Shown: one piece after another, positions 1-64,000 of the stretch
How positions within the stretch are numbered: the stretch's first letter is position 1
Layout of the letters: each line of letters starts with the position of its first letter
Virus record (IMG/VR): IMGVR_UViG_3300042549_005931
Coordinates: 205,134-269,133 of that record
Length of the DNA stretch: 64,000 bases
Reading direction: 5' to 3' (one strand)
Notes under the pieces: model-generated
Seen by the model: only the letters and a program-made list of their open reading frames with translations
Told to the model about the DNA's origin: nothing
Database searches by the model: none
Position numbers and translations under genes: made by a program

Positions 1-2
1 GA

Positions 3-70
3 GGTGTCTCGTATAACTAATACAATCCCCTAATAGGGACTGATGTAAGATTAAGATTCTTACGACACCG
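3..70 (+). ncRNA. compact tRNA-like cloverleaf (non-canonical)
   Basis: Four helices: GGTGTC/GACACC, GTAT/ATAC, TCCC/GGGA (6-nt loop CTAATA), GTAAGA/TCTTAC (loop TTAAGAT); directly upstream of tRNA-Glu. Confidence 0.45.
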
Positions 71-91
71 AACGTGATTGGATTATTAACC

Positions 92-166
92 GCCCCTATC
101 GACAAGCGGTTAAGTCACGTCCCTTTCACGGATGAGTCACGGGTTCGATTCCCGTTGGGGGTACCA
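92..166 (+). tRNA. tRNA-Glu(TTC)
   Basis: Cloverleaf, anticodon loop CTTTCAC, GGTTCGATTCC T-arm, encoded CCA. Confidence 0.95.
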
Positions 167-177
167 AAAGTTTTATT

Positions 178-426
178 ATGTTAGAACAAATATTGGAGTA
201 CTTTGGGGAAGAAGAATTTCTTAAAGCGGACGGATTCGATGAAGCCGTTATTGGTGTTGAAGAAAGTTCGATGAGACTAATCTATTCAGTTACCAAATGT
301 CTTGAGATATTGGTTACCAATGAAGAGATGTCATTAGAAGAAGCTATTGAGTATTTTGACTTTAATGTTAGAAGTGCTTATGTAGGTGATAAAACACCCA
401 TTTGGTGTGAGGATGGTTTTATGTAA
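178..426 (+). CDS. hypothetical acidic phage protein
   Basis: 82-aa ORF with plausible start context. Confidence 0.7.
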   Translation: MLEQILEYFGEEEFLKADGFDEAVIGVEESSMRLIYSVTKCLEILVTNEEMSLEEAIEYFDFNVRSAYVGDKTPIWCEDGFM

Positions 427-427
427 T

Positions 428-616
428 ATGAAAAAAATAATATATCTACTAATTGTAATTTTTACATTATCCGGTTGTTTTACTTATGTAAGAGAAACTG
501 GTAGATTTTACCCACGTAATAGAAATTTACAACCAAACCATAGAATGGGTATTAACGGTTACCATTTAAGAAATCAATATTATTTTAGACATATTCAACC
601 ATTAAAAAAAAGATAA
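428..616 (+). CDS. putative lipoprotein
   Basis: Restarted at ATG428: MKKIIYLLIVIFTLSGC, lipobox-like. Confidence 0.6.
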   Translation: MKKIIYLLIVIFTLSGCFTYVRETGRFYPRNRNLQPNHRMGINGYHLRNQYYFRHIQPLKKR

Positions 617-658
617 AGGATTGATTTTCAACATTTTTATATTTATAATAAAAAAGAT

Positions 659-1006
659 ATGTTAGACTTAAAAGAACTTTTAATTATGCTAGGATTGGCG
701 GTTGGTGGACCATCACACAGTCAAGATATGACTTTTTATCGACAAAAATTATCTAATGAAATGGTTTTAGAACAAAAACTAAAAGAAGAAATTAAAGCCT
801 TAGAATATAGAAAACTTTGGGACGATGTAAATCAAAAAGAAAATGCAGATTTTGCAGTTAGGTGGTTTAAAGATAAAAAATCGGAAGATAAATTAGGTAG
901 TTCAAAAAAAGATTTAAATAACACAAGAAAAAAAATAAAAGTATTAAAAAATATCCTTGAAAAAGATTCATTAGATAAGGTAGTACCTCAAACTCAGGTA
1001 CTTTAA
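659..1006 (+). CDS. hypothetical protein, signal peptide plus coiled coil
   Basis: ORF; TATTTATA at 640-647 upstream. Confidence 0.65.
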   Translation: MLDLKELLIMLGLAVGGPSHSQDMTFYRQKLSNEMVLEQKLKEEIKALEYRKLWDDVNQKENADFAVRWFKDKKSEDKLGSSKKDLNNTRKKIKVLKNILEKDSLDKVVPQTQVL

Positions 1007-1045
1007 TTTATTTTCGGATATTTATATATTATAAAAACAAAAATT

Positions 1046-1468
1046 ATGAAAAAATTATTATTTATTTTCGCGTTAGTTCTTGGTTGTACTTTTAGTTCAA
1101 CTGCTCAAGAATTGTTTGGTTCCGCAACTAACAAAGGTATGGACGGATACTTAACTGGTGGTTACATCAAAAAAGGATGGGGTGCCTATGTTGGTTTTAG
1201 ATATGATGCTGACCCTATGGTTAGTACTAAAACAGGTAGCTTTGATAAAACTATGAAATTTGGTGTTATTCGTATGTTTGCGAGTGAGAAAATTATGATG
1301 GGTGTGGGAATCCAACCTGTCGATAATGTTAACAAACCAAATGTTTTTATTGGTTACGCACCATTAAAATCGGAAGGATTGAAGATATGGGTTATTGGTA
1401 ATTTAGTAGGTTCTAATTTTACACCAGGTCTTGGTTTAACTTATAAATTATCACAAATTAATTTTTAA
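1046..1468 (+). CDS. exported, outer-membrane beta-barrel-like protein
   Basis: Signal peptide, alternating amphipathic Gly/aromatic strands, C-terminal GLGLTY motif. Confidence 0.6.
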   Translation: MKKLLFIFALVLGCTFSSTAQELFGSATNKGMDGYLTGGYIKKGWGAYVGFRYDADPMVSTKTGSFDKTMKFGVIRMFASEKIMMGVGIQPVDNVNKPNVFIGYAPLKSEGLKIWVIGNLVGSNFTPGLGLTYKLSQINF

Positions 1469-1520
1469 AAATTTACTATTAAATAAAACTTTTGTATATT
1501 TGTATATACTTATTAGAAAA

Positions 1521-1625
1521 ATGAAGAATTTATTAACAACAATATCGCTTAGTTTGAACCCGTCATATAATGATAATGGGAGAGGCGTGCAGACGTTAAT
1601 AAGTTCGGACCAAATATTAGGATAG
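1521..1625 (+). CDS. putative leader peptide (34 aa) of an attenuator
   Basis: MKNLLTTISLSLNPSYNDNGRGVQTLISSDQILG*; lies between a TATATTTG promoter element (about 1495-1502) and a terminator. Confidence 0.5.
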   Translation: MKNLLTTISLSLNPSYNDNGRGVQTLISSDQILG

Positions 1626-1648
1626 TAAATAAAAAAACTAAAATAAAG

Positions 1649-1685
1649 AAACCCGAACGACTTAAAAAATTGTTCGGGTTTTTTG
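1649..1685 (+). terminator. intrinsic terminator / attenuator hairpin
   Basis: AAACCCGAAC...GTTCGGGTTT followed by a T-run. Confidence 0.8.
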
Positions 1686-1704
1686 TTTTAATGAAACTTT
1701 TACA

Positions 1705-1756
1705 TATATTTGTAAAACAGTTCATCACATAGGTGGTGAAAAATGTTCTTTGACAT
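1705..1756 (+). promoter_or_regulatory. Bacteroidota promoter plus boxB-like hairpin and boxA-like element leading the tRNA array
   Basis: TATATTTG 1705-1712; hairpin TTCATCAC/GTGGTGAA; TGTTCTTTGACA 1744-1755. Confidence 0.6.
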
Positions 1757-1769
1757 TGTGAGAAAAAAT

Positions 1770-1854
1770 GCTCGGGTGGTGTAATGGTAGCCACGAAGGA
1801 CTTAAAATCCTTTGGACAGAAATGTCCGTGCCGGTTCGAGTCCGGCCCCGAGTA
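1770..1854 (+). tRNA. tRNA-Leu(TAA)
   Basis: Cloverleaf with long variable arm, loop CTTAAAA. Confidence 0.95.
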
Positions 1855-1971
1855 CAAATGTAATGACTTAGAAATAAGTGACGGAACAGACGCTATGTAT
1901 GAAATGGAAACTTTCGAAACTCGTATAAAAGAGTGAATTAGACACAAACCGTACAGACATTACATTAAATT

Positions 1972-2045
1972 GGTTCCGTAGCTCAGCTGGATAGAGCAAC
2001 TCTCTTCTAAAGAGTAGGTCTTTGGTTCGAATCCAAACGGAATCA
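1972..2045 (+). tRNA. tRNA-Arg(TCT)
   Basis: Stem ACTCT/AGAGT, loop CTTCTAA. Confidence 0.93.
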
Positions 2046-2050
2046 CATAT

Positions 2051-2125
2051 AGAGTAATGGGCTAATTGGTAAGCCGCTACATTTGGGTTGTAGACATCAT
2101 GGGGGTTCGAGTCCCTCTTATTCTA
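2051..2125 (+). tRNA. tRNA-Pro(TGG)
   Basis: Stem CTACA/TGTAG, loop TTTGGGT. Confidence 0.9.
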
Positions 2126-2133
2126 CATTAAAT

Positions 2134-2218
2134 GGTTTCGTTGCCGTAGTGGCCGAACGGTCCAGACTGTTAATCTGGTGAGTAACATCCATCGTAGGTT
2201 CGAATCCTACCGAGACCG
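2134..2218 (+). tRNA. tRNA-Asn(GTT), extended variable region
   Basis: Stem CCAGA/TCTGG, loop CTGTTAA, 15-nt variable region. Confidence 0.9.
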
Positions 2219-2270
2219 CTTGACTTTTTCGAATATTTTATGTATTTATTGTTAACTAAAAAAATTAATA

Positions 2271-2810
2271 ATGGGTAAGTACTTCGAAAAAATTATAGAT
2301 TTAAGAAATCAAGGAAAAACATATAAGGAAATATGTGTTGAATTAAACTGTGCAATGTCAACAGTGTCATATCACTGTAAGTTAAATAAATTGGGTGGCC
2401 ACACTGATAGACTGACAGATGAAGATAAGGTAGAACTTCAAAAATTATACAATGAAGTTGGCAGTTTAAAAAAAGTGGCTAAATTAAAAGGTTATGCATT
2501 TCAAACTGTTCAAAAATATGTAACAATAAAAAATAGAACAAAAAAAGTTTCAAAATCCGAAGCGGTAATAGAATGGAGAAAAAGAACTAAGATAAAATTA
2601 GTTGAATATAAAGGTGGTAAATGTCAAATTTGTGATTACAATAAATCATTCAATGCATTACATTTCCATCATATTAACCCAAATGAAAAAGATTTTTCAA
2701 TATCAGGTAAATCATTATCATTTGACAAATTAAAAACTGAGGTTGATAAATGTATTTTAGTATGTTCAAATTGTCATTCTGAAATACATGAAGGTTTAAT
2801 AACATTATAA
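2271..2810 (+). CDS. free-standing HNH homing endonuclease with N-terminal HTH repeats
   Basis: CQICDY...LHFHHIN...CILVCSNCHSEIH; inserted between tRNA genes. Confidence 0.9.
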   Translation: MGKYFEKIIDLRNQGKTYKEICVELNCAMSTVSYHCKLNKLGGHTDRLTDEDKVELQKLYNEVGSLKKVAKLKGYAFQTVQKYVTIKNRTKKVSKSEAVIEWRKRTKIKLVEYKGGKCQICDYNKSFNALHFHHINPNEKDFSISGKSLSFDKLKTEVDKCILVCSNCHSEIHEGLITL

Positions 2811-2811
2811 C

Positions 2812-2887
2812 ACCCTTATGGACAAACGGCAAAGTCACTGGTTTTAGGCACCAGGTTTTATAGGTTCGAATCCTATTAGGGGTACCA
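2812..2887 (+). tRNA. tRNA with TAG (Leu) anticodon but short variable loop
   Basis: ACCCTTA/TAGGGGT acceptor stem, loop TTTAGGC, 5-nt variable loop, encoded CCA. Confidence 0.85.
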
Positions 2888-2904
2888 ACTAAATTTTTAA
2901 TATT

Positions 2905-3024
2905 ATGGCAGTTACATCAAAAAGAGTTGCAAAGAAAGCTAGTAAAGCTTTAAGTAGTAAAAAAACGAGTAAAACAACTAAGACTCTTGCAGGTAGTGCA
3001 TTGAGACAAAGAAGAAAAAAATAG
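2905..3024 (+). CDS. 39-aa highly basic peptide
   Basis: MAVTSKRVAKKASKALSSKKTSKTTKTLAGSALRQRRKK*; too short for the ORF track. Confidence 0.7.
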   Translation: MAVTSKRVAKKASKALSSKKTSKTTKTLAGSALRQRRKK

Positions 3025-3029
3025 TAATT

Positions 3030-3112
3030 GGGAGTGTTGAGCAACGGTTGCTTAGCAGACTGTAAATCTGTGGTCTACGACATTGGCGGTTCGAATCCGT
3101 CCACTCCCACCA
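3030..3112 (+). tRNA. tRNA-Tyr(GTA)
   Basis: Loop CTGTAAA, long variable arm, encoded CCA. Confidence 0.95.
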
Positions 3113-3125
3113 AAACAAAAAAACT

Positions 3126-3686
3126 ATGGAATTCATTTACAGAAGAGAAAACGTATTATCAAAAGAACAATGTGATGAGATAATACAAAAGTTTGAAGAG
3201 TCTGATTTTAAATTGGCAGGTATTACCGCATCAGGTGTTAACGAATCTATTAAAAAATCTACAGACCTTACATTTCATCATAATACTTTAGATGATGAAA
3301 AAATTAATAATCTTTGGGGTGATACTGTTCGTAAAATTGTTCGTGATTTAAATTATCACATGAACAAATACAAGGAGGAAAATGAATACTTGAAATTTTT
3401 TAAAATAGAGATGGATTCATTCAACATTCAAAAGTACGAACCAAATGGTGGATTTTATACTTGGCATTGTGAAACCATTCATTGTTTAGATAGAGTTACC
3501 GCTTGGATGATATATCTTAATGATGTTGATGATGGTGGTACTGAGTTTATGAAACAAAAACACACGGAGAAAGCTGAAGCGGGTAAGTTAATTATATGGC
3601 CAGCAGATTGGACACATGCACATCGAGGTCAGGTTAGCACTACCAAAACAAAATATATTTTAACAGGTTGGTTTAGTCAAAAGTAA
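3126..3686 (+). CDS. 2OG-Fe(II) oxygenase (prolyl-hydroxylase-like)
   Basis: YTWHCE...MIYLNDVDDGGTEF...WTHAHRG. Confidence 0.9.
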   Translation: MEFIYRRENVLSKEQCDEIIQKFEESDFKLAGITASGVNESIKKSTDLTFHHNTLDDEKINNLWGDTVRKIVRDLNYHMNKYKEENEYLKFFKIEMDSFNIQKYEPNGGFYTWHCETIHCLDRVTAWMIYLNDVDDGGTEFMKQKHTEKAEAGKLIIWPADWTHAHRGQVSTTKTKYILTGWFSQK

Positions 3687-3687
3687 T

Positions 3688-4254
3688 ATGGAATTCATTT
3701 ATAGAAAAGAAAATGCATTATCATTAGATTTATGTAATGATATAATTACTAAATTTAATGAATCTAATTTACCTGAACCGGGTGTAGTAGGAAAAGGTGT
3801 AGTTGAAGAAATAAAAAAATCGATAGATTTATCTTTCCATGCCGATTCATTAAACACTAAAGAATTACAAGATATATGGGGTCCACCATTGGGTGAAAGT
3901 ATTCCAATTATTAATTCATGTGTTCAAGAATATTGTGATAAATTTGAATATTTGAAAATGATGAGTTCATTTAAAATGGAAGCTTTTAATATTCAAAAGT
4001 ATGAACCGGGTGGTGGATTTTATACTTGGCATTGTGAAGCTACTTTAAAAATAAGACGTGTTGTTGTTTGGATGGTTTATTTAAACGATGTTGACGATGG
4101 AGGAACCGAATTTATACATCAAAACCATATCGAAAAAGCGGAAGCTGGTAAATTATTGTTGTGGCCGGTTGATTGGACACATGCACATAGAGGACAAATT
4201 AGTTATACCAAAACAAAATATATTTTAACAGGTTGGTATTCTATACCCCAATAA
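3688..4254 (+). CDS. 2OG-Fe(II) oxygenase, tandem paralog of 3126..3686
   Basis: Same motifs and near-identical C-terminal half. Confidence 0.9.
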   Translation: MEFIYRKENALSLDLCNDIITKFNESNLPEPGVVGKGVVEEIKKSIDLSFHADSLNTKELQDIWGPPLGESIPIINSCVQEYCDKFEYLKMMSSFKMEAFNIQKYEPGGGFYTWHCEATLKIRRVVVWMVYLNDVDDGGTEFIHQNHIEKAEAGKLLLWPVDWTHAHRGQISYTKTKYILTGWYSIPQ

Positions 4255-4301
4255 TCGTTGAAATATACGATAACAGATTTTATCGTTAGATTAAACGATA
4301 T

Positions 4302-4375
4302 GGACTTATAGCTCAGATGGTTAGAGCAGGTCGCTCATAACGACAAGGTCACAGGTTCGAGCCCTGTTTGGTCCA
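4302..4375 (+). tRNA. tRNA(CAT), probably Ile2 (lysidine type)
   Basis: Loop CTCATAA; body resembles bacterial Ile2 rather than initiator tRNA. Confidence 0.85.
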
Positions 4376-4455
4376 CAAAAAGTGTCTTGGTATGCTCTGA
4401 CGAAAGTCAACGACAAGGTCTCGGTAGGCAGAACGCGTCTGATTCTACCCAAAAC

Positions 4456-4529
4456 AGAAGATTAGCTCAGTTGGTTAGAGCATTTGGTTTACATCCAAAG
4501 GGTCATAGGTTCGAATCCTATATCTTCTA
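4456..4529 (+). tRNA. tRNA-Val(TAC)
   Basis: Stem TTTGG/CCAAA, loop TTTACAT. Confidence 0.95.
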
Positions 4530-4596
4530 CAGAAAACTGAGATAGGATATTATTGATATGGATACAATTCCTGATAATATTGCTACTCAGTTGATT

Positions 4597-4672
4597 GCGA
4601 AAGTAGCTCAGTTGGTAGAGCATTACCTTGCCAAGGTAAGGGTCGCGAGTTCGAATCTCGTTTTTCGCTCCA
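4597..4672 (+). tRNA. tRNA-Gly(GCC)
   Basis: Loop TTGCCAA, T73, encoded CCA. Confidence 0.95.
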
Positions 4673-4674
4673 TA

Positions 4675-4782
4675 AGGAGCTCCCGCTTTAAGGTGAAGGA
4701 CACGCGGGCGAATAACTTTCAGGGTAAGTTGTAAAAGAACTCGAAACCTTAAGTCTAGTGTGGGAGAGACTCCTACCCACAC
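4675..4782 (+). ncRNA. unassigned pseudoknotted structured RNA
   Basis: CCCGC/GCGGG, TTAAGG/CCTTAA, AACTT/AAGTT, GTGTGGG/CCCACAC, AGGAG/CTCCT. Confidence 0.5.
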
Positions 4783-4786
4783 ACAA

Positions 4787-4858
4787 GCGAATATAGCACA
4801 GCGGTTAGTGCTCTGGTCTTCCAAACCGGAAACGACAGTTCGAATCTGTCTATTCGCT
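4787..4858 (+). tRNA. tRNA-Gly(TCC)
   Basis: Loop CTTCCAA. Confidence 0.95.
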
Positions 4859-4867
4859 CTATTAATC

Positions 4868-4940
4868 GGGATTGAGGTCAAACGGTTAAGATGTCGCCCT
4901 GTCACGGCGCACGGAGCGGGTTCAACTCCCGTCAGTCCCG
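4868..4940 (+). tRNA. tRNA-Asp(GTC)
   Basis: Loop CTGTCAC. Confidence 0.93.
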
Positions 4941-4943
4941 CAT

Positions 4944-5014
4944 TCCTCTATGGTGTAACGGTAACACAACTGTTTTTGGTGCAGTTATTCATGGTTCGAA
5001 TCCATGTAGGGGGT
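4944..5014 (+). tRNA. tRNA-Gln(TTG)
   Basis: Stem ACTGT/GCAGT, loop TTTTGGT. Confidence 0.9.
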
Positions 5015-5017
5015 CAA

Positions 5018-5213
5018 TGAGTAAGAGATACTCAGCAGTCTTTAATCCAAGACTCATTTAAAAATGGATAGGATAATAGACTGGACATCCTTAAACGCCA
5101 GTCTCTTGGGAATAAAGCTGGAAAATCGTCCTTGCTCCCAGTAACGATTGACTTTTTAATGAGGGATGCCTCGCAGGTTTTTCAAACAGCTAAATAACCG
5201 AAATAACTACTCA
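5018..5213 (+). ncRNA. unassigned multi-pseudoknot RNA of about 195 nt
   Basis: Closing helix TGAGTA/TACTCA plus several hairpins whose loops have downstream complements. Confidence 0.55.
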
Positions 5214-5239
5214 CATATAATCTCAATGTGGGGAAACAA

Positions 5240-5321
5240 GGAGAGGTGGACAATGGTCGTTGAGCGGTCTTGAAAACCGTCGGGTGTAAAAGCTTTGCAG
5301 GTTCGAATCCTGTCCTCTCCG
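5240..5321 (+). tRNA. tRNA-Ser(TGA)
   Basis: Loop CTTGAAA, long variable arm. Confidence 0.92.
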
Positions 5322-5378
5322 CACCCTACAATCCCATGTCGGCTCGAGTGGGTGAGAGTATAGGTATCGGGCCCTTAT

Positions 5379-5467
5379 AGAGGGTTGGGTGAGTGGCTTA
5401 AACCAGCAGTTTGCTAAACTGCGGATGGGGTTAAACCTGTCCACCGGTTCGAATCCGGTATCCTCTA
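5379..5467 (+). tRNA. tRNA-Ser(GCT)
   Basis: Stem GCAGT/ACTGC, loop TTGCTAA, long variable arm. Confidence 0.92.
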
Positions 5468-5481
5468 CACTATTTATATGA

Positions 5482-5676
5482 ATGATATTACAACTTAATC
5501 CAACAATACCAATTATACGTGTAAGTGACGGAATGAAAGGTTACGCATTTATGGTTATCGATTATTCTCAAGAACATGATTTATATTTCACATGTGGAAT
5601 GGATGATGGTGAAATTTGGACATTAAATAACAAAGAAATTAGGTTACAAAATAACATTACGTTAAATAGAAATTAA
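5482..5676 (+). CDS. hypothetical protein
   Basis: 64-aa ORF; TATTTATA at 5471-5478. Confidence 0.7.
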   Translation: MILQLNPTIPIIRVSDGMKGYAFMVIDYSQEHDLYFTCGMDDGEIWTLNNKEIRLQNNITLNRN

Positions 5677-5679
5677 CAT

Positions 5680-5831
5680 TGTAGTGTGACGAAATTGGCA
5701 GACGTACCCTCCTGTCTCGGGGGTGTGGAACAAGAAATAGATTGATAATATTAGGGGGTAGACCACCAGCTTGCAAGCGTCATGTTATCAGTTGAATCTC
5801 CACTTGAGTGGTTCGAATCCCTCCACTACAG
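5680..5831 (+). ncRNA. tRNA-like RNA with a ~80-nt variable arm and abnormal anticodon loop
   Basis: TGTAGTG/CACTACA acceptor, Leu-type D arm, ACCCTC/GGGGGT around loop CTGTCTC, GGTTCGAATCC T-loop. Confidence 0.75.
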
Positions 5832-5833
5832 CT

Positions 5834-6679
5834 ATGAAAATATTATTTATTAACGATTTCCAAGGTGTTGATTATTTAAATGATACCATATTTCACGGTG
5901 GACGAAGTCTATTTGGTGAAAATTTTGTAGAATCAAATGATGCTTGGTACATGTATGATGATATAACACCACACACCAAAAGTTCATTATATGGTATGGG
6001 GTTTACTATTGCAGGTAAATTAAATAGGATATCTATCGACACCACTAATATTCTTGAAAAAATTAAAGATAGGTTTTTTGATTTAATAATTTATGGTTCA
6101 GTTCATAGAAATATTTCTTATTTTGATGAAGTAATCAAATCATATAAATCAAATGAAATTGTTTTTTTAGATGGTGAAGATGAAACATATTTTAATGAAA
6201 AAATAATTGGATATGGGGTTTATTTTAAAAGAGAATTAATCAAAGAAAGAGAATGTGTTTTACCAATAAGTTTTAGTATTCCAAAAGAATTGATTAATAT
6301 TAATACATGTAAAGAAAAAGTTTTAGCAATGCCTTCATCTTATGAAACGGGATATATTTTTAATAAAGAAAATGATTATTATGAAGAATATAAAAAATCA
6401 TATTTTGCATTAACAAAAAAGAAAGGCGGATGGGATTGTTTAAGACATTATGAAATATTAATGAATGGTTGTTTACCATTGTTTCATAATTTACACGAAT
6501 TACCCAAAAATATAATGATTCATTGGGATAAAAATTTGTTACAAGAATGCCTCAATCTATTTTGGGAATTCAGATTAGATGAACAAAAATACATAAATTT
6601 AAAATCTCGAGTTGTTGATAATCTCCATAATAATTTAACAACTGAAAGTATGGTTAATTATATATTATCAAAATTATGA
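5834..6679 (+). CDS. glycosyltransferase-like protein
   Basis: Restarted at ATG5834 (MKILFI); KKGGWDCLRHYEILMNGCLP motif typical of phage GT-B-like proteins. Confidence 0.65.
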   Translation: MKILFINDFQGVDYLNDTIFHGGRSLFGENFVESNDAWYMYDDITPHTKSSLYGMGFTIAGKLNRISIDTTNILEKIKDRFFDLIIYGSVHRNISYFDEVIKSYKSNEIVFLDGEDETYFNEKIIGYGVYFKRELIKERECVLPISFSIPKELININTCKEKVLAMPSSYETGYIFNKENDYYEEYKKSYFALTKKKGGWDCLRHYEILMNGCLPLFHNLHELPKNIMIHWDKNLLQECLNLFWEFRLDEQKYINLKSRVVDNLHNNLTTESMVNYILSKL

Positions 6680-6733
6680 TAGGACACTACAGCTAAACCA
6701 TTAAAATATTAATTGATAAAATGAAAAAATAAA

Positions 6734-7195
6734 ATGAAACAATTCAAAACCCTCCATGGTAAACCGATACCAGAGGTTGTAGAGTACATCAAGGATTACA
6801 TCTCAACAAGAGAGAATGTTCAAATTCTCATCGGTTCCGACTCACAATGTTATGCTAACACAAAGACCGTTTACGGTGTTGTTATTGCTCTTTACACTTC
6901 CGGTAAAGGTGCACATGTATTGTGTACACGTGAGACGGTTCCTATGGAGAGGAATATGAATCTTCGTTTAATGACTGAAGTTTGGAAGTCTATTGAACTT
7001 GCAGAATATCTTAGAGAAAACGGTATTCAAAAAGCCGACTTTATTGATATTGATTTAAACCCTGATAGAAAATACAAATCAAACAGTTCTTTAAGACAAG
7101 CAATTGGTTTTGTTGAGGGTATGGGTTATCAAGCAAGATGGAAACACGAAGGTGCAATTATAACATATGCCGCTAATCATTTAGTAAGATTATGA
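6734..7195 (+). CDS. RNase H-like YkuK/DUF458 family protein
   Basis: ILIGSDSQ...TEVWKSIELAEYL...IDIDLN motifs. Confidence 0.8.
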   Translation: MKQFKTLHGKPIPEVVEYIKDYISTRENVQILIGSDSQCYANTKTVYGVVIALYTSGKGAHVLCTRETVPMERNMNLRLMTEVWKSIELAEYLRENGIQKADFIDIDLNPDRKYKSNSSLRQAIGFVEGMGYQARWKHEGAIITYAANHLVRL

Positions 7196-7347
7196 GCAAG
7201 GATATGGACCGTCTTAGTGAAGACAATTACAAACAACGAAATGAATCTTATATTCAGAGACTTCGAGATGAACGTGAAGAGAAATTAAAGAAACGTTATG
7301 AAGAATTGAGAGGAACAAAACTGGAAGAAAAAAAAGAAGATAAATGA
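7192..7347 (+). CDS. small charged protein (51 aa)
   Basis: ATGA overlap with the previous stop; MSKDMDRLSEDNY... Confidence 0.55.
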   Translation: MSKDMDRLSEDNYKQRNESYIQRLRDEREEKLKKRYEELRGTKLEEKKEDK

Positions 7348-7394
7348 TTTCGTATTTTAAAATTTTTTATTTATATTTTTAAAAAATAAGAAAT

Positions 7395-7604
7395 ATGAAA
7401 TGTATCAAAAGTAAAGACGGTGAGATTCGTCGAGTGTCAGATGTAGATGCTGACAACAAAGTTAAAGTACATGGATGGAAGTTTGTACCGAAGTCTGAAT
7501 GGAAATTAAACGTAAGAGGTTCGGTAAATGTTAAACAAAACGCACCGAAAGAAAAGAAAGAAAAAGTAGTTAGTGAGTACAAAGAAAAAAAATCAAAAAA
7601 ATAA
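7395..7604 (+). CDS. small basic hypothetical protein
   Basis: 69-aa ORF. Confidence 0.6.
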   Translation: MKCIKSKDGEIRRVSDVDADNKVKVHGWKFVPKSEWKLNVRGSVNVKQNAPKEKKEKVVSEYKEKKSKK

Positions 7605-7636
7605 TTTAATATATTTTGTTTTTTAAATTTTTTTTC

Positions 7637-7692
7637 GTAAGTTTGTAAAAGAAATCACAACGGTGGTTTTTTAAAAGAGAAAGTTCTTTGAA
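7637..7692 (+). promoter_or_regulatory. Bacteroidota promoter plus boxB-like hairpin and boxA-like element
   Basis: TAAGTTTG 7637-7644; AAATCAC/GTGGTTT hairpin; AGTTCTTTGAA 7682-7692. Confidence 0.55.
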
Positions 7693-7699
7693 TTAAAGA

Positions 7700-8470
7700 T
7701 ATCGGCGGTCTATAGTCGTTAAATAAACTACGAAAGTAGGATAAAGTGAATCGAAAGTTATAAACGGTTTGCGGTTTCGGTAACGGAACTCGAGTAGACA
7801 AGCAAGACATCATCTGTCCTTAGTTCCGAGGGTAACACTGTAGGAAATGGATAGGTGACTTGGCAATCTGAGTTGTCAAGTTGAGGTGGGAACACTAATA
7901 AGAGTAACTTGTGGAACTTTACAAGAAATGGGACCTCCAATCTCACTATTGTGTTGTTCAATATCATGGGTACCTTAAAATCGAAAGGTATGGTGAAGTA
8001 CGAGTGGTGTCGTTATCATCCTTAATAAAACCCTACCAAGAGTTTTATTTTGAAGGTGTCCAAAAGTATGGAGGTTGGGAGACTTCAGAGAGTAGTTTAG
8101 TATTCTGTTGTTCAAAAGATAATGGAGCTGGCAGACGGGCCACTACTTTCAAGATTCGGAAACAAAAAACCCTTACAATGGTGTAAATCAAAAAAAAGGA
8201 AAAGTGCTCGTCAGTCGTTGGAAACAGGTGACTACATAGTCGTGAGATGTTCACGGCCATAGAAGACCCCAAGTCCGATATGATTTTTGAGAAAAGTTCT
8301 ATATAGTGCGGCGGTATTGTATAGAGAAGAGTAACGAGAGAGTATTCAACGACTTAAGGATTGGTTAATCTAATTGACCGTCACTGATTGGTACAGTTCA
8401 AAAGACTGTGGATAAGAGAAGAATCAATAATGTCTCTAAAGTCAATCACAAAATGGTGTAATCTCAGCCA
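7700..8470 (+). ncRNA. giant structured ncRNA, probably GOLLD (ROOL as alternative)
   Basis: ~770 nt without a credible ORF, many hairpins and GNRA loops, own promoter and terminator, next to a phage tRNA array; assigned from recall, needs Infernal. Confidence 0.65.
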
Positions 8471-8547
8471 AATTAAAAAGACATTTTTAGGTTTCTTGGA
8501 ACCATAATAATCCAAGTGGTGGAATTAACCTTAATCGGTTGGCCCTT

Positions 8548-8576
8548 AGGGATGGAGAAATCTATCCCTTTTTTTA
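8548..8576 (+). terminator. intrinsic terminator
   Basis: AGGGATGGA-GAAA-TCTATCCCT plus T-run. Confidence 0.85.
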
Positions 8577-8603
8577 TTCATTTATTTTATTTATATTTGT
8601 TTT

Positions 8604-9350
8604 ATGAGAATCGTTTGTATTTCTGACACCCATGACCTTCATCAAAAGATGACACATAAGTTACCGAAAGGTGATGTGTTAATCCATGCGGGTGATGTTA
8701 GTAATATTGGAGAACAACCCGATGTAACACGATTTATTCATTGGTTCATGAATATTGAAGGATATGATTCTAAAATATTTATTGCCGGTAATCACGACTT
8801 TGCATTTGAGAGAATTAATGAACCACACCATAAAGGTGATTTTGAATGGTTATCTAATTTAATCAATGAAGAAAATCTATCTCAATCTAATGTAACATAT
8901 TTGGAAGATAATTTCATTACCATTGAAAGTCCTGAATTCTCAAGACCAATTAAGATTTATGGTAGTCCTTGGCAACCTGAATTTTATAATTGGGCATTTA
9001 ACTTACCACGTGGTGGTGATGATATGTTTGAGAAATGGAATATGATACCCGATGATACAGATGTATTAATCACACACGGACCGGCAGAGAATGTTAGGGA
9101 CTTTGTTCCTAATGGTCAAATCGTTGGTTGTGGTATGTTAAGACATCGTATTGAAACAATTAGACCGGCATTACATGTATGTGGTCACATACATTACGCA
9201 TACGGTGTGTCTTTAGTTAATAGTATTATGTATGTGAATGCGGCAATATGTGATGAAAGATATTCACCATCAAATAAACCTATTGTCATTGACCTAAAAG
9301 AAGTTGATGGCGAGATTTTAGCTTACTTAGTAGAAGATGAATCCAATTAG
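8604..9350 (+). CDS. calcineurin-like metallophosphoesterase
   Basis: SDTH, HAGD, AGNHD, THGP and GHIH motifs. Confidence 0.92.
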   Translation: MRIVCISDTHDLHQKMTHKLPKGDVLIHAGDVSNIGEQPDVTRFIHWFMNIEGYDSKIFIAGNHDFAFERINEPHHKGDFEWLSNLINEENLSQSNVTYLEDNFITIESPEFSRPIKIYGSPWQPEFYNWAFNLPRGGDDMFEKWNMIPDDTDVLITHGPAENVRDFVPNGQIVGCGMLRHRIETIRPALHVCGHIHYAYGVSLVNSIMYVNAAICDERYSPSNKPIVIDLKEVDGEILAYLVEDESN

Positions 9351-10002
9351 TGTAGTTATCTCAACAAGAGAAATTGATAATGATTATTTGAAACATGTTA
9401 GTAAGGTGTTTTCACATCCTAAAACTGAAATCATTATTTACGAAAACCAAGGTGATTTTTCGTTACCTGAATTGTATAATAAGGGATTAAAGGATTCAAA
9501 AAATGAGGTTGTTGTGTTCATGCACGATGACCTCATCATTGAAACACCTAATTTAACCCCCAAAATCTTACGACTGTTCAACGATAATCCTGAGTATGGT
9601 ATAATCGGTGTTGCCGGTACTGATAATCTCCTGAGTGGAATGTGGTGGCAAGATAGAGAATCTATGCAAGGTCAAGTCGGTCATGAACATGAAGGAAGAA
9701 AACATACCAACAAATACTCCGGTACATTTGGTGAAAACTTAAAAGAAGTTGTTGTAATTGATGGTTTGTTTATGTGTATTCATAAGGAGAGAATTAAACA
9801 TAACTTCAACGAACAATTTGAAGGATTTCACTTCTACGATTTACCAATCTGTTTGGAGAATTATCTTGACGGAGTAAAAATTGGTGTAACAACCAAAATT
9901 AAATTAACACATAAGTCAATTGGTGTTACAAATAAAAAGTGGGAGAAAAATAAGTTGTTATTTGAAGCTCTATATGAGAAGAAATTACCAATTAAGATTT
10001 AA
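9337..10002 (+). CDS. GT2-like glycosyltransferase
   Basis: YNKG...VVVFMHDD...VVIDGLFM...FHFYDL. Confidence 0.8.
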   Translation: MNPISVVISTREIDNDYLKHVSKVFSHPKTEIIIYENQGDFSLPELYNKGLKDSKNEVVVFMHDDLIIETPNLTPKILRLFNDNPEYGIIGVAGTDNLLSGMWWQDRESMQGQVGHEHEGRKHTNKYSGTFGENLKEVVVIDGLFMCIHKERIKHNFNEQFEGFHFYDLPICLENYLDGVKIGVTTKIKLTHKSIGVTNKKWEKNKLLFEALYEKKLPIKI

Positions 10003-10037
10003 CCCTAATAATCAAATATTTATATATAAAAAACATT

Positions 10038-10289
10038 ATGAAAAAATTAATAGAATTTATTAAAAACCTTTTTGTTAAAGTTGATAAGATTGAACAAGAA
10101 GTAGAACAAATGGTTGAAAAAAGTAATGCTTCACCTGAAACTAAAGTTAAACTTAAAAAAGAGTTAAAGAAAATTGATGCGGTTGAAGAACAAGCTAAAG
10201 AAGCCGTTATTGACGCTGTCGAGAAAGTTGAAGTGGCAGTTGAGGTTGTAAAGAAAAAGAAACGTTATTACAGACCAAAGAAAAAATAA
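10038..10289 (+). CDS. hypothetical coiled-coil protein with basic tail
   Basis: 83-aa ORF; TATTTATA at 10017-10024. Confidence 0.7.
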   Translation: MKKLIEFIKNLFVKVDKIEQEVEQMVEKSNASPETKVKLKKELKKIDAVEEQAKEAVIDAVEKVEVAVEVVKKKKRYYRPKKK

Positions 10290-10335
10290 ATTGGTATAGT
10301 AAAATATTTTACATACATTTGTAAAACATTTACAT

Positions 10336-10737
10336 GGGGATGACCGGCATTTGACTGGCGTTTGTATTGTAAGTGGGCACGTAGTCAGACTTCATCTATG
10401 ACTTAAATAAACGGTGGAAACTTTTAGACGGCAACGTTTACAAAAACATGGAAATTGCGGGTATTCTTGCAACTTCTAACGTAGCAGTAGCCTAAGGCAA
10501 ACCTACAACGGGTCGACTGACATATAACCTAGGAACAGAAGTCTTCAAAGTGTGATACCACTCAGAGTGTCAAAGGTCTCGTTCAGAGTGCTACCTTAAG
10601 TGAACTCGACACAGTTATTGGTAACGATGTCAAAATAGGAACCAATTATTTGTCTATTGAGAACTAATAGAATAAACGTGTAGTCCATTTATTATTCGGC
10701 GGACAGGACCAGGGTTCGAATCCCTGCATCTCCACCA
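10336..10737 (+). ncRNA. ssrA: tmRNA; predicted tag (A)GNVYKNMEIAGILATSNVAVA
   Basis: GGGGATG/CATCTCC-ACCA with G3.U70 pair, T-arm GGTTCGAATCC, internal tag ORF 10430-10495. Confidence 0.93.
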
Positions 10738-10741
10738 AAAC

Positions 10742-10769
10742 AAAAACCCATCATTTGATGGGTTTTTTT
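10742..10769. terminator. bidirectional terminator
   Basis: AAAAACCCATC-ATTT-GATGGGTTTTTT. Confidence 0.85.
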
Positions 10770-10779
10770 ATATCTTTAT

Positions 10780-10895
10780 GTTCTCAGGTCCTATAACGAC
10801 CAAAAGGTCCGAAGACCCTTTTGTCGAGATTTAAGAACACCTCCTTTTCGTTTATAAAAGTTATCGTCTAACGGCGACCAAACCAATCAGACTCT
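10780..10895 (-). ncRNA. putative small structured RNA
   Basis: Minus strand has a cUUCGg hairpin and further stems, no ORF; sense TATTTATA motif at 10898-10905. Confidence 0.45.
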
Positions 10896-10913
10896 CTTAT
10901 AAATATCGCAAAA

Positions 10914-10944
10914 AAAAGAGTTAGACGATTTATCTAACTCTTTT
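10914..10944 (-). terminator. intrinsic terminator
   Basis: AAAAGAGTTAGA/TCTAACTCTTTT. Confidence 0.8.
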
Positions 10945-10960
10945 AATGAAAAAAATTCAA

Positions 10961-13105
10961 TTATCTTTTTTGCCAAACATAACGAGCACCCTTGTCTGTG
11001 GCAGTCACATTAGAAGGGTCATATTCCATTTTATCTAAATACCTATCAAGTTTTTGTTTTTCTGACGGTTCAAGTGCCGGACCATTATATGCTGTTCTAC
11101 CAAGTACACCTGTTGCATTAAACAAACCATTCTGAACTAATGAATTATAATATGCGGCATCTGTCATACCTTCAGATGCCGATGCTCCCGACGCTGATGT
11201 ATTTGCACTTGGTATTTTAGGAAGGTCAACCGATTTCATTTGAATTGGAGTTCTTAAGTATTTAACATCAGCACCACCCTCAGTTGAAGTTGCTGTTTGT
11301 GCAACACTACCTTGTTTACAATCTGCCATTACTTTATCATATATAGCTTTAGTAATACCATTTTTTACATCATGTCCCTTTTCAATTAATTTATTACGAG
11401 TATTAGGTCCAAATTTACCATCAGATGAAAGGCCTAAACATGCTTGAATCTGTGCGATTTTTTGGTCTTTACATCCGTATGTTAATGGAGTAGTTTCAAT
11501 ATTTACATTCGAACAATCATAATATGTTCTACGAGTGGTACTTCCACCACCTCCTGAGTTTCCGTCTCCACCACCTGGTTTTCTGTCTTTGTCCCATACA
11601 ATTTTTAAATCACTTTCTTCACTTTGTTCACCAATAATGTTTACTTTTCTTGGTGATTGTTGTTGGTTAGGGTTGGTTTGTGTGGGTGTTACTGGTACAA
11701 CTTTACCACTTTCAATTTGGTCAAGTAATGCAATTAATTTTTCCTTTAATCTTACCGAACCTGGTTGAGATGTATATATCATCTTTAATGTTGTACGTAA
11801 ACTTGTATTTAAAAAATGTCCAGATTTTTCATAATAATGTAAAAAATCTTGAACTTTAGGACTAGTTGAATACTTAACTAATAAATTATATGCCTTTTGT
11901 AAATCACTTTGACTTACCGGAAAATCTAAAAAGTCAATCATATAATTAACATCCCTATCAACCTCAACGTCAGATTGCTCCATTAAGTATCTTTCATTCA
12001 ATACTCTTTTCACGATTTGACTCAGACTTTCATTTACTTGAGTTTTACCCATGTTTTCGTTTGTTTGAGCTTTACCAGCGGTACATGTCCATGTACCCAT
12101 ATCTTTATTTTGAAGATTCATTATTCTACCATTAGGATAAAATCGTAATCCACTTGGATACTTTTCAGAAGCTGGTGTAGTTACACCAACTTGTCCCGAT
12201 TTTGTTGTTGAAAGTTGTGCTTGTTTATTTTTAAGCATTGATGTTAAACAAGGACCCCAATTTGTTGGGGAAGTGTCTTCTATTGGGTTTCCATTTTCAT
12301 CAACAAGTACTACCGCAGTATCGTCAGTTGATTGATAGAAATAATAAAGTGCCGCTGCCCCTAATCCCACAGCTGTAAGTGTTGATAACATCTTATTATT
12401 TACAACTACTTTTTTAACTCTACCAGGGAATTTCATTAACCCTTCTTTAGTAGTTTTAAAAATACCTTTTACTGTTTTAATTACCACATTATTACCAAGA
12501 CCCTTGGCAATATTTGCTCCAGTACCTGTTGTTACTTTTGCATCTTTAGCAAGTAGTTTTTGGACTTGATTAATACTAATCTTATCCATACCCGAAATTG
12601 TTTTCTGAGCGTTAGCCCATTTTGACTGCATTTTACTTGCATTTTGAAATTCCTTGGTTGCCAATGATATATCTTTACTTGTGGCATTAGCATCTTTTGA
12701 TACTTTATTAATGTTACTTTTAGCGGCCTTAACATCAGCGGAGGCTAAACCTTTAGTATTTGCTGCTGTTTCAGCTATCTGTCTTTCTATACCTTCTTGT
12801 ACACTGTCCACCAATTTTTGTGCTTCGTTTTTATTAACTTTAACCAAATCATCAAACGACATTTTATGTTTTACTCTACACGCTTCTTGTGTTAATTCCT
12901 TAAGTGATTGTGCATATTCAGGAGTTTTACGGAATGAAGCTGCGGTAAATTTCTTACCACTTTTAACAACGTCATTTAATGCTTTATTTATTGCAGCTTC
13001 GGCTGCTGCACCAATTGTACTCTTAAAATTTTTACCAAATATTGAACTTATAAATTTTTGGAGAGCTCCTTCATTTAATAGTACTGATGTTTTATTGTTT
13101 TCCAT
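10961..13105 (-). CDS. large putative virion protein (Ala/Lys-rich N-half, one TM segment, PG-binding-like patch)
   Basis: 714 aa; several L/I-x-E motifs; SSDGKFGPNT resembles a PG-binding motif. Confidence 0.6.
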   Translation of the reverse strand: MENNKTSVLLNEGALQKFISSIFGKNFKSTIGAAAEAAINKALNDVVKSGKKFTAASFRKTPEYAQSLKELTQEACRVKHKMSFDDLVKVNKNEAQKLVDSVQEGIERQIAETAANTKGLASADVKAAKSNINKVSKDANATSKDISLATKEFQNASKMQSKWANAQKTISGMDKISINQVQKLLAKDAKVTTGTGANIAKGLGNNVVIKTVKGIFKTTKEGLMKFPGRVKKVVVNNKMLSTLTAVGLGAAALYYFYQSTDDTAVVLVDENGNPIEDTSPTNWGPCLTSMLKNKQAQLSTTKSGQVGVTTPASEKYPSGLRFYPNGRIMNLQNKDMGTWTCTAGKAQTNENMGKTQVNESLSQIVKRVLNERYLMEQSDVEVDRDVNYMIDFLDFPVSQSDLQKAYNLLVKYSTSPKVQDFLHYYEKSGHFLNTSLRTTLKMIYTSQPGSVRLKEKLIALLDQIESGKVVPVTPTQTNPNQQQSPRKVNIIGEQSEESDLKIVWDKDRKPGGGDGNSGGGGSTTRRTYYDCSNVNIETTPLTYGCKDQKIAQIQACLGLSSDGKFGPNTRNKLIEKGHDVKNGITKAIYDKVMADCKQGSVAQTATSTEGGADVKYLRTPIQMKSVDLPKIPSANTSASGASASEGMTDAAYYNSLVQNGLFNATGVLGRTAYNGPALEPSEKQKLDRYLDKMEYDPSNVTATDKGARYVWQKR

Positions 13106-13123
13106 GTTTATATTTTTATTTTT

Positions 13124-14266
13124 TTATTTTATTCCTGCCATTTGTAGTATTAAGTCACCTTCCTCATCTGAAAATTTAGCCTTTCCTAAACCTGTCATCT
13201 TTTGTAATTTTTGGTCAAATGATGCAATTGCTGTACCTACTTTATTCCCCTTATCAACTGTACTTATTCCGTGTTCAACACCTTTACCCACACCATAAAC
13301 CGCAACACCTGTTGCGGTTGCTTTTGCACCTTCTTTAGAGAATAATTTACTTAAGAAAGCTGAAAATTTAGTTAATACATTATCAATAAATCCTAAAATT
13401 TTAGATATAACACCAGTCGAACTTTTTCCTAATTTTTTTGATAATGTGTTAGCTACACTTTTTAATTGACCCTTTAAAGATGGAATTTTTGTTGCCAATG
13501 ATTCAAGCATCTTTACCATTGTTGGGGCGGCTTTTTTTACACCTTTTTTAGCTATTGCTGGTACCGTTTTTCTAAATGCTAAAGCCGCACCACCCGTAAA
13601 AACACACCCAATTAAATCGGCGATTAAGAAGAAAAACGGCATTTGCATTCTTCCTGGGTCTTGTGGGTCATAATCTCCAGTACCAATTTCGTATATATCT
13701 AATAGTACAACCACAAACCACACAATTGCGTTTGTCTTTGCGGCTAATATTGAAACAATAACGTCAATTACAATACCAACACCCGTATAAAGTCCACGTC
13801 TTACCCACCTTAATGCCGGTAGAACACCCTGATTAAATACCGTTTTTGCAGTTTCTATTGCCGCAGAACCTAATGTGGAACCAATATTTTTAATCCCTGA
13901 GGTTATTGAATCCCAAATACCTTCCGAAATAACTCCTTTGTCGGCAATCCATTCGGAAACTAATTCTTTTTTCCATACGATTGATTCCACAATATTGTTA
14001 ATGTTAACTTTAACTTCCTCATTTAAAGTTTCCATTTTGGAAATTGATTCGTTAATTAGTTCATTAAAAATATATGTATGTTCCCAAATTGAACCAATTG
14101 TATTTCCGTCACCACCTGCAACAAATACATTGTCCATGATGATTACATATTTTTCATTTTCAGTCAATACAAAATCGAACACAAAGTCTTTTGATTTTTT
14201 GGGCTCATATAAAGACCTAATTCTATCTCTTTCAGATTCCGTAATTATCATTTTTTGACGTACCAT
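13124..14266 (-). CDS. putative virion/membrane protein with IITESE leader
   Basis: 380 aa with hydrophobic helices. Confidence 0.65.
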   Translation of the reverse strand: MVRQKMIITESERDRIRSLYEPKKSKDFVFDFVLTENEKYVIIMDNVFVAGGDGNTIGSIWEHTYIFNELINESISKMETLNEEVKVNINNIVESIVWKKELVSEWIADKGVISEGIWDSITSGIKNIGSTLGSAAIETAKTVFNQGVLPALRWVRRGLYTGVGIVIDVIVSILAAKTNAIVWFVVVLLDIYEIGTGDYDPQDPGRMQMPFFFLIADLIGCVFTGGAALAFRKTVPAIAKKGVKKAAPTMVKMLESLATKIPSLKGQLKSVANTLSKKLGKSSTGVISKILGFIDNVLTKFSAFLSKLFSKEGAKATATGVAVYGVGKGVEHGISTVDKGNKVGTAIASFDQKLQKMTGLGKAKFSDEEGDLILQMAGIK

Positions 14267-14267
14267 A

Positions 14268-14540
14268 TTATTTTAATTGATTTGCTTTACCTCTCTTTAA
14301 TGTGGAACCTACAATGTCAGACCATTTAGTCACACCAATTTGATTGGCAGGACCTCTTGTAAGACCACTTTCCCACTTACCAACTGATGGATAACCTTGA
14401 CCACCAGATTGAGTACTTGATGTGCCTGCACTTGGTGTAGAAGAAACAGGTTCAGCTTCCGATTGTTCATCAATTTCTTGATTTTGAACTTCGTTTGAAA
14501 GGATTAACTTTAACTGTTTTTCGGTTATGATATATTCCAT
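14268..14540 (-). CDS. small protein with IITEKQ leader
   Basis: Restarted at MEYIITEKQLKLILSNE. Confidence 0.7.
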   Translation of the reverse strand: MEYIITEKQLKLILSNEVQNQEIDEQSEAEPVSSTPSAGTSSTQSGGQGYPSVGKWESGLTRGPANQIGVTKWSDIVGSTLKRGKANQLK

Positions 14541-14613
14541 AGTTAATAAATATCGACAAATCTCTTTGTGGTTTATATAAAATATGTAATTTTGTAAAAA
14601 ATATAAACATAAC

Positions 14614-15189
14614 ATGAAAAAATTACTGTTATTTTCATCATTATTACTATCAGGATGTCAAGTATATGAGTTTCCAAACGAGACACCGAGGTTGACAGGA
14701 GGTAAATGGGTATTATCAAACTACGATATTGTTGTAATTAATTCAATATCTAATGTTACTGTTATTAAAAACGATACTGTTTGTATCAACGCATTTAATG
14801 GGCAGAGTTATGTTAGTGGAAATGTTTTGATGAAACAATTTTATAACCAAACGGCAAAAGACAGAAGATTTGTAATTGGTAAAACAACTTGGGAATTTGA
14901 CAGTAACAGTAATCACTTATATTGTGATTTTATGGATAAAAATGGTTCATTAATGCCTACACATAATCCATATTGGGTTAACATGTCAGGATATACAAGA
15001 AATATATCAATAAGTAATGTTGAAAATGGTGGTGTAACAAATTATACGTTTGAAACAAACACTGTTGGTGTAAACCCACCTAAAATATTAAAATTATTGA
15101 GTCCCGAAATTGTAACTGATTTATATGTTGATGGTGGTAAAAGAGATAAGGGTGTGACAGTTAGAATACTATTAACCTTTATGAGATAA
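14614..15189 (+). CDS. putative lipoprotein
   Basis: LLLSGC lipobox; TAATTTTG promoter element upstream. Confidence 0.7.
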   Translation: MKKLLLFSSLLLSGCQVYEFPNETPRLTGGKWVLSNYDIVVINSISNVTVIKNDTVCINAFNGQSYVSGNVLMKQFYNQTAKDRRFVIGKTTWEFDSNSNHLYCDFMDKNGSLMPTHNPYWVNMSGYTRNISISNVENGGVTNYTFETNTVGVNPPKILKLLSPEIVTDLYVDGGKRDKGVTVRILLTFMR

Positions 15190-15190
15190 A

Positions 15191-15562
15191 TTACTCATCA
15201 TATATAGTTTCATCTAACCTTGAAAACATCTTGATAAACTGACCCGCCTTAGCGTTTGCCTCGTCTTCAATCTCACCACCAATATCCGGTGGTTTTGGTC
15301 CATCTAAACGACCATCTTCAAATTGTTTGTGATGTACGAGTTCATGTGCAATACTTCTCATCACATCGACTAACGCACGATTCTTACCGTATACCTTAAC
15401 GACTTTGTTTTCTTGTCTGTAATCGTAATTTGCGGTGGTTTTAAGACCATCTCTTGTTGCCTTCACTAATATCTCCGGCATATTTTTAATGTCTAACTCC
15501 TTTTTAACGAATTTAACAAATTCACTTAACTTATTTTCTTTCTTCTCGTCTAAAAAACTCAT
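15191..15562 (-). CDS. HExxH metallopeptidase-like protein
   Basis: AHELVHHKQ...EDEANA; restarted at MSFLDE. Confidence 0.7.
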   Translation of the reverse strand: MSFLDEKKENKLSEFVKFVKKELDIKNMPEILVKATRDGLKTTANYDYRQENKVVKVYGKNRALVDVMRSIAHELVHHKQFEDGRLDGPKPPDIGGEIEDEANAKAGQFIKMFSRLDETIYDE

Positions 15563-15632
15563 ATTAATAAATATAGAAAAATATATAAAATGATTATACA
15601 AAAAAATAACTATATTATGTATAATTAACGAT

Positions 15633-15959
15633 ATGATAGATTGGTATACTATAGAGTACTTGTACCCTAAGGCATTTAAAGAATTTAGTAAGAAGATGTT
15701 CCCTAATGTTGGGGTATTGAGTATATCGTCATTGGAGTTTTATGATACAAAGAAATTATATCATTTCTTTGATAAGGAAGGTGTTTATATGACAATTGAA
15801 ATGTATAATCCAAAACAATGGGTATTTTCCATATCATTACATAGTGGTATCGTATTAGGTCCAAGACAAGAATCTAAAACTACAAGAGAAGAGACAGAAC
15901 TTGATGGTTTTATTGAATGTTTTAAAGTTTTAGATAACTTAATTAAAGATAAAAAGTAA
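15633..15959 (+). CDS. hypothetical protein
   Basis: 108-aa ORF. Confidence 0.7.
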   Translation: MIDWYTIEYLYPKAFKEFSKKMFPNVGVLSISSLEFYDTKKLYHFFDKEGVYMTIEMYNPKQWVFSISLHSGIVLGPRQESKTTREETELDGFIECFKVLDNLIKDKK

Positions 15960-15961
15960 TT

Positions 15962-16258
15962 ATGGATATGTCTATTAATTTCTTATTGCAAGCAACCAGA
16001 GTATTGAACTTTGGTCATTATGACGAGGTTGAACTATCAATGACGTATAATTATATTACTGCACTTGACAATGAGATACTAAATGATTATTTTAATACAT
16101 GTACAATACTATCATATGATAATGACCTCGAATTATATATTGAGATTGTTGAAACATTAATCTTAGTGTTTGAAGAAAGAGAAGAATATGAAAAATGTGC
16201 AAAACTAAAACGTAAAAAAGAAGAATCAATAAAAATAATCAATACAAACAAAATATAA
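15962..16258 (+). CDS. hypothetical protein with UVR-like C-terminal motif
   Basis: EEREEYEKCAKLK. Confidence 0.65.
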   Translation: MDMSINFLLQATRVLNFGHYDEVELSMTYNYITALDNEILNDYFNTCTILSYDNDLELYIEIVETLILVFEEREEYEKCAKLKRKKEESIKIINTNKI

Positions 16259-16259
16259 T

Positions 16260-16355
16260 ATGGGTACAATTTTTCCTTGGTTTTTTTCATTTGCATTTGT
16301 TATCACGGGTTGCATTGTTATAATGATTGTCGATTATATCACTAAAAAAAGATAA
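16260..16355 (+). CDS. 31-aa single-TM peptide
   Basis: MGTIFPWFFSFAFVITGCIVIMIVDYITKKR*. Confidence 0.45.
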   Translation: MGTIFPWFFSFAFVITGCIVIMIVDYITKKR

Positions 16356-16455
16356 AATATAACCAAGTTATTATTTTAAATTTCTATATATTATAGCAAT
16401 AATATAATAATCAATAAATAGTTTTATTATATTTATGTATATATAAAATATACAA

Positions 16456-17493
16456 ATGAAACAATCTAAAATATTGTTTATCTTAAAAATAAAACAAAAT
16501 TATGGTGTCACTAACGATTATAGTATAGGACTAAGCACGGGTCTTTACAATTCAGCTCAATTTATGAATGAAATGTTAATAGATGGTGGATTTGATTCTC
16601 AAATGGTAAGTGTTGTTGACAACAATGATATTGATAGAGAGGTAACATTACACAAACCAACCCACGTTATTATTGAGGCACTTTGGGTTGTCCCATCTAA
16701 ATTCGAAGTTCTTTGCAAATTACACCCAAATGTTAAATGGGTAATTCGTTTACATAGTGAAATACCATTTTTAGCTAACGAAGGAATGGCGATGGATTGG
16801 TTAGGTGAATATTCAAAATATGATAATGTAATAATATCATGTAACTCACCTCAAACCACTAAAGATATTGAATTTTTTATTCGAGCCAAAACGGGTATTG
16901 ATAAAAAAATTGTATTTTTACCAAATTTTTATCCACAAGAATATAAAACAAAATCATTTAATTATAAAAGTGATATAATCCATGTGGGATGTTTTGGTGC
17001 GGTTAGACCACTTAAGAATCATCTTATACAAGCGGTCGCGGCAATTAAATTTGCAGATGAATTAGGTAAAAAATTACATTTTCATATTAATTCGGATAGG
17101 ATTGAACAAAAAGGAGAACCAATATTAAATAACCTATTAGGTATGTTTAATCATTTAGAACATAAAGGACATCAATTGGTACACCATGAATGGAGTGTTA
17201 GAGAAGAATTTATTCAATTATGTTCCACAATGGATATAGGTATTCAAATATCCTTTAATGAAACTTTTAATATAGTAGGGGCTGATGTGATTTCACAGGG
17301 GGTTCCGTTAGTATCATCACCAGAAATACCTTGGGCTAATTCATTATTTACCGCAAGACAAACAAATACGGATGATATTGTAAATTCATTATTATGTACT
17401 TACAAATACCCTAAAATTAATGTGTTATTAAATCAAAGAGGTCTTAAACAATATACAAATAAAACAAAAAAAATATGGTTTAAGTTTTTTTAA
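16456..17493 (+). CDS. GT-B fold (GT4-like) glycosyltransferase
   Basis: GCFGAVRPLKNH...SFNETFNIVGAD. Confidence 0.75.
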   Translation: MKQSKILFILKIKQNYGVTNDYSIGLSTGLYNSAQFMNEMLIDGGFDSQMVSVVDNNDIDREVTLHKPTHVIIEALWVVPSKFEVLCKLHPNVKWVIRLHSEIPFLANEGMAMDWLGEYSKYDNVIISCNSPQTTKDIEFFIRAKTGIDKKIVFLPNFYPQEYKTKSFNYKSDIIHVGCFGAVRPLKNHLIQAVAAIKFADELGKKLHFHINSDRIEQKGEPILNNLLGMFNHLEHKGHQLVHHEWSVREEFIQLCSTMDIGIQISFNETFNIVGADVISQGVPLVSSPEIPWANSLFTARQTNTDDIVNSLLCTYKYPKINVLLNQRGLKQYTNKTKKIWFKFF

Positions 17494-17521
17494 CGATATT
17501 TATATAGGTAAATAATATAAT

Positions 17522-17662
17522 ATGGCATTATTAAAAATTTCTGACGAGGAACGAAATAGAATTTCGGAACAACATAAAAAACTTGAAAAACAAGTCCAAC
17601 AAAATAAAGACGAATTAAAAAAAGGTTTACAACCACCTGAAAATAAAAAAACCTCCAATTAG
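17522..17662 (+). CDS. 46-aa protein with ISDEERNRI leader-like N-terminus
   Basis: MALLKISDEERNRISEQHKK...; TATTTATA at 17497; bidirectional terminator at 17645-17672. Confidence 0.6.
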   Translation: MALLKISDEERNRISEQHKKLEKQVQQNKDELKKGLQPPENKKTSN

Positions 17663-17674
17663 GAGGTTTTTTTA

Positions 17675-20029
17675 TTAGTTTTCTCTACGTTCATCTCTAT
17701 TATAATGTTCAAAACGATTGTGTTCGGTTGGTGTTGCCAACAATATACCAAAATTCATTTTACCTTTAACGGTGTCTTGATACATTTGAGACATCCATGT
17801 TTGTTCATATGGATGTTGCCATTTGGTATCTAAAAACATTTTCTTATTACCTTCTCTTGAAACCACTTGTGGCCAATTACAATAGTAAATTTCACCGGTT
17901 GCGTATGGTAATTGTCTATGTGACTTTATATTTTTAAATTTCTGAAATGGGGCCAAGTTAACATCATCAGAATTTTTTATTGGTACTTCAGGGAATAATT
18001 CCGCTCTTACGTGTGCCGGAACATTATGCCAAGCCCATTGTTTTGTATTATCACCAAAAAACTCACTAAAATTCCATTTAAGAAAATCAAAGTTTTCCAT
18101 CCATATAATATTCATCATGATATTATAGAAGTCATTTATTTTTCTTCTAAATCCATTTCTACAAAACTCATCTTTACCCAAGTAAAAAAACATATCATCC
18201 TCAAAAAAGAAATGATAATCAAATTCATTTTCTTCAGCATGTTCAGCAATAAATTGTCTACCACCACATATACCTAAATTATCTTTTTTAATCTCAACAA
18301 ATCCATATTTCTCACATAATTCTTTATACTTTTCATCAGTTGATTTATCGATTGAATTATTTAATAGGAATTTTTTTGGTTGGGTTAAAAAGTTATTATC
18401 ATATATTTCAAATGAAGTGCATAATTTTTCAAATTGACTTGGAGAGTTATAAGTTAATACATATAAAGCTACATTATTCATGTTATGTTCATTAATTTTT
18501 ACGTTACCACCTGATTCAACCTTAGGTGTTAAGTTATCGGTTTTTAAATTTTCAAAAAACAAACCCAATAATCCATTATGTTCTATTTCAAAATATTGGA
18601 AATATTCCGGGTACTTGTATAGTAAAATAGTAAATAAACTTTCTTCAGTACCCATATATCCCATACCCAATGTTGTGGACATCAAATTATAATACAACTC
18701 ATTAACCTTTGGTATTAAATGTTTTGGACCACCAAATATGCCGCCTCTTGCAACTTTATCTACCTCACCGCCAGCATATTCACACATTGGAGAATATTCA
18801 AATCCATGTATTTCAACTTTACCATCATAAGGGAAAGATACAAAACTAAATTTGGAAAAATACTTGTCAATTTTTTTAATAACGTTATCATGTGAAAAAT
18901 AACCTTCATGCACGGTATTGGTTAATGCACCATCAATCCAAACTAAATGTGATGAATTAAATGGGTCCATAATCATCGCATCATTTAATAAAAACATTTT
19001 TGACATAACAATTGGATTGTACATATCTAACTTTGCTTGAGTGCTTTCAACTAACCAACCAACTTGATTATACCAATCTGGATTTGTTCTAATCTTTTGT
19101 ATTTTATCATACAATTCCCCGTTATTCTTAAACCAATCTAATTCTTTAACAATAATTAAAGTGTTATGTTCTGACCTACGTTCCTTAACAAAATCTTTAT
19201 ATTTTTCTTCGATGAAAATAATCATATTATCTTCAACTAACATAAGTTTCTTTAGATGGTTAAGATAGTGGTCGAATTTTCTACTCCAACCTTCAGTAAG
19301 TTCTTCTCTTTTAATATCCCATATTCCCGTCACAATTGTAGTACCGCCATAGTTAATCTCTTTTTTCGGTTCTTTCTGTGGATTTAAATTTTCAACAACA
19401 CCATTCTTTTTGTATACACCTAATTGTTCACATACTTCGATAACAGTATACTCGACACCTCTTTCTTTAAATGTATCCTCAATTGCAGCTCTAACACCAG
19501 GTAAATCAAATCGTTGATAATCATGAAAACAAATATAACCTCCGTCACTAACTCTATCAAAAATTTTATTTAAACTATCATAAATCGAATCGTAAAAGTC
19601 ACCATCTAAAAATGCAAATGATATTTTTTCTGGTAATTTATCTTCAGGAACATCTTTAAACCAATCCTTATGAATAATTGGTGTTGGTATGTTATTTTGT
19701 TCAAAATTTGAGATTAGAATTTCTTCAGTACTTTTTAATGTTCCCGCTTTCCATCCAGTGTTTTCTTCCCATTTTGATAACGGAGGTAAACCCTCAAAAG
19801 AATCATAAACATATAATTTTTTTTCTGATTCCATCTCAATTAATGTCTTCATCAAATACTTTGATGATTCCCCAACATAGCAACCAAATTCTGTAACGTC
19901 ACCCTCTATGTTCTCTTCAATTGATTTAATCAAAAAACTAACTAAATTTTTTATTTGGTCATCGTTTATTATTGATGAGTCAATTTTTTTATTTTCAAAT
20001 TTTAAAATATTATCTTTTTTACTAATCAT
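17675..20029 (-). CDS. fusion of TylF/NovP-type O-methyltransferase, HtrL/YibB-like domain and GT-like domain
   Basis: EFGCYVG...DSFEGLP...FLDGDFY...FHDY; TIVTGIWDI...MSKMFLL...WIDG; C-terminal FFEDD. Confidence 0.8.
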   Translation of the reverse strand: MISKKDNILKFENKKIDSSIINDDQIKNLVSFLIKSIEENIEGDVTEFGCYVGESSKYLMKTLIEMESEKKLYVYDSFEGLPPLSKWEENTGWKAGTLKSTEEILISNFEQNNIPTPIIHKDWFKDVPEDKLPEKISFAFLDGDFYDSIYDSLNKIFDRVSDGGYICFHDYQRFDLPGVRAAIEDTFKERGVEYTVIEVCEQLGVYKKNGVVENLNPQKEPKKEINYGGTTIVTGIWDIKREELTEGWSRKFDHYLNHLKKLMLVEDNMIIFIEEKYKDFVKERRSEHNTLIIVKELDWFKNNGELYDKIQKIRTNPDWYNQVGWLVESTQAKLDMYNPIVMSKMFLLNDAMIMDPFNSSHLVWIDGALTNTVHEGYFSHDNVIKKIDKYFSKFSFVSFPYDGKVEIHGFEYSPMCEYAGGEVDKVARGGIFGGPKHLIPKVNELYYNLMSTTLGMGYMGTEESLFTILLYKYPEYFQYFEIEHNGLLGLFFENLKTDNLTPKVESGGNVKINEHNMNNVALYVLTYNSPSQFEKLCTSFEIYDNNFLTQPKKFLLNNSIDKSTDEKYKELCEKYGFVEIKKDNLGICGGRQFIAEHAEENEFDYHFFFEDDMFFYLGKDEFCRNGFRRKINDFYNIMMNIIWMENFDFLKWNFSEFFGDNTKQWAWHNVPAHVRAELFPEVPIKNSDDVNLAPFQKFKNIKSHRQLPYATGEIYYCNWPQVVSREGNKKMFLDTKWQHPYEQTWMSQMYQDTVKGKMNFGILLATPTEHNRFEHYNRDERREN

Positions 20030-20778
20030 ATCTCATTTTTTAATAATTCTAAATCATACGGAACATTTGTCCCATTAATTTTTTGAAATGTCACTTCTTT
20101 ATTATCACTTTTGTATTCTTCCATAAATTTTAAATTTTCTTCAAGAAGATGTGACATTGTCCATCCTAATTTATGACAAAACCATCTACTCACATTCGCA
20201 TTTAATGGTTCTCTATCCATTATTATTAGTCTATCATATTGTCTTGAAATAAAATACATTAAATGTTCAAAACCTTCTGGATTTGGTATTGAATAGAGAT
20301 AATCAAAAAATTCAACACTGTGTAATTTCATATCTTCAAAAATATTATTTTTGTTTGTATTGGCAAAGAATATATCGGTAGACATATTAATTCTTTTGTA
20401 CCATATATTACCAGCATATGCACAATTTTGATTTTCAATATTCTTTAATATTTGAATTAATTTTTTTTCGTCCAATAACCAACTATCGATGGATAGTTTT
20501 ACCCATAAATTTACCCCGTTTGATTTTAGAAAATCATATCCACCTAATGTTAACTCACAATCTGCATCCGCATAATCACATCCACTTGGGTGTCTATCAT
20601 TACCTCTACCCCCATTAGGTTTATATTGACATCTAAAATCACATTCAAAATTTTCATCCGAACCATTATAACATAATGCAACATGTGGTTTTATTATTTC
20701 ATATGAATCTAATATTTTTTTTAGTTCAGGCCAATACTCCTCTCTATTATAACAAGTAATTATAAAATTAACATTCAT
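20026..20778 (-). CDS. hypothetical protein, GT-A-like
   Basis: 250-aa ORF inside the glycan cluster. Confidence 0.6.
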   Translation of the reverse strand: MNVNFIITCYNREEYWPELKKILDSYEIIKPHVALCYNGSDENFECDFRCQYKPNGGRGNDRHPSGCDYADADCELTLGGYDFLKSNGVNLWVKLSIDSWLLDEKKLIQILKNIENQNCAYAGNIWYKRINMSTDIFFANTNKNNIFEDMKLHSVEFFDYLYSIPNPEGFEHLMYFISRQYDRLIIMDREPLNANVSRWFCHKLGWTMSHLLEENLKFMEEYKSDNKEVTFQKINGTNVPYDLELLKNEI

Positions 20779-20781
20779 ACT

Positions 20782-22299
20782 CTACAAAGGATTATTTTTA
20801 ATATATTCTTCTCCATTTATTTCCGGTGTGGATTTACTTCCTCCCTGATATCTTCTTGATGCGTCGGTATGACCAACATATGGACCCTCACCTAAATTAC
20901 CATATAAAAAAGTACCCCAATCATCTTTGATGTCATCCCACTTATTTTCCGATATAATTTTTCTATATGTCGGTATCATTGTCTCCTCAACATTATGTTG
21001 ACCTTGATGTATTTTACCTACACCACCATTATCGATATATAATTCAAACCACTCTTTCATTTTAGATAATCGAAACATTGCCGGATTGTTAGACCATCTA
21101 CAAACCGTAATTAAATCAACCTCACTAACTCTATTTTCTAAATCAAAAGGTGTTACGTTATTATCAATATCTGTGGCAATATCAAACCCTCGCATGACAT
21201 TATCATCTTTAGAAAACCAAACCGCATTTATAAAGTTGTGGTTATTAAACGCATCAATTAAAGATAAAAAATCAATGTTGTCCTTTTTAAGGAAAACCCA
21301 ATCATGCTCTAAAAATATAAAATATGGTGTACGTATTTTTTTCACCATACTATCTAAACTATTAATTAATCCACCAAATCCGGTTGAAAGTGTTATATTA
21401 AATTCACTAATATAATCTCTGAAATATGCATTTAATCTAACCTGTTCAAGTCTAACATCAAACCCACTCGTCTCATCATAATGGATTAAAATTTTACATT
21501 TTTTTAATTCATTAGGTAAACTATGGAATAAATATTTTAAGTAAAACATATAATTTTCAACAAAGTGACCTGTAATAACAATTGTAACTTCTTTTTCTAT
21601 TTTATTTTCCATAAAGTTTTCTTTGTAATTATCAAATAAAAATCTATGATAATTTCCTTGAATCCATGTACTATAATCAACGGGACCTCTTGGTTGAAGA
21701 GTTGAAACAAATCCACTTGCATGGTTAATTAGTAATGGTAAAGTTGTTAATGTTTTAAATCCGTAATTATTTAACAGGGGAAGATAATCGTCTATTGCAA
21801 TGTAATCTCTTTTGTAATTGGAATTATCCAATAAAAATTGATAAGCTCTTTTCTTAATCAAATATGCCCACGCTCCCGTACTTTTATCAACCACACCTAA
21901 ATTTTCGGTAATTGGTACTATAAATGATTTAGGATTACACCCAAATAAAAGTACATCCCATTCTACATTTTCTAAATCACTTTTAACCTTTTCTATAGAG
22001 TCTTTAAAAAATGTTTTTTCTGTTTTTATTGGGAGATAACATTCATCTTCAATATTAATATCATCCTCAACAACAAATATAATTTCTAAATCTTCATCTA
22101 ATGATTGTTTGAATATACCTAAATGACTTTTGGTGCAAGAAAATTGTATCATTTCATCAGTCAATGCATCAAATCTTTCTAACCCCTCTATTTGATATTT
22201 TAAAATTAAATTTTCTATGTGTTCTTTTCTGTCAACAGATGACGATAGATTAATATAAAATCCCTTATCGGCAAAAGTATTACCTAATATACTAAACAT
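20782..22299 (-). CDS. GT25-like glycosyltransferase fused to a second GT-A-like domain
   Basis: YINLSSSVDRK...CTKSH...VVEDD; FLEHDW. Confidence 0.78.
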   Translation of the reverse strand: MFSILGNTFADKGFYINLSSSVDRKEHIENLILKYQIEGLERFDALTDEMIQFSCTKSHLGIFKQSLDEDLEIIFVVEDDINIEDECYLPIKTEKTFFKDSIEKVKSDLENVEWDVLLFGCNPKSFIVPITENLGVVDKSTGAWAYLIKKRAYQFLLDNSNYKRDYIAIDDYLPLLNNYGFKTLTTLPLLINHASGFVSTLQPRGPVDYSTWIQGNYHRFLFDNYKENFMENKIEKEVTIVITGHFVENYMFYLKYLFHSLPNELKKCKILIHYDETSGFDVRLEQVRLNAYFRDYISEFNITLSTGFGGLINSLDSMVKKIRTPYFIFLEHDWVFLKKDNIDFLSLIDAFNNHNFINAVWFSKDDNVMRGFDIATDIDNNVTPFDLENRVSEVDLITVCRWSNNPAMFRLSKMKEWFELYIDNGGVGKIHQGQHNVEETMIPTYRKIISENKWDDIKDDWGTFLYGNLGEGPYVGHTDASRRYQGGSKSTPEINGEEYIKNNPL

Positions 22300-22960
22300 A
22301 CTTTAATAGTTCTTTTTTAATTATTAATTTATTTCCCTCCTCATATTGAACTTCGGCAATGTCGTCAATTAAAACTACCTCATCCATATTGTTAATCCGT
22401 TCAATTAAATCAGAAAACCCTCTAACTTTATCATTGTTTATATGTAGATTTATATCCTCAAATAAAATTAAATCAGGGATAATGTTGTTATCAAAAGCCT
22501 GTAGAATAATTTCACTATCCATTCCCTCACAATCAATTTTTAAAAAATTAATTTTATCAATTTCATATTTTTCAATGAGGTCTTTAAATGTTATTTTAGT
22601 TACAGGTATTTTATCGGTATATTCACTTTCTTCTCTAAAAAAAGAACATAACCCTCTTGAATCATCATTTTTTGGTGTTATTAAAAAATCCTCACCTTTT
22701 TCAATGTGTATCGCCGAATTTTCGTACTTAAAATTGTTATTCGGGTAATGTTGTTGATAATTACTCACGAGCAAATCAAATCTCTCTTTAACAGGTTCAA
22801 CAAATAAACTTGACCAATTTATGTTTAATAAATTAGATAGGAAAACCTCATCTACAAAGATACCATCATTTGCACCTATTGAAACGAATGTGAAATTTTC
22901 GTTATCACTAATGTTACTTAATATTTTTTTTAATTTTATCATATTAATATCTATCTTCAA
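22292..22960 (-). CDS. FkbM-family methyltransferase
   Basis: IGANDG...FVEP...LKIDCEGMD. Confidence 0.85.
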   Translation of the reverse strand: MKIDINMIKLKKILSNISDNENFTFVSIGANDGIFVDEVFLSNLLNINWSSLFVEPVKERFDLLVSNYQQHYPNNNFKYENSAIHIEKGEDFLITPKNDDSRGLCSFFREESEYTDKIPVTKITFKDLIEKYEIDKINFLKIDCEGMDSEIILQAFDNNIIPDLILFEDINLHINNDKVRGFSDLIERINNMDEVVLIDDIAEVQYEEGNKLIIKKELLKYV

Positions 22961-23696
22961 ATACGTGATGAGTCACAAAAAGTGTATCAGTATGTATTAA
23001 TTTATAATCCGACATCGGTATTACAAACGATAAGTTTGATAGATATCCGGTTTTATATCCGTAAGGTTTTTCATAACCATAGTTGGCAATGAAATCCCAT
23101 TTATTGAAAAAGTTTAATAAGCTTTCTTTATCTTTTCCAAAAAATAATTGATTTGTTCCATCCAAAGTGTCGTAGTCATCACCAAATTTTAAATTTAAAT
23201 CATCAATATATTGTTGGTGGTAATAAAATAATTCTTGATTTGGATGTCTGTGTTTATAAACAAATCGTGCGGAAGACGTTTTAACGGTATTTGGTTCGTA
23301 TAAACTCATTAAATGATTCATAACTACTTCTTTTGAAAAACCGTCTTTTATTTTAGTGTCACATTCTAAAAAATATAAACCTAAATAACCATCTTCGGCA
23401 GCCTTTCTAAGAATAAACCGTCTCAAATTCCACGGATATCTAGCCGGATATAAACCCGCCGGGTCTTCAGGTAACGGCTCATTAATTTTTGAATTTTCAT
23501 TATCTTTTCTTAAATCTTCAATATCAAAAACTTTTATTAGTGGATGATTTTCATATTCACTAAATTCTTTTTTTAGATTTGTTGAGATATAAAATGGTAT
23601 ATCCAAACCCAATTCTAAAAATCTTTTAATATTATAATCCTTTACTCTCTTGACGTAATTAGGATAATTGGCCTCAGTTAAAAAACAAATATTCAT
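22944..23696 (-). CDS. hypothetical protein, GT-like
   Basis: 250-aa ORF in the glycan cluster. Confidence 0.6.
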   Translation of the reverse strand: MNICFLTEANYPNYVKRVKDYNIKRFLELGLDIPFYISTNLKKEFSEYENHPLIKVFDIEDLRKDNENSKINEPLPEDPAGLYPARYPWNLRRFILRKAAEDGYLGLYFLECDTKIKDGFSKEVVMNHLMSLYEPNTVKTSSARFVYKHRHPNQELFYYHQQYIDDLNLKFGDDYDTLDGTNQLFFGKDKESLLNFFNKWDFIANYGYEKPYGYKTGYLSNLSFVIPMSDYKLIHTDTLFVTHHVFEDRY

Positions 23697-23697
23697 A

Positions 23698-24951
23698 TTA
23701 TAAAACCCCCGTTAATCTTTCTCCCCACCCATGTTTTTCAGAATGTGCCCAAACGACCCATTTATGTGGTTTTTTAACTGTATCAAAACTTCTCCAAACC
23801 TTACAATAACCATCCGGGTCGTTTTTCATCATTCTAATTTCATTAACATCGGCATCCTTTCTGTAAATCTCAACCCCATCCTCATCTTCAAATGCGACGG
23901 CCCAAAATGTATAATCATCATGTGGTACTTGACTATAATTAATATCGATACAATGTTTGAATATTTGTGAGAATGATTTTTGATACTCATCAAAATCTTC
24001 AATTACAGGATTCGGTGCCAAATTATTTTCTAACGTATATTGTTGTACACCACGTTTTTTAAACGATAAACCCGAATACGCTTCATATTCCGCCAATGTT
24101 CTTTTTGTACCAAAGTCATATACACCAAAATCAACATCTTTAACTTCACCGTCCATCTCAAATAATTTACGATTACGTTTATGACAATTATTATTTCTTG
24201 TTACCCAAACAGGGTCATCGTCCCATTGTTTCTTTCTACCTTTTCTTGTGTATTCATGCCAAACAAGTACTTTATGTGGGTGAAATAAATCATACCCATT
24301 AGTAAAAGCTCTAACAGCAATTGAAATTTCTTCACCATGAAAATAATACTCAGGGTCGTGAGGCACCTCAACGGTAAACTGACCTAATGTAAAACAAAAG
24401 TGTGCGGAATAGAATCTTGCCGGTACGGGTTCCGTTCTTTCTTGATAATCATCAATAGTTGCAGGAATAAAAAATACCGCACCTTCTGGAATAAATCTAT
24501 CAAAATTCATTTTCCAAGGTTGTAAAACTCTACCCGATGGGTCGTTGTCAGGGTCAAATGACGAAACATAACCGGTTAATAAAGGTTTCTCATGACCTTT
24601 CTTTTGGAGTTGTTTAATCATACCAATTGCCTCAACATCCCAATCTTGAATAAATCTATGATGTGAATCTAATTGAAGTGTGTATTCTTCACCGTCATAT
24701 TGTTGTTGTAATTGATTTCTCGCCCAACAAGCACCTTGACTATCTTTATAATCGATATCAATAATTTTGAATCTTTTATCTTTTTTAAACTCATCAAGAT
24801 TGTCCCACTCATCTTCAGGTGAATGTTGCCAAGCAATTGAAAAAACCAATTTTTTAGGGTTTTTTGCCTTTTCAATACAATCTTTAATAGTTGGAATTAA
24901 TTGAGGGTCTCTATAAGAGGCTATTTGAATAAATATTTTTCCGTTTCCCAT
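23698..24951 (-). CDS. GT60/Gnt1-like (Skp1 hydroxyproline GlcNAc-transferase family) glycosyltransferase
   Basis: IASYRDP...GACWAR...LQLDSHHRF...SAHFCF...HGEEI. Confidence 0.82.
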   Translation of the reverse strand: MGNGKIFIQIASYRDPQLIPTIKDCIEKAKNPKKLVFSIAWQHSPEDEWDNLDEFKKDKRFKIIDIDYKDSQGACWARNQLQQQYDGEEYTLQLDSHHRFIQDWDVEAIGMIKQLQKKGHEKPLLTGYVSSFDPDNDPSGRVLQPWKMNFDRFIPEGAVFFIPATIDDYQERTEPVPARFYSAHFCFTLGQFTVEVPHDPEYYFHGEEISIAVRAFTNGYDLFHPHKVLVWHEYTRKGRKKQWDDDPVWVTRNNNCHKRNRKLFEMDGEVKDVDFGVYDFGTKRTLAEYEAYSGLSFKKRGVQQYTLENNLAPNPVIEDFDEYQKSFSQIFKHCIDINYSQVPHDDYTFWAVAFEDEDGVEIYRKDADVNEIRMMKNDPDGYCKVWRSFDTVKKPHKWVVWAHSEKHGWGERLTGVL

Positions 24952-25062
24952 GTAATGTTTTTTTTATAATGTAGGTAAAAAAATTCATTTAATAAACCTA
25001 ATGATATTTTTTTTAATAAAAATATTGTAGTATATTTGGTCGTTAAACTAAACAATAAAGGT

Positions 25063-26136
25063 ATGTCAAAACAACTTTTCGATTTCGATGATATTCTAAT
25101 TCAACCGGCAGATGTGACCCGAATTGAAAGCCGTAGTGAAATTAATGCACGTTACCGTGATTATTTACCACTCATGACCGCACCAATGGATACTGTTGTT
25201 AGTGAAGAGAACAAACGTCTATTTGATGATTTAGGTATTAGGGTTGTGTTACCAAGAATAAGTAACCCGAACGATAACTACGTTTCAAGTAGTGAATTCC
25301 TATCATATAGTTTAACTGACTTTGAAAGAATATTCTTGGATAGAACACCGGAACGTAAGTACCGCAAAATGTGTGCACTAATTGATGTGGCTAATGGCCA
25401 TATGGAAAATGTATATGAGTTTGCCAAATCCGCAAAGATAAAATACGAAGATGACTTGATATTAATGGTTGGTAACGTAGCCAATCCGGATACATATTAT
25501 AGATTCGCATCAATTAATGTTGATTATGTGAGAATTGGAATTGGTAATGGTGCGGGTTGTTTAACCACACAACAGACCGGCATTGGTTACCCTATGGCAT
25601 CGTTGATTGAAGAATGTGGTAATATACAAACAAAAAAATTTTACATGGGTAATTGTAATCCATATGAAACAAAAATTGTTGCTGATGGTGGATTCCAAAA
25701 ATACTCTGACGTTATCAAAGCTTTAGCCTTAGGTGCTGATTATGTTATGTTGGGGTCTATATTCAATAAAGCTTTGGAAAGTGCGGGAGAGACACAAAAA
25801 ATGATTCATCACCAAATGGGTGGGTGGGAAACTATTGACCAATATAGTGATGGAGCCAAACAAATGTTAGAATCTGATATTCGTCTTAAAAAAGTGTTTA
25901 GAGGCATGAGTACCAAAGAAGTCCAACGTGATTGGGGTAAAGAGAAGTTAACAACATCAGAAGGTGTGGTTAGAGAACATAGAGTAGAATATACTTTAAG
26001 TCAATGGGTGGAGAACTTTGAAGATTATCTTAAATCGGCAATGAGTTATACCAATAAAAAAACCTTACCGGAGTTTATCGGTAAGGTTAAATATAACTTT
26101 ATTACTATGAATAGTTTAAAAAGATTCAGTAAGTAA
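25063..26136 (+). CDS. GMP reductase / IMP dehydrogenase family protein
   Basis: TAPMDTV, IDVANGH, RIGIGNGAGCLT, ADGG, ADYVMLGS, FRGMS. Confidence 0.88.
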   Translation: MSKQLFDFDDILIQPADVTRIESRSEINARYRDYLPLMTAPMDTVVSEENKRLFDDLGIRVVLPRISNPNDNYVSSSEFLSYSLTDFERIFLDRTPERKYRKMCALIDVANGHMENVYEFAKSAKIKYEDDLILMVGNVANPDTYYRFASINVDYVRIGIGNGAGCLTTQQTGIGYPMASLIEECGNIQTKKFYMGNCNPYETKIVADGGFQKYSDVIKALALGADYVMLGSIFNKALESAGETQKMIHHQMGGWETIDQYSDGAKQMLESDIRLKKVFRGMSTKEVQRDWGKEKLTTSEGVVREHRVEYTLSQWVENFEDYLKSAMSYTNKKTLPEFIGKVKYNFITMNSLKRFSK

Positions 26137-26373
26137 TTAGATGTCGAAATCTTTTTCTTCTTGAGCAGATAATTCACCATCTCTTTTCATACCCTCTTTA
26201 ATATATGTTCTAATTAATTTAGATACTTCCATACCTTTGTGTTCTGCAACCTTTTCGATTTCATTGAAATAAGCAGGTACCACTCTAAAGGTTACCATCT
26301 TAATTAATTGCTTATGTTTTGGTTGGTCTGAATGTCCGATAGGGGACGAATCATTTGATTTTTTAGATGCCAT
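26137..26373 (-). CDS. ribbon-helix-helix-like DNA-binding protein
   Basis: MVTFRV...IEKVAEHKGMEVSKLIRTYI. Confidence 0.65.
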   Translation of the reverse strand: MASKKSNDSSPIGHSDQPKHKQLIKMVTFRVVPAYFNEIEKVAEHKGMEVSKLIRTYIKEGMKRDGELSAQEEKDFDI

Positions 26374-26445
26374 TGTATTACATTTTATATATAAATATTT
26401 GATAAAGTCTTAATTATTCACTATATTAGTAAAAAAAACAAAAAT

Positions 26446-26796
26446 ATGTCAGAAGAAGCAAAAAGTACAACAAAACAGTGTGAGGAATTGTATCCTGAAA
26501 CAACATCCGAATTTAAAAAAATCTTAAAAGAACAATATGATTTGTTCTGTAGAAAACAATTAAATTACGGACCCGATAATATTTCAGTAGGAACTCGTTG
26601 TGAGAAACCTGAAGAAATTAAATTGTCTCAAACGGGTTTGTGGTTCCGTATGAATGACAAAATACAGAGACTTAAGCAATTGGTATTATTAGGTCACGAT
26701 GATACTGTTGGTGAAAGTATTCAAGATAGTTATCAAGATTTATCGGTCTACGGCATTATTGCTCAGATTGTAAGTCGTGGTAAATGGGGAAAATAA
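26446..26796 (+). CDS. DUF1599 / nucleotide-modification-associated domain protein
   Basis: KQLNYG...FRMNDKIQRL...DSYQDLSVYGII. Confidence 0.75.
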   Translation: MSEEAKSTTKQCEELYPETTSEFKKILKEQYDLFCRKQLNYGPDNISVGTRCEKPEEIKLSQTGLWFRMNDKIQRLKQLVLLGHDDTVGESIQDSYQDLSVYGIIAQIVSRGKWGK

Positions 26797-26842
26797 TCCC
26801 CATTTATTTTTTGATGACTATTTATTGAAAACGAAAAAAAAA

Positions 26843-27196
26843 ATGAAAGTGAACATAAATCAACAATCCTTTGTGGCATTTTTAGAAAATGTTACGGAGA
26901 CTATAGTTTCAAACGTTAATGTTGAAAACTATTTTTCATTACCCCAAGATAAAAAGATGAATGTTCTTTATGTAGTTTTTAAATTAATGAAAAATTCATT
27001 AAAAGTAAGAACAAAATTTAGTGACGAAGACTTAAAAGATTTTGTTAACGTTCTTATGAAAAGTAACGTAAACTCAGAAAATTATGAATTTGCTGCAATT
27101 CTAAAAGACATTAGTAACAATTTTGATTCAATCAATGAGGTTACTAAACCGGTTAAAAGACAAACAAGAACAATTAAGACCGGTCCTAAGGAGTAA
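26843..27196 (+). CDS. hypothetical protein
   Basis: Restarted at MKVNIN. Confidence 0.65.
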   Translation: MKVNINQQSFVAFLENVTETIVSNVNVENYFSLPQDKKMNVLYVVFKLMKNSLKVRTKFSDEDLKDFVNVLMKSNVNSENYEFAAILKDISNNFDSINEVTKPVKRQTRTIKTGPKE

Positions 27197-27434
27197 TATC
27201 CTCAAATTCAACATCTTTAATTTCTCGTAAAAACAAATAAACCCCACCATATTGTGGGGTTTTTAATAATATATCACATAACCACAAATCTTTAAGATAC
27301 CTTGCGTAATCTTCTTCAATACGGTCAATCCTTATTCTCTTAAACCCTAAGTAGAGTTTACCGTTATATGGGAATAATTTATTGGTTAAAGTAGTTGTCA
27401 TCAAATAGTCGAAACATGAGATATGTAATCCCAA
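27186..27434 (-). CDS. hypothetical protein
   Basis: ORF; true start may be 27401. Confidence 0.55.
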   Translation of the reverse strand: MGLHISCFDYLMTTTLTNKLFPYNGKLYLGFKRIRIDRIEEDYARYLKDLWLCDILLKTPQYGGVYLFLREIKDVEFEDITP

Positions 27435-27473
27435 TTAACAATATAACAGAAATTACTACAATAATAAACATTA

Positions 27474-28103
27474 TTACTTAAATGTAAAACCTGTTAATTT
27501 TTCTATTTGTGACACCGGTACTTCGTTATTTTCAAACCCATCTGGATTTGATAAATCATTGTTAAATAAGTACGCATGCCATTTTCCAGCAACCTGAACT
27601 ACTTTCCAACATTGTGTGGGAACCGATACCAACCCAATTTTCTTTGCTTCACCAACTGAACCACTCCATACTCTCACTTTTGCACTAATTAATGCCCAAT
27701 TTCTGGTTGCGGTTTCTAATGATTTCCAATCTCCAGCATTTAATCTATGTGTTTGTGCAACCATATTTGAGAAATAAAAACATTCATCTTGTACCGCTTG
27801 GGTTTGGCAAAGGTTGTCAGCTGCCGGCATTACATGTCCTCTATCGTATCCACTTTTTACATAGTAAACTGCAATATTAGTTTCATCTACCAATTGTGGG
27901 TCGGGCTTAAAGTTATCCTTTCTTTTTAATGGAGTTGGACAACCTACCATCGCTTTTGTTGTTTCCCATTGTACCAACACTGGATATCTTTTTGATTTAC
28001 TGAAGTGTGTTGTGTAATTTGTGTGTTTTAAGACAACGATGTCTTGAGCAATTATACTAAAAGGTAATATACCAATTAGTAAAAGTAACATTAGTTTTTT
28101 CAT
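27474..28103 (-). CDS. secreted DNA/RNA non-specific endonuclease
   Basis: Signal peptide; DRGHVMPAAD...FSNMVAQ...LNAGDWKSLE. Confidence 0.9.
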   Translation of the reverse strand: MKKLMLLLLIGILPFSIIAQDIVVLKHTNYTTHFSKSKRYPVLVQWETTKAMVGCPTPLKRKDNFKPDPQLVDETNIAVYYVKSGYDRGHVMPAADNLCQTQAVQDECFYFSNMVAQTHRLNAGDWKSLETATRNWALISAKVRVWSGSVGEAKKIGLVSVPTQCWKVVQVAGKWHAYLFNNDLSNPDGFENNEVPVSQIEKLTGFTFK

Positions 28104-28127
28104 AGTTTGTTTTGTTTAAAATTGTGT

Positions 28128-28937
28128 TTATAAATTTATACCCACTCCGATAATGCCATTTCTTCGTATTGGGTCATAGTCTAGTTTAATGGTGGCATAT
28201 TTGAAATCGTGTATTATACCAAATTTCATTGTCATAAAGTCCGAATTATATTTTGGGAATGTGATGTATCCAATTCTATCTTTTCCTTGAAATCTCACTT
28301 CCTCATTTCCTAAACCCAAAGATATGTGCATTCCGTTTCTACCATATCGTTTACCGATACCTGCGTAGAATACTTTGTTAGATACCCAATCCTCAACTAA
28401 TGGGAAATCAACAATATCTAAATTACCAAATGGAAAATATGACGATGAATTTTTTTGCGTTGATTGTTGATATTCCAATAATACATAGTTTACATGTCCT
28501 ATTGCCAACCAACCACCAATCTGATTACCTTTTGATGTTTGTACACCAAATGCCCAACGCATTGGTTTAACACTTATAGTGTCTCTCTTACCATCTTTGT
28601 AGATACGAACTTGACCTCTTTGTCTATATCCAAAGTCATCATAGAAATAATATGGATACATGTTGTAATATCCAAATCCATTAAACCATGGATACACACC
28701 ACCCACCCAAACTTGTCTGTTACGGTAATATGGGGTATTTGGATATTCTCTATATTGTGGTGTACTTCTCCATCTACTCACACCTTCATTACGATTTGGT
28801 TGTGAGTATTCTCTATTTGATGGTACGTTTACGCTACTCCTTTGTTGTGGTGCAGTTGTTGCACCACTTCTCCAAGAGGATACTTGTCCTAATAACAATG
28901 TTGGTAATAACAAAAATAATAATATTAATTGTTTCAT
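28128..28937 (-). CDS. exported outer-membrane beta-barrel-like protein
   Basis: Signal peptide, disordered N-terminus, amphipathic strands, terminal GVGINL. Confidence 0.6.
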   Translation of the reverse strand: MKQLILLFLLLPTLLLGQVSSWRSGATTAPQQRSSVNVPSNREYSQPNRNEGVSRWRSTPQYREYPNTPYYRNRQVWVGGVYPWFNGFGYYNMYPYYFYDDFGYRQRGQVRIYKDGKRDTISVKPMRWAFGVQTSKGNQIGGWLAIGHVNYVLLEYQQSTQKNSSSYFPFGNLDIVDFPLVEDWVSNKVFYAGIGKRYGRNGMHISLGLGNEEVRFQGKDRIGYITFPKYNSDFMTMKFGIIHDFKYATIKLDYDPIRRNGIIGVGINL

Positions 28938-28985
28938 AGTTATAATTATTTTACAACTATAAATATCAATTAAACAATTATCTTA

Positions 28986-29753
28986 TTACGCACCCACCGC
29001 TTTACTGAATCCATTAGGACAAGTTTTAGTACATACCAAAGATGCAACAACCGGTGCAACTGCCGCTCCGATTGCAATACCAACTCCCGCAGGTGTTGCC
29101 CATAAAGCTGCCGAATCTAAACTGTAGTAAATACAATTTGATATTACATTTTTTAATAGTTGAGAATCAACACTTCCACCAACACCGGGTATTTCTAAAA
29201 ATGCGTTCGCCACTATTGAACCCATTGCGGTTGCTACCGTTGATTTGACAGCAATATCGGCAGTATAAAGAACCGGTGTTGCCATTAACGACAATGTGGT
29301 TGAAGTTGCAGCTCCCGCAGGTTGTGCGGGTGTGAATGCTGCAACACAACCCATAGAAATTGCCGCAGTTATTCCAATTGTACAAGCATTTGCATCTGCC
29401 CATTTATATGCTGACACCGCACCCGCTGCAACTATTTCAACGCCTGCCACAATTTGTTGTTCAGCTTGTTTGGATAATTGAATAAATTCGCTTTGAGTTA
29501 CATCAAATCCCACCTTTGCAAATTCCTCAGTACTACTTGCAATGGTACAAGCCACGCTTTCTACTCTATGCGCACTATCGGTGGCAAATGTTGCTGAATA
29601 ATTGTATGCATCTACTACACCACCTATTGCAACGTTTATACCATCTCCTATTGGTTTAATAACTGCATCATTAATTGGTTGAATTACGTTATCATTAATT
29701 GTATTTCCCAAATCTACAAATGCGTTTTCAATTGCTTTTCCTGCTCCGCCCAT
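28986..29753 (-). CDS. Ala/Gly-rich hypothetical membrane or virion protein
   Basis: 255-aa ORF. Confidence 0.65.
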   Translation of the reverse strand: MGGAGKAIENAFVDLGNTINDNVIQPINDAVIKPIGDGINVAIGGVVDAYNYSATFATDSAHRVESVACTIASSTEEFAKVGFDVTQSEFIQLSKQAEQQIVAGVEIVAAGAVSAYKWADANACTIGITAAISMGCVAAFTPAQPAGAATSTTLSLMATPVLYTADIAVKSTVATAMGSIVANAFLEIPGVGGSVDSQLLKNVISNCIYYSLDSAALWATPAGVGIAIGAAVAPVVASLVCTKTCPNGFSKAVGA

Positions 29754-29780
29754 AATTTTTGTTTTTTTTAGTTCAATAGT

Positions 29781-30089
29781 TTATTTTATTTCCATTTTCA
29801 TTAAGTATAGTTCATCATTTTCAAAAAAATCTTTGAATCCAAACATTTTTGCTAATTTCTTTGCTTTTAGATTACCTTTTACAGGTGCTCCATATATTTC
29901 AGTATATCCCTCATCCTTAAAGTTTTGAAGAATACTATTATAAATATTTAACATTCTTTTAAAAAAAGAATATGACCATACCTCCTCATTAAAACTTACA
30001 TGTATTGCAATTTTTGTTCTATTAAAAAGATAATCACACTCCACCAATACTTCTTCATCTTCATATAGTGTAACCCGTATCGATGTCAT
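29781..30089 (-). CDS. hypothetical protein, possibly GNAT-like
   Basis: GNLKAKKLAKMFGF resembles GNAT motif B. Confidence 0.5.
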   Translation of the reverse strand: MTSIRVTLYEDEEVLVECDYLFNRTKIAIHVSFNEEVWSYSFFKRMLNIYNSILQNFKDEGYTEIYGAPVKGNLKAKKLAKMFGFKDFFENDELYLMKMEIK

Positions 30090-30092
30090 ACA

Positions 30093-30659
30093 TTATTTTA
30101 TAAGATGATTTTTGGTTATATAATTAAAAATATCTAAAGACGTTTCTTGGTTAACATTAAAATCTATAAAATCTATGTTATTACTTACCAGCTTATGTTT
30201 TATTTCCTCGTCAATTTGTTTTGATTCGTTTAAGTCTTGGAACCTACCATTTTGGTCATAGGTTTCATCGTTTCTATTGAGGAATATGTTTAGACTATTG
30301 TACTTCTTAAATAAGCTTAAAATGAAAGTATCATATGTTTCATCATAGAACGTTGCAGGATACTCCGGCGTATCATTATATCTTTCCTTATATACCAAAC
30401 CTAATATGATTGGTGAATCAACAATTATATAATCAACTTTTCCATACAACCTACTAATGTTCCTATGTTGATTGGCCGTAATATAAAATTGGTCTTTAAT
30501 TGCTGAGAAGTTTTCCTCCCAAGCAACAATCTTAGGAAACTCAAATGTTAGTTCAACATCCATGTGATGTTTTTTCATTTCGGTAAATAAACCCGATGAT
30601 TGTGTGGACTTTCCGATGCCTGGACCGCCAAAGAAATTAATTATTAAGCTCATATCCAA
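30093..30659 (-). CDS. P-loop NTPase/kinase (AAA_28/NadR-like)
   Basis: GGPGIGKST Walker A; IIVDSP Walker B. Confidence 0.8.
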   Translation of the reverse strand: MDMSLIINFFGGPGIGKSTQSSGLFTEMKKHHMDVELTFEFPKIVAWEENFSAIKDQFYITANQHRNISRLYGKVDYIIVDSPIILGLVYKERYNDTPEYPATFYDETYDTFILSLFKKYNSLNIFLNRNDETYDQNGRFQDLNESKQIDEEIKHKLVSNNIDFIDFNVNQETSLDIFNYITKNHLIK

Positions 30660-30718
30660 ATATATATTTTTTTTGTGTAAATAACAATATATTTATTTAT
30701 TTAAAGGTATTTATTACT

Positions 30719-31024
30719 ATGGAAAACATGTACACCGTATTATTAACCGCAGTCACAGTATTAGGCTCTGCCGGGGCTTGGAGGTTCTACGAAAGAAGAG
30801 CATTACACAAAGAAAGAGATGAAGATTTTATTCGTCATGACTGTAAAGATAGAATTTCTAAGTTAGAAGGATTATTAGAATCGGCATCAAAAGAGAAAGA
30901 TGAATTACGTACAATGGTTTTAACGTTAACCAGAGAAGTTGCGGCATTAAGTGTTAAAGTTGAATATCTAACCAAAGAAAACGAAGTATTACATAAAACA
31001 ACAACAAGAACCAAAAAAGTTTAA
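30719..31024 (+). CDS. TM plus coiled-coil protein (holin-like)
   Basis: N-terminal TM segment followed by heptads. Confidence 0.55.
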   Translation: MENMYTVLLTAVTVLGSAGAWRFYERRALHKERDEDFIRHDCKDRISKLEGLLESASKEKDELRTMVLTLTREVAALSVKVEYLTKENEVLHKTTTRTKKV

Positions 31025-31590
31025 CAACTTTTGGTTAACAAATCGAATATAGTTATAATATCTTCCAAACACAAATAATTATAACATTCGGAATATCCTG
31101 AGAAGGATTCTAAAACGGGTCTGTATTTTTTTACAGACCTTTTTTTATTTAACGTATCTTTAATATCTGATTCAAGTTTTTCAGCATTTGGTGTATCAAT
31201 CCTTCTCAATATAGATTCAACCACATATCCATCATAACCATATGCTTTACTGAATCTCCTCATAATAAAACGTTTTGATGTGATACCAACTTTGACAAAT
31301 GTTTTACCGGTACTCTCTTCTTTAATTAATACAAGATAAAGTGATTTGGGTAACTTAGATATTTTCTTTTTCTTATCTTGTGATTTTTTTACCAACTTTA
31401 AATTAACATAATCTTTGGCCTTATCCAATGTTTTAAATTCTTTTACATCACGATATGGATTTGCAACAACTTTCTTAAAACGTTCAATAAAGATTGTCTT
31501 ACCACTATCTACTTGATATTTCACACCCTTCAATGTTTTAATCTCATAGATTGAATAATATCCAATGTTTAATAATAGTTTTTGTGACAT
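31021..31590 (-). CDS. GIY-YIG/T5orf172-like nuclease domain protein
   Basis: LYLV...VKVGITS...RRF...AEKLE. Confidence 0.65.
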   Translation of the reverse strand: MSQKLLLNIGYYSIYEIKTLKGVKYQVDSGKTIFIERFKKVVANPYRDVKEFKTLDKAKDYVNLKLVKKSQDKKKKISKLPKSLYLVLIKEESTGKTFVKVGITSKRFIMRRFSKAYGYDGYVVESILRRIDTPNAEKLESDIKDTLNKKRSVKKYRPVLESFSGYSECYNYLCLEDIITIFDLLTKSC

Positions 31591-31666
31591 AATAATAGAT
31601 ATAGTATAATCAATAAATCCTTGATTTTGTAGATAAAAAAAGATATTTATTTAATATTTATGTATT

Positions 31667-33403
31667 ATGGATATTAAAAAAATCATTCGTCAATTTTTAT
31701 TAGAACAAGAGGGTGAAGAGGCGGCACCACAACAACCACAGTTAACAAGACAACAAAGAGAATCATATGACCGTTTAGCTGCAAAATGGAAACAAGAAAA
31801 TCCTGAATTAAGTGATGATGAGGCAATGAAAATTTTCGTTGAGTTTAGAAAGGCATTATCCTTAATAAAAGATGAAACTCAGCCAGAAGTAAAATCATTT
31901 TTATTTCGAGGTAATGGTAAGTACACCATTAACGACTTAAGAACACCAAACAAAGTAAGTCTTCAAGACCTATTAGATTTTTTACTTGAATTAACAAGAT
32001 TCCGTATTAAACTTGGTGGTGGTGTAGACGAAAGAGCCAATTTAGAAAGACAAAGAATTGACAACATTTTTAATGAAAAAGTTGATAGAGGAGGTACAGG
32101 TTCCATCACACCAAAAAAGATTGAAGAATCTAAAAAAATGTGGGAAGGTCAACAAAATCTTGTAATTGATGAGGGTAACTTTAGAGTATACGAAATTAAT
32201 ACACAACAAGACGCTCAAAGATTTGGATACTATTATCAAGAAAAACTTAGAGAATTAGTTACTTACAATGTTGATAACCAAGTTGGTTCACTTATTGACA
32301 TATATAGGTCAAAGGATGATTACGCAAATCAACCTAGAACAAGATACTCGGTAACACCTTGGTGTGTTTTTAGTAGAGGTGAAGACCAAAAAGTGAGTTA
32401 CAAAAATCAAATGATTGTAAATCCAATTCGTAACATGTATACCAGTTATCGAAATGGTGCATTTTTCTATGTAGCAATTGATGAATCGAAAGATTTATTT
32501 GCACCGGGTGGCGAATATTACATTAGTACAATAATGGCAAGAAGTGATGGTGGTTTTAAAATCGCTTCAATGTATAATGGTGAATATAACGTATCACAAC
32601 AAGAGTTATTAAAAATTTATCCAAAATTACAAGGTCATTTTGATTCGTTTAATTATAAACCATTTGACCGTAACGCTGAGACTGACGAAAATGTCCCACA
32701 AAGCATAACTGACATCGTCAATGAAAATGAAGGTTCACCTAATGCTTTTTGGATGCAAACAATTGACACTAAAAGAGCATTTATTGAAGCTGGTGGATTT
32801 TTGAAAAATCCAAAATCGTGGGAAGCTATGAATAATGATTTGAGAAAAGAATATATAGACTCACTTCAAGACCACGATGCAAGACAAAAGATTGGTTCGG
32901 AAGAATTTATGAAGGCAATTTTCAAATCGGGTACCGCACTTAAACAAAGATTAGATAACAAATTGAAAGCCCTTGGTTTTTCAGGCATTGGTTATTTGGT
33001 TGACGACTTTATGAAAATTAATTACGGACCAGATTTTTATGGTAAGAAAAATAGTTTGATTAGAATATACAAAAACATTCATACTAAGTTGTATGGTATC
33101 TATGATGTTAATGAGGGTACTTGGTTAAATAGAGATGGAGTTGAGTATGAAGCCGAATTTACATTACGGTCATTACCAAAATCTGAAGATGTGTTTGATG
33201 ATGAAAATGATAAAATTTATACTGTAAATGAATTTGTTTCACCAAACGCTAAGTTCTATACATTAACTGACTTGGATGATAATGATTATAAAGTATATAT
33301 ACTATCTGAAAAGAAATATCGTGAATTAAAAGAAAAATTGGGTGATGACATTACACAACCTGATTTTGATACTGATACCGATATTGGTGAACAACACATA
33401 TAA
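31667..33403 (+). CDS. large hypothetical protein with LLEQ leader; partly paralogous to 38399..39352
   Basis: 578 aa; shared WC...MYTSYR...FY block. Confidence 0.7.
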   Translation: MDIKKIIRQFLLEQEGEEAAPQQPQLTRQQRESYDRLAAKWKQENPELSDDEAMKIFVEFRKALSLIKDETQPEVKSFLFRGNGKYTINDLRTPNKVSLQDLLDFLLELTRFRIKLGGGVDERANLERQRIDNIFNEKVDRGGTGSITPKKIEESKKMWEGQQNLVIDEGNFRVYEINTQQDAQRFGYYYQEKLRELVTYNVDNQVGSLIDIYRSKDDYANQPRTRYSVTPWCVFSRGEDQKVSYKNQMIVNPIRNMYTSYRNGAFFYVAIDESKDLFAPGGEYYISTIMARSDGGFKIASMYNGEYNVSQQELLKIYPKLQGHFDSFNYKPFDRNAETDENVPQSITDIVNENEGSPNAFWMQTIDTKRAFIEAGGFLKNPKSWEAMNNDLRKEYIDSLQDHDARQKIGSEEFMKAIFKSGTALKQRLDNKLKALGFSGIGYLVDDFMKINYGPDFYGKKNSLIRIYKNIHTKLYGIYDVNEGTWLNRDGVEYEAEFTLRSLPKSEDVFDDENDKIYTVNEFVSPNAKFYTLTDLDDNDYKVYILSEKKYRELKEKLGDDITQPDFDTDTDIGEQHI

Positions 33404-33429
33404 AAAAAAGGGACATTAAGTCCCTTTTT

Positions 33430-34272
33430 TTATGCTAACAATTTATAATATTCTTTAAAGTGTTTTATACGGTCAGCCAATCCAATTGTACCTCCGTTAA
33501 CTCTTTTAGTAATCTTTGTCACAACTGCATCAGAAGAACCTTCATCTGCCATCTTATGTAACCCATTCTTAGAGAAGAACCAAGCTGCGGATAATAATGC
33601 ATAACTTGATGCAACCTTGTCAGGATTTGAACATATATCTTCATTAATTGATTTACCAAATGATGTATAGTTTTCTTTACCGGTCAATTGAATATATCCA
33701 CGACCTCTAAATTTATATCCCTCTTGTGTTGGTTCGGGACCATTACCCATTCTACCACCATAAACCTTAGAAGCTATCTTCACAGGATTTCTAGCGTAAG
33801 GTGTTGCCGCAGCCTCAGTTGGAAAATATTTCTTAAACGTTCCAGTTAACCCCTTAGCTGAATAATTTAAGTTTTCTTGTGTAGCTCTAAAACCTCCCGA
33901 TTCGTGTCCACATTGTGCCAAGAAATGTGCTAATCTTAATGGTGTGTTAATTGCAAATTTAGCAGCAGTGTCAGGTATCTGTGCGATAACTGCATCAGGT
34001 ATATGACCACGTAACTTCTCAAGTTTTAGACCACCAGCAGATGCCACTGGTGCCGGTTCTGTAATTAGTGTTGGTGCGGATACCGTACTCTCACTAAACA
34101 TTTTACCCCATGTACCATCACCAACAATACCATCAGCAGTCAATCCATGTTTAGATTGCCATTCTCTAACGGCTGCGTCAGTCTTTGGTCCAAACTTTCC
34201 TATTGGGTCTACTCCCAATTTTTGTTGGAGTTTCTTTACATCTTCTCCTTCGGAACCTAATTTTAATAACAT
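33430..34272 (-). CDS. endolysin, PG-binding domain plus GH19
   Basis: GKFGPKT/DGIVGDGT repeats; HFLAQCGHESGGF; RGRGYIQLTG. Confidence 0.92.
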   Translation of the reverse strand: MLLKLGSEGEDVKKLQQKLGVDPIGKFGPKTDAAVREWQSKHGLTADGIVGDGTWGKMFSESTVSAPTLITEPAPVASAGGLKLEKLRGHIPDAVIAQIPDTAAKFAINTPLRLAHFLAQCGHESGGFRATQENLNYSAKGLTGTFKKYFPTEAAATPYARNPVKIASKVYGGRMGNGPEPTQEGYKFRGRGYIQLTGKENYTSFGKSINEDICSNPDKVASSYALLSAAWFFSKNGLHKMADEGSSDAVVTKITKRVNGGTIGLADRIKHFKEYYKLLA

Positions 34273-34422
34273 ATTTGTGTTTGTTTTATAGTTTATTATA
34301 TACTATAAATACTTGGAAAAAGGATTACTTTCGTTAGTCAAAGTTTTAAATGATAATAACACATTTTAAAATCTTTTTGATGATTTGTAGGATATTTATA
34401 AATTCATACCTATTTTTGTGAT

Positions 34423-34884
34423 ATGAAGAAAACAATTTTTGCATCCGCGATTGTTCTTTTTTCATTCGTATCTTTTGGTAACACATTAGATTCTTTATCG
34501 AAAAAAGACACCATTAAGAGTAAAATTGGTGAAATCAACAAGAATACCTTGTACAATCAGATTGTCGAAGCGGGTATTCAATTTCCTCAAATCGTTCTGG
34601 CTCAAGCTCTTTTAGAATCAGGACATTTTAAATCCAAACTGTTTAAGTATAATAACAATTTGTTTGGTATGCGTTTGCCCAAAGCAAGAAAGACCACAGC
34701 TATTGGAAAGAAACGTCATTACGCCGTTTATAAAGATTGGATAGGTTCAGTCGAAGATTATAAACATTGGCAAAATAAAATCCCAAATAAACACAAGAGT
34801 TCTAAGAAGGCTTACTTGAGGTACTTAAGTCGTTATTACTCGAAATCGGGAAATTATAGTAAAAAATTGAAAAAAATTATCTAA
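34423..34884 (+). CDS. exported glucosaminidase (GH73-like)
   Basis: Signal peptide; LAQALLESG...NNLFGM. Confidence 0.85.
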   Translation: MKKTIFASAIVLFSFVSFGNTLDSLSKKDTIKSKIGEINKNTLYNQIVEAGIQFPQIVLAQALLESGHFKSKLFKYNNNLFGMRLPKARKTTAIGKKRHYAVYKDWIGSVEDYKHWQNKIPNKHKSSKKAYLRYLSRYYSKSGNYSKKLKKII

Positions 34885-34916
34885 TAAAAAACCCCTCATT
34901 TTGTGAGGGGTTTTTT

Positions 34917-35351
34917 TTATAAGAATCTTTTAAAATTTGCTTTTATTTTTTGAACAGATTCGTTCATCATTTCATTCTCTTCTTCCTCATCTTCTTCTTC
35001 TTCCTTCTCATCTTCTTTTTCTTCGTCACCCATCACAGGAACTTCATTTTCTTCTTCCTCCTCATCCTCTTCTTCTTCCTCATCTTCTTTCTCTTCACTC
35101 TTACCACTTAAGATAGTACTTTTTGCTAAACTAAAAATCCCTTCAATATAGTCTGGGTCTTTGCAGTTATCAGGGAATAATTCACAATATAAATCGGCAA
35201 TCTTTTCGATTGACTCGTGAGTAGATTCTTCTTTCTCTTCTTCTTCGTTAGCTTCTTTAGCAAAACCAAATCCTGCTTGTTGCTCTTGAATATTCTTTGA
35301 TTTAATAATTCTTTTTAATTGTTCTTCGGTAATTTTGATTTTATTTGCCAT
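34917..35351 (-). CDS. acidic low-complexity protein with ITEEQ leader (scaffold/core-like)
   Basis: Poly-E/D tract; C-terminal MNESVQKIKANFKRFL. Confidence 0.7.
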   Translation of the reverse strand: MANKIKITEEQLKRIIKSKNIQEQQAGFGFAKEANEEEEKEESTHESIEKIADLYCELFPDNCKDPDYIEGIFSLAKSTILSGKSEEKEDEEEEEDEEEEENEVPVMGDEEKEDEKEEEEDEEEENEMMNESVQKIKANFKRFL

Positions 35352-35472
35352 TTTGATTTTATTATATAAATATATGGATTTTAATAAAAAAGGGATAAGA
35401 GTAGCGAATTCTTATCCCGACACCTGAGGCCATTACTAACCCGGTCCTAAGTTGGGTCTTCAAACCCAATTA

Positions 35473-35832
35473 TCATTCGTCACCACGCCATCTTCCTGGT
35501 GCGTTTTGGTATATATCTGACATCATGTTAACATAATTTTTTTCAACCTCATCTCTATTTGTAACACTTGCAATTAGTTTTGGAATCATATTGGAAATGT
35601 TTTCAATCGATAATTTAATACTTTCAATATATTCCTTTTCTGCCGGTGTGTATTTGCCATCTCCAAATAACATGGTTGACGTAGCATCGGCAATATGACC
35701 ATTTACCTTCTCAAGAAAAAAATTGCCTCTATATAAATTATATATTAGTTGGTTATCCTTATCGGATAAATCTTCATTAACTAATGAGGTAGTTATTCTT
35801 TTTAATTGTTCTTCACTTATTTTGACTTTCAT
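35473..35832 (-). CDS. leader-bearing hypothetical protein
   Basis: MKVKISEEQLKRITTSLVNED. Confidence 0.75.
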   Translation of the reverse strand: MKVKISEEQLKRITTSLVNEDLSDKDNQLIYNLYRGNFFLEKVNGHIADATSTMLFGDGKYTPAEKEYIESIKLSIENISNMIPKLIASVTNRDEVEKNYVNMMSDIYQNAPGRWRGDE

Positions 35833-35835
35833 ATC

Positions 35836-36465
35836 TTATAACTTAGGTTTTATCATATTATAAATTAATTCACTAATATCTTCAGGGTCAGTGATTCCCG
35901 CTTTCTGTACTTTACCTTTTAACATGTTAAGATACCCCTCAAACATTTTATCGGTATAATTGTCATAACCACCTGTATCTCTAACATTTTGGTCTGCCGG
36001 TATAACACCCATTGATTGTAGTTGTCTACATTTTCTCAATGCAAATTGGTCAGCAACATTCTCAATATATCTTAAAAATCCAACGGCACCATCTGTTTCC
36101 AATTCACCTGTATACATATCATATATCAATTCCTTACTATATTTGTTGTATTGGTGTTGATGCGCAATCTCATGAAAAATAACAAACATCAAATCAGCCA
36201 ACGCATTTGGATTTGGTTTTAATCCATCTTCTAAAAGTCCACTTGATATTACAACTCTATTGTGTAACGATAAACCATTTGCCATTGACATTGGTTCGAA
36301 ACCAATATTCTGACATCCTGATTTTTCAATATTTGATTTAATAGTATTCCTATGTTCATCAAGTTCAGGGAATTTATTAACTATTTGGTCAATAAATAAA
36401 TCCATACCACCAGTTTCCTCGTTGAGTAATTTAAAATATTGACTTTCAGTTAAAATGATATTCAT
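35836..36465 (-). CDS. leader-bearing HExxH metallopeptidase-like protein
   Basis: MNIILTESQ...LLNEE; FHEIAHQHQ...ENVADQFA. Confidence 0.75.
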   Translation of the reverse strand: MNIILTESQYFKLLNEETGGMDLFIDQIVNKFPELDEHRNTIKSNIEKSGCQNIGFEPMSMANGLSLHNRVVISSGLLEDGLKPNPNALADLMFVIFHEIAHQHQYNKYSKELIYDMYTGELETDGAVGFLRYIENVADQFALRKCRQLQSMGVIPADQNVRDTGGYDNYTDKMFEGYLNMLKGKVQKAGITDPEDISELIYNMIKPKL

Positions 36466-36884
36466 TACTTATGTTTTATAATTAATTCTCCCAAAACTTC
36501 TAAACGACCCACTTCTTTTTGGAATGTAGTTTGGTCCATCTCTAATGAAATACTTTTTAATGTTTCTTTAAATTCTTTTTTTGCATCATCAACATCAAAC
36601 TTACCTTCTTTCGCTTTTTTATAATATGGAAATTTCACTTTAAAGTGATGATAGGTTAACATTGCCGGACCACCTTTTCTTTTTGAATTCTCAGCAATCT
36701 TTTCGGCCCCACCTAATCTTTTCTCCGCAAACTCATCAAATACTCTTGGTGAATTGTTTCTACCACATTTATGACAAAGATACGGTTTTTTACCACCTTC
36801 AGATTTTTTCCAAGACCAACCACATTGACATTCAATATTGTCAACTTTCTCTTCAAATAATAAGTCAATTAATTTAATTCCCAT
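36465..36884 (-). CDS. hypothetical protein with Zn-ribbon
   Basis: CQCG...CHKCG; MGIKLIDLLFEE N-terminus. Confidence 0.7.
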   Translation of the reverse strand: MGIKLIDLLFEEKVDNIECQCGWSWKKSEGGKKPYLCHKCGRNNSPRVFDEFAEKRLGGAEKIAENSKRKGGPAMLTYHHFKVKFPYYKKAKEGKFDVDDAKKEFKETLKSISLEMDQTTFQKEVGRLEVLGELIIKHK

Positions 36885-37390
36885 TATACTTCAGAATCTT
36901 CGTTAAACATTAAATCATACCAAGACATCGGTAATACAACAGATATTTTAGTTTTTTTATCGTTGACATCGACTCTAATAAGATTATTCATACTATCACG
37001 ATATTCCATACCACCAAATATACGTAACACCTCATTATAAATTTCTTCAGTAAAATCTAAACGAATAGCAAACAAATCATTGGAAGTTTCTGGTTTAATC
37101 AATTTATATCCTTGAGCTTCACCTAATTCTCTTAATTCTCTTGCCATTACCTCATCATCACCTTCACCACCCTCAATAAATGATTGTCTTTCAGGTTCTC
37201 TAAATGATTCAGGTATATCAGTTTCACCACCACTTTTTAAGTAGTCAATTTCATCTTGAGCCATACCCTCTAACCCAACTTCATTATATTTGTCAAGTAT
37301 TAAATCGTATATATGTGAATCAAAATCCTCATTGATTAATGATGAAATTCTTTTCAATTGTTCTTCTGTTAATATAATTTTCTTTCCCAT
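36884..37390 (-). CDS. leader-bearing acidic protein
   Basis: Restarted at MGKKIILTEEQLKRISSLINED. Confidence 0.75.
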   Translation of the reverse strand: MGKKIILTEEQLKRISSLINEDFDSHIYDLILDKYNEVGLEGMAQDEIDYLKSGGETDIPESFREPERQSFIEGGEGDDEVMARELRELGEAQGYKLIKPETSNDLFAIRLDFTEEIYNEVLRIFGGMEYRDSMNNLIRVDVNDKKTKISVVLPMSWYDLMFNEDSEV

Positions 37391-37406
37391 GTATATAAAT
37401 ACTATT

Positions 37407-38390
37407 TTATTTTGAATCTTCAGCAAATTTTGCTCTTGCACGAATAAGTCCTTGTTCTGCCGGTGTAAATTTGTTTAATGGATAATACCAATAAAATGCA
37501 TATGCAAATTCCGGGTCATAATTTTTACACATATAAAAGACTTTATCACGATGAAATTCAGCTAGCTGTTTTTTTGACATTTGAGATAATACTGTTATTA
37601 CGTTATCCGCTCTAAGTTTTTTAATATAAACTCCCGGATAAATATTTTTAGGTCCTTCTTTCACCAATTTTATTATTAATTCAGTCACCAAATTAAAACC
37701 TTTACCCGAAGATTCAGGAAAATTGTCGGCATATTCAATAATCGCCTCAACTTCAACACTATTTAAGTTAGAACCTTTAGCGTCAACAATTTTATTGGCA
37801 ATTATTATGGTATATTTAAATAGACCACAATAATGTAACAACGCGGTTACCGCATCATCATATGTTTCATTATGTGGATTATTTTTTAAATAATTTTCAG
37901 TATAATATCTAATTAAATAAAATCTTTTTTCATGAATATCTAACGTATCTTCTTGCCACGAGGTGACGTTTTCTCTCATAGAGTATAATACCGCTCTCAA
38001 AATATCGGTTTTCATATTGGGGCCCAATACGTCAATTATTTTTTTACCGGTACTCACCACATCCTGTGAATTAGAAATCATTAACTCAATTAATGAAACA
38101 TCACCATTTAACTTTTCACCTTTATATTTTATGAAGTTATCAATTACAGCGTCACCATGTTTTTTTAAAAGGAATAAATAAACATCTTGATAAAATGACT
38201 GAAAATTTTCATATAGTTTAGGAATTAATTCTTCGGGTAATAATTTTAGTTCATAATATTCTAAATTACCAACAAGCACTCGTTTTCTTAAATAAGTTTT
38301 TAAAATATTTGGCGAAAGTCTTTCTACCTGATACCGAGTTAATCTTACACCACTATCCGCATATTGTCTTAATAAATCCTTATTATCCAT
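37407..38390 (-). CDS. helical-repeat hypothetical protein
   Basis: 327-aa ORF. Confidence 0.7.
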   Translation of the reverse strand: MDNKDLLRQYADSGVRLTRYQVERLSPNILKTYLRKRVLVGNLEYYELKLLPEELIPKLYENFQSFYQDVYLFLLKKHGDAVIDNFIKYKGEKLNGDVSLIELMISNSQDVVSTGKKIIDVLGPNMKTDILRAVLYSMRENVTSWQEDTLDIHEKRFYLIRYYTENYLKNNPHNETYDDAVTALLHYCGLFKYTIIIANKIVDAKGSNLNSVEVEAIIEYADNFPESSGKGFNLVTELIIKLVKEGPKNIYPGVYIKKLRADNVITVLSQMSKKQLAEFHRDKVFYMCKNYDPEFAYAFYWYYPLNKFTPAEQGLIRARAKFAEDSK

Positions 38391-38398
38391 TTTAGAGA

Positions 38399-39352
38399 TT
38401 ATTTACCCAATAAATAATCAAATTGTTCATCGGTTAATATGTGACCACGCCCAATATATTTTGATTTATAATCATATGGTAATTTAATAAACCATTCCAA
38501 ATCTGTGTTACGAAAACCTAATAATTGTTGTTCACGTTCCTCTTCAGGTGTTTTTGGTCTATTCTGCAACAACTCATCAACAGGTACTCCCATTGATTTC
38601 AAATATTGAACATATCCATTTGCATCGTTTCCATATTCCGAAATATTACCTGTGTGATTATCGGCATCTGTTAATAATGGACCTCTTTGTGTGTGGTCAA
38701 ATACTACAATATGTAATGGGTCACTTAAATCAACCGAACCATCCTCATTTGTTTTCATCTTATTTTTGTCTACAATAAAATAAAATGTTGAAGTTTGATT
38801 ATCTCTATAAGATTGATACATACTATTTCCTGGTTGACCAATACAGAAACTATATCTTTTACCCGTCAATCCACCTTGTGTATATTTTATACATCTACCA
38901 ACATCAACACCATCATAAATGTCAATGTTGTTACCTGACCACATTGTTTTATCCATGGCCTCAATGTCCTCATCATCCATAGAATATGAACTTGATTTTG
39001 GTTTTTCAGCATATTTGTTTTTTTCTCCGTGGATAAATTCTGAGAATGCAATAAAATTATCATATGTATTGTTACCAACCATTAAACGACCTTTAGAAAC
39101 TTGAGCCGGCATAATTCTTTTTTTGGTAACCAATTCGTCATAATCATTCATCACATCAACAATATTACCAAGGTCTTTATAACCACCAGCATATAATACC
39201 GCCATCAACGGGATGTTCTTTTGATTTTGAGATTGGTCATTTGCCGCAAAATAACTAATTATTTTTTCAGGTGATTCTACATTGGACTTCTTAAGATAAG
39301 CCAAACCTGTGGCTTCAGTGGCTCTTGATTCAAATAAATCTATTAATTTCAT
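38399..39352 (-). CDS. hypothetical protein, partly paralogous to 31667..33403
   Basis: MKLIDLFES; SFCIG...MYQSYRD...FYF. Confidence 0.7.
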   Translation of the reverse strand: MKLIDLFESRATEATGLAYLKKSNVESPEKIISYFAANDQSQNQKNIPLMAVLYAGGYKDLGNIVDVMNDYDELVTKKRIMPAQVSKGRLMVGNNTYDNFIAFSEFIHGEKNKYAEKPKSSSYSMDDEDIEAMDKTMWSGNNIDIYDGVDVGRCIKYTQGGLTGKRYSFCIGQPGNSMYQSYRDNQTSTFYFIVDKNKMKTNEDGSVDLSDPLHIVVFDHTQRGPLLTDADNHTGNISEYGNDANGYVQYLKSMGVPVDELLQNRPKTPEEEREQQLLGFRNTDLEWFIKLPYDYKSKYIGRGHILTDEQFDYLLGK

Positions 39353-39364
39353 ACTATATAAATA

Positions 39365-40051
39365 TTACACATCGAAACATTTTACGTTTCCTTCTTTATC
39401 TAATCCAAATTGTTCAAAACTTCTATCAAAATATTCAAACCTCCCCATAGTACCCTCAACACCAAGAACACAATCACGTAGATTAATGAAAAAATCCGAA
39501 ATTGATGGGTCGTACTCATTTAATTTATCAACAACCTCCCCATATTTCTTTTCATTTTTTGAACCATCAATCAAACCAAATATACCTCTTGAAAAACCAA
39601 TCTCCTCGATGGCGTTTTGTAATTTAATACACTCTTGTTTGAAACCCTTCGTATCTAATCTATCCATAATGGCAACACCAAGGTTACTATAATATAAATT
39701 TTTATATGGTTTTACTTTATGAATTGAAACATAAAGGTTAGGATATTTGTCAAAGAATTCTTTTTCTTTAACTAAATCCTCGTAACCCCATAATTTAAAA
39801 ACCAAATCAGGATTGGTGTGTGATAAATAAACTTCACGTTCCCTACCTTTACCTAATATTTTTTTTTCTCTAGTTCTAACCTCATCAAGGTCCCTTACTT
39901 CCTTATCATATTCTTTAAAACGTAAAGGATTGGACATCATTGCAGATTTAGGGAACAAACGTTTCTTTCTTGTGTTTGCAAGTGTACGACCCCTCTCGTC
40001 TAATTCAGATTCTATATGTTTAATTTGGGATTCGGTTAGTATAACTTTCAT
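39365..40051 (-). CDS. leader-bearing protein-kinase-like fold protein
   Basis: LGKGREREVY...VFKL...IMDRL...QFG...CFD. Confidence 0.6.
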   Translation of the reverse strand: MKVILTESQIKHIESELDERGRTLANTRKKRLFPKSAMMSNPLRFKEYDKEVRDLDEVRTREKKILGKGREREVYLSHTNPDLVFKLWGYEDLVKEKEFFDKYPNLYVSIHKVKPYKNLYYSNLGVAIMDRLDTKGFKQECIKLQNAIEEIGFSRGIFGLIDGSKNEKKYGEVVDKLNEYDPSISDFFINLRDCVLGVEGTMGRFEYFDRSFEQFGLDKEGNVKCFDV

Positions 40052-40062
40052 ATTATTAAATA

Positions 40063-40800
40063 CTACTTATTCACCCATTTATCGATTGCACTCATATAAT
40101 TCTCACCCATATGGTCCTTAATAGTTTCACCAGAAAATAATGATTTAATATAATCCCAATAATACCCTAATGTATTCTCACCCTTCTTAACATTACCATC
40201 ACTATCAAGTCTCAATTGGAAATTAACATGTTGAAATCCAATGTATGGTGTATGTGTAACCAAATCATTATTATGAACAACACGGATACTTTCTATATCA
40301 CTCTTATCAAAGTTTTGTTTGAATACCTTGTTACCCACACGTGGACTACCAATTGTACAACACTCCACATGAAATCCGTAAAATCTGTCCTTAATACTAT
40401 AAGCCATCAATGTTGCAACCGCGCCACCCAAACTATGTCCACATACAACCACACTATCAACTGTGCTCATCCCCTCATTAGCTTCCCTAATTGCAGAATA
40501 AACATCTTCAGCCACCGGTTCCCAACAAGACTTAAATCCAATGTGAACCTTCTCACCCTCCTTGATAAATGGTACTTTCTGAATAGAACCATCATTCTGA
40601 AAATCTTTCTTCGATTCACTTCCTCTGAATACAACATATATTCTTCTATTCTTTATCGCAACAAACCCCTGTGTGTCCGATGGCTTGTGCTCAATCCATT
40701 TTACCAAACCTAACTTATGGTTTTCCCAATCAATGGATTCCCGTGTCTGATATGCAAGAACAGCAAGTCTCGCATTGTATTGTATTTCTTTGTTTGTCAT
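40063..40800 (-). CDS. lipase, class 3
   Basis: VFRGS, VHIGF, GHSLGG, GSPRVGN, DLVT. Confidence 0.92.
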   Translation of the reverse strand: MTNKEIQYNARLAVLAYQTRESIDWENHKLGLVKWIEHKPSDTQGFVAIKNRRIYVVFRGSESKKDFQNDGSIQKVPFIKEGEKVHIGFKSCWEPVAEDVYSAIREANEGMSTVDSVVVCGHSLGGAVATLMAYSIKDRFYGFHVECCTIGSPRVGNKVFKQNFDKSDIESIRVVHNNDLVTHTPYIGFQHVNFQLRLDSDGNVKKGENTLGYYWDYIKSLFSGETIKDHMGENYMSAIDKWVNK

Positions 40801-41069
40801 TTTCTTTCAATTAAATCTTCAACAAATTTATCGCGTTGTTCTCTTAGATATTTTTCTCTATCCAATAAACGTTGTCTCTCATCTTCAGTTAACTTTAATA
40901 CCAAAGCTTCTTTCTCATCAATCATCTTTTTATACTCCTCAAGTTGTGATTTAAAATTCACATTCTGATAGTACAATATCCCAACCAATAATATAATGGT
41001 AAATGATTGTTCTTTTAACTTATTAAAAAATGTATCGGTGATAGTACCACCTTTGTTTTCTGTACTCAT
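40797..41069 (-). CDS. TM plus coiled-coil protein (holin-like)
   Basis: FTIILLVGILYY TM segment. Confidence 0.55.
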   Translation of the reverse strand: MSTENKGGTITDTFFNKLKEQSFTIILLVGILYYQNVNFKSQLEEYKKMIDEKEALVLKLTEDERQRLLDREKYLREQRDKFVEDLIERK

Positions 41070-41075
41070 ATTAAA

Positions 41076-41678
41076 TTATTCCTCCAATTTTAATTCCAAA
41101 ATATTAATTTGTTTTTTAATTTTTTCTTTTTCTTCTTTATAATCGGCAAGATATATTTTATAATAATCCCAAACATATTTATCATTAGGGTCCAATAATC
41201 CCTTTTCAGTTAACTCAATAGTTCTATTCAAACTATTTAACTTATCCGTTAGTTCTTTTAATTTAATTTTTAATTTAAGTTTATCCATCCCAATTTTACG
41301 TTGCTTTTTTCTTTCTCTCTCTTCTCTTTTGGCAATTTCTTCTTCTTCATCTTCTTTTTCTACAGTATTTAAATCAACACCATATTCGTTATATTTTTTT
41401 GGTCCATTATTATATGGTAATGGTTCAATACCATAAGAACTACCTCCCCCAAACATATAATTGTCATATTCATCACCATCCAATTTAAAATCAATTTCGT
41501 GACCATATTTAACCAACTCCATGTACAATTTTGGATTTTTTTCTCTTATTTCATCCATATTATCATAATGAGCGGCATCATTCATTAAAGTCACGATATA
41601 ATCATCGTCTGTTAATTGTGGGGTTGAAATCTCTGATATTACGTATTTAATTTGTGTTTCACTTAATATTATTTTCAT
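41076..41678 (-). CDS. leader-bearing hypothetical protein
   Basis: MKIILSETQIKYVISEI. Confidence 0.72.
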   Translation of the reverse strand: MKIILSETQIKYVISEISTPQLTDDDYIVTLMNDAAHYDNMDEIREKNPKLYMELVKYGHEIDFKLDGDEYDNYMFGGGSSYGIEPLPYNNGPKKYNEYGVDLNTVEKEDEEEEIAKREERERKKQRKIGMDKLKLKIKLKELTDKLNSLNRTIELTEKGLLDPNDKYVWDYYKIYLADYKEEKEKIKKQINILELKLEE

Positions 41679-41691
41679 AATATATAAATAC

Positions 41692-42267
41692 CTATATTTT
41701 CACATTAAAGTTTATCACACATCGAACATTCTCAGTAGGTCCACTACTCGAATGATACCGGTTACCATTAAACACCAATACCCTACCCTTCTTTGGTGTA
41801 ACCGTTTGAATTACATTTAGTTCACCGGTCCTATCACCCAATACCTTATCGAAAATATACGTATCACCATCCGAATCATTTACGTAGTATAATACAACCA
41901 AATGTTCATATGACACATCAATATGTGGATTGTCAAATTCCTTTCTTTTGTTTAATGGGAATTGTATAAAAGACCTACCATTACAGATATCCTTTAATGT
42001 GAAATTAAAATTATTACATACAAGTTCCGGTATCACCCTTGTCTGTGATAAAAGATAGTCATTAACATATGGTGGATTATCTTGTTTGATGTAACAACCA
42101 ATTCCCGGTGTAACATCTTTAATTCCTAATCTCTTTATTTCGTCAGGTGATAATGCAATGTCTTGAAAGAATATCCAAGGCAATGGTGATGATAAAAATA
42201 GTTGTTCCATTTTATCTTGAACGTCCAATGGAATCACATCGTCCAATATATAAATTTCATTTATCAT
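41692..42267 (-). CDS. 2OG-Fe(II) oxygenase
   Basis: PHID...LYYVNDSDGDT...VFNGNRYHSS; restarted at MINEIY. Confidence 0.85.
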   Translation of the reverse strand: MINEIYILDDVIPLDVQDKMEQLFLSSPLPWIFFQDIALSPDEIKRLGIKDVTPGIGCYIKQDNPPYVNDYLLSQTRVIPELVCNNFNFTLKDICNGRSFIQFPLNKRKEFDNPHIDVSYEHLVVLYYVNDSDGDTYIFDKVLGDRTGELNVIQTVTPKKGRVLVFNGNRYHSSSGPTENVRCVINFNVKI

Positions 42268-42333
42268 AAAGAACAATATAAATAAAAAACCCCAAGTTTC
42301 CAAGGGGTTATTTTATTATACAATAATTAATTG

Positions 42334-42969
42334 TTACTTGTTCCTATTCTTTAAATACAAATTAGTATGATATTCCATATGACTATTCAATAATTTAATA
42401 TCATTTTCTACATCAGAATAAAATTTCTCCTCATCTCGTAATTCTATGGCCATTGAAGTAGGTGTAAAATTAGTGTATGGTTTAAATTTATAAAATATTC
42501 TCGTCAATGTCTTAAACGTACTTATTACATTTAACCATTTTAATAATTCCAATTTTACTTTTTCCCATAATTCAAATTCTATGCTCTTCAGTGCAAATTC
42601 TTTTTTTATCTCACCATCATCATCTCTACGAATACGTTCAACATTCCAAAATATTTGTAATGTTAACATACACATTTCAATATCTTCAAATTTACTGTAC
42701 CCTTTTTTTGTGGTAAATATTGGGATATCAAAAACCATTGTTACATAACCTGGATACATACTCCCTTTTTCCTCATTTTTTCCCAAAAATTGTATGTTTT
42801 TAACAAATTCTCCGTCTGAATTAGGTTCAATATCATTATCTTGGTTTATCTCAGGTTCAACATTATTATCAACTTCAGGTTCCTCATCATCAAACCAACC
42901 GGAATTTTGTTCGTTTAAACCCATAATTTTTTTTATATGGGATAGCTCTTCGTTTAAATTAGTTTTCAT
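42334..42969 (-). CDS. leader-bearing hypothetical protein
   Basis: MKTNLNEELSHIKKIMGLNEQ. Confidence 0.75.
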   Translation of the reverse strand: MKTNLNEELSHIKKIMGLNEQNSGWFDDEEPEVDNNVEPEINQDNDIEPNSDGEFVKNIQFLGKNEEKGSMYPGYVTMVFDIPIFTTKKGYSKFEDIEMCMLTLQIFWNVERIRRDDDGEIKKEFALKSIEFELWEKVKLELLKWLNVISTFKTLTRIFYKFKPYTNFTPTSMAIELRDEEKFYSDVENDIKLLNSHMEYHTNLYLKNRNK

Positions 42970-43061
42970 ATGTTTAATAAATATACCGGAACCGGTATAT
43001 GTGCATAAAAAACCCCCTTGTTTCCAAGGGGTTCGTTATTTTAATTTAATGGGATTGTTTG

Positions 43062-43595
43062 TTAGCGTTCGGCACCCATTACATCCCCTTTAATTTTTTG
43101 ACCTTCAATATCGGCAATAACTTTACCATCAACCTTAATGTTGAAGTATAACATCTTTGCAACATTGTTGATATTCTGTGTTAAATAACCCTGTGGTTTA
43201 TTCCCAACGATTGCGTTATTGGTCAATCTTGCACCCAACGTGGTTTGTATCTTTGATATGATTGGACCATTTATTTTAACAATGTTTGGGTCAATAAATG
43301 TGATGGTCATTGCCATAGCACCAACCGCAGGGTTCACCTCAGATTGTGTGAAAGTAATGGTTGATGTTAATTTATTTTCTAACGTATAACTTAGTTGATT
43401 ATCATTATCAACCACGTAATCATATGTAAGTTTCATATAGTTAGCAAAACCTTTCCACGAATCTATTTTCATTGTTGGTTGTGCAACTGCTGTGGTTTTT
43501 GCCGGTACATTAAACTTATTACTTACCGCTTGCTCATTAATCATTCCATCAATGACCTTCTTAATTTGTTCTTCTGTGAATATATATTTTTTCAT
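43062..43595 (-). CDS. leader-bearing protein, paralog of 45818..46339
   Basis: Restarted at MKKYIFTEEQ; shared DPNI.K...IQT.L...G..P.GYL.Q block. Confidence 0.75.
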   Translation of the reverse strand: MKKYIFTEEQIKKVIDGMINEQAVSNKFNVPAKTTAVAQPTMKIDSWKGFANYMKLTYDYVVDNDNQLSYTLENKLTSTITFTQSEVNPAVGAMAMTITFIDPNIVKINGPIISKIQTTLGARLTNNAIVGNKPQGYLTQNINNVAKMLYFNIKVDGKVIADIEGQKIKGDVMGAER

Positions 43596-43936
43596 TATGC
43601 GTACATGTCGTTTGTAATAGAGTAATATAATTTTTCCCAATCTCTAACAGTTATACTATCATTAGGATTTACAAATTGTTTGATTGTTTCTTTCAATACC
43701 TCAACCATTTTTTCTGGTGTCACATTCGAATCTTCAGTATGACCACCATCTAAATGTTCCACAATAAACAATAATTGTTCTTGTAGATTAATACCATTTG
43801 ATTTAGTTTCACTTTCCATATCAGATGAATAATCTTCGAAAGATTGTTCATTCAATCCTTTCTTATATCCATGTGACTGATGTTGTTTAAGGATTTGTTC
43901 CCTTTCAGATTCTGTTAAATTAAAATTCTTATACAT
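43595..43936 (-). CDS. leader-bearing hypothetical protein
   Basis: MYKNFNLTESEREQILKQH...GLNEQ. Confidence 0.75.
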   Translation of the reverse strand: MYKNFNLTESEREQILKQHQSHGYKKGLNEQSFEDYSSDMESETKSNGINLQEQLLFIVEHLDGGHTEDSNVTPEKMVEVLKETIKQFVNPNDSITVRDWEKLYYSITNDMYA

Positions 43937-44019
43937 AATAAATTGTTTTCTATATAAATACCCTATAAGCATAAAAAAACCCCACCATATGGTGGGGTTT
44001 TTATCTTAAATTAAAATCT

Positions 44020-44805
44020 TTAATCGAGTGTACCGTTTTCTCTCCTTAATTCAAAGTCTTTTAATCGAGCATTTAATTTTTTTCTCTCACTGTCACGGTA
44101 GTCATCAAATGAAGCATATTTGGCATCATATGGTTCCTCTAAATTCGGGTCTCTTCTACTTTGTCTAACCTCCTTCTCAAAAGATGCCGCATTTGGTGAT
44201 TTTCTATACTTACCATATACATCATTATTGATGTGGTCTTCATATTTTTGAATGTCTTCAATTCTTCCATTCCAATCATACCATTCATTTGGTCCAAACT
44301 CCACAGCGATTCTACCGTTATAACTATTTTGAAATTTGTTGGTCATTGCAACTTTTTCTTCGTCGGTTAATTGTTTAGGTGAGTCTATTTTAATTTTAGT
44401 TAACCAAATCATACCCATACCCTCATTTAATGATTTTTTAAATCTATTAAGTATTTTTTGGATTGATTCTTGAAGTGGCTCAAGTTCCGCCGGTTCAGGT
44501 TTAGTCACCTCTTCGTCATGTTTAATTTCTGGAGGTAAAAATTTTGTAGTAGTTACATAAGGGATTGTCTTTTCATTTGGTGATTTTATTTTATTTTTAG
44601 GATTCGCAGCATTAAACTTTTGCATGTATTGTGCGGGTGTAATTTTACCTTTTCTTTTTAAATCCCATAAATTTGAGTTGTAATCGTTCAAATCACTTAA
44701 TCTTTTGGATTCCTCGGGTGAAATTGCGTTTACTTGTTGTTCTGACACAATCCCACGTATCAATTCAACCAATTTCGATTCTGTTAGTCTAACTATTTTT
44801 TTCAT
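44020..44805 (-). CDS. leader-bearing hypothetical protein
   Basis: MKKIVRLTESKLVELIRGIVSEQ; internal LQESIQK...LNEG. Confidence 0.75.
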   Translation of the reverse strand: MKKIVRLTESKLVELIRGIVSEQQVNAISPEESKRLSDLNDYNSNLWDLKRKGKITPAQYMQKFNAANPKNKIKSPNEKTIPYVTTTKFLPPEIKHDEEVTKPEPAELEPLQESIQKILNRFKKSLNEGMGMIWLTKIKIDSPKQLTDEEKVAMTNKFQNSYNGRIAVEFGPNEWYDWNGRIEDIQKYEDHINNDVYGKYRKSPNAASFEKEVRQSRRDPNLEEPYDAKYASFDDYRDSERKKLNARLKDFELRRENGTLD

Positions 44806-44869
44806 TTTAAAAGTTTTTTATTATAAATATATTATATCATATAAAAATCCCGGTTCCGGCGTACGAGTT

Positions 44870-45805
44870 TTATTTTAATATGTCTGGAACATATACCCAA
44901 GCATTCTGTTTATACGTGCCGTACTTCTTAAGCGCGGATGTTGTTCTGTGCCAACCCTCCTGAAGTTCATACTTACCATCTTTTGTTTGAATAACAATAA
45001 TTGGTTCGGGAGATACCCCAACCTTTTCCAATTGGGATTGTTGGGTGTTATGTCTCTCCTCATCTTTTGGTATGTCGGTTCTAACAAAACCACCCATCTT
45101 CTTTATTAAATCCTTTTTGTTATTATCTGTGAATATATCTATGGAAACATCTAATATCCGGTATTCCCACTGTCCCTTACCATGACCCTCCACAAAACTT
45201 TCCACAAAGGACTTAATTAATCTTCTATGTAAATCAGCACTACCTTGGTCATATTTCTTTGTCTCGTAATTGGGAAGATATTCTTTGCTGTTCTTGTATA
45301 ACCAATCCCTTAACACATACTCAGGCCAATCTTGTCCTGTAAGTTCTTTTGTTTTGGTTCTAACATAGTTCATCCACGAATTCCTAATCTCAGTGACAAT
45401 ACCCACATTCTCCTCTAACTTTAATTTCTTCTTATACTTAACATCCTTCTCCGGTATTATAATAACCTTGGCATTCTTAACACCCATCTGTTTAAGTGCC
45501 GTATACCTATGATGTCCATCAATTATCTCATACCCACCCTTTACCTTATGTACCAACATCGGCATTACCTTCTTATGTTTCTTATAATACTTGATTATAC
45601 CATCAACCTTATCCTGATACTCCTTCTCCTGTTCATCACTCTTTGGTTGATTGAATTTTAATTTACTCAAGGGTACACTAACCTTATCAGTCTTCTCAAG
45701 GTCACCCTTAGCCCAATTGAACTTAGCCCCCTCACCCTTTTGAATATGAGCCCATATCCTTTCACGTAAACTACCAACTTGAGATTCTGTAAGAATAATA
45801 TTCAT
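44870..45805 (-). CDS. leader-bearing protein with two ParB/Srx-like domains
   Basis: MPMLV...YEIIDGHHRY and EPIIV...YELQEGWHR. Confidence 0.75.
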   Translation of the reverse strand: MNIILTESQVGSLRERIWAHIQKGEGAKFNWAKGDLEKTDKVSVPLSKLKFNQPKSDEQEKEYQDKVDGIIKYYKKHKKVMPMLVHKVKGGYEIIDGHHRYTALKQMGVKNAKVIIIPEKDVKYKKKLKLEENVGIVTEIRNSWMNYVRTKTKELTGQDWPEYVLRDWLYKNSKEYLPNYETKKYDQGSADLHRRLIKSFVESFVEGHGKGQWEYRILDVSIDIFTDNNKKDLIKKMGGFVRTDIPKDEERHNTQQSQLEKVGVSPEPIIVIQTKDGKYELQEGWHRTTSALKKYGTYKQNAWVYVPDILK

Positions 45806-45817
45806 AATGTATTTGTT

Positions 45818-46339
45818 TTAATTTTTTCTTGTTGATTGAAATGTATTATAATCACCGTAATCCCTAATATTATCATCCGGTGTATTTGCAATGGTATAAC
45901 CATTAATCTTAATCACATTGAATAATATATTGGCAACCTTATCAATGGTTTGTATTAAATAACCCTCAGGACTATTTCCCATAATGGTATTATCAACCAA
46001 CTTGGTTTTTAATAAAGTCTGAATCGTAGATATACTTGCACTATTCGTTTTGATTATATTAGGGTCATTGATTTTTATCTCCATTGATATTCTACCGGTG
46101 TTCATATCAATTGGTGTCCAAGCAATAACCATGGTAACCAATTTTTCAAAGTCATATGTTAATCTGTTTTCATTCTCTATGGTATATCCATATGTTGATT
46201 CCAAGTGATTACTTAAGTTATCCCAATTATGTTGTGTTGCCGGACTAATTACACGTTTAACTGTCTGTTCATTTAATGGTTCCTTATATCCCATAACCTC
46301 GCGGATACGTAAAACCTCTTCGTTGATATTCTTTTTCAT
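45818..46339 (-). CDS. leader-bearing protein, paralog of 43062..43595
   Basis: MKKNINEEVLRIREVMG...LNEQ. Confidence 0.75.
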   Translation of the reverse strand: MKKNINEEVLRIREVMGYKEPLNEQTVKRVISPATQHNWDNLSNHLESTYGYTIENENRLTYDFEKLVTMVIAWTPIDMNTGRISMEIKINDPNIIKTNSASISTIQTLLKTKLVDNTIMGNSPEGYLIQTIDKVANILFNVIKINGYTIANTPDDNIRDYGDYNTFQSTRKN

Positions 46340-46345
46340 ATTGTA

Positions 46346-46720
46346 TTACGGTCTTGATGGAAATATACCTTCCACACATATTATATAATTTAATCCCAAA
46401 TATTGCGAGTCAAGTATTGCACATGGCATTTGATTAGCATAAGTTAATGTGGGTACAATCGATTCGGTACCACCGGACTCACCCAATGTAACCGTTTGTG
46501 TACCTGACGCGTTTACACCGGTACCCTTTACAAATTTACTACATAAGTTCGGTAATTGAAAATTGTTATTCTGTATATCACCACCATATGTATTTCCCAA
46601 TATTGCATATAATGCTTCATGTTCATTTATTGCTAATGTCTGTCCTTGACATAACATATAACCTTGCGGTGCAAAGTTTCCAGCAAATAATTTTATTACT
46701 CCTATTAGTTCGTCATTCAT
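46346..46720 (-). CDS. phage tail collar domain protein
   Basis: IGVIKLFAGNFAPQGYMLCQGQ...LYAILGNTYGG...LPNL. Confidence 0.88.
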   Translation of the reverse strand: MNDELIGVIKLFAGNFAPQGYMLCQGQTLAINEHEALYAILGNTYGGDIQNNNFQLPNLCSKFVKGTGVNASGTQTVTLGESGGTESIVPTLTYANQMPCAILDSQYLGLNYIICVEGIFPSRP

Positions 46721-46785
46721 AATATATTTCTTTTACAATAAATATTGGTACAATAAAAAAACCCACCTAATGGTGGGTTTTTATG

Positions 46786-47721
46786 TTATTTAAGAAAGAA
46801 CTGATATCTATCCATTAACTTTTCCTTACTCGGAGCGAGCAAGTTACCATTTTTCTTCTTCTTAATCGTATCATAATTAATGAAACAATCAAAACCATAT
46901 AAAATGGCCGATACAAGTGGTTTGGCATTTGCGTAACTCAATGAGGTCCAAATAAGTGACAATTCCTCATAAAGAACATTAAATACATAATGAACCCCAT
47001 CCATCTCAACATCATTGTTAACCGTGGTATATCCATTACGATACATCTTAATTAATTGATGAACCATTGGGTTATTAATACCATATTTTTTGGTAATTAA
47101 TAACAAGGTAACCAAGACAGCTCCCGACATACGTTTAAACGTATCCAAGTTTTGTGAATCAATGAATTGTAACTCATCCCAAAAATAATCCAACAACAAC
47201 TCAAAATCCACCTTCTGTAATAAGACACCATTCTCATTGTGAGCATAATATCCGGCAAACTCCAATGCTATCTTGTATTTCCCCTGTCTGAAAATCTTGC
47301 TGACCGGTTCAAACTCTCTCTCACGATGAAGACCGGTAATCTTCTCATTGGACTTCTCGGCCGATACCTGATTGTCAATACTACCATATAATCTCTTGGT
47401 CTCCCCCTCATCATCACACTCATATATGGTGATGTCCATCGGAAACGGTGGAATTAAATCCGGTCGTCTTTTATACACCTCTGTACGTGTATTACCATCC
47501 AACAAGAACATATCACCAACTTTATACTTCCCAAAATTTTTCACCGCAAGACCCACCTTAAACTCTGATTGAGTTGGTGTATATGACTCCTCCAAAATTT
47601 TTGTTACCTTAGGTACACGAGGAAGAACATCACGATTACGATTGTATGGTTTAATCGAACTAACCTTGTCAAATGACCACTCTGTTTTAGTTGTTTTGTA
47701 CTTTTTGAAATTCGGTTTCAT
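46786..47721 (-). CDS. hypothetical protein, possible ParB-like N-terminus
   Basis: FLLDGNTR motif. Confidence 0.6.
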   Translation of the reverse strand: MKPNFKKYKTTKTEWSFDKVSSIKPYNRNRDVLPRVPKVTKILEESYTPTQSEFKVGLAVKNFGKYKVGDMFLLDGNTRTEVYKRRPDLIPPFPMDITIYECDDEGETKRLYGSIDNQVSAEKSNEKITGLHREREFEPVSKIFRQGKYKIALEFAGYYAHNENGVLLQKVDFELLLDYFWDELQFIDSQNLDTFKRMSGAVLVTLLLITKKYGINNPMVHQLIKMYRNGYTTVNNDVEMDGVHYVFNVLYEELSLIWTSLSYANAKPLVSAILYGFDCFINYDTIKKKKNGNLLAPSKEKLMDRYQFFLK

Positions 47722-47722
47722 A

Positions 47723-48643
47723 TTATTTTTCTTTTATTAGTTGAACGTTAAATTTTGTTTTTTCATTAATCATACGAATTGTTAATAAAGTATCACGTAG
47801 TGAAAACTTTGGATTGAAGTAGTACCCGTTACCAATGTACTCATGACACGGCTTCATCTCCTTACCCAATTGTGACCTCCATATTATACCCTCCAATTTT
47901 TTAGGACCAATCTCCTTAACCAACCGAAACATACTATCCTTGTTATTCTTACCCTTAATGTGTTTCCCCCTATATACGAAAGATACTGTGGACGCTTTTT
48001 CACGTTGAGTCTTAATGTCCACCACAATTGGTTGCTCAATAACAGATACCGGTACTTCAATCACCTTATTACAAGACTCAATAAATTTCAATACATGCTT
48101 ATATGATGTACCCTCCAATAAATTGTGTTCTTTAAAGTAGAAATTAACATCTTCCTGTTTAATACTCACAGACATACCAACCTTATCATTGTTCATGTTG
48201 GATAACTTCGTACCATTTTGATAACTCAACTTTAATGATTGATTATTTGTAATAACATCCTTATTCACACAATAATACTTGGCCTTAAAGTTATCATTCG
48301 AATTAACAAAACATAAAATGAAATAATCAAATTTTTGCCACCCACGAATGTTACGAATACTGTAAGTACCCTGTTTACTGATAAATGAAATCTTTAACTC
48401 CGAGTATTTGGTTTTACCAATACGACAATCACCTAACTCTAATGCCGGTGATACCTCTACCATTCCATTATCGGAATCGTAACAAACCTTCTTCGGGAAT
48501 AATGACCCGTAAACGTTGGGTGTACATTTATATGATAAACCACAGATGAATTCATCCATCGGTAAATCATAATCAGACCCATCAACGTTGTTTGAAATGG
48601 ACTTACGTTCCTTCGCCATCTCAATGTAATGTTTTCTTTTCAT
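47723..48643 (-). CDS. hypothetical protein
   Basis: 306-aa ORF. Confidence 0.65.
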   Translation of the reverse strand: MKRKHYIEMAKERKSISNNVDGSDYDLPMDEFICGLSYKCTPNVYGSLFPKKVCYDSDNGMVEVSPALELGDCRIGKTKYSELKISFISKQGTYSIRNIRGWQKFDYFILCFVNSNDNFKAKYYCVNKDVITNNQSLKLSYQNGTKLSNMNNDKVGMSVSIKQEDVNFYFKEHNLLEGTSYKHVLKFIESCNKVIEVPVSVIEQPIVVDIKTQREKASTVSFVYRGKHIKGKNNKDSMFRLVKEIGPKKLEGIIWRSQLGKEMKPCHEYIGNGYYFNPKFSLRDTLLTIRMINEKTKFNVQLIKEK

Positions 48644-48834
48644 ATATTATTTTTTTTTGATGTCACAAAGATATACGGTTAATTTTTTCCCTCCAAACAA
48701 ATTGGTAAAAAAAATATTCGATTTTCTAAAAAAAAATTATTCGTGGAGGGGAAATATAATATACACAATTATTATATAATGTTCTATTGAGATGTATTGG
48801 ACGTTTATTAACTTTTTAAAGGTTCCTAATTTTT

Positions 48835-49035
48835 TTAAAATTTTCCGGAAATTTTTTTTTCCGATATGGGGGTATATTGGATATTACCGGATTTTTTCCG
48901 GAAAAATTTTCATCGAGGTATTGTCCCCCCTATATAGACCCCCCAAAAAACACTATATAAGGGGGGATACGGGGAGGGGGGTCCCCCCCACATAGGGTGT
49001 AGGGGGTATGTCACCCCGGTAACGTTCCCCCACAG
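48835..49035. other. G/C-homopolymer palindromic element at the strand switch (candidate terminus/pac/origin)
   Basis: TTTTCCGGAAA palindromes; CCCCCCTATATAG/CTATATAAGGGGGG inverted repeat; G-tracts. Confidence 0.55.
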
Positions 49036-49139
49036 TTTAGGGCGTCCTATTCTTCAGACTCTGTAAAAAAATATTACCTTACCTATTGTATATTAAATTG
49101 TAATCAGTTATATTTGTGTGTACCAAATGTAATAATGAA

Positions 49140-49247
49140 ATGAGAAATCAAAAAAAGAGAGATATCTCTCACGACCTTTCCCTCGATGTTATCGGTGTAA
49201 CTATCTTGGGTATGATTGTATGTATGTTCTTATCCTTAATCCTTTAA
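49140..49247 (+). CDS. 35-aa TM peptide
   Basis: MRNQKKRDISHDLSLDVIGVTILGMIVCMFLSLIL*. Confidence 0.55.
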   Translation: MRNQKKRDISHDLSLDVIGVTILGMIVCMFLSLIL

Positions 49248-49251
49248 TGTT

Positions 49252-49440
49252 ATGATGAATAGTTTAAAAAAATCTTTGTTGTTTGGTGGGGTAATCATAT
49301 CCTTTATTGGAATTTTATATCACGTTATCCAAATGATATCAACGAATGAGTTTGTTCATTTTGTATGTTTCTTTTTATGGATGGTTATTAGTGGTGGTCT
49401 TGTCCTATGGTTTGGTCACGAAGAAAATAAGTATTCTTAG
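49252..49440 (+). CDS. small 2-TM protein
   Basis: Two hydrophobic segments. Confidence 0.65.
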   Translation: MMNSLKKSLLFGGVIISFIGILYHVIQMISTNEFVHFVCFFLWMVISGGLVLWFGHEENKYS

Positions 49441-49480
49441 TTCGATTTTTTGTGTTTAATTTTTGTTGTTAGCGATTTTT

Positions 49481-49515
49481 AAAAATCCCTCGGTCTTATA
49501 GGTCGGGGGATTTTT
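49481..49515 (+). terminator. intrinsic terminator (near-copy at 51049-51081)
   Basis: AAAAATCCCTCG-GTCTTATAGGT-CGGGGGATTTTT. Confidence 0.75.
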
Positions 49516-49928
49516 GTTTAAGGAGAATTCTCTACAAGGTTGTAAAGGTGAAAAACTTACCGGGACAATATACCCCGGTAACATATTTTCAGGAACCTGT
49601 TGGTGAGGTCATCGGAACCTTCCGATAGTGTAACGGGAACCTTCCGTAAATTACTCAACCTGGTAATGTTTATCACCCGGACGACCGGTTAATAATTTCT
49701 CAAAAAAAATGTAACCTGGTAATGTTTTCGTGAAGAGAAAAAGTTTTTTCTGTTTTCATTTTTCAACCTGGTAATGTTTTTAAACAAAAGGGGACGTCTG
49801 GTTTTTTTCTTATTTAGAATGAATATAAATTTCATGGGGGTATTGTGTATTCAAGATAAAATCGTTATATTTGTTCACGGTTTTAAAGTAAACCTCAACA
49901 TCGGAAATGGTTCCGAGTTGTCACTCTA

Positions 49929-50237
49929 ATGTTTAATGTTATGGTCTATACCAAAGAAATTATCCAAGAGAAGTTGTCATCAGACATTCGTTGGATTGAG
50001 AGAGGTGTTCTTGTTTTGTTCGGTCGTCAAACCGAGGATGAGAAATCTTCACAAGTTACCAAGTGGGAAAATGGTCGTGGGTTCAATAGTTCAGATAGTC
50101 GTTATCTGACTTATGTTTCAAAGTACCTAATGGGTGGTCGTCATCTATCGGGTAGACATCTTGAAAAGGTGTCCTTGAAGTTACCAAAGTATTGGAAACA
50201 GATTCAAGAAGAAATTCAATTAAAGGGGGGTAGTTAA
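49929..50237 (+). CDS. early phage protein (RQTEDE...NGRGFN motif)
   Basis: 102-aa ORF; no Ala. Confidence 0.75.
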   Translation: MFNVMVYTKEIIQEKLSSDIRWIERGVLVLFGRQTEDEKSSQVTKWENGRGFNSSDSRYLTYVSKYLMGGRHLSGRHLEKVSLKLPKYWKQIQEEIQLKGGS

Positions 50238-50711
50238 CCCCTCTTTTTTTGTGTCTGAAGTGAAAACTTTACCGGGATGATAACTTATATGGTTTAAGGA
50301 ATTATCGTGTCTTAAATCAAAGATTCATCCTGGTAAAGTTTGTCTGGTTCTCATCTGGTTTTTTTTCTGTGTGTTTGGTAATGTATCCTGGTAAACTTTT
50401 GTTTATTTTCCGGTCCGGATGTAACCTTACATCTATTGGTAATACAACCTGGTAAAGTTTATGGGACGAGAAAAAAAATATCATAATATTCTTGTTTTAT
50501 ATACCGGTTTGCCCTACCTTTGTATTGTACCAAATGAGATAATGAAATGAAATAGTCGAAACACAAACTGACAAATAAAAAATAAAAGAAGGAGATGAGG
50601 TTGTTAAAGTTTACCGGGTTGAAAAAGCTTCACCGGTCAGGAACCCTCATAACTTTACCAGGATAAATCCGTCTAAGAAGAAAACAATCACACATTAAAT
50701 TTATAAAACGT

Positions 50712-51023
50712 ATGTATATTACCTTAACTAATTCAAAGTCAAAAAGAAAAACTATTATCAATTGGGGACAAGTTCATTCTTGTTATGAGTTGTTGGATAG
50801 AGAAACGAGAAGTAGAGTAACTAAGATTAACTTTAGTAAAGATAGTTACATCATTGTATCGGAGAAGTTGGAGGACATCCACAAACTATTAACGAAATTA
50901 AACTTTGGTTTATCCCAAGATGTTGAGTGGGATAGTGAACCGAATTTCGATGAGGTTATCGAAGATGAGTATAACACGAACCGTAGAGGAAATTACCGGG
51001 AACGTGATTACAATAGATTTTAG
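50712..51023 (+). CDS. early hypothetical protein (possible FlbD-like small beta domain)
   Basis: YITLT...IIN...TKINF...YIIVSE; no Ala. Confidence 0.6.
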   Translation: MYITLTNSKSKRKTIINWGQVHSCYELLDRETRSRVTKINFSKDSYIIVSEKLEDIHKLLTKLNFGLSQDVEWDSEPNFDEVIEDEYNTNRRGNYRERDYNRF

Positions 51024-51255
51024 ATTGTCAAAAGAGTAGTGTAGATTAAAAACCCTCAATCTTATAGGTTGGGGGTTTTTTGTCGCCTTTAGAAAAAAGG
51101 TGTATTACACTATGGGGGTATTGTATTACACATAAGGGTCGTATTACGTATCCCGGTAAAATAAGGTACCAGGTCCTGACGGTCATGGTCTTGAAAATAA
51201 ATTTATTATGGAGTGTTGTATATTAAGAGAATAGTGTTATATTTGTGAGAACAAA

Positions 51256-51585
51256 ATGATAAATGATATGAGAACTTTTTCAAGAACTTACTACACAGAG
51301 AAACTGAACATTACGATTAGAATAAAAAGAGATGAATTATGTTCGATGGGTTGTCGATTGACAATAAAAGATAGAATGAAAAGAGATTATTGGGGTATGG
51401 ATAGAATTGTTTATTCACAATTTTACAACGATAAGAAGATGTTTACAAAATATCGGAGACAAATGATTGAAACAAAAGTACCGGGAAAGGTGGTTAATGA
51501 AATCATTGACGATATTAAGATGAACCTTAGGTTTGAAAAAGTTGTGGTGTATCAACCAATCGAAACAAAAATGTTTTGGGATTAA
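51256..51585 (+). CDS. early hypothetical protein
   Basis: 109-aa ORF; no Ala. Confidence 0.7.
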   Translation: MINDMRTFSRTYYTEKLNITIRIKRDELCSMGCRLTIKDRMKRDYWGMDRIVYSQFYNDKKMFTKYRRQMIETKVPGKVVNEIIDDIKMNLRFEKVVVYQPIETKMFWD

Positions 51586-51741
51586 TTACCGGGATTTTAT
51601 CCCGTATGAGGTTATCCCGGTAAATTAATGAACCGGGTCCTGACCCGGTCATGGTTGTTATTTAGAATCATTATAAATTTCATTGGGGTATTGTATATTA
51701 AATTAAAAGAGTTATATTTGTATCAATTAAATGATAATGAT

Positions 51742-52551
51742 ATGAAACTAAATGACAAATCCTTAATTAATGTATTGGACAGTAAAGGGTTCAAAGAACA
51801 CCATTTATCGTGGACACAAAAAAATGTTGAGTATTTTTTTACTCACTATGATAAGTTCATGGAAAAATATGGTGATGATAATATTTTTGAGAATTTTTCT
51901 TGTAAAGAGTATTTTTATTCACAAAAAGTTACAAGAAGATTAATTTTTTCAAAAAAGTCTTTGAGTAATTTGGATAACTACCAAGTACCAAAAGAAATAA
52001 GAGTGGAAGTATTAAGAACATTACCTAATCGAGTGGACTTGATACAATTAAATAATGATGAAGTAGTAAAGTATGTAAAAACCGATAAAATGGTTTGTGT
52101 TACTTTTAATATCGAAGATAACCATACTAATGAAATCAAAACGTTTTTCTTTTCAATCAATTTAGAAACGGGTTATGTTTCGTATGATAATTACGATTAT
52201 CAAACTAATAGAGAGATTGAGTTTAATGAAATGAAAGAAAAGTATTACAACAAGTTTATGGTTGTGGTTACTTATTTGGAATTAACCCCCGTTACTTATT
52301 CAATCATTGAGGGTCAAAGAAGTTACGGAACAAAGAAAGAAGATAAGGTAAAGAACGAAACAAATAAACGTTTCATTATGGTAAAAACTAATTGGAACGT
52401 GGAAACAATTAGTCTATTCGATATTCATGTTCGAGGTCATTGGAGATTACAACCTCACGGAGTAGGTCGTTCACAATACAAGTACATCTACATTCAACCT
52501 TTTGAAAAAGGTATTACAAGAAGATTATCACAAAGAGAGTTGGTTTCGTAA
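51742..52551 (+). CDS. early protein with C-terminal VRGHWR motif
   Basis: Restarted at MKLNDK; 269 aa; no Ala. Confidence 0.75.
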   Translation: MKLNDKSLINVLDSKGFKEHHLSWTQKNVEYFFTHYDKFMEKYGDDNIFENFSCKEYFYSQKVTRRLIFSKKSLSNLDNYQVPKEIRVEVLRTLPNRVDLIQLNNDEVVKYVKTDKMVCVTFNIEDNHTNEIKTFFFSINLETGYVSYDNYDYQTNREIEFNEMKEKYYNKFMVVVTYLELTPVTYSIIEGQRSYGTKKEDKVKNETNKRFIMVKTNWNVETISLFDIHVRGHWRLQPHGVGRSQYKYIYIQPFEKGITRRLSQRELVS

Positions 52552-52736
52552 CCAACTTTTTTTTTGTCCTGAGATGGAACAATTTACCGGGATGTTCTAA
52601 AAGTATTACGTCCCGGTAAACTAATTACCTGAGACTCATCTCAAGTTGGTCAAAAAAAAATTAAATTATTTTTTCATATTGTGTTGTATATTAATTTATT
52701 ATGACTTATATTTGTTCACACAAAACAAATAATGAA

Positions 52737-52940
52737 ATGGAAAAAGTTAATGTAGTCCAAACAAGGTACAAGAATCTCACTAATGGTATGAGAGGTACGT
52801 TCAAATTATCCGATGGTACACAAACCAAATTCGAGGTATTCGACAATGGGGAAGTGAAACAAACGGGTACAACCGAAGCTAATCTGTCGGTAACATTCCC
52901 ACACTTAATTGAGTTAGTTCACTTTTTCACCAACCAATAA
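52737..52940 (+). CDS. early hypothetical protein
   Basis: Restarted at MEKVNV. Confidence 0.65.
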   Translation: MEKVNVVQTRYKNLTNGMRGTFKLSDGTQTKFEVFDNGEVKQTGTTEANLSVTFPHLIELVHFFTNQ

Positions 52941-53033
52941 AAATGAAAAGTTTACCGGGGTGGTTAATAGAATTCATAGAATTCCTATTACTCTTATGTG
53001 TATTTATATCTTATTCAGTTAAACTTATCTATA

Positions 53034-53222
53034 ATGGAAAAGACACAACTAATCGGTAAGAGAATCCGAATCAATCACATGGACGACATGTTACCCGTAC
53101 CTGATGGGACAGAAGGGATAATTACCGGGATTGACGACATCGGACAAATACAAGTGAAATGGGATAATGGAAGTACCTTATCCGTAATAGATGATATTGA
53201 TGACTACGAAATCTTAAACTAA
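53034..53222 (+). CDS. DUF4314-like protein
   Basis: GTEGIITGIDDIGQIQVKWDNGSTL. Confidence 0.8.
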   Translation: MEKTQLIGKRIRINHMDDMLPVPDGTEGIITGIDDIGQIQVKWDNGSTLSVIDDIDDYEILN

Positions 53223-53395
53223 TGAACGAACAATTTGTAAAATACATAATGGATATGTTAGAAACTTATCCACAACATAGAAACGATATTCGAGATTTGT
53301 TCAGACTTTGTAAGGACGAAATTAGGGAGGGTGGTTCCCCACAACACGAAATGGACTTATGTCGTAATGACATTGAGGAGTTGGTGAAGGGTTAG
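53222..53395 (+). CDS. 57-aa early protein
   Basis: TAATG overlap; MNEQFVKYIM...ELVKG*. Confidence 0.65.
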   Translation: MNEQFVKYIMDMLETYPQHRNDIRDLFRLCKDEIREGGSPQHEMDLCRNDIEELVKG

Positions 53396-53558
53396 AAAGT
53401 TTACCGGGATAAAGTCTGTATTACTTGTCCCTATCGTATTACATCCTGGTAATATTTTTCCCATCTCCTCGATGAGTGGAGTAAAAAAAATATATCATAT
53501 AATACTTGTTAATATTATAATTGTTTTATAATTTTACTAAACAAAAAATGATATTATA

Positions 53559-54056
53559 ATGAAAAAAAATCAATTAAAAGGTATTTTTACTGAATTAAAT
53601 GAAACTATCACACGTAAGAGTGCATTTAATTCTTTTATTGAAACGGAGAACATTTCAACCGATGTTACTTTGGAAATGTCAAGAATTGGTCTCATTCGTA
53701 AAAATGCATATAAACAATTACAAGAATTAAAAACTGATTATATCAATCTGATTAACGACAAGAAGGTTAAAGAATTGTTTGAGAAGTTTGAGAAGTTAGA
53801 AACTGCAATTGTCCAACATAGAAGTATATTAGCGACAGAAGTTAAATTGGGTTTAATAAATCAAAAGAGAGGTAGAAGTGAAACAAGTTACGTAATTGCT
53901 CGAGCACCCTTCTATCACCCAAACAAAGTGAAATCAGAAATTTCTGTGTATTTAGGTAAGACCGAAATTTTAGGTAATGATTTGGTAAAGTTATCCAATG
54001 ACAATGAGTTTATGAAGAGAGCTGAATTAGAATTGGTTTCATCAATGTTGCGTTAA
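53559..54056 (+). CDS. hypothetical protein, compositional outlier
   Basis: 165 aa with 7 Ala, unlike its neighbours. Confidence 0.7.
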   Translation: MKKNQLKGIFTELNETITRKSAFNSFIETENISTDVTLEMSRIGLIRKNAYKQLQELKTDYINLINDKKVKELFEKFEKLETAIVQHRSILATEVKLGLINQKRGRSETSYVIARAPFYHPNKVKSEISVYLGKTEILGNDLVKLSNDNEFMKRAELELVSSMLR

Positions 54057-54271
54057 AGATATTGACAATAAAACTTTACCGGGACAACGTCCCAATATAG
54101 TTACATCCTGGTAAAGTATTTGGTGTCGTTACATCAGTCGGTTCTTCCTTATTTAGAATGATTATAAATTTCATTAAAGTATAAAAATATTTTAGGTTAT
54201 ATTAGTATAAGTCGTATTAAATGACGACCTTTGTTAAGTCGATAATGACACAGAACCTTAAAAGTTTTAAA

Positions 54272-54829
54272 ATGGAAACTTTAATGAATGAGAATGGTGT
54301 AATCACCAAAAATGATTTGGTCTTAATTACTAAGACACAAATGTTAGGTCTGTTTTTGGGAGTAACAAAACCCGAAATGATTAACTTGATAACGGAAACC
54401 AATGTAAAAACCAACAAAACGGGTAACCCCTATTACAAACAACTTGTGAAGAAGTCGAAGTGTAACTATTTGTTATGTTCGGATTATACTACAAGGGTAA
54501 ATAATAACCGAGTTAAAGAGGGTAAAGAAACGGATTTTGTTTCAGAAAAGTCAAGTGGTAAATTTCATATTTCCCCTTGTGTATTGATGGATGAAAAAAC
54601 ACAAACAAAACACTACCTAATGGTGGAGAGGTTTGTGGAGGTTAAACCAAAGGTTCAGTATTTTTTTAATGAAGAACCGATTGAGTTTGATATGTTCAAA
54701 CAATTCTTATCACCAATTAGTGAAAACAAATCACAAGGGTTGGATAGGAAAGTAATTGTAAATACTCCTTTGTTCGATTCGATTGTAGGATTCACTTTCA
54801 GAGGTCGTAAGTATAGTGTAATTGAGTAG
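54272..54829 (+). CDS. early hypothetical protein
   Basis: Restarted at METLMNE; no Ala. Confidence 0.72.
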   Translation: METLMNENGVITKNDLVLITKTQMLGLFLGVTKPEMINLITETNVKTNKTGNPYYKQLVKKSKCNYLLCSDYTTRVNNNRVKEGKETDFVSEKSSGKFHISPCVLMDEKTQTKHYLMVERFVEVKPKVQYFFNEEPIEFDMFKQFLSPISENKSQGLDRKVIVNTPLFDSIVGFTFRGRKYSVIE

Positions 54830-54856
54830 TTCGTTTTTTTCATAGTTTGGTGGTTA

Positions 54857-54888
54857 AAAGGGTAGGACAATGTTCTACCTTTTTTTTT
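54857..54888 (+). terminator. shared cassette terminator (near-copies at 56174, 57253, 60884)
   Basis: AAAAGGGTAGGACAATGTTCTACCTTTTTTTT. Confidence 0.8.
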
Positions 54889-55090
54889 GTCTGATGTTCT
54901 GAGATGGTAAAAGTTTACCGGGATAAGTTAAGTATTACACGGGGGACGAAGAAGACTGGAAAACTTTACCAGGATGGATTTGTCCCGGTAAATTTCCTAC
55001 CTGTCGTTACTGTGTCAGGATTTGTCAAAAAAAATTAAATCTTTTTTGGTATAAGTGTTGGAATTGTAATACCTATTTTGTAATTTAGAT

Positions 55091-55450
55091 ATGTCAAATA
55101 AAAACAATGATATGAATACGAAAACCGTTTACAATGTAATGAGAGGAATTGAACCTTTCACACAAAGAGAATTTGATGTTCACCAAACATTAAAAGTTCT
55201 AACCCACAACAAACTTATTTGGATAACGTGGGGAGTCAATCTTCGAAGTATCTGTGGACTTGAACGTAAGTGTCTTGTCTTCAAACCCAACGGACAATAT
55301 TTTAAAGACTTTGTCTGTGTAACTCTTGGATGGGATGATGTTTACCAGGTTCATTTTATGAACGACAAGTACAAAGTCGTTAAGTCAATTGAAGGTGTGT
55401 ACTTTGATATGTTGGTGGATGTGATTGACGGATACATTGAAACTCGATAA
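55091..55450 (+). CDS. early hypothetical protein
   Basis: 119-aa ORF; no Ala. Confidence 0.72.
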   Translation: MSNKNNDMNTKTVYNVMRGIEPFTQREFDVHQTLKVLTHNKLIWITWGVNLRSICGLERKCLVFKPNGQYFKDFVCVTLGWDDVYQVHFMNDKYKVVKSIEGVYFDMLVDVIDGYIETR

Positions 55451-55571
55451 TTTACCGGGAGGAGAAATCCTCCCGTTAACAAGAGCTACGGTACCAAACT
55501 TTACCGGGATAAAAATAAGTTTTGTAAAATGAAATTAATGTTATATCTTTGTAACCCAAACAAATGACACA

Positions 55572-56153
55572 ATGAATATTAGAGAAGAAAGAATTGACAA
55601 TTACATTTTGAGATTATTTTATGATGAGAGTCCGACGAATCCTCGAGAGGACTACAATCTTACCAGGATGGTGTGTTTCCACAAGAGATACGACTTGGGG
55701 GATAGTCACGACTACAAACACGATGACTACGATAGTTGGGATGAGATGGAGAAGAACATTACCAGGATGGAGAACCCTATTGTTATCAAACCCTTGTATA
55801 TGTACGAACATGGTGGAGTTACTATTAAGACAAGTCCGTTTGGTGATAGATGGGATAGTGGTCAAATTGGTTTTGTCTTTATCCGTAAGGATGATGTACG
55901 GAATGAATTCTCAATCAAGAGATGTGGTCAGAACATGGTGGAGAGATGTGATGTATTACTTGAAGGGGAGGTTGACGTGTATGACAAGTACCTACAAGGA
56001 CAAGTATATGGGTATGAGATAGGTAAAATAAATGAAGATGGTCAGGAAGAAGGTTTAGAAAGATGTGGAGATTATCTTGATGAAGACCAATGTGTTCACG
56101 ATGGAATGGTATCATTGAATTGGTTTAAAGAAAATGAGAAAGTATTGGTTTAG
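55572..56153 (+). CDS. early acidic protein (LYMYEHGG...RWDSGQIG motif)
   Basis: 193-aa ORF; no Ala. Confidence 0.75.
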   Translation: MNIREERIDNYILRLFYDESPTNPREDYNLTRMVCFHKRYDLGDSHDYKHDDYDSWDEMEKNITRMENPIVIKPLYMYEHGGVTIKTSPFGDRWDSGQIGFVFIRKDDVRNEFSIKRCGQNMVERCDVLLEGEVDVYDKYLQGQVYGYEIGKINEDGQEEGLERCGDYLDEDQCVHDGMVSLNWFKENEKVLV

Positions 56154-56398
56154 GTTTTCCTTATTATTGTTTAAAAGGGTAGGACGATGTTCTACCTTTT
56201 TTTTTGTATTACACTTGAGGAGTCTGAAGTCAGGACCTGAACCAAAAGTTTACCGGGATGAGATGTATTACCCCGGTAAAGTTATGAGTCGGAGAAAAAT
56301 TATTTGGTCTTCCAAAAAATAATTAAATTAATTTTTGACAAGTAGTAGGATATTAACTTACTATCAGTTATATTTGTGAACATTTAAACAATAATGAT

Positions 56399-56644
56399 AT
56401 GTCAGTACAACAAAAAGAAATGATTGAAAAGTGGGACAAGGTTTCACAAGATGTTTTGAAAGGTAGAACTATTGTAGAAGTTCGTTACCTTAACGATGAG
56501 GAAATGGAAATGATGGGTTGGTATAATAGACCAATTTGTTTTTTCTTGGACAATGGTGTTAGTTGTATCCTATCATCTGATGATGAGGGGAACGATGGTG
56601 GAGTTTTATTCTACGGAGAAAATGGAGTGTTACCAACCCTTTAA
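56399..56644 (+). CDS. early hypothetical protein
   Basis: 81-aa ORF; no Ala. Confidence 0.72.
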   Translation: MSVQQKEMIEKWDKVSQDVLKGRTIVEVRYLNDEEMEMMGWYNRPICFFLDNGVSCILSSDDEGNDGGVLFYGENGVLPTL

Positions 56645-56655
56645 ACAATAATGTT

Positions 56656-56871
56656 ATGTTAATTACAAGAACAAGTCAGATTTCAAGAACCGATTTTACA
56701 ATGGAGTTGGATATTACCTACGACCAATTGGATAGGATTAATAATCGTTACGAGACCAAAGAACTCATTCAGAACATTGTACCAAACTTGTCGAAGGAGG
56801 AACGGGAGTTTTTAATTACCGGGATAACCCCAAAAGAATGGAATGAATTGTTTAACCCAATTGATGTGTAA
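56656..56871 (+). CDS. early hypothetical protein
   Basis: 71-aa ORF; no Ala. Confidence 0.72.
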   Translation: MLITRTSQISRTDFTMELDITYDQLDRINNRYETKELIQNIVPNLSKEEREFLITGITPKEWNELFNPIDV

Positions 56872-56872
56872 A

Positions 56873-57013
56873 ATGGAAGTTAAAATCGAAGACCTTATCA
56901 AATTACTTGAAGAACAAGTTAGTAAGGGAGTAACCAAAGTACAACTTAATGGTACTTTAATGTCCGAAGAGGATGGTAACTTAATTATTTTGTCCACCGA
57001 AAAACAAATGTAA
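56873..57013 (+). CDS. 46-aa early protein
   Basis: MEVKIEDLIKLLEEQ...; fills the gap in the operon. Confidence 0.65.
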   Translation: MEVKIEDLIKLLEEQVSKGVTKVQLNGTLMSEEDGNLIILSTEKQM

Positions 57014-57014
57014 A

Positions 57015-57230
57015 ATGAAAGTAGTATCAGTCCGTATTACAGAACAACCAAAAGACTTGTTCGACCCACTACCAAGAGTATTCGTAACAACCGAAGATGG
57101 TGTGGAACATTTCCTTTACCAATATTACCCCGATGAGATTAGTTTCACGGAGAGTGAGTTGATGGGATTAACATTAGAAGAGTGTGGTAGATTATATACC
57201 GAGAAAGATATTAGATATTTGAGGTCGTAG
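57015..57230 (+). CDS. early hypothetical protein
   Basis: 71-aa ORF; no Ala. Confidence 0.72.
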   Translation: MKVVSVRITEQPKDLFDPLPRVFVTTEDGVEHFLYQYYPDEISFTESELMGLTLEECGRLYTEKDIRYLRS

Positions 57231-57540
57231 TGGTTTTTTTGTTTGTGGTTATAAAAGGGTGGGACAATGTTCCACCTTTTTTTATGGACTGAAGTCAGGA
57301 ATCTTCTGAGATGGAAAAGTTTACCGGGATGGTGGAGTGTATTACGTCCTGGTAATGTTTGTCTGGCGCAGCTCTGGTCCATCAGGTTATTTATCCCGGT
57401 AAACTTATGAGTCACAGAAAAATTCTTGGATGTTCCAAAAAAAATAATTGTTTTTTTTTCATATAACATTTGTAATTGTAATATTAATTGACTAATTTAG
57501 TGTTGTAGATAATGGTATCTACATTAACCCCTTTAATGTT

Positions 57541-57876
57541 ATGAGTACAATGGTAGTAAATCAAGAAGTCGAGTTTTCAATGGATGATATTGATAACGAG
57601 GTGTATTTTGAAATCACGGGTAAAATGGTTTTCAACGAGATTTTGGTTCAAGAAATTTTTGATGTGATTGTGGAATCGGATTGGTTCGTTCAAGGTAACA
57701 AGACCGAAGGTCTATTGTCAATCGGTCAGAGATTGAAAAATGGTATCGAGGTTAATCTCGATTGGAAGTCAATCACAATGGGTGAGGATTGGGATTCGGA
57801 TGAAACGGAAGAACACGAAAAGGATTTTATCCTATCGTGGGATGAGGATAATAAGATTGTCCTTACACCAAGGTAA
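57541..57876 (+). CDS. early acidic protein
   Basis: 111-aa ORF; no Ala. Confidence 0.72.
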   Translation: MSTMVVNQEVEFSMDDIDNEVYFEITGKMVFNEILVQEIFDVIVESDWFVQGNKTEGLLSIGQRLKNGIEVNLDWKSITMGEDWDSDETEEHEKDFILSWDEDNKIVLTPR

Positions 57877-58079
57877 TACGAAGGGAGAACGAAAGTTCTC
57901 CTTTTTTTTGTCCCTGATGGTAAAAGTTTACCGGGATACCCTGGTAAAGTTTTCTACCCGTCACTGTCGACAGGTGATAAAAATTAATTAATTTTTTTTG
58001 TTACAAGGTGTTGTTTATATCGAAAATTAAACTATCTTTGTGTGTGGATAATGGTGTCCACAATAATCCAATAAACAAA

Positions 58080-58988
58080 ATGGAAACACAACTCGTTTTA
58101 AATGACCGTATTACACAATTATTAGACCAAACCAACCTGAATTGGAAGGTGAAAGAATCACCTATCTATACTAAGGTAGATGACAATGAGATTTTAGTAT
58201 CAGATAAAAAAGTATTACTTCGTGAAGACACACACGAGATTTTAGGTTTACACTCTGATGGATATGTACCGTTCCAAAATTATGAGATGTTAGAATTACT
58301 TGATAAGGTTTCTCAACAAACGGGTTTACCAATTCATAGAGGTGGTTTGTTTGGTAACGGTAAGAAGGTGTATATCCAACTTCAATCACACGAGTTCAGA
58401 ATTCAGAATGTTGGTGGAGTTTGGGACACTATCTCAGGATATGTTACCGGGATAAACTCATTCGATGGTTCCACTTCATTATCATTTGGTCCTAGTACCA
58501 AAACAATCTCATGTCAAAATACTTTCTTTGGAGCTTATAAGGAAATGGGTACAAAGATTCGTCACACAAAAAACATGGGGGTAAAGATTGACGAGGTGTG
58601 TAGACGAATTGAAGGTGTGTTGGTAGAGGAGAGAAACAACTTCGAAAATATCAAGAAGATGTCTGAAAGTCCTTTTGAGATGAACACATTAGATTCTGTA
58701 ATACGAACTATGTTTGACCTTGACCGTAATGTGGATTTAAAAGATACTGATAAATTATCGGGGGTAACTCGTAATAAATTATCTCGATTCTATATCGACC
58801 TTAACGGTGAACTTCGTGAGAAGGGTAACAATGTTTGGGGATTGATGTCGGGTGTAACAAAATATACTACTCACTCTGTGATTAAGGGTGATAACTCCGA
58901 GAAAAAGATGTTTGGTAGTACGGGTAATCGTGAGAGAAAGATTTTCTCCGACCTTGTAAACTATACCAACCACTTGGAACTCGTTTAA
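58080..58988 (+). CDS. DUF932/DUF945-family protein
   Basis: LNWKV...LLREDT..ILG...YVPFQN...GKKVY...NSFDGS...TISCQNT; 1 Ala in 302 aa. Confidence 0.8.
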   Translation: METQLVLNDRITQLLDQTNLNWKVKESPIYTKVDDNEILVSDKKVLLREDTHEILGLHSDGYVPFQNYEMLELLDKVSQQTGLPIHRGGLFGNGKKVYIQLQSHEFRIQNVGGVWDTISGYVTGINSFDGSTSLSFGPSTKTISCQNTFFGAYKEMGTKIRHTKNMGVKIDEVCRRIEGVLVEERNNFENIKKMSESPFEMNTLDSVIRTMFDLDRNVDLKDTDKLSGVTRNKLSRFYIDLNGELREKGNNVWGLMSGVTKYTTHSVIKGDNSEKKMFGSTGNRERKIFSDLVNYTNHLELV

Positions 58989-58992
58989 GATT

Positions 58993-59160
58993 TGTTGTCG
59001 ATAGGTGAAAACCTAAATTAACTCACCGATGTCTTGGTGAGAGAAGAATAAGGATAAGTATTACAGGGTGTCCCTACCGACAATGTTGGACTTAAAATAT
59101 TCACCCCGTATTACCGAGTGTGGGAGGTTTTGTAAAATCATTAACCCACATCCTTATTAA
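58993..59160 (+). ncRNA. putative pseudoknotted RNA downstream of the DUF932 gene
   Basis: TTGTCG/CGACAA, TAGGT-GAAA-ACCTA, AATAAGGAT/ATCCTTATT, TGTGGG/CCCACA; terminator at 59168-59198. Confidence 0.5.
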
Positions 59161-59415
59161 AGACACTAAAACCCTCTACCCAACGGAGGGTTTTTTTATT
59201 GCCCTCAGGAACCTGAAGACAGGACCTGGGTGAAAAGTTTACCGGGATATCCTGGTAATGTTTCCACCATGCGCTGGAGCTGCGCTGTAATCGTCCCGGT
59301 AAAGTATTGGAGCTGCGCTGTACTGTGTTAATTAAAAAAATTATTTAACAAAGTAGTATGATATTAACTTAATAGTGTTATCTTTGTAAATCGTTTCACA
59401 TAAACAATAAATGAT

Positions 59416-59751
59416 ATGAAAAGTGGTAACATTGTGGATTTAAGTAACCTCGATACACGGGATTTAATCGAGGAGTTACAGAACAGGGGGTATATGACCG
59501 GTTTGTTATTTTGTAGGGAGGATGTAGACCTTCAACTTGAAAGTTTAAATGATGGGTATCGTGGTCTAAACCTTACCTTGACTGATGAGGAAAAGGACGA
59601 AATCCTTGAAGGAGACTTACCTATTGATTGGACTTGTGAAAGAATCAATGAGAGTATCTATGATGGTGTCTTTAATTTTTTCAGTGAGGAGATTAATAAG
59701 TGGGAGGAAAAAGATTTGGGTGAGAAGATGAGAAACGGATTTGGAAACTAA
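59416..59751 (+). CDS. early acidic protein
   Basis: 111-aa ORF; no Ala. Confidence 0.72.
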   Translation: MKSGNIVDLSNLDTRDLIEELQNRGYMTGLLFCREDVDLQLESLNDGYRGLNLTLTDEEKDEILEGDLPIDWTCERINESIYDGVFNFFSEEINKWEEKDLGEKMRNGFGN

Positions 59752-60031
59752 TAAATTACCAGGATATATGGAAACATTTCAATTTTACAAAGACGAAAAG
59801 ATGACGATTTGGTATCGTGGTAAGTTCGAGGTCGAAGCTAACTCGGAGGAGGAAGCTATCGAGATGGTTAAGGAACTTGAAAAGACAAATAAGTTAGATA
59901 ACTACGATGTTTATTGGGAAATTTTGGATGACACTATGGAAGGGTTAACGGTGGGAGATAATGGTGGTTATTCCACAGAAGAAATATACACAGGTAGTGG
60001 AGACATAATTTGGGCCAATGGAAAGGAATAG
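59741..60031 (+). CDS. early acidic protein
   Basis: FEVEANSEEEAIE motif. Confidence 0.72.
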   Translation: METNKLPGYMETFQFYKDEKMTIWYRGKFEVEANSEEEAIEMVKELEKTNKLDNYDVYWEILDDTMEGLTVGDNGGYSTEEIYTGSGDIIWANGKE

Positions 60032-60242
60032 TGTAATCAAGAAACTCAGGGACGGTGAACCATTGGAACTTTACCGGGATGGATTGTTCATTACTCTCCA
60101 ACTAAACAAACGACATAAAAGAATTTGTTGGGAACGATGGGTATCTGTTAACAAAACCTCTTGGATGAATTGGAATTTATTCTTATCTTTACGGGACGTA
60201 ATACAAATCTATAATGATTATGAAAAAAGAAAAACTGATTAA
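60018..60242 (+). CDS. early hypothetical protein
   Basis: Overlapping operon ORF. Confidence 0.65.
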   Translation: MERNSVIKKLRDGEPLELYRDGLFITLQLNKRHKRICWERWVSVNKTSWMNWNLFLSLRDVIQIYNDYEKRKTD

Positions 60243-60543
60243 GAAAATCCAACAGGTGTTGGATGACTTGGACACTCGTAGTATTAATGTACATGAGTTA
60301 GACACGGAATCATCGATTAACATTGGTGATTTGGCCAACGGTGATATAACGGAATGTGTAGAAACACTTCGTTACGATGATGTATCCACCATAGTTTACC
60401 ACAACGGTAACGAGATAGAGTGGAGTGATAAAGATTACCGGGACTTACCTCTCAATACATTAGAGGAAATCCTTGAAGCTTTACAATACTATAAAATAGG
60501 TTTTGACAAAACATTAGACGTAATACGAGATGAAAACTATTAA
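60220..60543 (+). CDS. early acidic protein
   Basis: Overlapping operon ORF, restarted at MKKEKL. Confidence 0.68.
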   Translation: MKKEKLIKKIQQVLDDLDTRSINVHELDTESSINIGDLANGDITECVETLRYDDVSTIVYHNGNEIEWSDKDYRDLPLNTLEEILEALQYYKIGFDKTLDVIRDENY

Positions 60544-60823
60544 AACGATTGACCAAATTATTTCAGAGAGTGTAGAAGAGCACGTACTAACTTGTATTGA
60601 CCGGGTTAATAAGGGATTTAAAGTTGTAGAGGTTGAGGTTCCATTAGAATATTCATCCAAAGTGTTTACCTTACTAAACGATGAGATTAGTTATGGTGTT
60701 AGAATGTATGGGTGGAAGTTCGGAGTTTTCTCACAGGGAGAGTTCGAAGGTAAGATGGCTCAAACTATTTTAAAAGAAAACAATAGAGTGTTTAAAAGAT
60801 ATTTTTTAAAATACACTTTATAA
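60530..60823 (+). CDS. early hypothetical protein
   Basis: Overlapping operon ORF. Confidence 0.68.
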   Translation: MKTIKTIDQIISESVEEHVLTCIDRVNKGFKVVEVEVPLEYSSKVFTLLNDEISYGVRMYGWKFGVFSQGEFEGKMAQTILKENNRVFKRYFLKYTL

Positions 60824-61090
60824 TTTGTAAGATGTTACTTATATTTTGATTACAAATTATTTGTGTTCATATTTTGTGTTTGGGAAAAGGGTTGGCAGAA
60901 ATGTCAACCTTTTTTTGTGCTCGTGTATTACCTGTGCACTGTACCTGCACAGCAGTGAAGTTTACCGGGACAACCTGGTAATGTATTACCTGCAGCAACT
61001 GCAGAGCCTTCAGGTAAAAAAAGTTATTAAATAATGTTTGTTATATTGAAAACTATTTTGTAATTTTAATCCATCAAATAAACAAATGAT

Positions 61091-61858
61091 ATGGAATTTA
61101 AAAACTTAACACAAACAAAAAAGGATTTAGGACTTAACTATTTAGGTTCGGTTAGTAAAACCACCAAACATATTAAGTCAATTGAGTACAACGAATTGGT
61201 TTACACTATCTACTTGTCACCTGCAGACAGTAGTGGGTATGAGGTGTGTCCATTACGAAACGACGAATGTACCGACCTTTGCCTTAATGAGTCCGGTATG
61301 AACCGAATGAGTATGAATGACGAATTGATTAATAGAAGTCGTATCAAAAAAACTAAATTGTTTTTTGAGAACCGTGAATACTTTGTCAAGTGGATGGTAT
61401 ACGAAATCGAATCCACCAAACTAAAAGCTGAAAAACTTGGTATGAGTTTTAGTGTACGTATCAATAATACTTCAGACATTAATCCTTTATCATTTTATCT
61501 TGAAGTTAACGGAAAAAAATTAAATGTATTGGATTTATTCCCCGATGTACAATTTTACGATTATACAAAAGTTCCCAACCGAATGAAGTTAATGATGTTA
61601 TATCCTAATTACGATTTGACATTTTCTTATGACGGTTATAATAAAGATACTTGTCTACAGATGTTAGAAAATAATGTTAGGGTGGCCGTTGTGTTTGATA
61701 AGTTACCGGGAGAATTATGGGGGTACAAAGTTATCGATGGTGACTTGTATGACATGAGATATCGAGATGAGAAAAATGTAATTGTCGGACTGAAGTTCAA
61801 ACGAGTTCGAAAGAAACTACATAAGGATTATAAGTTCGTAATACAAAACCCACAATGA
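61091..61858 (+). CDS. GP88-like protein (Cys-motif, radical-SAM-like)
   Basis: EVCP...CTDLCL...VRINNTSD...QFYDYTK...YDLTFS...IDGD...VGLKFK. Confidence 0.78.
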   Translation: MEFKNLTQTKKDLGLNYLGSVSKTTKHIKSIEYNELVYTIYLSPADSSGYEVCPLRNDECTDLCLNESGMNRMSMNDELINRSRIKKTKLFFENREYFVKWMVYEIESTKLKAEKLGMSFSVRINNTSDINPLSFYLEVNGKKLNVLDLFPDVQFYDYTKVPNRMKLMMLYPNYDLTFSYDGYNKDTCLQMLENNVRVAVVFDKLPGELWGYKVIDGDLYDMRYRDEKNVIVGLKFKRVRKKLHKDYKFVIQNPQ

Positions 61859-62108
61859 TGTGGGTTTTTTTATGCACTCAGGAATCTGAAGGCAGGACCT
61901 GGATGAAAAGTTTACCGGGATATCCTGGTAAAGTTCCATTTGGGAAACACAGCAGCGCAAAACCATCCCGGTAAAGTTTCCCTGGCAACAACAGCAGCGC
62001 TGACTTCAGAAAAAAAATTAAAATATTTTTTACCTATGTGTTGTGATTTAGTAAAAATGTATTATCTTTGTACAAGTAATAAGTCAAACAATTTAAACTT
62101 TTAATGTT

Positions 62109-62657
62109 ATGGGATTAGATATGTATCTATCGAAAAAGACCTATGTTAAACAATGGTCACACGACAAACCCGAAGAACAATTCGAGGTGTCTGTTAAACG
62201 AGGTGGTAAACCTTTCAAGAAAATCGAATCAAGTCGGGTTTCTTATGTTACGGAAGAATTGATGTATTGGAGAAAAGCCAATCAGATTCATGGATGGTTT
62301 GTACACAACACACAGGAAATTGTGGAGGAAGTCAAATACTATGTAACCAAAGAAGATTTGGATAACTTACTTGATGTTTGTAAACAAGTATTGGATGTTA
62401 TGAGTAAGTCCAAGATGAAGACAGTCCAAGTTCGTAGTGGTTGGAGTGGTGGTGAGGAAACTTATTCCGATGTTGAAACTTACGATTGTGAGGATGAGAT
62501 TAGAGAATTACTCCCACCAACAGAAGGATTCTTCTATGGTTCTTACGAGATTGATGAGTGGTATAAACAAGCCATCGAGGAAACTGTGGAGTTCTTGGAA
62601 AAAGAATTACCAAAGTCCGATGAACACGATGACTTCGAGTATTACGCGAGTTGGTAA
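62109..62657 (+). CDS. conserved phage protein (MGLDMY...YWRKANQIHGWF motif)
   Basis: 182-aa ORF with a recognisable phage motif. Confidence 0.75.
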   Translation: MGLDMYLSKKTYVKQWSHDKPEEQFEVSVKRGGKPFKKIESSRVSYVTEELMYWRKANQIHGWFVHNTQEIVEEVKYYVTKEDLDNLLDVCKQVLDVMSKSKMKTVQVRSGWSGGEETYSDVETYDCEDEIRELLPPTEGFFYGSYEIDEWYKQAIEETVEFLEKELPKSDEHDDFEYYASW

Positions 62658-62719
62658 TATAAAAAAATAATCGGGATATCGTTTGGAATAATGGTATCCC
62701 TTTTATAATTTTGTAAACG

Positions 62720-62968
62720 ATGAAAGATTTATTCAATAATTCAAGACCAGTTCAGATTGAAATCGGTGAATGGTGGTTCAACGGGAGATTCATCCAAAAA
62801 CAGGTGCATCCGTTGCTTAGTCCTTATGTATCCTTTAATGATAATGAGGATGGTTATATGGTTCAAACTCACACAACCTTTAAGGAAGCAACTAAGTATT
62901 GTTTGGATAATCCTTGTAATACCCCACAACACCAACCAAAAGATTTTATAAGTTCATTTAAAAACTAA
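62720..62968 (+). CDS. hypothetical protein
   Basis: 82-aa ORF; TAATTTTG upstream. Confidence 0.65.
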   Translation: MKDLFNNSRPVQIEIGEWWFNGRFIQKQVHPLLSPYVSFNDNEDGYMVQTHTTFKEATKYCLDNPCNTPQHQPKDFISSFKN

Positions 62969-62974
62969 TATCAT

Positions 62975-63682
62975 ATGCCCAATTGGTGTAGTAACTATAT
63001 TACGATTTCGGGAGAGGAATCTAATATGAAACCCTTATACGATTTTTTTCGTGAAGGTGAAGAAATAGTCGAAACGTATTACAAACAATTCAGAGAATTC
63101 CGTGAGAACTTTCCTGATGAGGACGCGTTTAACTCAATAGGTATGAAAGAGGTATTCGTTATGTCTACCCTTGTACCTGAGGATGAGGAATTTGAAAAGA
63201 TTAAAGAGAGTGGTCAATATCTGTTATCACCTTACACAGAATTTTGGGGTTGTAAGTGGGACATCCATATTCACGACGGACTAATCACTGAGTGTACTCC
63301 AACAAAGATTCAATTATCACCAATAACCGCTTGGTCACCACCTGAACCATTCTGTAAAAGATTGTCAAAGAAGTATGGTGTTGATGTGGAGATTAGTTTT
63401 TTCGAGGGTGGAGCTAACTTCGCTGGTCGTAGTCGTTTTTCAAACGGAAAAGAAATCGAGAGTGTAATGTATACCTATCGTGAAGGGATGTATTACTTGG
63501 AAACTGAAATTTTTTGGGGGGAGACCTATAGTGATTTAGAATGGATGTTCTGTGAAAATCCAAATATCACATTCGACGAAGTGTTAGGACAGATGTACCC
63601 TTTCGTTAAAGATGAGAATGATATAAAAGAATTAAACGAACTCTATCATAATTTTAAAGTAGATGAAACAACAGGAGAATAA
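62975..63682 (+). CDS. YubB/DUF1281-like ferredoxin-fold protein
   Basis: MPNWCSN...WGCKWD...TAWSPP...FFEGG..FAG. Confidence 0.78.
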   Translation: MPNWCSNYITISGEESNMKPLYDFFREGEEIVETYYKQFREFRENFPDEDAFNSIGMKEVFVMSTLVPEDEEFEKIKESGQYLLSPYTEFWGCKWDIHIHDGLITECTPTKIQLSPITAWSPPEPFCKRLSKKYGVDVEISFFEGGANFAGRSRFSNGKEIESVMYTYREGMYYLETEIFWGETYSDLEWMFCENPNITFDEVLGQMYPFVKDENDIKELNELYHNFKVDETTGE

Positions 63683-63938
63683 ATTGAGAGTAAAGTATAG
63701 TAACTTTCAAACCAATATGAATTTCAACGAGTGGGCACAAACCTTTAAGGTGTCCACTCTTGTCCCTGAACAATTTGATAGATGGGACAGCAAGTTAGAT
63801 AAGTGTAATGAGAGTGAAAAACGAATGATGATTACTTCCATGTATGAGAACGATATCACCATCCCAATCAGTACAAGAATTTTAAGTAGTATAAAACAAT
63901 TAATAAATAAAGAAAGATGTCAAGAGAAAACAGATTAA
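63663..63938 (+). CDS. hypothetical protein
   Basis: Overlapping ORF. Confidence 0.6.
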   Translation: MKQQENKLRVKYSNFQTNMNFNEWAQTFKVSTLVPEQFDRWDSKLDKCNESEKRMMITSMYENDITIPISTRILSSIKQLINKERCQEKTD

Positions 63939-64000
63939 CAGGTGGAGTATTTACCGGGATTGTAGGTACCTCCGAAAAAATTAGTTCATACGATAAGTTT

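What the first reader, a model, noticed from the sequence alone, without database searches (positions are those of the whole stretch)
48835..49035. G/C-tract palindromic landmark at the strand switch: candidate genome end or origin
Seen: in AT-rich DNA, two TTTTCCGGAAA palindromes, an inverted repeat CCCCCCTATATAG (48925-48937)/CTATATAAGGGGGG (48953-48966), and G6-G4-G6 tracts with G-quadruplex potential. It lies exactly where gene orientation flips and where the GpC-free, repeat-rich early region begins. Inference: terminus/pac site, making the right-hand region the first DNA injected.
Basis: partly seen in the sequence, partly recalled or inferred. Interest (0 to 1): 0.6.

Follow-up and report, generated by a model that had tools for sequence, protein, structure and literature searches.

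The report
Conserved G/C-tract landmark heading phage early genes
A roughly 200-base patch of G-runs, C-runs and palindromes is a real, single-copy signpost conserved across about 90 related lake jumbo-phage contigs, and it sits where a block of early genes almost free of the dinucleotide GC begins, so it most likely marks the genome end that enters the cell first, though a replication origin is not excluded.

Summary
The window is the last 64 kb of a 269-kb lake jumbo-phage contig with a T4 gp17-like terminase and Bacteroidota-type promoters.

- **Exceptional in this genome.** Five of the genome's ten G/C runs of 6 or more lie in the landmark. TTTTCCGGAAA occurs nowhere else in the window.
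- **Conserved.** The core (C6, about 25 nt, TATATAAGGGGGGATACGGG(G)AGGGGGG) occurs in 91 of 101 IMG/VR stretches that hold its 15-mer, and in 0 of 120 bacterial control hits. It is single-copy in the four genomes examined in full.
- **Syntenic.** In three collinear genomes it lies between a leftward gene block and a rightward block of small genes with host-type promoters.
- **GpC purge.** GpC drops to an observed/expected ratio of about 0.07 for 10.6 kb to the right. Early proteins there are almost alanine-free.
- **DnaA boxes.** 27 of 61 relatives carry DnaA boxes just right of the core. This copy has none.
- **G-quadruplex.** This copy lacks a canonical four-tract motif; 32 of 57 relatives have one.

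Best reading (about 0.38): a cis-acting genome-end or packaging-junction signal at the end that enters first, with a T5/SPO1-like early segment. Main rival (about 0.27): a replication origin. No raw reads were available and assembled contigs cross the site, so termini are unproven.

The parts
47723..48643 (-). First gene of the leftward block (306 aa, no family match)
   Evidence: Leftward block of 21 ORFs, 34917-48643.
48666..48698 (-). Bacteroidota-type promoter-like site (TTG, 20-nt spacer, TAtcTTTG) for the leftward gene
   Evidence: motif scan only; inferred.
48837..48910 (.). Two A/T-flanked palindromes, AAAATTTTCCGGAAA(T/A)TTTT, 53 nt apart
   Evidence: I2, 93% complementary; unique in the window. 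Conserved as TTTTCC(G/A/C)(G/A)AAAAATTT in relatives.
48920..48967 (.). Imperfect inverted repeat: ATTGT-C6-TATATAG, 15-nt spacer, CTATATAA-G6
   Evidence: centroid hairpin. Only the C6/G6 part is kept across the family; the A/T stem is not, and the C6 is replaced by G5 in L378/L379.
48959..48982 (+). Most conserved core, AAGGGGGGATACGGGGAGGGGGGT
   Evidence: The 15-mer occurs in 101 IMG/VR stretches, 91 of them with the full landmark context. 0 of 120 bacterial hits have the context. One copy per genome.
48983..49035 (.). Variable G/C-tract region (C7, GGG, G5, C4, C5). G-to-C run junctions are always interrupted, so there is no GpC
   Evidence: Variable among lineages but always rich in G5/C5 runs flanked by TA.
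49014..49023 (-). First copy (CCCCGGTAAC) of the lineage-specific early-region motif TTTACCGGG. The equivalent place holds DnaA boxes or other lineage motifs in relatives
49086..49117 (+). First rightward early promoter (TTG, 20-nt spacer, TAtaTTTG), member of a repeated promoter family
   Evidence: (D13/D14). 11 of the genome's 29 plus-strand matches lie within 14 kb to the right of the landmark.
48616..59200 (.). GpC-purged segment (observed/expected about 0.07) starting at the landmark. Its proteins are nearly alanine-free
   Evidence: The same tendency is seen in G001 and in 10 of 25 lineages.
50268..63950 (.). Array of the intergenic motif AAAGTTTACCGGGAT, often as inverted pairs, between terminators and promoters
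   Evidence: 34 of the genome's 37 copies lie here.

Best explanation
The landmark is a unique cis-acting DNA site that marks the 'start' of the phage genome.

**Proposed mechanism**
- It is the junction or cleavage signal that the packaging machinery recognises on concatemers.
- Mature DNA therefore has a fixed end here.
- The segment to its right is probably terminally repeated, as in T5 and SPO1, and enters the host first.
- From that end, host RNA polymerase reads a series of strong Bacteroidota-type promoters rightward into small takeover and anti-defence genes.
- This DNA is naked in the cell before any protective function exists. It has therefore been purged of GpC, apparently the target of a GC-recognising nuclease, for about 10.6 kb.
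- The C-tract / A+T / G-tract core would be the protein recognition site. The adjacent lineage-specific repeats, or DnaA boxes in relatives, would be accessory binding sites.

**Shown:** uniqueness, conservation, synteny, the boundary position, the promoter array and the GpC purge.

**Inferred:** the cleavage, the terminal repeat and the order of entry.
For: - **Unique in the genome.** Half of all G/C runs of 6 or more in 269 kb lie here, and the palindrome is unique in the window.
- **More conserved than its flanking genes.** A 287-kb relative aligns at 77% identity only here within a 12-kb query.
- **A real family.** 91 of 101 IMG/VR stretches holding the core 15-mer carry the full architecture, against 0 of 120 bacterial chance hits. 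A search anchored on the left palindrome box found 26 family copies: 17 hold the exact 15-mer, 5 a near variant and 4 lack the G core.
- **Single-copy and syntenic.** There is one full copy in each of the four genomes. In three collinear genomes, leftward genes lie to the left and 15-33 kb of small rightward genes to the right.
- **Host-type promoters start right after it.** The first lies about 100 nt to the right, and 11 of the genome's 29 plus-strand matches lie in the next 14 kb.
- **GpC purge starts at the landmark.** Observed/expected is 0.07 over 10.6 kb, and the G+C-rich landmark itself has none. 12 of 16 ORFs there encode no alanine. G001 shows 0.14-0.24. Across the family the median is 0.27 to the right against 0.46 to the left. 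Avoidance confined to one region implies ordered entry; the T5 first-step DNA is the precedent (10.1101/866236).
- **Layout matches known fixed-end phages.** The SPO1 host-takeover module lies in the terminal region (PMC6873191). The T5 pre-early genes lie in the left terminal repeat, whose untranslated repeat regions are better conserved than its genes (10.1101/866236).
- **Core architecture resembles herpesvirus pac1.** That signal is a T-rich element flanked by G-rich runs, is quadruplex-prone, and is used by a related terminase (PMC13595911).
- **Depth is compatible.** Logan k-mer depth is higher to the right than to the left in all four runs: X2 12.3 to 27.4, X4 about 6 to 14, X1 21.6 (a contig spanning the landmark) to 30.5, X8 about 2.7 to 4. 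This fits a 2x terminal repeat but is not diagnostic.
Against: - **No read-end evidence.** Only assembled Logan contigs were available.
- **Contigs cross the site** in X1, X4, a further Logan run (L369) and a second JGI sample. G001 and G004 appear to assemble as circles: a 30-nt word from one contig end recurs about 135 nt inside the other end, though the overlap is not an exact match. A collapsed terminal repeat would look like this, but so would a permuted genome.
- **The terminase points the other way.** By sequence it matches only T4/RB49 gp17 among solved structures, and its nearest cultured kin are T4-like phages, which package by headful without fixed ends.
- **The depth step has another explanation.** Unitigs from co-occurring relatives share the core node, with other arms at depths 20.5, 4.8 and 4 in X2. 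Strains that share the right arm would give the same step. The tool also warns that depth is one figure per contig.
- **Contig ends inside the landmark are not at one position.** They lie at several offsets (-72, -37, -36, -33, +7 (twice) and +46 nt beyond the 15-mer), close to the conserved core, which fits graph branching rather than physical ends.
- **The GpC purge could instead act on early mRNAs.**
- **The extreme purge is limited to some lineages.** It is weak in G003 and G004.
Confidence: 0.38

Rival explanations
1. It is a replication origin. The landmark would be the site where replication starts, either through host DnaA bound to the adjacent boxes or through a persistent RNA-DNA hybrid or quadruplex formed on the G/C tracts. 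T4 origins, ColE1 and mitochondrial CSB II work in the second way. The A+T-rich stretch 48650-48920 would be the unwinding element.
For: - Exact DnaA boxes are sharply concentrated just right of the core in relatives: 47 in the 0 to +200 bin over 63 distinct loci, against 0-2 in most other bins. 27 of 61 lineages have at least one and 16 have at least two.
- The site is single-copy, conserved and non-coding, with iteron-like GGGGGTA repeats.
- 32 of 57 family copies have a canonical quadruplex motif.
- The cumulative GC-skew minimum of this contig lies at the landmark.
- A T4-like core machinery would fit R-loop origins (established knowledge of T4 oriF/oriG).
Against: - This copy and G001 have no DnaA box beside the core. 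The equivalent place holds a lineage-specific motif that recurs 34 times in early intergenic spacers. Relatives' DnaA boxes also recur at about +1.0 and +1.6 kb. The boxes therefore look like early-region regulatory or titration sites.
- The skew minimum simply follows gene orientation and is not the global minimum in G001, G003 or G004.
- No promoter reads rightward into the G tracts.
- No initiator or replication genes lie nearby.
- This reading does not explain why the GpC purge starts exactly here.
Confidence: 0.27
2. It is a T5-type injection-stop or early-region control site. The landmark would be an internal conserved untranslated region that binds host DnaA or a phage protein. It would pause DNA entry or switch the early block on and off, without being the end itself.
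For: [quoted passage not shown] It has eight DnaA boxes and bounds the first-step DNA (10.1101/866236).
- The landmark shares all of these traits in many lineages.
- It bounds the GpC-purged segment.
Against: - In T5 the stop signal lies at the inner end of the first-step DNA. Here the early genes, their motif array and their orientation run on unbroken past the far edge of the purged segment at about 59.2 kb. The only sharp discontinuity is at the landmark.
- DnaA boxes are missing from this copy.
Confidence: 0.12
3. It is a centromere-like or nucleoid-organising site bound by the nearby ParB-like protein, with the TTTTCCGGAAAA palindromes acting as a parS-like loading site.
For: - A gene with a ParB N-terminal domain lies 3-4 kb to the left (44870-45805). 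It has homologues near the landmark in G004 (-0.8 kb) and G003 (-8.9 kb).
- Close variants carry another ParB_N gene in the right block.
- There are two 16-20 bp palindromes.
Against: - The palindromes vary (CCGG, CTGG, CCCAA), and in one subfamily they recur upstream of other leftward genes as promoter-like sequence.
- G001 has no homologue of this ParB-like protein.
- The invariant part is the G/C core, not the palindromes.
- Many phage ParB_N proteins are nucleases.
Confidence: 0.06
4. It is a promoter for a phage polymerase or sigma factor, or a small structured RNA gene. The core resembles T7/SP6 promoters (CACTATA..GGGAG).
For: The sequence ACACTATATAAGGGGGGATACGGGGAG resembles the initiation region of single-subunit polymerase promoters (recalled resemblance only).
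Against: - No T7-like polymerase domain is found in the contig. That search rang in none of the 14 bacterial and archaeal control genomes, so it is weak evidence.
- There is one copy per 270-335 kb genome, unlike a promoter class.
- No Rfam match even at E <= 1.
- There is no compensatory variation in the stem, and folding is no better than shuffles.
Confidence: 0.05
5. It is chance composition or an assembly artefact, for example a chimeric join at a shared repeat or sequencing poly-G.
For: The core is shared among co-occurring phages and causes graph branching, so chimeras at this node are conceivable.
Against: - The identical junction was recovered in independent assemblies: X1, X4, a further Logan run (L369) and JGI 3300042154.
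- Both flanks are collinear with G001 and G004.
- The runs are short (6-7 bases) and embedded in a conserved context.
Confidence: 0.02

Closest known systems
Phage T5 left terminal repeat: first-step-transfer DNA and its conserved untranslated repeat regions (iss)
   Same: - An untranslated region conserved more strictly than the neighbouring genes, with palindromes, inverted repeats and, in many relatives, DnaA boxes.
- About 10 kb of first-expressed small genes.
- The first-entering DNA is the only T5 DNA still sensitive to EcoRI (and CRISPR-Cas); later DNA is protected by a pre-early function. Davison hypothesises that FST DNA lacks the target sites of a T5 nuclease (10.1101/866236).
   Different: - There is no sequence similarity.
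- The terminase here is T4-like, not T5-like.
- The landmark sits at the promoter-proximal edge of the early block, whereas the T5 iss lies at the inner edge.
- A terminal repeat and two-step entry are not shown here.
- The avoided target is the dinucleotide GpC rather than a hexamer.
[quoted passage not shown]
   Same: An array of many small early genes in a roughly 12-kb segment next to the genome end, with promoters typical of highly expressed genes (PMC6873191). That each short operon has its own strong host-type promoter and terminator is recalled from Stewart et al. 1998, which was not read here.
   Different: - The host phylum and promoters differ.
- No homology was detected.
- Redundancy is not demonstrated here.
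- SPO1 has no known G/C-tract landmark or dinucleotide purge.
Herpesvirus pac1 cleavage/packaging signal
   Same: An A/T-rich element flanked by G- and C-rich homopolymer runs, quadruplex-prone, at the genome terminus, read by a terminase of the same superfamily as T4 gp17 (PMC13595911).
   Different: - This is an analogy of composition only.
- No pac2-like partner was found.
- No cleavage has been mapped.
- This copy lacks a canonical quadruplex motif.
DnaA-box (oriC-type) origins and R-loop origins (T4 oriF/oriG, ColE1, mitochondrial CSB II)
   Same: Clustered exact DnaA boxes beside an A+T-rich stretch in 27 of 61 relatives. G-runs of the kind that stabilise RNA-DNA hybrids (established knowledge).
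   Different: - This copy has no boxes.
- No promoter reads into the G tracts.
- No initiator gene lies nearby.
- The skew signal is explained by transcription.

Membership tests
Fixed genome terminus with direct terminal repeat (T5/SPO1/T7 type) | Read starts or ends pile up at one position | not testable with these tools
   All 20 runs are kept only as Logan contigs. Table 6 is empty by construction.
Fixed genome terminus with direct terminal repeat (T5/SPO1/T7 type) | Two-fold coverage plateau over the repeat, starting at the terminus | tested here: inconclusive
   The right side is deeper than the left in four runs (X2 12.3 to 27.4). Depth is one figure per contig, and strains sharing the right arm would explain it equally.
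Fixed genome terminus with direct terminal repeat (T5/SPO1/T7 type) | Terminase groups with those of fixed-end phages | tested here: not met
   The closest solved and cultured relatives are T4/RB49 gp17-type, at 24-29% identity. No formal tree was built.
Fixed genome terminus with direct terminal repeat (T5/SPO1/T7 type) | Early genes read by host polymerase abut the end and point inward | tested here: met
   The first promoter lies about 100 nt to the right. 11 of 29 plus-strand promoter matches lie within 14 kb, all pointing rightward.
T5-type injection stop signal | Conserved untranslated region with an ordered set of DnaA boxes, repeats and palindromes | tested here: inconclusive
   Palindromes, repeats and conservation are present. 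DnaA boxes occur in 27 of 61 relatives but not in this copy.
T5-type injection stop signal | Lies at the inner boundary of the first-entering segment | tested here: inconclusive
   It bounds the GpC-purged segment, but which boundary is the entry end cannot be told. The early block runs on unbroken across the other boundary, which argues against.
DnaA-dependent origin | Cluster of DnaA boxes next to an A+T-rich unwinding element | tested here: not met
   For this copy there is no exact box within 300 nt; the nearest relaxed matches are at 48261 and 51411. The feature is met in many relatives.
DnaA-dependent origin | Replication-driven strand asymmetry switching at the site | tested here: inconclusive
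   The skew minimum lies at the landmark in G000 but coincides with the flip in gene orientation. It is not the global minimum in three relatives.
Herpesvirus-like pac1 signal | A/T-rich core flanked by G/C homopolymer runs, with cleavage at a fixed distance | tested here: inconclusive
   The composition is met. Cleavage is not testable.
Canonical G-quadruplex motif (four G3+ tracts, loops of 7 or less) | Four tracts with short loops | tested here: not met
   This copy has G6-ATAC-G4-A-G6, then a 13-nt loop to GGG. 32 of 57 family copies do meet the definition.
Known RNA family (Rfam 15) | Covariance-model match | tested here: not met
   No match at E <= 1 in 48300-49500, and none at gathering score.

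The most novel reading that the evidence does not exclude
A clade of T4-like jumbo phages of freshwater Bacteroidota uses ordered, possibly two-step, DNA entry from a fixed end marked by this landmark.

- The first 10 kb to enter has been purged of the dinucleotide GpC so thoroughly that its proteins have lost alanine. This implies a GC-recognising nuclease, from the host or the phage itself, that acts during the interval before the rest of the genome arrives.
- The DnaA boxes or lineage-specific repeats beside the landmark anchor or time this step.

If true, this would be a T5-like strategy that arose independently in a different phage lineage and host phylum, with an unprecedented effect on protein composition.
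Probability: 0.22. Interest if true: 0.8.

Novelty: new variant of a known kind. Interest (0 to 1): 0.6.

Why it matters
- **A reference point for genomes that have none.** These 270-335 kb lake phages are known only from metagenomes. A single, easily recognised cis-element that is syntenic and conserved across about 90 contigs gives a common zero point for annotating and comparing them. It also gives a concrete target for experiments on packaging, entry or replication.
- **Evidence for ordered entry.** Together with the GpC-free, alanine-free early block, it points to ordered DNA entry and to a strong GC-directed defence or offence system in freshwater Bacteroidota. Both can be tested once raw reads or an isolate exist.
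- **A practical warning for assembly.** The core is shared among co-occurring relatives. Assemblies branch, and may form chimeras, at this node.

Tried and rejected
- **Cultured phage records.** Megablast of the 4-kb neighbourhood and blastn of the landmark found nothing.
- **Relatives through the flanking 306-aa protein.** None found in IMG/VR. Relatives were reached through the terminase and the DNA core instead.
- **Bacterial genomes.** 120 hits to the 15-mer, none with the landmark context. Used as a chance control.
- **Rfam.** No family matches.
- **Folding.** The hairpin is the centroid structure, but the energy equals that of shuffles. The A/T stem is not kept by compensatory changes, and the C6 is replaced by G5 in two contigs. 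A hairpin or RNA reading is therefore not favoured.
- **T7-like RNA polymerase and DnaA C-terminal domain.** Neither was found in the contig. The polymerase search also rang in none of its 14 bacterial and archaeal control genomes, so it is weak evidence.
- **Contig ends as evidence of physical ends.** IMG/VR contigs end inside or near the landmark more often than expected. However, they end at several offsets close to the conserved core (distances to contig ends worked out by hand from the ranges), and Logan unitigs show arms from co-occurring relatives at that node. This is graph branching, not termini.
- **IMG/VR 'direct terminal repeat' flag of G003.** It comes from a 144-nt coding tandem repeat and is uninformative.
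- **Read-level test.** Impossible, because no raw-read runs hold this DNA. The single read-laying run gave contig layout and per-contig depth only.
- **Literature.** No paper holds the core sequence in a phage context. The 'moraphage' paper (PMC12619734) describes possibly related Bacteroidota jumbo phages but nothing about ends or origins. Membership was not tested.

Full report
**What the window is.** It is the last 64 kb (205134-269133) of a 269,133-bp IMG/VR virus contig classed as linear and about 81% complete. It comes from a lake metagenome. The G+C content is 32%. The window carries 15 tRNAs, a tmRNA and a GOLLD RNA. The large terminase (contig 181.6-183.4 kb) matches Terminase_6N. Among solved structures it matches only T4/RB49 gp17, and its nearest cultured kin are T4-like phages at 24-29% identity. 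The repeated early promoters fit the Bacteroidota consensus, TTG with an 18-21 nt spacer and then TAnnTTTG. Synteny with two relatives that appear to assemble as circles, G001 (286.8 kb) and G004 (335.6 kb), shows that the contig lacks only some tens of kb between its two ends.

**Checking the observation.**
- TTTTCCGGAAA occurs only at 48841 and 48894 in the 64-kb window, with 0.2 expected by chance.
- The C6TATATAG / CTATATAAG6 inverted repeat is 92% complementary with one bulge.
- The 269-kb genome has ten G or C runs of 6 or more, and five of them lie here. In this genome and in three relatives the landmark is the densest cluster of runs of 5 or more.
- The flip in gene orientation is real: 21 leftward ORFs end at 48643, and rightward ORFs run from 49116 to the contig end.
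- The GpC collapse is real: observed/expected is 0.07 over 48616-59200, against 0.63 elsewhere.

There are two qualifications. This copy has no canonical four-tract quadruplex motif, because a 13-nt loop would be needed. The region also folds no better than shuffled sequence (z = 0.06).

**Conservation.**
- A 12-kb query around the site aligned to the 287-kb relative G001 essentially only at the landmark, at 77% identity over 155 nt.
- The core 15-mer AAGGGGGGATACGGG hits 101 IMG/VR stretches. 91 of them carry the whole architecture: an A/T-flanked TTTTCC(G/A/C)(G/A)AAAAATTT box, GG(T/C)ATT(G/A)(T/A)C6, a spacer of about 25 nt, TATATAAG6ATACG3-6(A)G5-6, and then variable G5/C5 runs.
- Many of these lie on contigs of 200-360 kb from freshwater samples.
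- As a control, 120 hits to the same 15-mer in bacterial genomes include none with this context.
- A search anchored on the left box instead found 26 family copies. 17 hold the exact 15-mer, 5 have one to a few changes and 4 lack the G core.
- A profile of 57 distinct copies finds exactly one full copy in each of four genomes (E 1e-31 to 1e-45). Only the A/T-rich left part recurs, upstream of other leftward genes in G003.
- The site is syntenic in G000, G001 and G004. Leftward genes lie on the left, and 15-33 kb of small rightward genes on the right.
- In G001 one leftward gene intervenes, so the exact strand flip is not essential.

**What lies to the right.**
- The first host-type promoter is at 49086-49117. 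11 of the genome's 29 plus-strand promoter matches lie in the next 14 kb.
- Each short unit consists of a terminator, an inverted pair of AAAGTTTACCGGGAT, an A/T-rich promoter and one or two small genes of unknown function.
- 34 of the genome's 37 copies of that motif lie in 50268-63950. Its first copy sits in the right edge of the landmark, at 49014-49023.
- Relatives have different motifs in the same role: TGCCAAACAA in G004 and TGTAATACG in G001.
- In 27 of 61 lineages the equivalent place holds one to three exact DnaA boxes. That is 47 boxes in the 0 to +200 bin, against 0-2 in most other bins.
- GpC is almost absent for 10.6 kb. 12 of 16 ORFs there have no alanine, giving 0.44% Ala against 4.0% elsewhere. 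G001 shows 0.78% against 3.4%.
- GpC returns abruptly at about 59.2 kb, in intergenic repeats.
- The G+C-rich landmark itself avoids GpC, because every G-run to C-run junction is interrupted by another base.
- Across the family, the 3 kb to the right has a lower GpC ratio than the 3 kb to the left in 8 of 10 lineages where both sides are held. The medians are 0.27 and 0.46.

**Reads.**
- Only Logan contigs exist for the 20 runs that hold this DNA.
- Contigs cross the landmark without change in X1 and X4, in a further Logan run (L369), and in a second JGI sample.
- In X2 the unitigs break at 48952-48981. At that node, short unitigs from co-occurring relatives share the core.
- This explains why several IMG/VR contigs stop at or near the edges of the conserved core (contig ranges).
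- Per-contig k-mer depth is higher on the right in all four runs (X2 12.3 to 27.4). That is what a terminal repeat would give. Strains that share the right arm would give the same, and the tool warns against reading depth this way.

**Interpretation.**

A single-copy, strongly conserved, non-coding site argues for a unique cis-acting function rather than a promoter class or an RNA gene. There is no Rfam match, no compensatory variation and no T7-like polymerase.

I favour a genome-end or packaging-junction signal at the end that enters first (0.38).
- The decisive argument is the GpC purge. It starts at the landmark, includes it, and covers only about 10 kb.
- Avoiding a nuclease target in one region helps a phage only if the rest of its DNA is not yet exposed.
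- This is the logic of the T5 first-step DNA (10.1101/866236). It matches the layout of the T5 left terminal repeat and the SPO1 host-takeover module (PMC6873191).
- The C-run / A+T / G-run core recalls herpesvirus pac1, which is read by a related terminase (PMC13595911).

Several points count against it.
- The terminase is T4-like.
- Relatives assemble as circles and contigs cross the site. Both are also expected for a collapsed terminal repeat.
- There is no read-end evidence at all.

An origin of replication is the main rival (0.27).
- It is supported by the DnaA boxes, the G-rich runs and the A+T-rich flank.
- It is weakened because the boxes are absent here and behave like one of several interchangeable early-region motifs.
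- The skew signal equals gene orientation, and this reading leaves the GpC boundary unexplained.

Lesser rivals are a T5-like internal stop or control site (0.12), a ParB-bound site (0.06), a promoter or RNA gene (0.05) and an artefact (0.02). The end and origin functions are not mutually exclusive.

**Novelty.** I found no description of this element. The recently named Bacteroidota 'moraphages' (PMC12619734) may be kin, but this was not tested. If the favoured reading is right, this is a new variant of a known kind of site: a terminal packaging and entry signal with an early segment behind it. It would occur in a lineage where fixed ends were not expected.

Noticed in passing
window 49929-59200 (ORFs right of the landmark); also G001 +0 to +10.5 kb: Early proteins are almost alanine-free because GpC, and hence GCN codons, is purged. 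12 of 16 ORFs have 0 Ala, including proteins of 307, 202 and 193 aa. Ala is 0.44% here against 4.0% elsewhere, and 0.78% against 3.4% in G001.
   Followed up: partly
window 59189-59320, 60890-61010, 61862-62000: GpC reappears abruptly in intergenic repeats (GAGCTGCGCTGTA twice, CAGCAGCGC twice, CTGCA motifs), while the TTTACCGGGAT units continue. This is a sharp right-hand edge of the GpC-free zone with no change in gene layout.
   Followed up: partly
window 50268-63950: 34 of the genome's 37 copies of TTTACC(G/A)GG lie here, usually as inverted pairs between a terminator and a promoter. G004 uses TGCCAAACAA and G001 uses TGTAATACG in the same role. These are probably binding sites for a lineage-specific regulator.
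   Followed up: partly
window 8088-8470 (+): GOLLD RNA (RF02032, 280 bits, full length) lies next to the tRNA cluster.
   Followed up: no
window 10336-10737 (+) and 92-5468: A phage-encoded tmRNA (87 bits; ARAGORN tag GNVYKNMEIAGILATSNVAVA) and 15 tRNA genes (14 by ARAGORN, 15 by Rfam).
   Followed up: no
L376 and L188 (same contig, IMGVR_UViG_3300020204_002611); L381, L384, L385: One relative has a full landmark plus a second, truncated left half that ends at ...CCCTTATAAG and is followed by a rightward gene. Three other contigs keep only the left box and ATTGTCCCCC, followed by what looks like a related gene (both N-termini share an R-x-F-I-L-x-R-L stretch by eye; not compared formally). This may be an insertion or recombination hotspot inside the landmark.
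   Followed up: partly
window 51628-52551, 58008-58988, 61091-61858; L363/L364: Precomputed Pfam hits in the right block: a faint AcrVA2-like hit (307 aa), DUF932 (the 302-aa called gene within this ORF), GP88 (255 aa) and DUF4314. Close variants carry an extra ParB_N-like 248-aa gene there.
   Followed up: no
window about 46750-46950: Assemblies from several samples break or branch here, beside the 124-aa Collar/tail-fibre-like gene (46346-46720). This suggests a strain-variable spot.
   Followed up: no
G003 contig ends (L190, L206): The IMG/VR 'direct terminal repeat' call for this 321-kb relative rests on a 144-nt tandem repeat in coding sequence, not on a true genome repeat.
   Followed up: yes

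Follow-up and report, generated by a model that had tools for sequence, protein, structure and literature searches.

Which pressure could have led a phage to remove the dinucleotide GpC, and with it the amino acid alanine, from a whole set of early genes? A 10.5-kb block of this kind lies in a large lake phage, and it was examined here in a window of 64,000 nucleotides (positions 205,134 to 269,133 of IMG/VR record IMGVR_UViG_3300042549_005931). All coordinates refer to this window, and 83 kb of the 269-kb genome were read in total. The initial annotation had described the depletion from the sequence alone. This observation is confirmed, and the effect is stronger than initially stated. Its interpretation, an evasion of host or phage factors acting on DNA, is only partly supported. 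What is supported is that the purge is real, reflects strong selection on the nucleic-acid sequence rather than on protein, lies in early genes and cost the proteins their alanine. Relatives show that selection led to this state more than once, which suggests an as yet undescribed factor recognising GpC early in infection.

Extent of the GpC depletion

The three counts of the initial annotation are exact, with 5 GpC in 49081-53520, 1 in 54057-57360 and 2 in 57380-59260, while the stretches it skipped hold 8 GpC (gene 53559-54056) and 3 GpC (57366-57371). Per kb, the observed/expected ratio (O/E) of GpC is 0.00-0.10 from 49 to 59 kb, except for 0.24 in the kb holding that gene, compared to 0.4-1.6 elsewhere and 0.53 for the whole window, while CpG stays near 1. 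In the zone 48,657-59,260, the GpC O/E is 0.07 and the next-lowest dinucleotide is at 0.75. The depletion is milder on both sides, as initially stated. Our set of 24 ORFs with 2,542 codons contains 2 Ala, no NGC codon (AGT 40, TGT 36, GGT/A/G 154) and 1 codon-junction GpC against 65 expected. When the same proteins were recoded with the codon usage of the rest of the window, which already avoids GpC, 46 +/- 6 GpC were expected (minimum 28 in 500 trials) and 3 are observed. Hence, this is a dinucleotide effect and not only an amino-acid effect.

Across the 83 kb read, almost every GpC not needed for Ala is already gone, but only the early block has given up Ala as well. Two conditions had been named beforehand that would have refuted the observation, an equally low GpC throughout the genome and equally Ala-free homologs in unrelated phages. 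Neither holds, as GpC is not equally low genome-wide and homologs in outgroup phages have 4.5-11% Ala.

Organisation of the early block

The features of the block and its surroundings are as follows.

48644-49115 (no strand): conserved non-coding leader between the divergent minus-strand and early plus-strand gene blocks, with TTCCGGAA repeats, a C6-TATATAG / CTATATA-G6 inverted repeat and a G6-N-C6 palindrome; 1 GpC against 13 expected. It is conserved in L004, L043 and L087 (L numbers denote related phages compared here), has no Rfam match, and its fold energy is no better than that of shuffled sequences.
49075-49117 (+): first copy of the early promoter (TTGTATATTAA, about 12 nt, GTTATATTTGT), whose -7 box fits the Bacteroidota TAnnTTTG type. 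Further copies have their -7 boxes at 49865, 51237, 51712, 52706, 55541, 56368, 59378 and 62062; all are on the plus strand, 10-55 nt upstream of ORF starts, and the extended motif occurs nowhere else in the window.
49116-59194 (+): GpC-free immediate-early block, about 24 small ORFs in several predicted transcription units.
49929-50237 (+): early ORF, 102 aa, 0 Ala (phrog_21015, no function assigned).
50222-50246 (+): predicted intrinsic terminator with a GpC-free stem; others at 54856-54884, 56173-56201 and 57880-57905. In total, 29 terminator-like sites were found against 9.7 expected.
50712-51023 (+): early ORF, 103 aa, 0 Ala; clade homologs have 0-1.7% Ala, outgroups 1.8-8.1%.
51628-52551 (+): early ORF, 0 Ala, lineage-specific; the true start is probably near 51740, because a promoter copy lies at 51712.
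52998-53222 (+): DUF4314 protein (E = 7e-18), 0 Ala.
53559-54056 (+): the exception, a 165-aa gene with 7 Ala and 8 GpC. It is an insertion specific to this lineage; its paralog normally sits downstream of the block in relatives, and this copy lacks the early-promoter motif.
54221-54829 (+): early ORF, 202 aa, 0 Ala; all 18 clade homologs have 0 Ala, outgroups 7.1-8.7%. The AlphaFold model is confident (pLDDT 85) and has no PDB match.
55572-56153 (+): early ORF, 193 aa, 0 Ala (phrog_6186); the AlphaFold model has pLDDT 83 and no PDB match.
58008-58988 (+): DUF932 protein (PF06067; 78.8 bits against a curated cut-off of 23, E = 6.9e-22) with 1 Ala (residue 176), the last gene of the GpC-free block.
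59168-59194 (+): predicted intrinsic terminator that ends the block; the first GpC follows at 59201.
59271-59320 (no strand): GpC island of two GGAGCTGCGCTGTA boxes between the terminator and the next promoter (59378). Similar boxes lie at 61952-62002 and an island at 60895-61010; the CAGCGCAAA core is shared with L004 and L043.
59416-63938 (+): adjoining plus-strand block with intermediate avoidance (Ala 1.4%, junction GpC O/E 0.13), including GP88 (61091-61858) and a DUF1281_C protein (62975-63682); we take it to be delayed-early.

The anatomy is that of an early module, with nine or more copies of one promoter, GpC-free terminators and repeated intergenic cassettes. A Shine-Dalgarno-like motif precedes only 2 of 80 genes.

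The strength of avoidance is graded from the early block to the adjoining block to the rest (junction O/E 0.015, 0.13 and 0.36; Ala 0.08%, 1.4% and 4.2%). In contrast, GATC is absent uniformly over the 83 kb, and CTAG and CATG are low.

Alanine and GpC in related phages

To evaluate whether the lack of alanine reflects ancestry, we compared the early proteins with their homologs. Seven early families are Ala-free or nearly so across a clade of large (jumbo) phages but have 1.8-8.7% Ala in outgroups; for homologous early proteins overall, the outgroup range is 2.5-11%. Outgroup DUF932 proteins have 13-23 Ala with a locus GpC O/E near 1.0-1.2, while clade members have 0-10 Ala with O/E 0.2-0.57. 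Flavobacterium phage 11b has an O/E of 1.47. On the tree, an Ala-free DUF932 protein arose at least twice, with conserved Ala columns replaced by Val, Gly or Ser, differently in each lineage, which points to selection and not to deamination.

The trait is labile. The closest relatives L085, L087 and L092 (87-90% amino-acid identity) have a junction GpC O/E of 0.93 and an NGC use of 0.29-0.42, yet only 2.4-3.6% Ala, and one DUF932 gene has 26 GpC but only 2 Ala, an Ala-poor relic after relaxation. In L085-type phages the early block is relaxed while other genes still avoid GpC (junction O/E 0.48, NGC:NGT 44:234). A DNA-cutting agent could not produce that pattern, because early-gene DNA is still present late in infection; however, it could also come from modular recombination, as the non-early genes of these phages have no orthologs in the window to compare. 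Summed over 7 lineages, GpC density is 14.5 per kb in terminator-to-promoter spacers against 2.7 per kb in the rest of the early blocks.

Nature of the selective agent

We regard it as shown by the analysis that 49.1-59.2 kb is the immediate-early module of a 269-kb freshwater jumbo phage, probably of a Bacteroidota host, which appears to be read by host RNA polymerase from the repeated TAnnTTTG-type promoters. Likewise, we regard it as shown that selection removed GpC from essentially every transcribed position, i.e. Ala codons, NGC codons, codon junctions, untranslated regions and terminator stems, and that the trait is shared by a clade, reached the zero-alanine state at least twice and has been relaxed in other lineages. 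What acts on GpC is inferred. As avoidance appears to follow gene class rather than DNA as such, and as dense GpC islands survive between transcription units, we tentatively favor an agent acting on early transcripts, or on template DNA while it is being transcribed, a possibility the initial annotation did not consider. Such a factor would cleave, modify or sense RNA at GpC from the first minutes of infection and could be a host defence or a phage-delivered host shut-off enzyme. Each GpC in an early message would lower the chance that the first proteins, probably anti-defence proteins, are made in time, while later genes would be exposed less, or could not afford to lose alanine, and so would shed only their synonymous GpC. 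There is precedent in the ADP-ribosyltransferase CmdT, an anti-phage enzyme that modifies mRNA at GA (PMC11618068). On the other hand, no enzyme or sensor specific for GpC in RNA is known in Bacteroidota or their phages, and none was found in the 83 kb examined, including Pfam, PHROG and NCBIfam scans of the early proteins. GpC is its own reverse complement, so that sequence alone cannot separate selection on RNA from selection on DNA, and the transcript boundaries are predictions. In this window, the spacers and the probably untranscribed leader are themselves GpC-poor, which fits a DNA-level agent or read-through transcription. Late structural genes use 7-20% Ala, so the agent must be weak late in infection or the cost of losing Ala prohibitive. 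It remains possible, although less likely than not, that hosts of these lake phages, or the phages themselves, carry an undescribed factor recognising the bare dinucleotide in early mRNA or in DNA being transcribed. This would be a bacterial counterpart of the CpG and UpA sensing found in animals, with a pressure strong enough that phages repeatedly rebuilt a set of proteins without alanine.

Of the three alternatives of the initial annotation, evasion of a host nuclease, nickase or DNA sensor that reads GpC-containing sites on the incoming genome, in analogy to the first-step transfer of T5, is not supported as stated and appears unlikely, although it is the strongest rival. The phage clearly uses site avoidance, the block is early and encodes proteins typical of plasmid leading regions (DUF932, DUF4314, DUF1281_C), and a trait that switches on and off between relatives is typical of arms races over defence. 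However, all 16 NGCN contexts are purged, with AGCT and TGCA among the few survivors, so no single site is being avoided. Moreover, avoidance is graded, unlike that of GATC, which itself differs between lineages sharing the GpC purge, and islands of up to about 40 GpC per kb as well as the inserted gene with 8 GpC are tolerated inside early blocks, the dense islands in those of relatives. There is also no sign that the block is a physical genome end, as it is internal in the 269-kb and 340-kb contigs, the contig has no terminal repeat, and contig breaks nearby fall on tandem repeats. A second alternative, that the phage modifies its own GpC and the mark hinders host RNA polymerase or attracts modification-dependent restriction, remains possible but improbable. 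It fits the gradient by expression time and the tolerance of GpC in spacers predicted to be untranscribed, and the GCGC boxes upstream of later promoters could act as modification-sensitive switches. However, no DNA methyltransferase, dpdA (7-deazaguanine DNA transglycosylase) or base-modification gene was found in the 83 kb examined, which leave out about 186 kb of the genome; the methyltransferase domains present are TylF and FkbM sugar O-methyltransferase types within a glycosyltransferase cluster. Natural phage DNA modifications are also not known to block host transcription.

Self-protection from a phage-encoded DNA nuclease cutting at GpC likewise remains possible but is very unlikely. 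The genome encodes a Serratia-type non-specific endonuclease (27474-28103, E = 4e-35) and an HNH protein, and a phage-borne agent would explain why the trait follows phage lineage across different restriction-site avoidance profiles. However, late genes keep hundreds of Ala-coding GpC, so that the genome as a whole is not protected, and GpC islands are tolerated. That nuclease family prefers G- or C-tracts, which are enriched here (GG and CC O/E 1.3-1.7). Equally doubtful is a mutation bias by deamination of cytosine in GpC, through a deaminase or methylated GpC, in heavily transcribed early DNA. ApC and GpT are somewhat raised in the zone (1.21 and 1.12 against about 1.0), as are Val and Thr in early proteins (+1.6 and +0.9 points), but CpC rises as much as ApC, and the rest of the genome shows no GpT or ApC excess. 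Conserved Ala positions were replaced by Gly and Ser, which need transversions, as often as by Val. In addition, zero Ala in proteins predicted to fold confidently requires selection to outweigh protein constraint, and the boundaries are sharp and coincide with a terminator. A shortage of or attack on alanyl-tRNA early in infection, with the other GpC loss being the genome-wide habit, would be in agreement with the absence of tRNA-Ala among the 16 phage tRNA genes seen. It is largely refuted by the recoding result, as non-Ala GpC is far rarer in early genes than this habit predicts; furthermore, intergenic DNA and terminator stems are purged too, and relaxed relatives regain synonymous GpC first.

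We found no report of this pattern. Restriction-site avoidance, as in the first-step-transfer region of T5 and in GATC-free phages such as Staphylococcus phage K, also removes motifs by selection as a passive counter-defence, with early-exposed DNA the most affected. Here, a dinucleotide is removed in every context at the price of an amino acid, avoidance is graded rather than all-or-none, and islands are tolerated between transcription units. In the depletion of CpG against the ZAP sensor and of UpA/UpU against RNase L in viruses of eukaryotes, and in the case of CmdT, a two-base motif in RNA serves as the mark of non-self or as an enzyme's target, and avoidance is quantitative and tied to transcripts. 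The depletion described here is near-total and confined to one temporal gene class, and no phage has been reported to purge a dinucleotide in response to CmdT-like enzymes. Vertebrate-type CpG decay through cytosine methylation and deamination likewise depletes one self-complementary dinucleotide genome-wide to about half of expectation, with islands that escape, but its replacement pattern is not the one seen here, where the depletion crosses strong protein constraint. The Moraphages, aquatic jumbo phages of Flavobacteriia, were described without mention of GpC, alanine or GC content (PMC12619734). The resemblance to them rests on shared traits only, namely a freshwater genome in the 200-307 kb range, a Bacteroidota host signal, several glycosyltransferases, and ClpB-like and HSP20 heat-shock genes.

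Genomic setting and the early module

The window forms the last 64 kb of a 269,133-bp metagenomic contig (IMG/VR UViG_3300042549_005931, the same record as JGI Ga0454392_0000008), with a GC content of 32.7%. A nucleotide search of the GpC-poor block against 50,697 phage records found nothing, protein searches found only remote relatives, and no record in the phage collection is close. No terminal repeat of the contig was found. Besides a tRNA array, an endolysin and a ParB-like protein, the following features were identified in the window:

8088-8470 (+), a full-length GOLLD RNA (RF02032, 280 bits), a large non-coding RNA known from lake samples, beside the tRNA array
10336-10737, a true tmRNA (RF00023, 87 bits)
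17675-26136, a cluster of glycosyltransferases, TylF and FkbM-type methyltransferases and an IMPDH/GMP-reductase-like enzyme; one glycosyltransferase is 49% identical to those of Xanthomonas and Stenotrophomonas jumbo phages
27474-28103 (-), a Serratia-type non-specific DNA/RNA endonuclease (PF01223, E = 4e-35)

A further 19 kb upstream holds ClpB-like AAA+ chaperone and HSP20 genes (locus L095, 15602-18157, about 189-191.5 kb of the contig), which match the heat-shock gene content described for the recently reported aquatic moraphages (PMC12619734). The traits of the phage resemble those of this group.

Three features point to a Bacteroidota host and to transcription of the block by the host polymerase. 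A Shine-Dalgarno-like motif precedes only 2 of 80 genes, promoter-like boxes of the TAnnTTTG type are located 7-23 nt before several genes, and one extended promoter (TTGTATATTAA, about 12 nt, GTTATATTTGT) recurs nine or more times on the plus strand between 49.1 and 62.1 kb.

The left edge of the zone is a conserved 470-bp non-coding leader between divergent gene blocks (48644-49115), with TTCCGGAA repeats, a C6-TATATAG / CTATATA-G6 inverted repeat and a G6-N-C6 palindrome. It is conserved in relatives at 53-90% protein identity and could be an origin, a packaging site or a regulatory hub, while neither an Rfam match nor an unusual fold energy was observed. The right edge is a predicted intrinsic terminator at 59168-59194, and the first GpC follows at 59201. 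The intergenic regions repeat one cassette, consisting in this order of a terminator, an inverted pair TTTACCGGGAT / ATCCTGGTAAA with its arms 4 to about 60 nt apart, an A-tract and the promoter; the pair recurs in intergenic regions between 49.6 and 62.0 kb. One arm of the pair always has G where the other has T, as expected for a G-U pair, which suggests a hairpin in a plus-strand RNA; these elements could be RNA processing or stabilising sites.

Scans against Pfam, PHROG and NCBIfam gave the early proteins only domain-of-unknown-function (DUF) and unknown-function PHROG labels. DUF932, DUF4314, GP88 and DUF1281_C recall the leading regions of conjugative plasmids. Two Ala-free proteins give confident AlphaFold models (pLDDT 83 and 85), which had no PDB neighbour and matched only uncharacterised viral proteins. 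Judging from these predictions, they are real folded proteins, and ordinary folds can be encoded without alanine.

Loss of GpC and of alanine

The initial annotation had reported 5 GpC in 49081-53520, 1 in 54057-57360 and 2 in 57380-59260; all three counts are exact, and the observation is confirmed. GpC observed/expected (O/E) is 0.00-0.10 per kb from 49 to 59 kb, with the one exception of 0.24 in the kb that holds gene 53559-54056. The whole window is at 0.53, and CpG stays near 1. Within the zone GpC stands at 0.07 and the next-lowest dinucleotide at 0.75. By codon phase, 24 ORFs (2,542 codons) contain 2 Ala codons, no NGC codon and one junction GpC against 65 expected. Recoding the same proteins with the codon usage of the rest of the window predicts 46 +/- 6 GpC, whereas 3 are seen. 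Untranslated regions and the stems of five intrinsic terminators are also GpC-free. Hence, the effect lies in the nucleic acid, in all three frames, and alanine is collateral. Early genes use C-ending codons more than the rest of the genome when the preceding base is not G (37% against 24%), which makes the total absence of NGC codons more striking and suggests codon usage tuned to the host.

Gene 53559-54056 was at first taken for a conserved exception that argued for gene-specific pressure, but it proved to be a lineage-specific insertion of a paralog that normally lies outside the zone.

In the rest of the genome, GpC per gene is nearly equal to the number of Ala codons everywhere, for example 73 GpC for 72 Ala, 60 for 56 and 36 for 34. 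Junction GpC is 75 against 200 expected, and the codon ratios agree.

Use of NGC and NGT codons in the rest of the genome (NGC count, NGT count)
AGC / AGT: 14, 226
TGC / TGT: 7, 121
GGC / GGT: 25, 485
CGC / CGT: 4, 89

Almost all GpC that costs nothing to remove has thus been removed throughout the genome, as judged from the 83 kb of it that were examined. Late-looking proteins keep 4-20% Ala, the plus-strand block to the right of the zone has 1.4%, and the zone has 0.08%. Two proteins, encoded at 28986-29753 (-) of the window and at 10001-11071 of L095, have 18% and 20% alanine in a genome that otherwise shuns GpC, and are likely abundant structural proteins; no family match was found for the first.

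Comparison with related phages

The DUF932 protein has more than 1,900 database homologs, of which the top 120 all belong to this phage group. A scan of bacterial and archaeal genomes with the DUF932 alignment returned nothing usable. Eighty IMG/VR loci and several JGI and ENA contigs were compared. Outgroup phages (31-44% identity, similar GC content) have 13-23 Ala in DUF932 and a locus GpC O/E of 1.0-1.2, and Flavobacterium phage 11b has 1.47. A supported clade of large phages has a locus O/E of 0.2-0.57, and within this clade the early families are Ala-free or nearly so in almost all lineages, against 1.8-8.7% Ala in outgroups. The relatives L004 (a 340-kb contig) and L043 show the same sharp GpC-free block in the same gene order.

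On the DUF932 tree the Ala-free state needs at least two origins. Three Ala columns that are conserved in outgroups and in the partly depleted lineages are replaced by Val, Gly or Ser, differently in each purged lineage. Gly and Ser require transversions, which is not what cytosine deamination produces, in agreement with selection rather than history or mutation.

The trait is labile. The relative L091 (92% identical) is purged, while L085, L086, L087, L088 and L092 (87-90% identical, collinear and also GATC-free) have normal GpC in the early block, with a junction O/E of 0.93 and an NGC codon use of 0.29-0.42, equal to that of other C-ending codons. Their Ala content is still only 2.4-3.6%, and one DUF932 gene has 26 GpC and 2 Ala. 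When the pressure lifts, synonymous GpC therefore returns first and alanine lags as a relic, which is a useful marker for tracing past conflicts. L037 and L046, two further relatives, are relaxed too. As sister lineages at 87-90% identity either keep the purge or have lost it, the responsible gene in phage or host should be findable by comparative genomics.

Possible nature of the selective agent

The purge itself and its origin by selection are shown by the sequence comparisons, whereas the agent and the level at which it acts are inferred. The interpretation in the initial annotation, which offered evasion of a host sensor or nuclease reading GpC before anti-defence proteins are made, a GpC modification by the phage, or protection from a phage-encoded GpC nuclease, is only partly supported.

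Four findings argue against a DNA-cutting enzyme acting on entering DNA. GATC, a restriction-type avoidance, is uniformly zero over 83 kb (0 against about 175 expected in 64 kb, and 0 in a further 19 kb; it is also absent from L085-L092), and CTAG is rare. GATC avoidance differs between lineages, as L004 has 23 GATC but is poor in ACGT, whereas the GpC purge is shared across lineages and graded by gene class. Dense GpC islands are located inside early blocks, between a predicted terminator and the next promoter, with 14.5 GpC per kb in such spacers against 2.7 per kb elsewhere in the early blocks of seven lineages according to a crude classification. A recently inserted gene with 8 GpC is tolerated in the zone. 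In L085-type phages the early block is relaxed while neighbouring non-early genes still avoid GpC (junction O/E 0.48), which is possible only if the target is something transient, such as a transcript, because early-gene DNA persists in every genome copy. However, this contrast could also reflect module exchange, since no shared backbone genes were available for comparison. GpC is self-complementary, so that the strand cannot be read from the sequence, the transcript ends are predictions, and the leader and spacers of this window are themselves GpC-poor.

The islands are compact box arrays with GCGC cores upstream of a subset of early-type promoters, including two promoters beyond the zone, and are probably operator sites for a regulator:

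window 59271-59320, 60895-61010 and 61952-62002
L020 (a relative) 3290-3560, a 3 x 72-bp array
L043 3540-3650
L004 7410-7441

A CAGCGCAAA core is shared by boxes in the window, L004 and L043. Tandem copies break metagenomic assemblies at this point. Many contigs end just upstream of DUF932, but we rejected this as evidence of a genome end, because the shared break point lies in a 72-bp tandem repeat.

We tentatively rank an RNA-level or transcription-coupled agent specific for GpC first. It could be a host defence or a phage shut-off factor, and has a precedent in CmdT, which modifies GA in mRNA. DNA-level evasion on entry appears less likely but comes next, followed by self-modification at GpC, which is doubtful. 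A phage DNA nuclease and mutation bias are both considered improbable, and limitation of tRNA-Ala is the most remote of these possibilities. If the agent acts on RNA, it would add a new class to bacterial immunity or to phage host shut-off. As far as our literature searches show, the removal of a dinucleotide so thorough that about 25 proteins are built from 19 amino acids is unreported for any phage; it provides a sequence-only signature of a very strong selective agent that is still unidentified.

The gene content was also inspected for a possible agent. A PHROG 'DNA methyltransferase' hit at 17675-20029 turned out to be a TylF-type sugar O-methyltransferase fused to glycosyltransferase-like domains and was rejected as a GpC methylase. 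The further 19 kb of the genome contained chaperones and structural-looking genes but no candidate agent. Close relatives carry three lineage-specific genes in or beside the early block (L085 1593-1898; L087 17702-19054; L088 5410-7866), namely a protein like the C-terminal domain of the RNA polymerase alpha subunit, an IS605 OrfB/TnpB element, and an 818-aa insertion after DUF932.

What the first reader, a model, noticed from the sequence alone, without database searches (positions are those of the whole stretch)
49083..62100. About 16 self-contained promoter-gene-terminator cassettes with reused flanks
Seen: a repeating unit of Bacteroidota promoter, 1-5 small genes, intrinsic terminator and a motif-rich spacer of roughly 50-250 bp. 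Terminators are near-copies (54857, 56174, 57253, 60884; 49481 and 51049). Post-promoter leaders repeat (GTACCAAATG..ATAATGAAATGA at about 49120 and 50527), as do spacer words (CTGAAG.CAGGA, CTGAGATGG, GTATTAC). Known: the SPO1 host-takeover module and T4-type PeSL elements have a similar logic. Inference: a recombination-driven, integron-like array of anti-host genes.
Basis: partly seen in the sequence, partly recalled or inferred. Interest (0 to 1): 0.62.

Follow-up and report, generated by a model that had tools for sequence, protein, structure and literature searches.

The report
Shuffled early-gene cassettes of a jumbo phage
This is the early-gene region of a T4-related jumbo phage of a Bacteroidota host, built from about 17 small promoter-gene-terminator units whose reused flanks are the points where relatives have gained, lost, swapped and reordered genes; every unit also carries a lineage-specific DNA motif about 90 bases upstream of its promoter.

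Summary
From window 49.08 kb to the contig end there are about 17 plus-strand units. Each has a Bacteroidota-type promoter (TAnnTTTG), 1-5 small genes that are mostly of unknown function, an intrinsic terminator and a motif-rich spacer with near-copy flanks.

The window is the last 64 kb of a 269-kb T4-type jumbo phage contig. In relatives the array runs about 3-3.5 kb further.

TTACCRGG (full form AAAnTTTACCRGGAT, called M here) occurs 54 times in the window, all within the array, against about 3 expected. M usually forms inverted arms, several of them around GTATTAC. In 15 of 16 units an arm lies 67-103 nt upstream of the promoter box.

I recovered related arrays from metagenomes. Shared genes are mostly 71-99% identical, yet cassettes are absent, replaced by unrelated genes or reordered. 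Several junctions fall exactly in M arms, promoters or terminators.

Seven lineages keep the same spacer layout but each has its own arm sequence.

Best reading: a Bacteroidota counterpart of the T4-type PeSL regulatory cassettes, plus a previously undescribed promoter-coupled cis element that probably binds a co-evolving phage factor. It is not an integron in mechanism. The "anti-host" content is plausible but untested.

The parts
48870..49080 (+). Conserved non-coding head element with G/C runs and nested inverted repeats, ending in the first M arm (49015, minus orientation), which lies 94 nt upstream of the first promoter box.
   Evidence: More than 90% identical to the relative R1 although non-coding, and synteny to its left is broken. 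It is also recognisable at the array head in L255 and L256.
49075..49518 (+). Unit 1: box 49109; two small membrane-like genes, 49140-49247 and 49252-49440; terminator 49481-49518.
49557..49774 (.). Cluster of M arms (49557 plus; 49574, 49659, 49715 and 49767 minus) with 52-56 bp spacing. The relative R1 has about 20 arms in the same place.
49830..50252 (+). Unit 2: box 49866; gene 49929-50237 (102 aa, phrog_21015, called g102 here); terminator 50222-50252. It is followed by an M cluster (50269 plus; 50329, 50387 and 50448 minus).
   Evidence: g102 homologues sit near the head of every related array found.
50480..51082 (+). Unit 3: box 50515; a leader copying that of unit 1; M arms at 50611 and 50655 (plus); gene 50712-51023; terminator 51048-51082.
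51205..51650 (+). Unit 4: box 51238; gene 51256-51585; M pair 51586/51616; palindrome 51632-51649. Absent from R1, present in L160.
51680..52566 (+). Unit 5: box 51713; gene 51742-52551 (269 aa); terminator 52538-52566. In R1 and L160 an unrelated 70-aa gene occupies this slot.
52675..53458 (+). Unit 6: box 52707; genes 52737-52940, 53034-53222 (its homologues in relatives carry a DUF4314 hit) and 53222-53395; M pair 53401/53445. The last gene is replaced by an unrelated 49-aa gene in R1.
53459..54090 (+). Unit 7: box 53529 (one mismatch); gene 53559-54056. The whole cassette is absent from R1 and L160, and the junction lies in the M minus arm.
   Evidence: alignment A1
54165..54888 (+). Unit 8: box 54198 (one mismatch); gene 54221-54829 (202 aa, called g202 here, conserved in all 8 arrays); terminator 54856-54888.
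55035..55476 (+). Unit 9: variant box at about 55069; gene 55091-55450; M plus arm at 55452 fused to hairpin 55459-55476.
55510..56205 (+). Unit 10: box 55544; gene 55572-56153 (phrog_6186); terminator 56173-56205.
56335..57283 (+). Unit 11: box 56369; four genes between 56399 and 57230; terminator 57251-57283. In L255 this operon lies after the homologues of units 14-15.
57465..57909 (+). Unit 12: box 57498 (one mismatch); gene 57541-57876; terminator 57880-57909. The window, R1 and L158 carry three unrelated genes in this slot between conserved flanks.
58000..59197 (+). Unit 13: box 58033; gene 58080-58988 (DUF932); terminator 59168-59197.
59345..60916 (+). Unit 14: box 59379; five genes between 59416 and 60823; terminator 60885-60916. 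Gene 59768-60031 is a divergent allele (about 49% aa identity to R1), and the drop in identity begins at the M arm at 59756.
61020..61871 (+). Unit 15: variant box at about 61054; gene 61091-61858 (GP88, PF17338); terminator 61845-61871.
62030..62704 (+). Unit 16: box 62063; gene 62109-62657; terminator 62673-62704.
62706..64000 (+). Unit 17, cut by the contig end: box 62706; genes 62720-62968 (absent in R1 and L178, present in L183), 62975-63682 (DUF1281_C; two allele classes) and 63663-63938; M arm at 63951.
49015..63958 (.). The M motif, AAAnTTTACCRGGAT: 54 copies of its core (31 plus, 23 minus). Spacers typically run terminator, optional CTGAAGNCAGGA word, M plus arm, optional GTATTAC, M minus arm, optional second M minus arm, short variable hairpin, A-tract, promoter.

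Best explanation
The region is the early, hyperplastic accessory-gene region of a T4-superfamily jumbo myovirus that infects a Bacteroidota host.

Shown. About 17 short transcription units lie head to tail on one strand. Each has a host-type promoter (a TTG-containing -33 region and a TAnnTTTG -7 box), a short A-rich leader, 1-5 small genes and an intrinsic terminator. The flanks are repeated along the array. Among relatives, whole units or single genes have been deleted, inserted, replaced by unrelated genes and moved. Junctions lie in the repeated flanks, namely the M arms, promoter boxes, and the leader or terminator. This is the pattern described for PeSL cassettes of T4-type coliphages, here built on Bacteroidota transcription signals.

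Also shown. An 11-15 nt motif (M) is confined to the array. It evolves more slowly than its surroundings. In 15 of 16 units an arm sits 67-103 nt upstream of the promoter box. It is usually paired with an inverted copy, and several pairs enclose GTATTAC. In seven lineages the layout and the arm-to-promoter distance are kept while the arm sequence differs.

Inferred. M is the recognition site of a sequence-specific, phage-encoded factor that co-evolves with it and controls all early promoters together, most simply by shutting them off after the early phase. As the longest identical stretch in every spacer, M also acts as the preferred crossover point for the phage's own homologous recombination.

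Confidence by layer. Cassette architecture and recombinational shuffling: about 0.85. M as a promoter-coupled site bound in trans: about 0.55. Repressor or shutoff function specifically: about 0.35.
For: Identity of the phage. The window is the last 64 kb of a 269,133-bp virus contig. The contig encodes a T4-type Gp23 capsid protein (211.7 bits), a tail sheath, an SbcC-like nuclease, a DNA polymerase and a ribonucleotide reductase.

Units and signals.

M is confined to the array: 54 of 54 copies in the window and 54 of 59 in the genome.

Conservation between the window and relative R1. M positions inside genes are 98.8% identical and M positions between genes 91.5%, against 76.7% at third codon positions and 80.3% in other intergenic DNA. 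Of the third-codon positions inside M, 28 of 29 are unchanged.

Position. An M minus arm lies 67-103 nt (mean 90, sd 9) before the -7 box at 15 of 16 promoters. The median is 86-97 nt in seven lineages.

Lineage-specific arms. The cores are TTTACCRGGAT (window), TTTACTAGGAT, TTGACCGGGG, TTGTTTGGCAA, CAATTGGCG, TTTCTGTGGCG and TTTTGTCTGGA.

Cassette differences among relatives.

Junctions in M arms. The 53459-54090 cassette indel. The right border of the swap in the unit 5 slot. A duplicated or deleted arm at 57343-57390, and two arm-plus-flank modules in opposite order at 59250-59330.

Known precedent: PeSL papers PMC2839356 and PMC4122927.
Against: No transcript, protein-binding or read-level data could be obtained, so promoter use, termination and any trans factor are inferred.

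No DNA-binding protein was identified. The two genes conserved in all arrays, g102 and g202, gave confident or fair models but no significant structural match.

M copies inside coding sequence are all in the sense orientation: 10 to 0 in the window, 15 to 0 in R1, 3 to 0 in L255. A simple double-strand operator does not predict this.

The spacing between arms varies from 4 to 57 nt, which is unusual for a dimeric operator.

Conservation of M could partly reflect gene conversion among copies rather than selection.

Some junctions lie at promoters, start codons or terminators, not at M.
Confidence: 0.7

Rival explanations
1. A true site-specific cassette system, in effect a phage integron. In this reading the M inverted repeats at the 3' side of each cassette are attC-like sites cut and rejoined by a dedicated recombinase or nuclease, and that activity moves the cassettes.
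For: Four junctions map inside M arms. The palindromes have variable loops (4-57 nt) and lie at cassette borders. Arm sequence is lineage-specific, as expected for a co-evolving enzyme and site. Two arm-plus-flank modules stand in opposite order in two phages.
Against: The 269-kb contig has no tyrosine recombinase, although it is only about 81% complete. Every cassette has its own promoter and terminator. Other junctions fall at promoter boxes, start codons and terminators. The arm keeps a fixed distance to the promoter, which a recombination site does not need. T4-type homologous recombination between repeats explains the same pattern (PMC2839356).
Confidence: 0.12
2. The M and GTATTAC hairpins act as folded nucleic acid, not as protein sites on duplex DNA. 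They could be RNA processing or stabilising sites in read-through transcripts, back-up terminators or insulators between units, or hairpins extruded from single-stranded DNA.
For: They lie 19-46 nt behind the terminators (positions read). Copies inside genes are sense-oriented only. In the window the left arm is mostly G and the right arm mostly T at the degenerate position, which gives G-T or G-U pairs on the plus strand. GTATTAC is strongly biased to the plus strand.
Against: All four base combinations occur at the degenerate position, including A-C mismatches, and some orthologous pairs flip from G-T to A-C. L255 pairs carry a T-C mismatch. All hairpins in one genome share the same arms, which structure alone would not require. 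Single arms occur in tandem arrays without partners. The constant distance is to the promoter, not to the terminator. No Rfam family matched.
Confidence: 0.12
3. The M arms are iteron-like or centromere-like sites of a replication origin or of a DNA-segregation or compaction system. This system would be centred on the head of the array, and the copies at promoters would be secondary.
For: The head of the array holds dense tandem arm clusters with 52-61 bp spacing on both sides of the conserved g102 gene: 9 arms in the window and about 20 in R1, with the same layout but a different arm in L255. A conserved G/C-run palindromic element lies just upstream. The L255 array encodes a weak ParB_N-like protein.
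Against: Most copies are spread over about 17 kb, with one set per promoter at a fixed distance. No replication initiator or partition ATPase was found in the array. T4-type phages are not known to need partition (established knowledge).
Confidence: 0.06

Closest known systems
PeSL (promoter-early stem-loop) regulatory cassettes of T4-type phages (RB49/phi1, T4/PST, KVP40/nt-1; PMC2839356, PMC4122927)
   Same: The phage belongs to the T4 superfamily. Small composite elements combine a strong host-type early promoter, an A/T-rich upstream tract and a terminating stem-loop. They are concentrated in a hyperplastic region of small genes of unknown function. Insertions, deletions and replacements between close relatives end in these elements.
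   Different: The promoters are Bacteroidota -33/-7 type, not sigma-70 -35/-10, and there is no Shine-Dalgarno sequence. The terminator and promoter are separated by a 100-250 nt spacer. That spacer carries an extra element, lineage-specific inverted arms often around GTATTAC, at a fixed distance from the promoter; the PeSL papers I read do not describe such an element. Mini-circles could not be tested.
SPO1 host-takeover module (from my own knowledge of the literature, not tested here)
   Same: A contiguous block of many short early operons, each with its own promoter and terminator, encoding small proteins. Some of those proteins redirect the host.
   Different: No sequence relationship was found. 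The SPO1 module lies in the terminal redundancy, and the ends of this genome are unknown. SPO1 uses Bacillus sigma-A promoters. No host-takeover function is shown for any gene here.
Integron cassette arrays (IntI, attI, attC)
   Same: A one-directional array of small, exchangeable genes. Imperfect palindromes with variable centres lie at cassette borders. Gene content varies among relatives.
   Different: No integrase was found. The cassettes carry their own promoters and terminators. The arm consensus is unrelated to attC core sites. The arms are positioned relative to promoters.
Dispersed operator sets of a single global regulator on mobile elements, such as phage P1 C1 operators or RK2 KorB operators (analogy from my own knowledge)
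   Same: Many copies of one 12-17 bp site, single or in inverted pairs, lie upstream of many promoters of one replicon. Their specificity differs between related elements.
   Different: No regulator has been identified here. The site density is far higher (54 copies in 15 kb). Copies occur inside genes in one orientation only.

Membership tests
PeSL-type regulatory cassettes of T4-type phages | The host genome is a T4-superfamily myovirus. | tested here: met
   Gp23 major capsid protein (PF07068), 211.7 bits. Tail sheath phrog_23, SbcC-like nuclease, DNA polymerase and ribonucleotide reductase. The sheath's closest isolates are distant T4-like or jumbo myoviruses.
PeSL-type regulatory cassettes of T4-type phages | A repeated composite of a host-type early promoter with an A/T-rich upstream tract plus a terminating stem-loop, in intergenic positions. 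| tested here: met
   12 of 17 units have a perfect TAnnTTTG box, and A-tracts lie upstream. Terminator-like sites number 29 against 9.3 expected. Repeat families D4, D7, D10-D13. Function was not measured.
PeSL-type regulatory cassettes of T4-type phages | The promoter matches the E. coli sigma-70 -35/-10 consensus and is followed by a Shine-Dalgarno sequence. | tested here: not met
   Sigma-70-like sites are not enriched (63 against 64.9). The boxes are Bacteroidota -7 type and the leaders are A-rich without a Shine-Dalgarno sequence. This reflects the host; it is not a difference in logic.
PeSL-type regulatory cassettes of T4-type phages | Concentrated in a hyperplastic region of small genes of unknown function. 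| tested here: met
   Of the 20 array genes scanned, 3 have a Pfam domain above cut-off, and the PHROG hits are all 'unknown function'. 29 array genes were called in all.
PeSL-type regulatory cassettes of T4-type phages | Insertions, deletions and replacements between close relatives end in the elements. | tested here: met
   At least 8 cassette-level differences from R1, L160, L158, L178 and L183. Junctions lie in M arms, at promoter boxes, and at the leader or terminator.
PeSL-type regulatory cassettes of T4-type phages | Excised mini-circles formed by exchange between neighbouring elements. | not testable with these tools
Integron | An IntI-type tyrosine recombinase encoded with the array. 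| tested here: not met
   No PF00589 match at E <= 0.1 in the 269-kb contig, while the control genomes all matched. Caveat: the contig is about 81% complete.
Integron | Promoterless cassettes expressed from a common promoter. | tested here: not met
   Each unit has its own promoter box and most have their own terminator.
Integron | attC sites: imperfect palindromes with conserved core and inverse-core at each cassette's 3' end. | tested here: inconclusive
   Imperfect palindromes with variable centres do lie at cassette borders. However, their consensus is unrelated to attC cores, they differ by lineage, and they are tied to the promoter.
SPO1-type host-takeover module | Located in the terminal redundancy of the genome. 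| not testable with these tools
   The contig is linear with no end repeats and about 81% complete, and the array runs off its end.
SPO1-type host-takeover module | Genes homologous to known host-takeover genes. | tested here: not met
   None of the 20 array proteins scanned hit a PHROG family in the host-takeover category.

The most novel reading that the evidence does not exclude
The inverted arms, often enclosing GTATTAC, about 90 nt upstream of the early promoters would be a previously undescribed control or mobilisation system of T4-related Bacteroidota jumbo phages. A phage-encoded factor whose DNA specificity drifts together with some 50 dispersed sites per genome would either switch the whole early programme or catalyse cassette exchange. 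The arm differs in all seven lineages, and polymorphic intermediates are visible: G/A at one position in this phage and T/G in L255.
Probability: 0.3. Interest if true: 0.8.

Novelty: new variant of a known kind. Interest (0 to 1): 0.62.

Why it matters
Early regions are where phages keep their anti-host and anti-defence genes, and almost nothing is known about them in phages of Bacteroidota.

This array shows that the PeSL principle is not confined to T4-like phages of Proteobacteria. In that principle the transcription signals also serve as recombination handles, so genes can be swapped as ready-to-express units. The same principle has been rebuilt here on a different promoter grammar.

The array also gives a defined set of about 30 small early genes in this phage, with many alternative genes in the same slots in relatives, for anti-defence screens.

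The lineage-specific, promoter-coupled motif is a clean, testable case of concerted co-evolution between a cis element present in dozens of copies and an unknown factor. If that factor is found, it would explain how these phages time their early programme.

Tried and rejected
Searches for relatives that found nothing.
- Megablast of the array against 50,697 phage records: no match.
- Exact 15-mer scan of IMG/VR: only single, chance-level hits.
- Protein-based locus searches with three array or flank proteins in IMG/VR: nothing.
- A 245-kb relative (G001, 66% sheath identity) has no M cluster and no homologue of any array gene; it is 74% complete, so its early region is probably missing.
- A palindrome scan of 185,579 prokaryote genomes gave no Bacteroidota pattern suggesting a host regulator site; the multi-hit record is an unrelated repeat in a Peptococcaceae MAG.

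Ideas tested and dropped.
- M as a CCNGG restriction or methylation decoy: CCNGG is at about the expected density outside the array.
- M as the -35-like part of a composite promoter: no conserved element lies at a fixed distance downstream of M.
- Hairpin covariation at the degenerate arm position: all four base combinations occur.
- MotA-type activator, RNA polymerase beta subunit, integrase: no hits. The MotCF model matched none of the control genomes either, so that blank is uninformative.
- Terminase_6C: no hit.
- Rfam: no family in the region.

Structure searches.
- g102 (pLDDT 90.7): best Foldseek E-value 1.7, best VIA Z-score 4.5.
- g202 (pLDDT 76.5): best Foldseek E-value 0.07.
- No fold assignment results, so there is no support for or against DNA binding.

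Not possible. 

Full report
**Context**

The window is bases 205134-269133, the last 64 kb, of a 269,133-bp IMG/VR virus contig. The contig is classed as linear and about 81% complete. It encodes a T4-type Gp23 capsid protein (PF07068, 211.7 bits), a tail sheath, an SbcC-like nuclease, a DNA polymerase and a ribonucleotide reductase. It is therefore a T4-superfamily jumbo myovirus. No isolate is close to it. GC content is about 32%. The promoter grammar described below points to a Bacteroidota host.

**The observation**

From 49.08 kb to the contig end all genes are on the plus strand.

- Twelve first genes have a perfect TAnnTTTG box 10-55 nt before the ATG. The rest have a one-mismatch box or a CTATTTTGTAAT variant. 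The background rate is 0.78 boxes per kb per strand.
- Sigma-70-type promoters are not enriched: 63 found against 64.9 expected.
- Terminator-like hairpins are enriched: 29 found against 9.3 +/- 3.0.

TTACCRGG occurs 54 times in the window, all between 49015 and 63958, against 3.1 expected. That is 54 of the 59 copies in the whole contig. The full consensus is AAAnTTTACCRGGAT in both orientations, and nothing is conserved at a fixed distance downstream of it. I call this motif M.

A typical spacer reads, in order:

- terminator
- optional CTGAAGNCAGGA word
- M in plus orientation
- optional GTATTAC
- M in minus orientation, sometimes followed by a second minus copy
- a short hairpin of variable sequence
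- an A-tract
- the promoter

At 15 of 16 promoters the last minus-oriented M lies 67-103 nt (mean 90, sd 9) before the -7 box. The distance from the plus-oriented M to the box ranges from 43 to 309 nt.

Tandem clusters of single arms, 52-61 bp apart, flank the second unit's gene, g102.

Ten copies lie inside coding sequence, in all three reading frames (frames worked out from the coordinates). All ten are sense-oriented.

**Relatives**

An exact scan of metagenome contigs for the M palindrome recovered several related pieces:

- A 23.5-kb contig (loci L162 plus L195, read in reverse complement and called R1 here).
- L183, L160, L158, L178 and L168.

All carry M at 2-6 copies per kb. R1 is 77-94% identical in DNA across the aligned blocks of the array and its left flank, and collinear within the array. 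In R1 and L183 the array runs 3-3.5 kb beyond our contig end. That stretch includes a C5 DNA methyltransferase, and the array ends at convergent minus-strand genes.

Between the window and R1, M positions are 98.8% identical inside genes and 91.5% between genes. This compares with 76.7% at third codon positions and 80.3% in other intergenic DNA. Of the third-codon positions inside M, 28 of 29 are unchanged.

**Cassette variation**

Shared genes are mostly 71-99% identical in protein, yet the arrays differ by whole cassettes.

- Unit 7 (53459-54090) is absent from R1 and L160. The single spacer in those relatives is left-like up to the minus M arm and right-like after it (alignment A1).
- The slot of units 4-5 holds a 109-aa plus a 269-aa gene in the window, the 109-aa gene plus an unrelated 70-aa gene in L160, and only the 70-aa gene in R1. 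The left border is at the -7 box and the right border at the minus M arm.
- Gene 57541-57876 is replaced by unrelated genes in R1 and in L158, between the conserved leader and terminator.
- Gene 53222-53395 is replaced by an unrelated gene in R1.
- Gene 62720-62968 is present in L183 but absent in R1 and L178.
- Genes 59768-60031 and 62975-63682 are divergent alleles. For the first, the drop in identity begins at an M arm.
- Inside spacers, one arm is duplicated or deleted at 57343-57390, and two arm-plus-flank modules stand in opposite order at 59250-59330.
- R1 has about 1.1 kb of extra arm repeats after unit 1.
- In a more distant array (L255), the homologues of unit 11 lie after those of units 14-15, so cassette order also differs.

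**A conserved layout with lineage-specific arms**

The 102-aa product of unit 2 (g102, phrog_21015) has 42 homologues. In every contig I fetched, the homologue sits near the head of a one-directional array of small genes, next to the switch from minus-strand genes.

The spacers of those arrays have the same layout, and GTATTAC lies between the arms in examples from every lineage. The arms, however, differ in each lineage:

| Locus | g102 identity to the window | Arm core |
|---|---|---|
| window and R1 | 100% / 85% | TTTACCRGGAT |
| L259 | 79% | TTTACTAGGAT |
| L255 | 75% | TTGACCGGGG |
| L256 | 61% | TTGTTTGGCAA |
| L260 | 62% | CAATTGGCG |
| L257 | 54% | TTTCTGTGGCG |
| L261 | 54% | TTTTGTCTGGA |

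In all seven lineages the right arm lies a median 86-97 nt before the -7 box.

Mixed states exist within single genomes: G/A at one arm position in the window, and T/G at another in L255. Arm copies inside genes are common only in the window lineage and are few or absent elsewhere.

Only g102 and the 202-aa gene g202 (54221-54829) are present in all eight arrays.

**Interpretation**

Two things are shown: the architecture, and its reshuffling at reused flanks. The closest known system is the PeSL cassette of T4-type coliphages and vibriophages. PeSLs combine a strong host-type promoter, an A/T-rich tract and a terminating stem-loop. They cluster in hyperplastic regions of genes of unknown function and mark the end points of insertions, deletions and replacements (PMC2839356, PMC4122927). 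This array is a variant built on Bacteroidota signals.

The M and GTATTAC element is additional to what those papers describe. Three observations bear on what it is:

- All copies in a genome share one sequence.
- The sequence differs by lineage.
- The position relative to the promoter is conserved while the intervening sequence is not.

The simplest reading is a recognition site on duplex DNA for a phage-encoded factor that acts on all early promoters. Base-pairing alone would not require identical arms. The A-C and T-C mismatches, and the G-T to A-C flips between orthologous pairs, argue against selection for a plus-strand hairpin.

Which factor binds, and whether it represses or activates, is inference. 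g102 and g202 gave no fold match.

As the longest shared stretch in each spacer, M is also where non-allelic homologous exchange would be expected to resolve. The phage encodes an SbcC-like nuclease and a weak RecA/UvsX-like hit below the Pfam cut-off.

The sense-only orientation of M copies inside genes remains unexplained.

**Rivals**

- A dedicated site-specific, integron-like system is not excluded but lacks a recombinase, and it does not explain the coupling to promoters.
- An RNA or single-strand hairpin role fits the orientation bias but not the mismatches or the unpaired tandem arms.
- An origin or centromere role could apply to the head cluster only.

**Limits**

The host is unknown. 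'Anti-host' content rests on three domain hits (DUF932, GP88, DUF1281_C) and on the methyltransferase in relatives.

Noticed in passing
whole contig G000 (269,133 bp), including the window: GATC is completely absent: 0 sites, against roughly 800 expected from base composition (my estimate). It is also absent from the 245-kb relative G001 and from loci L255, L256, L259 and L261. L257 has 46 sites and L260 has 34. This points to strong, lineage-dependent avoidance of a GATC-specific host restriction system.
   Followed up: partly
window 92-5468 and 10336-10737: A cluster of 14 tRNA genes and a phage-encoded tmRNA (tag peptide ending ...SNVAVA), all on the plus strand.
   Followed up: no
window 48870-49080: A conserved non-coding element at the head of the array, with C6/G6/C7 runs and nested inverted repeats. 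It is more than 90% identical in R1 and recognisable in L255 and L256, and gene order to its left is rearranged between relatives. It could be an origin, a packaging or end-related site, or a G-quadruplex-forming signal.
   Followed up: partly
L162:2381-3295 (minus) and L183:4061-5029 (minus), about 0.2-1.3 kb beyond the window's end by homology: Relatives carry a C5 cytosine DNA methyltransferase (PF00145, E about 1e-30) inside the array, in the part our contig lacks.
   Followed up: partly
L259:1130-1351; L255:5283-6029; L260:12378-12444: Related arrays encode a 73-aa protein with an RNA polymerase alpha C-terminal domain hit (PF03118) near the array head, and a 248-aa protein with a weak ParB_N hit. 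A weak GIY-YIG hit lies next to another array. The alpha-CTD-like protein is notable because every promoter has an A-tract where an UP element would lie.
   Followed up: no
window 17675-26136: A minus-strand block of glycosyltransferase and methyltransferase genes plus a dehydrogenase. It includes a 784-aa protein with methyltransferase and glucosyltransferase PHROG hits and a 417-aa glycosyltransferase (phrog_24687, E 7e-172). It may act in DNA or surface-sugar modification.
   Followed up: no
L260 and L261 promoters, e.g. L261:10594, 10997, 13396: In two distant lineages GTATTAC directly overlaps the -7 box (GTATTACCTTTG, which contains TACCTTTG). The heptamer found between the arms may therefore be related to the promoter box itself.
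   Followed up: no
G000:C1:8721-8945: A second, short Gp23-like open frame (138 aa, 55.8 bits) lies far from the main capsid gene at 174.6-176.0 kb.
   Followed up: no
window 53559-54056; L162:3343-3750, L183:5077-5484 and L168:2305-2712 (all minus): The gene of the cassette found only in this phage (unit 7) has a 32-34% identical paralogue. In relatives the paralogue lies just past the window's end, and our contig holds its first 28 codons at the very end.
   Followed up: partly
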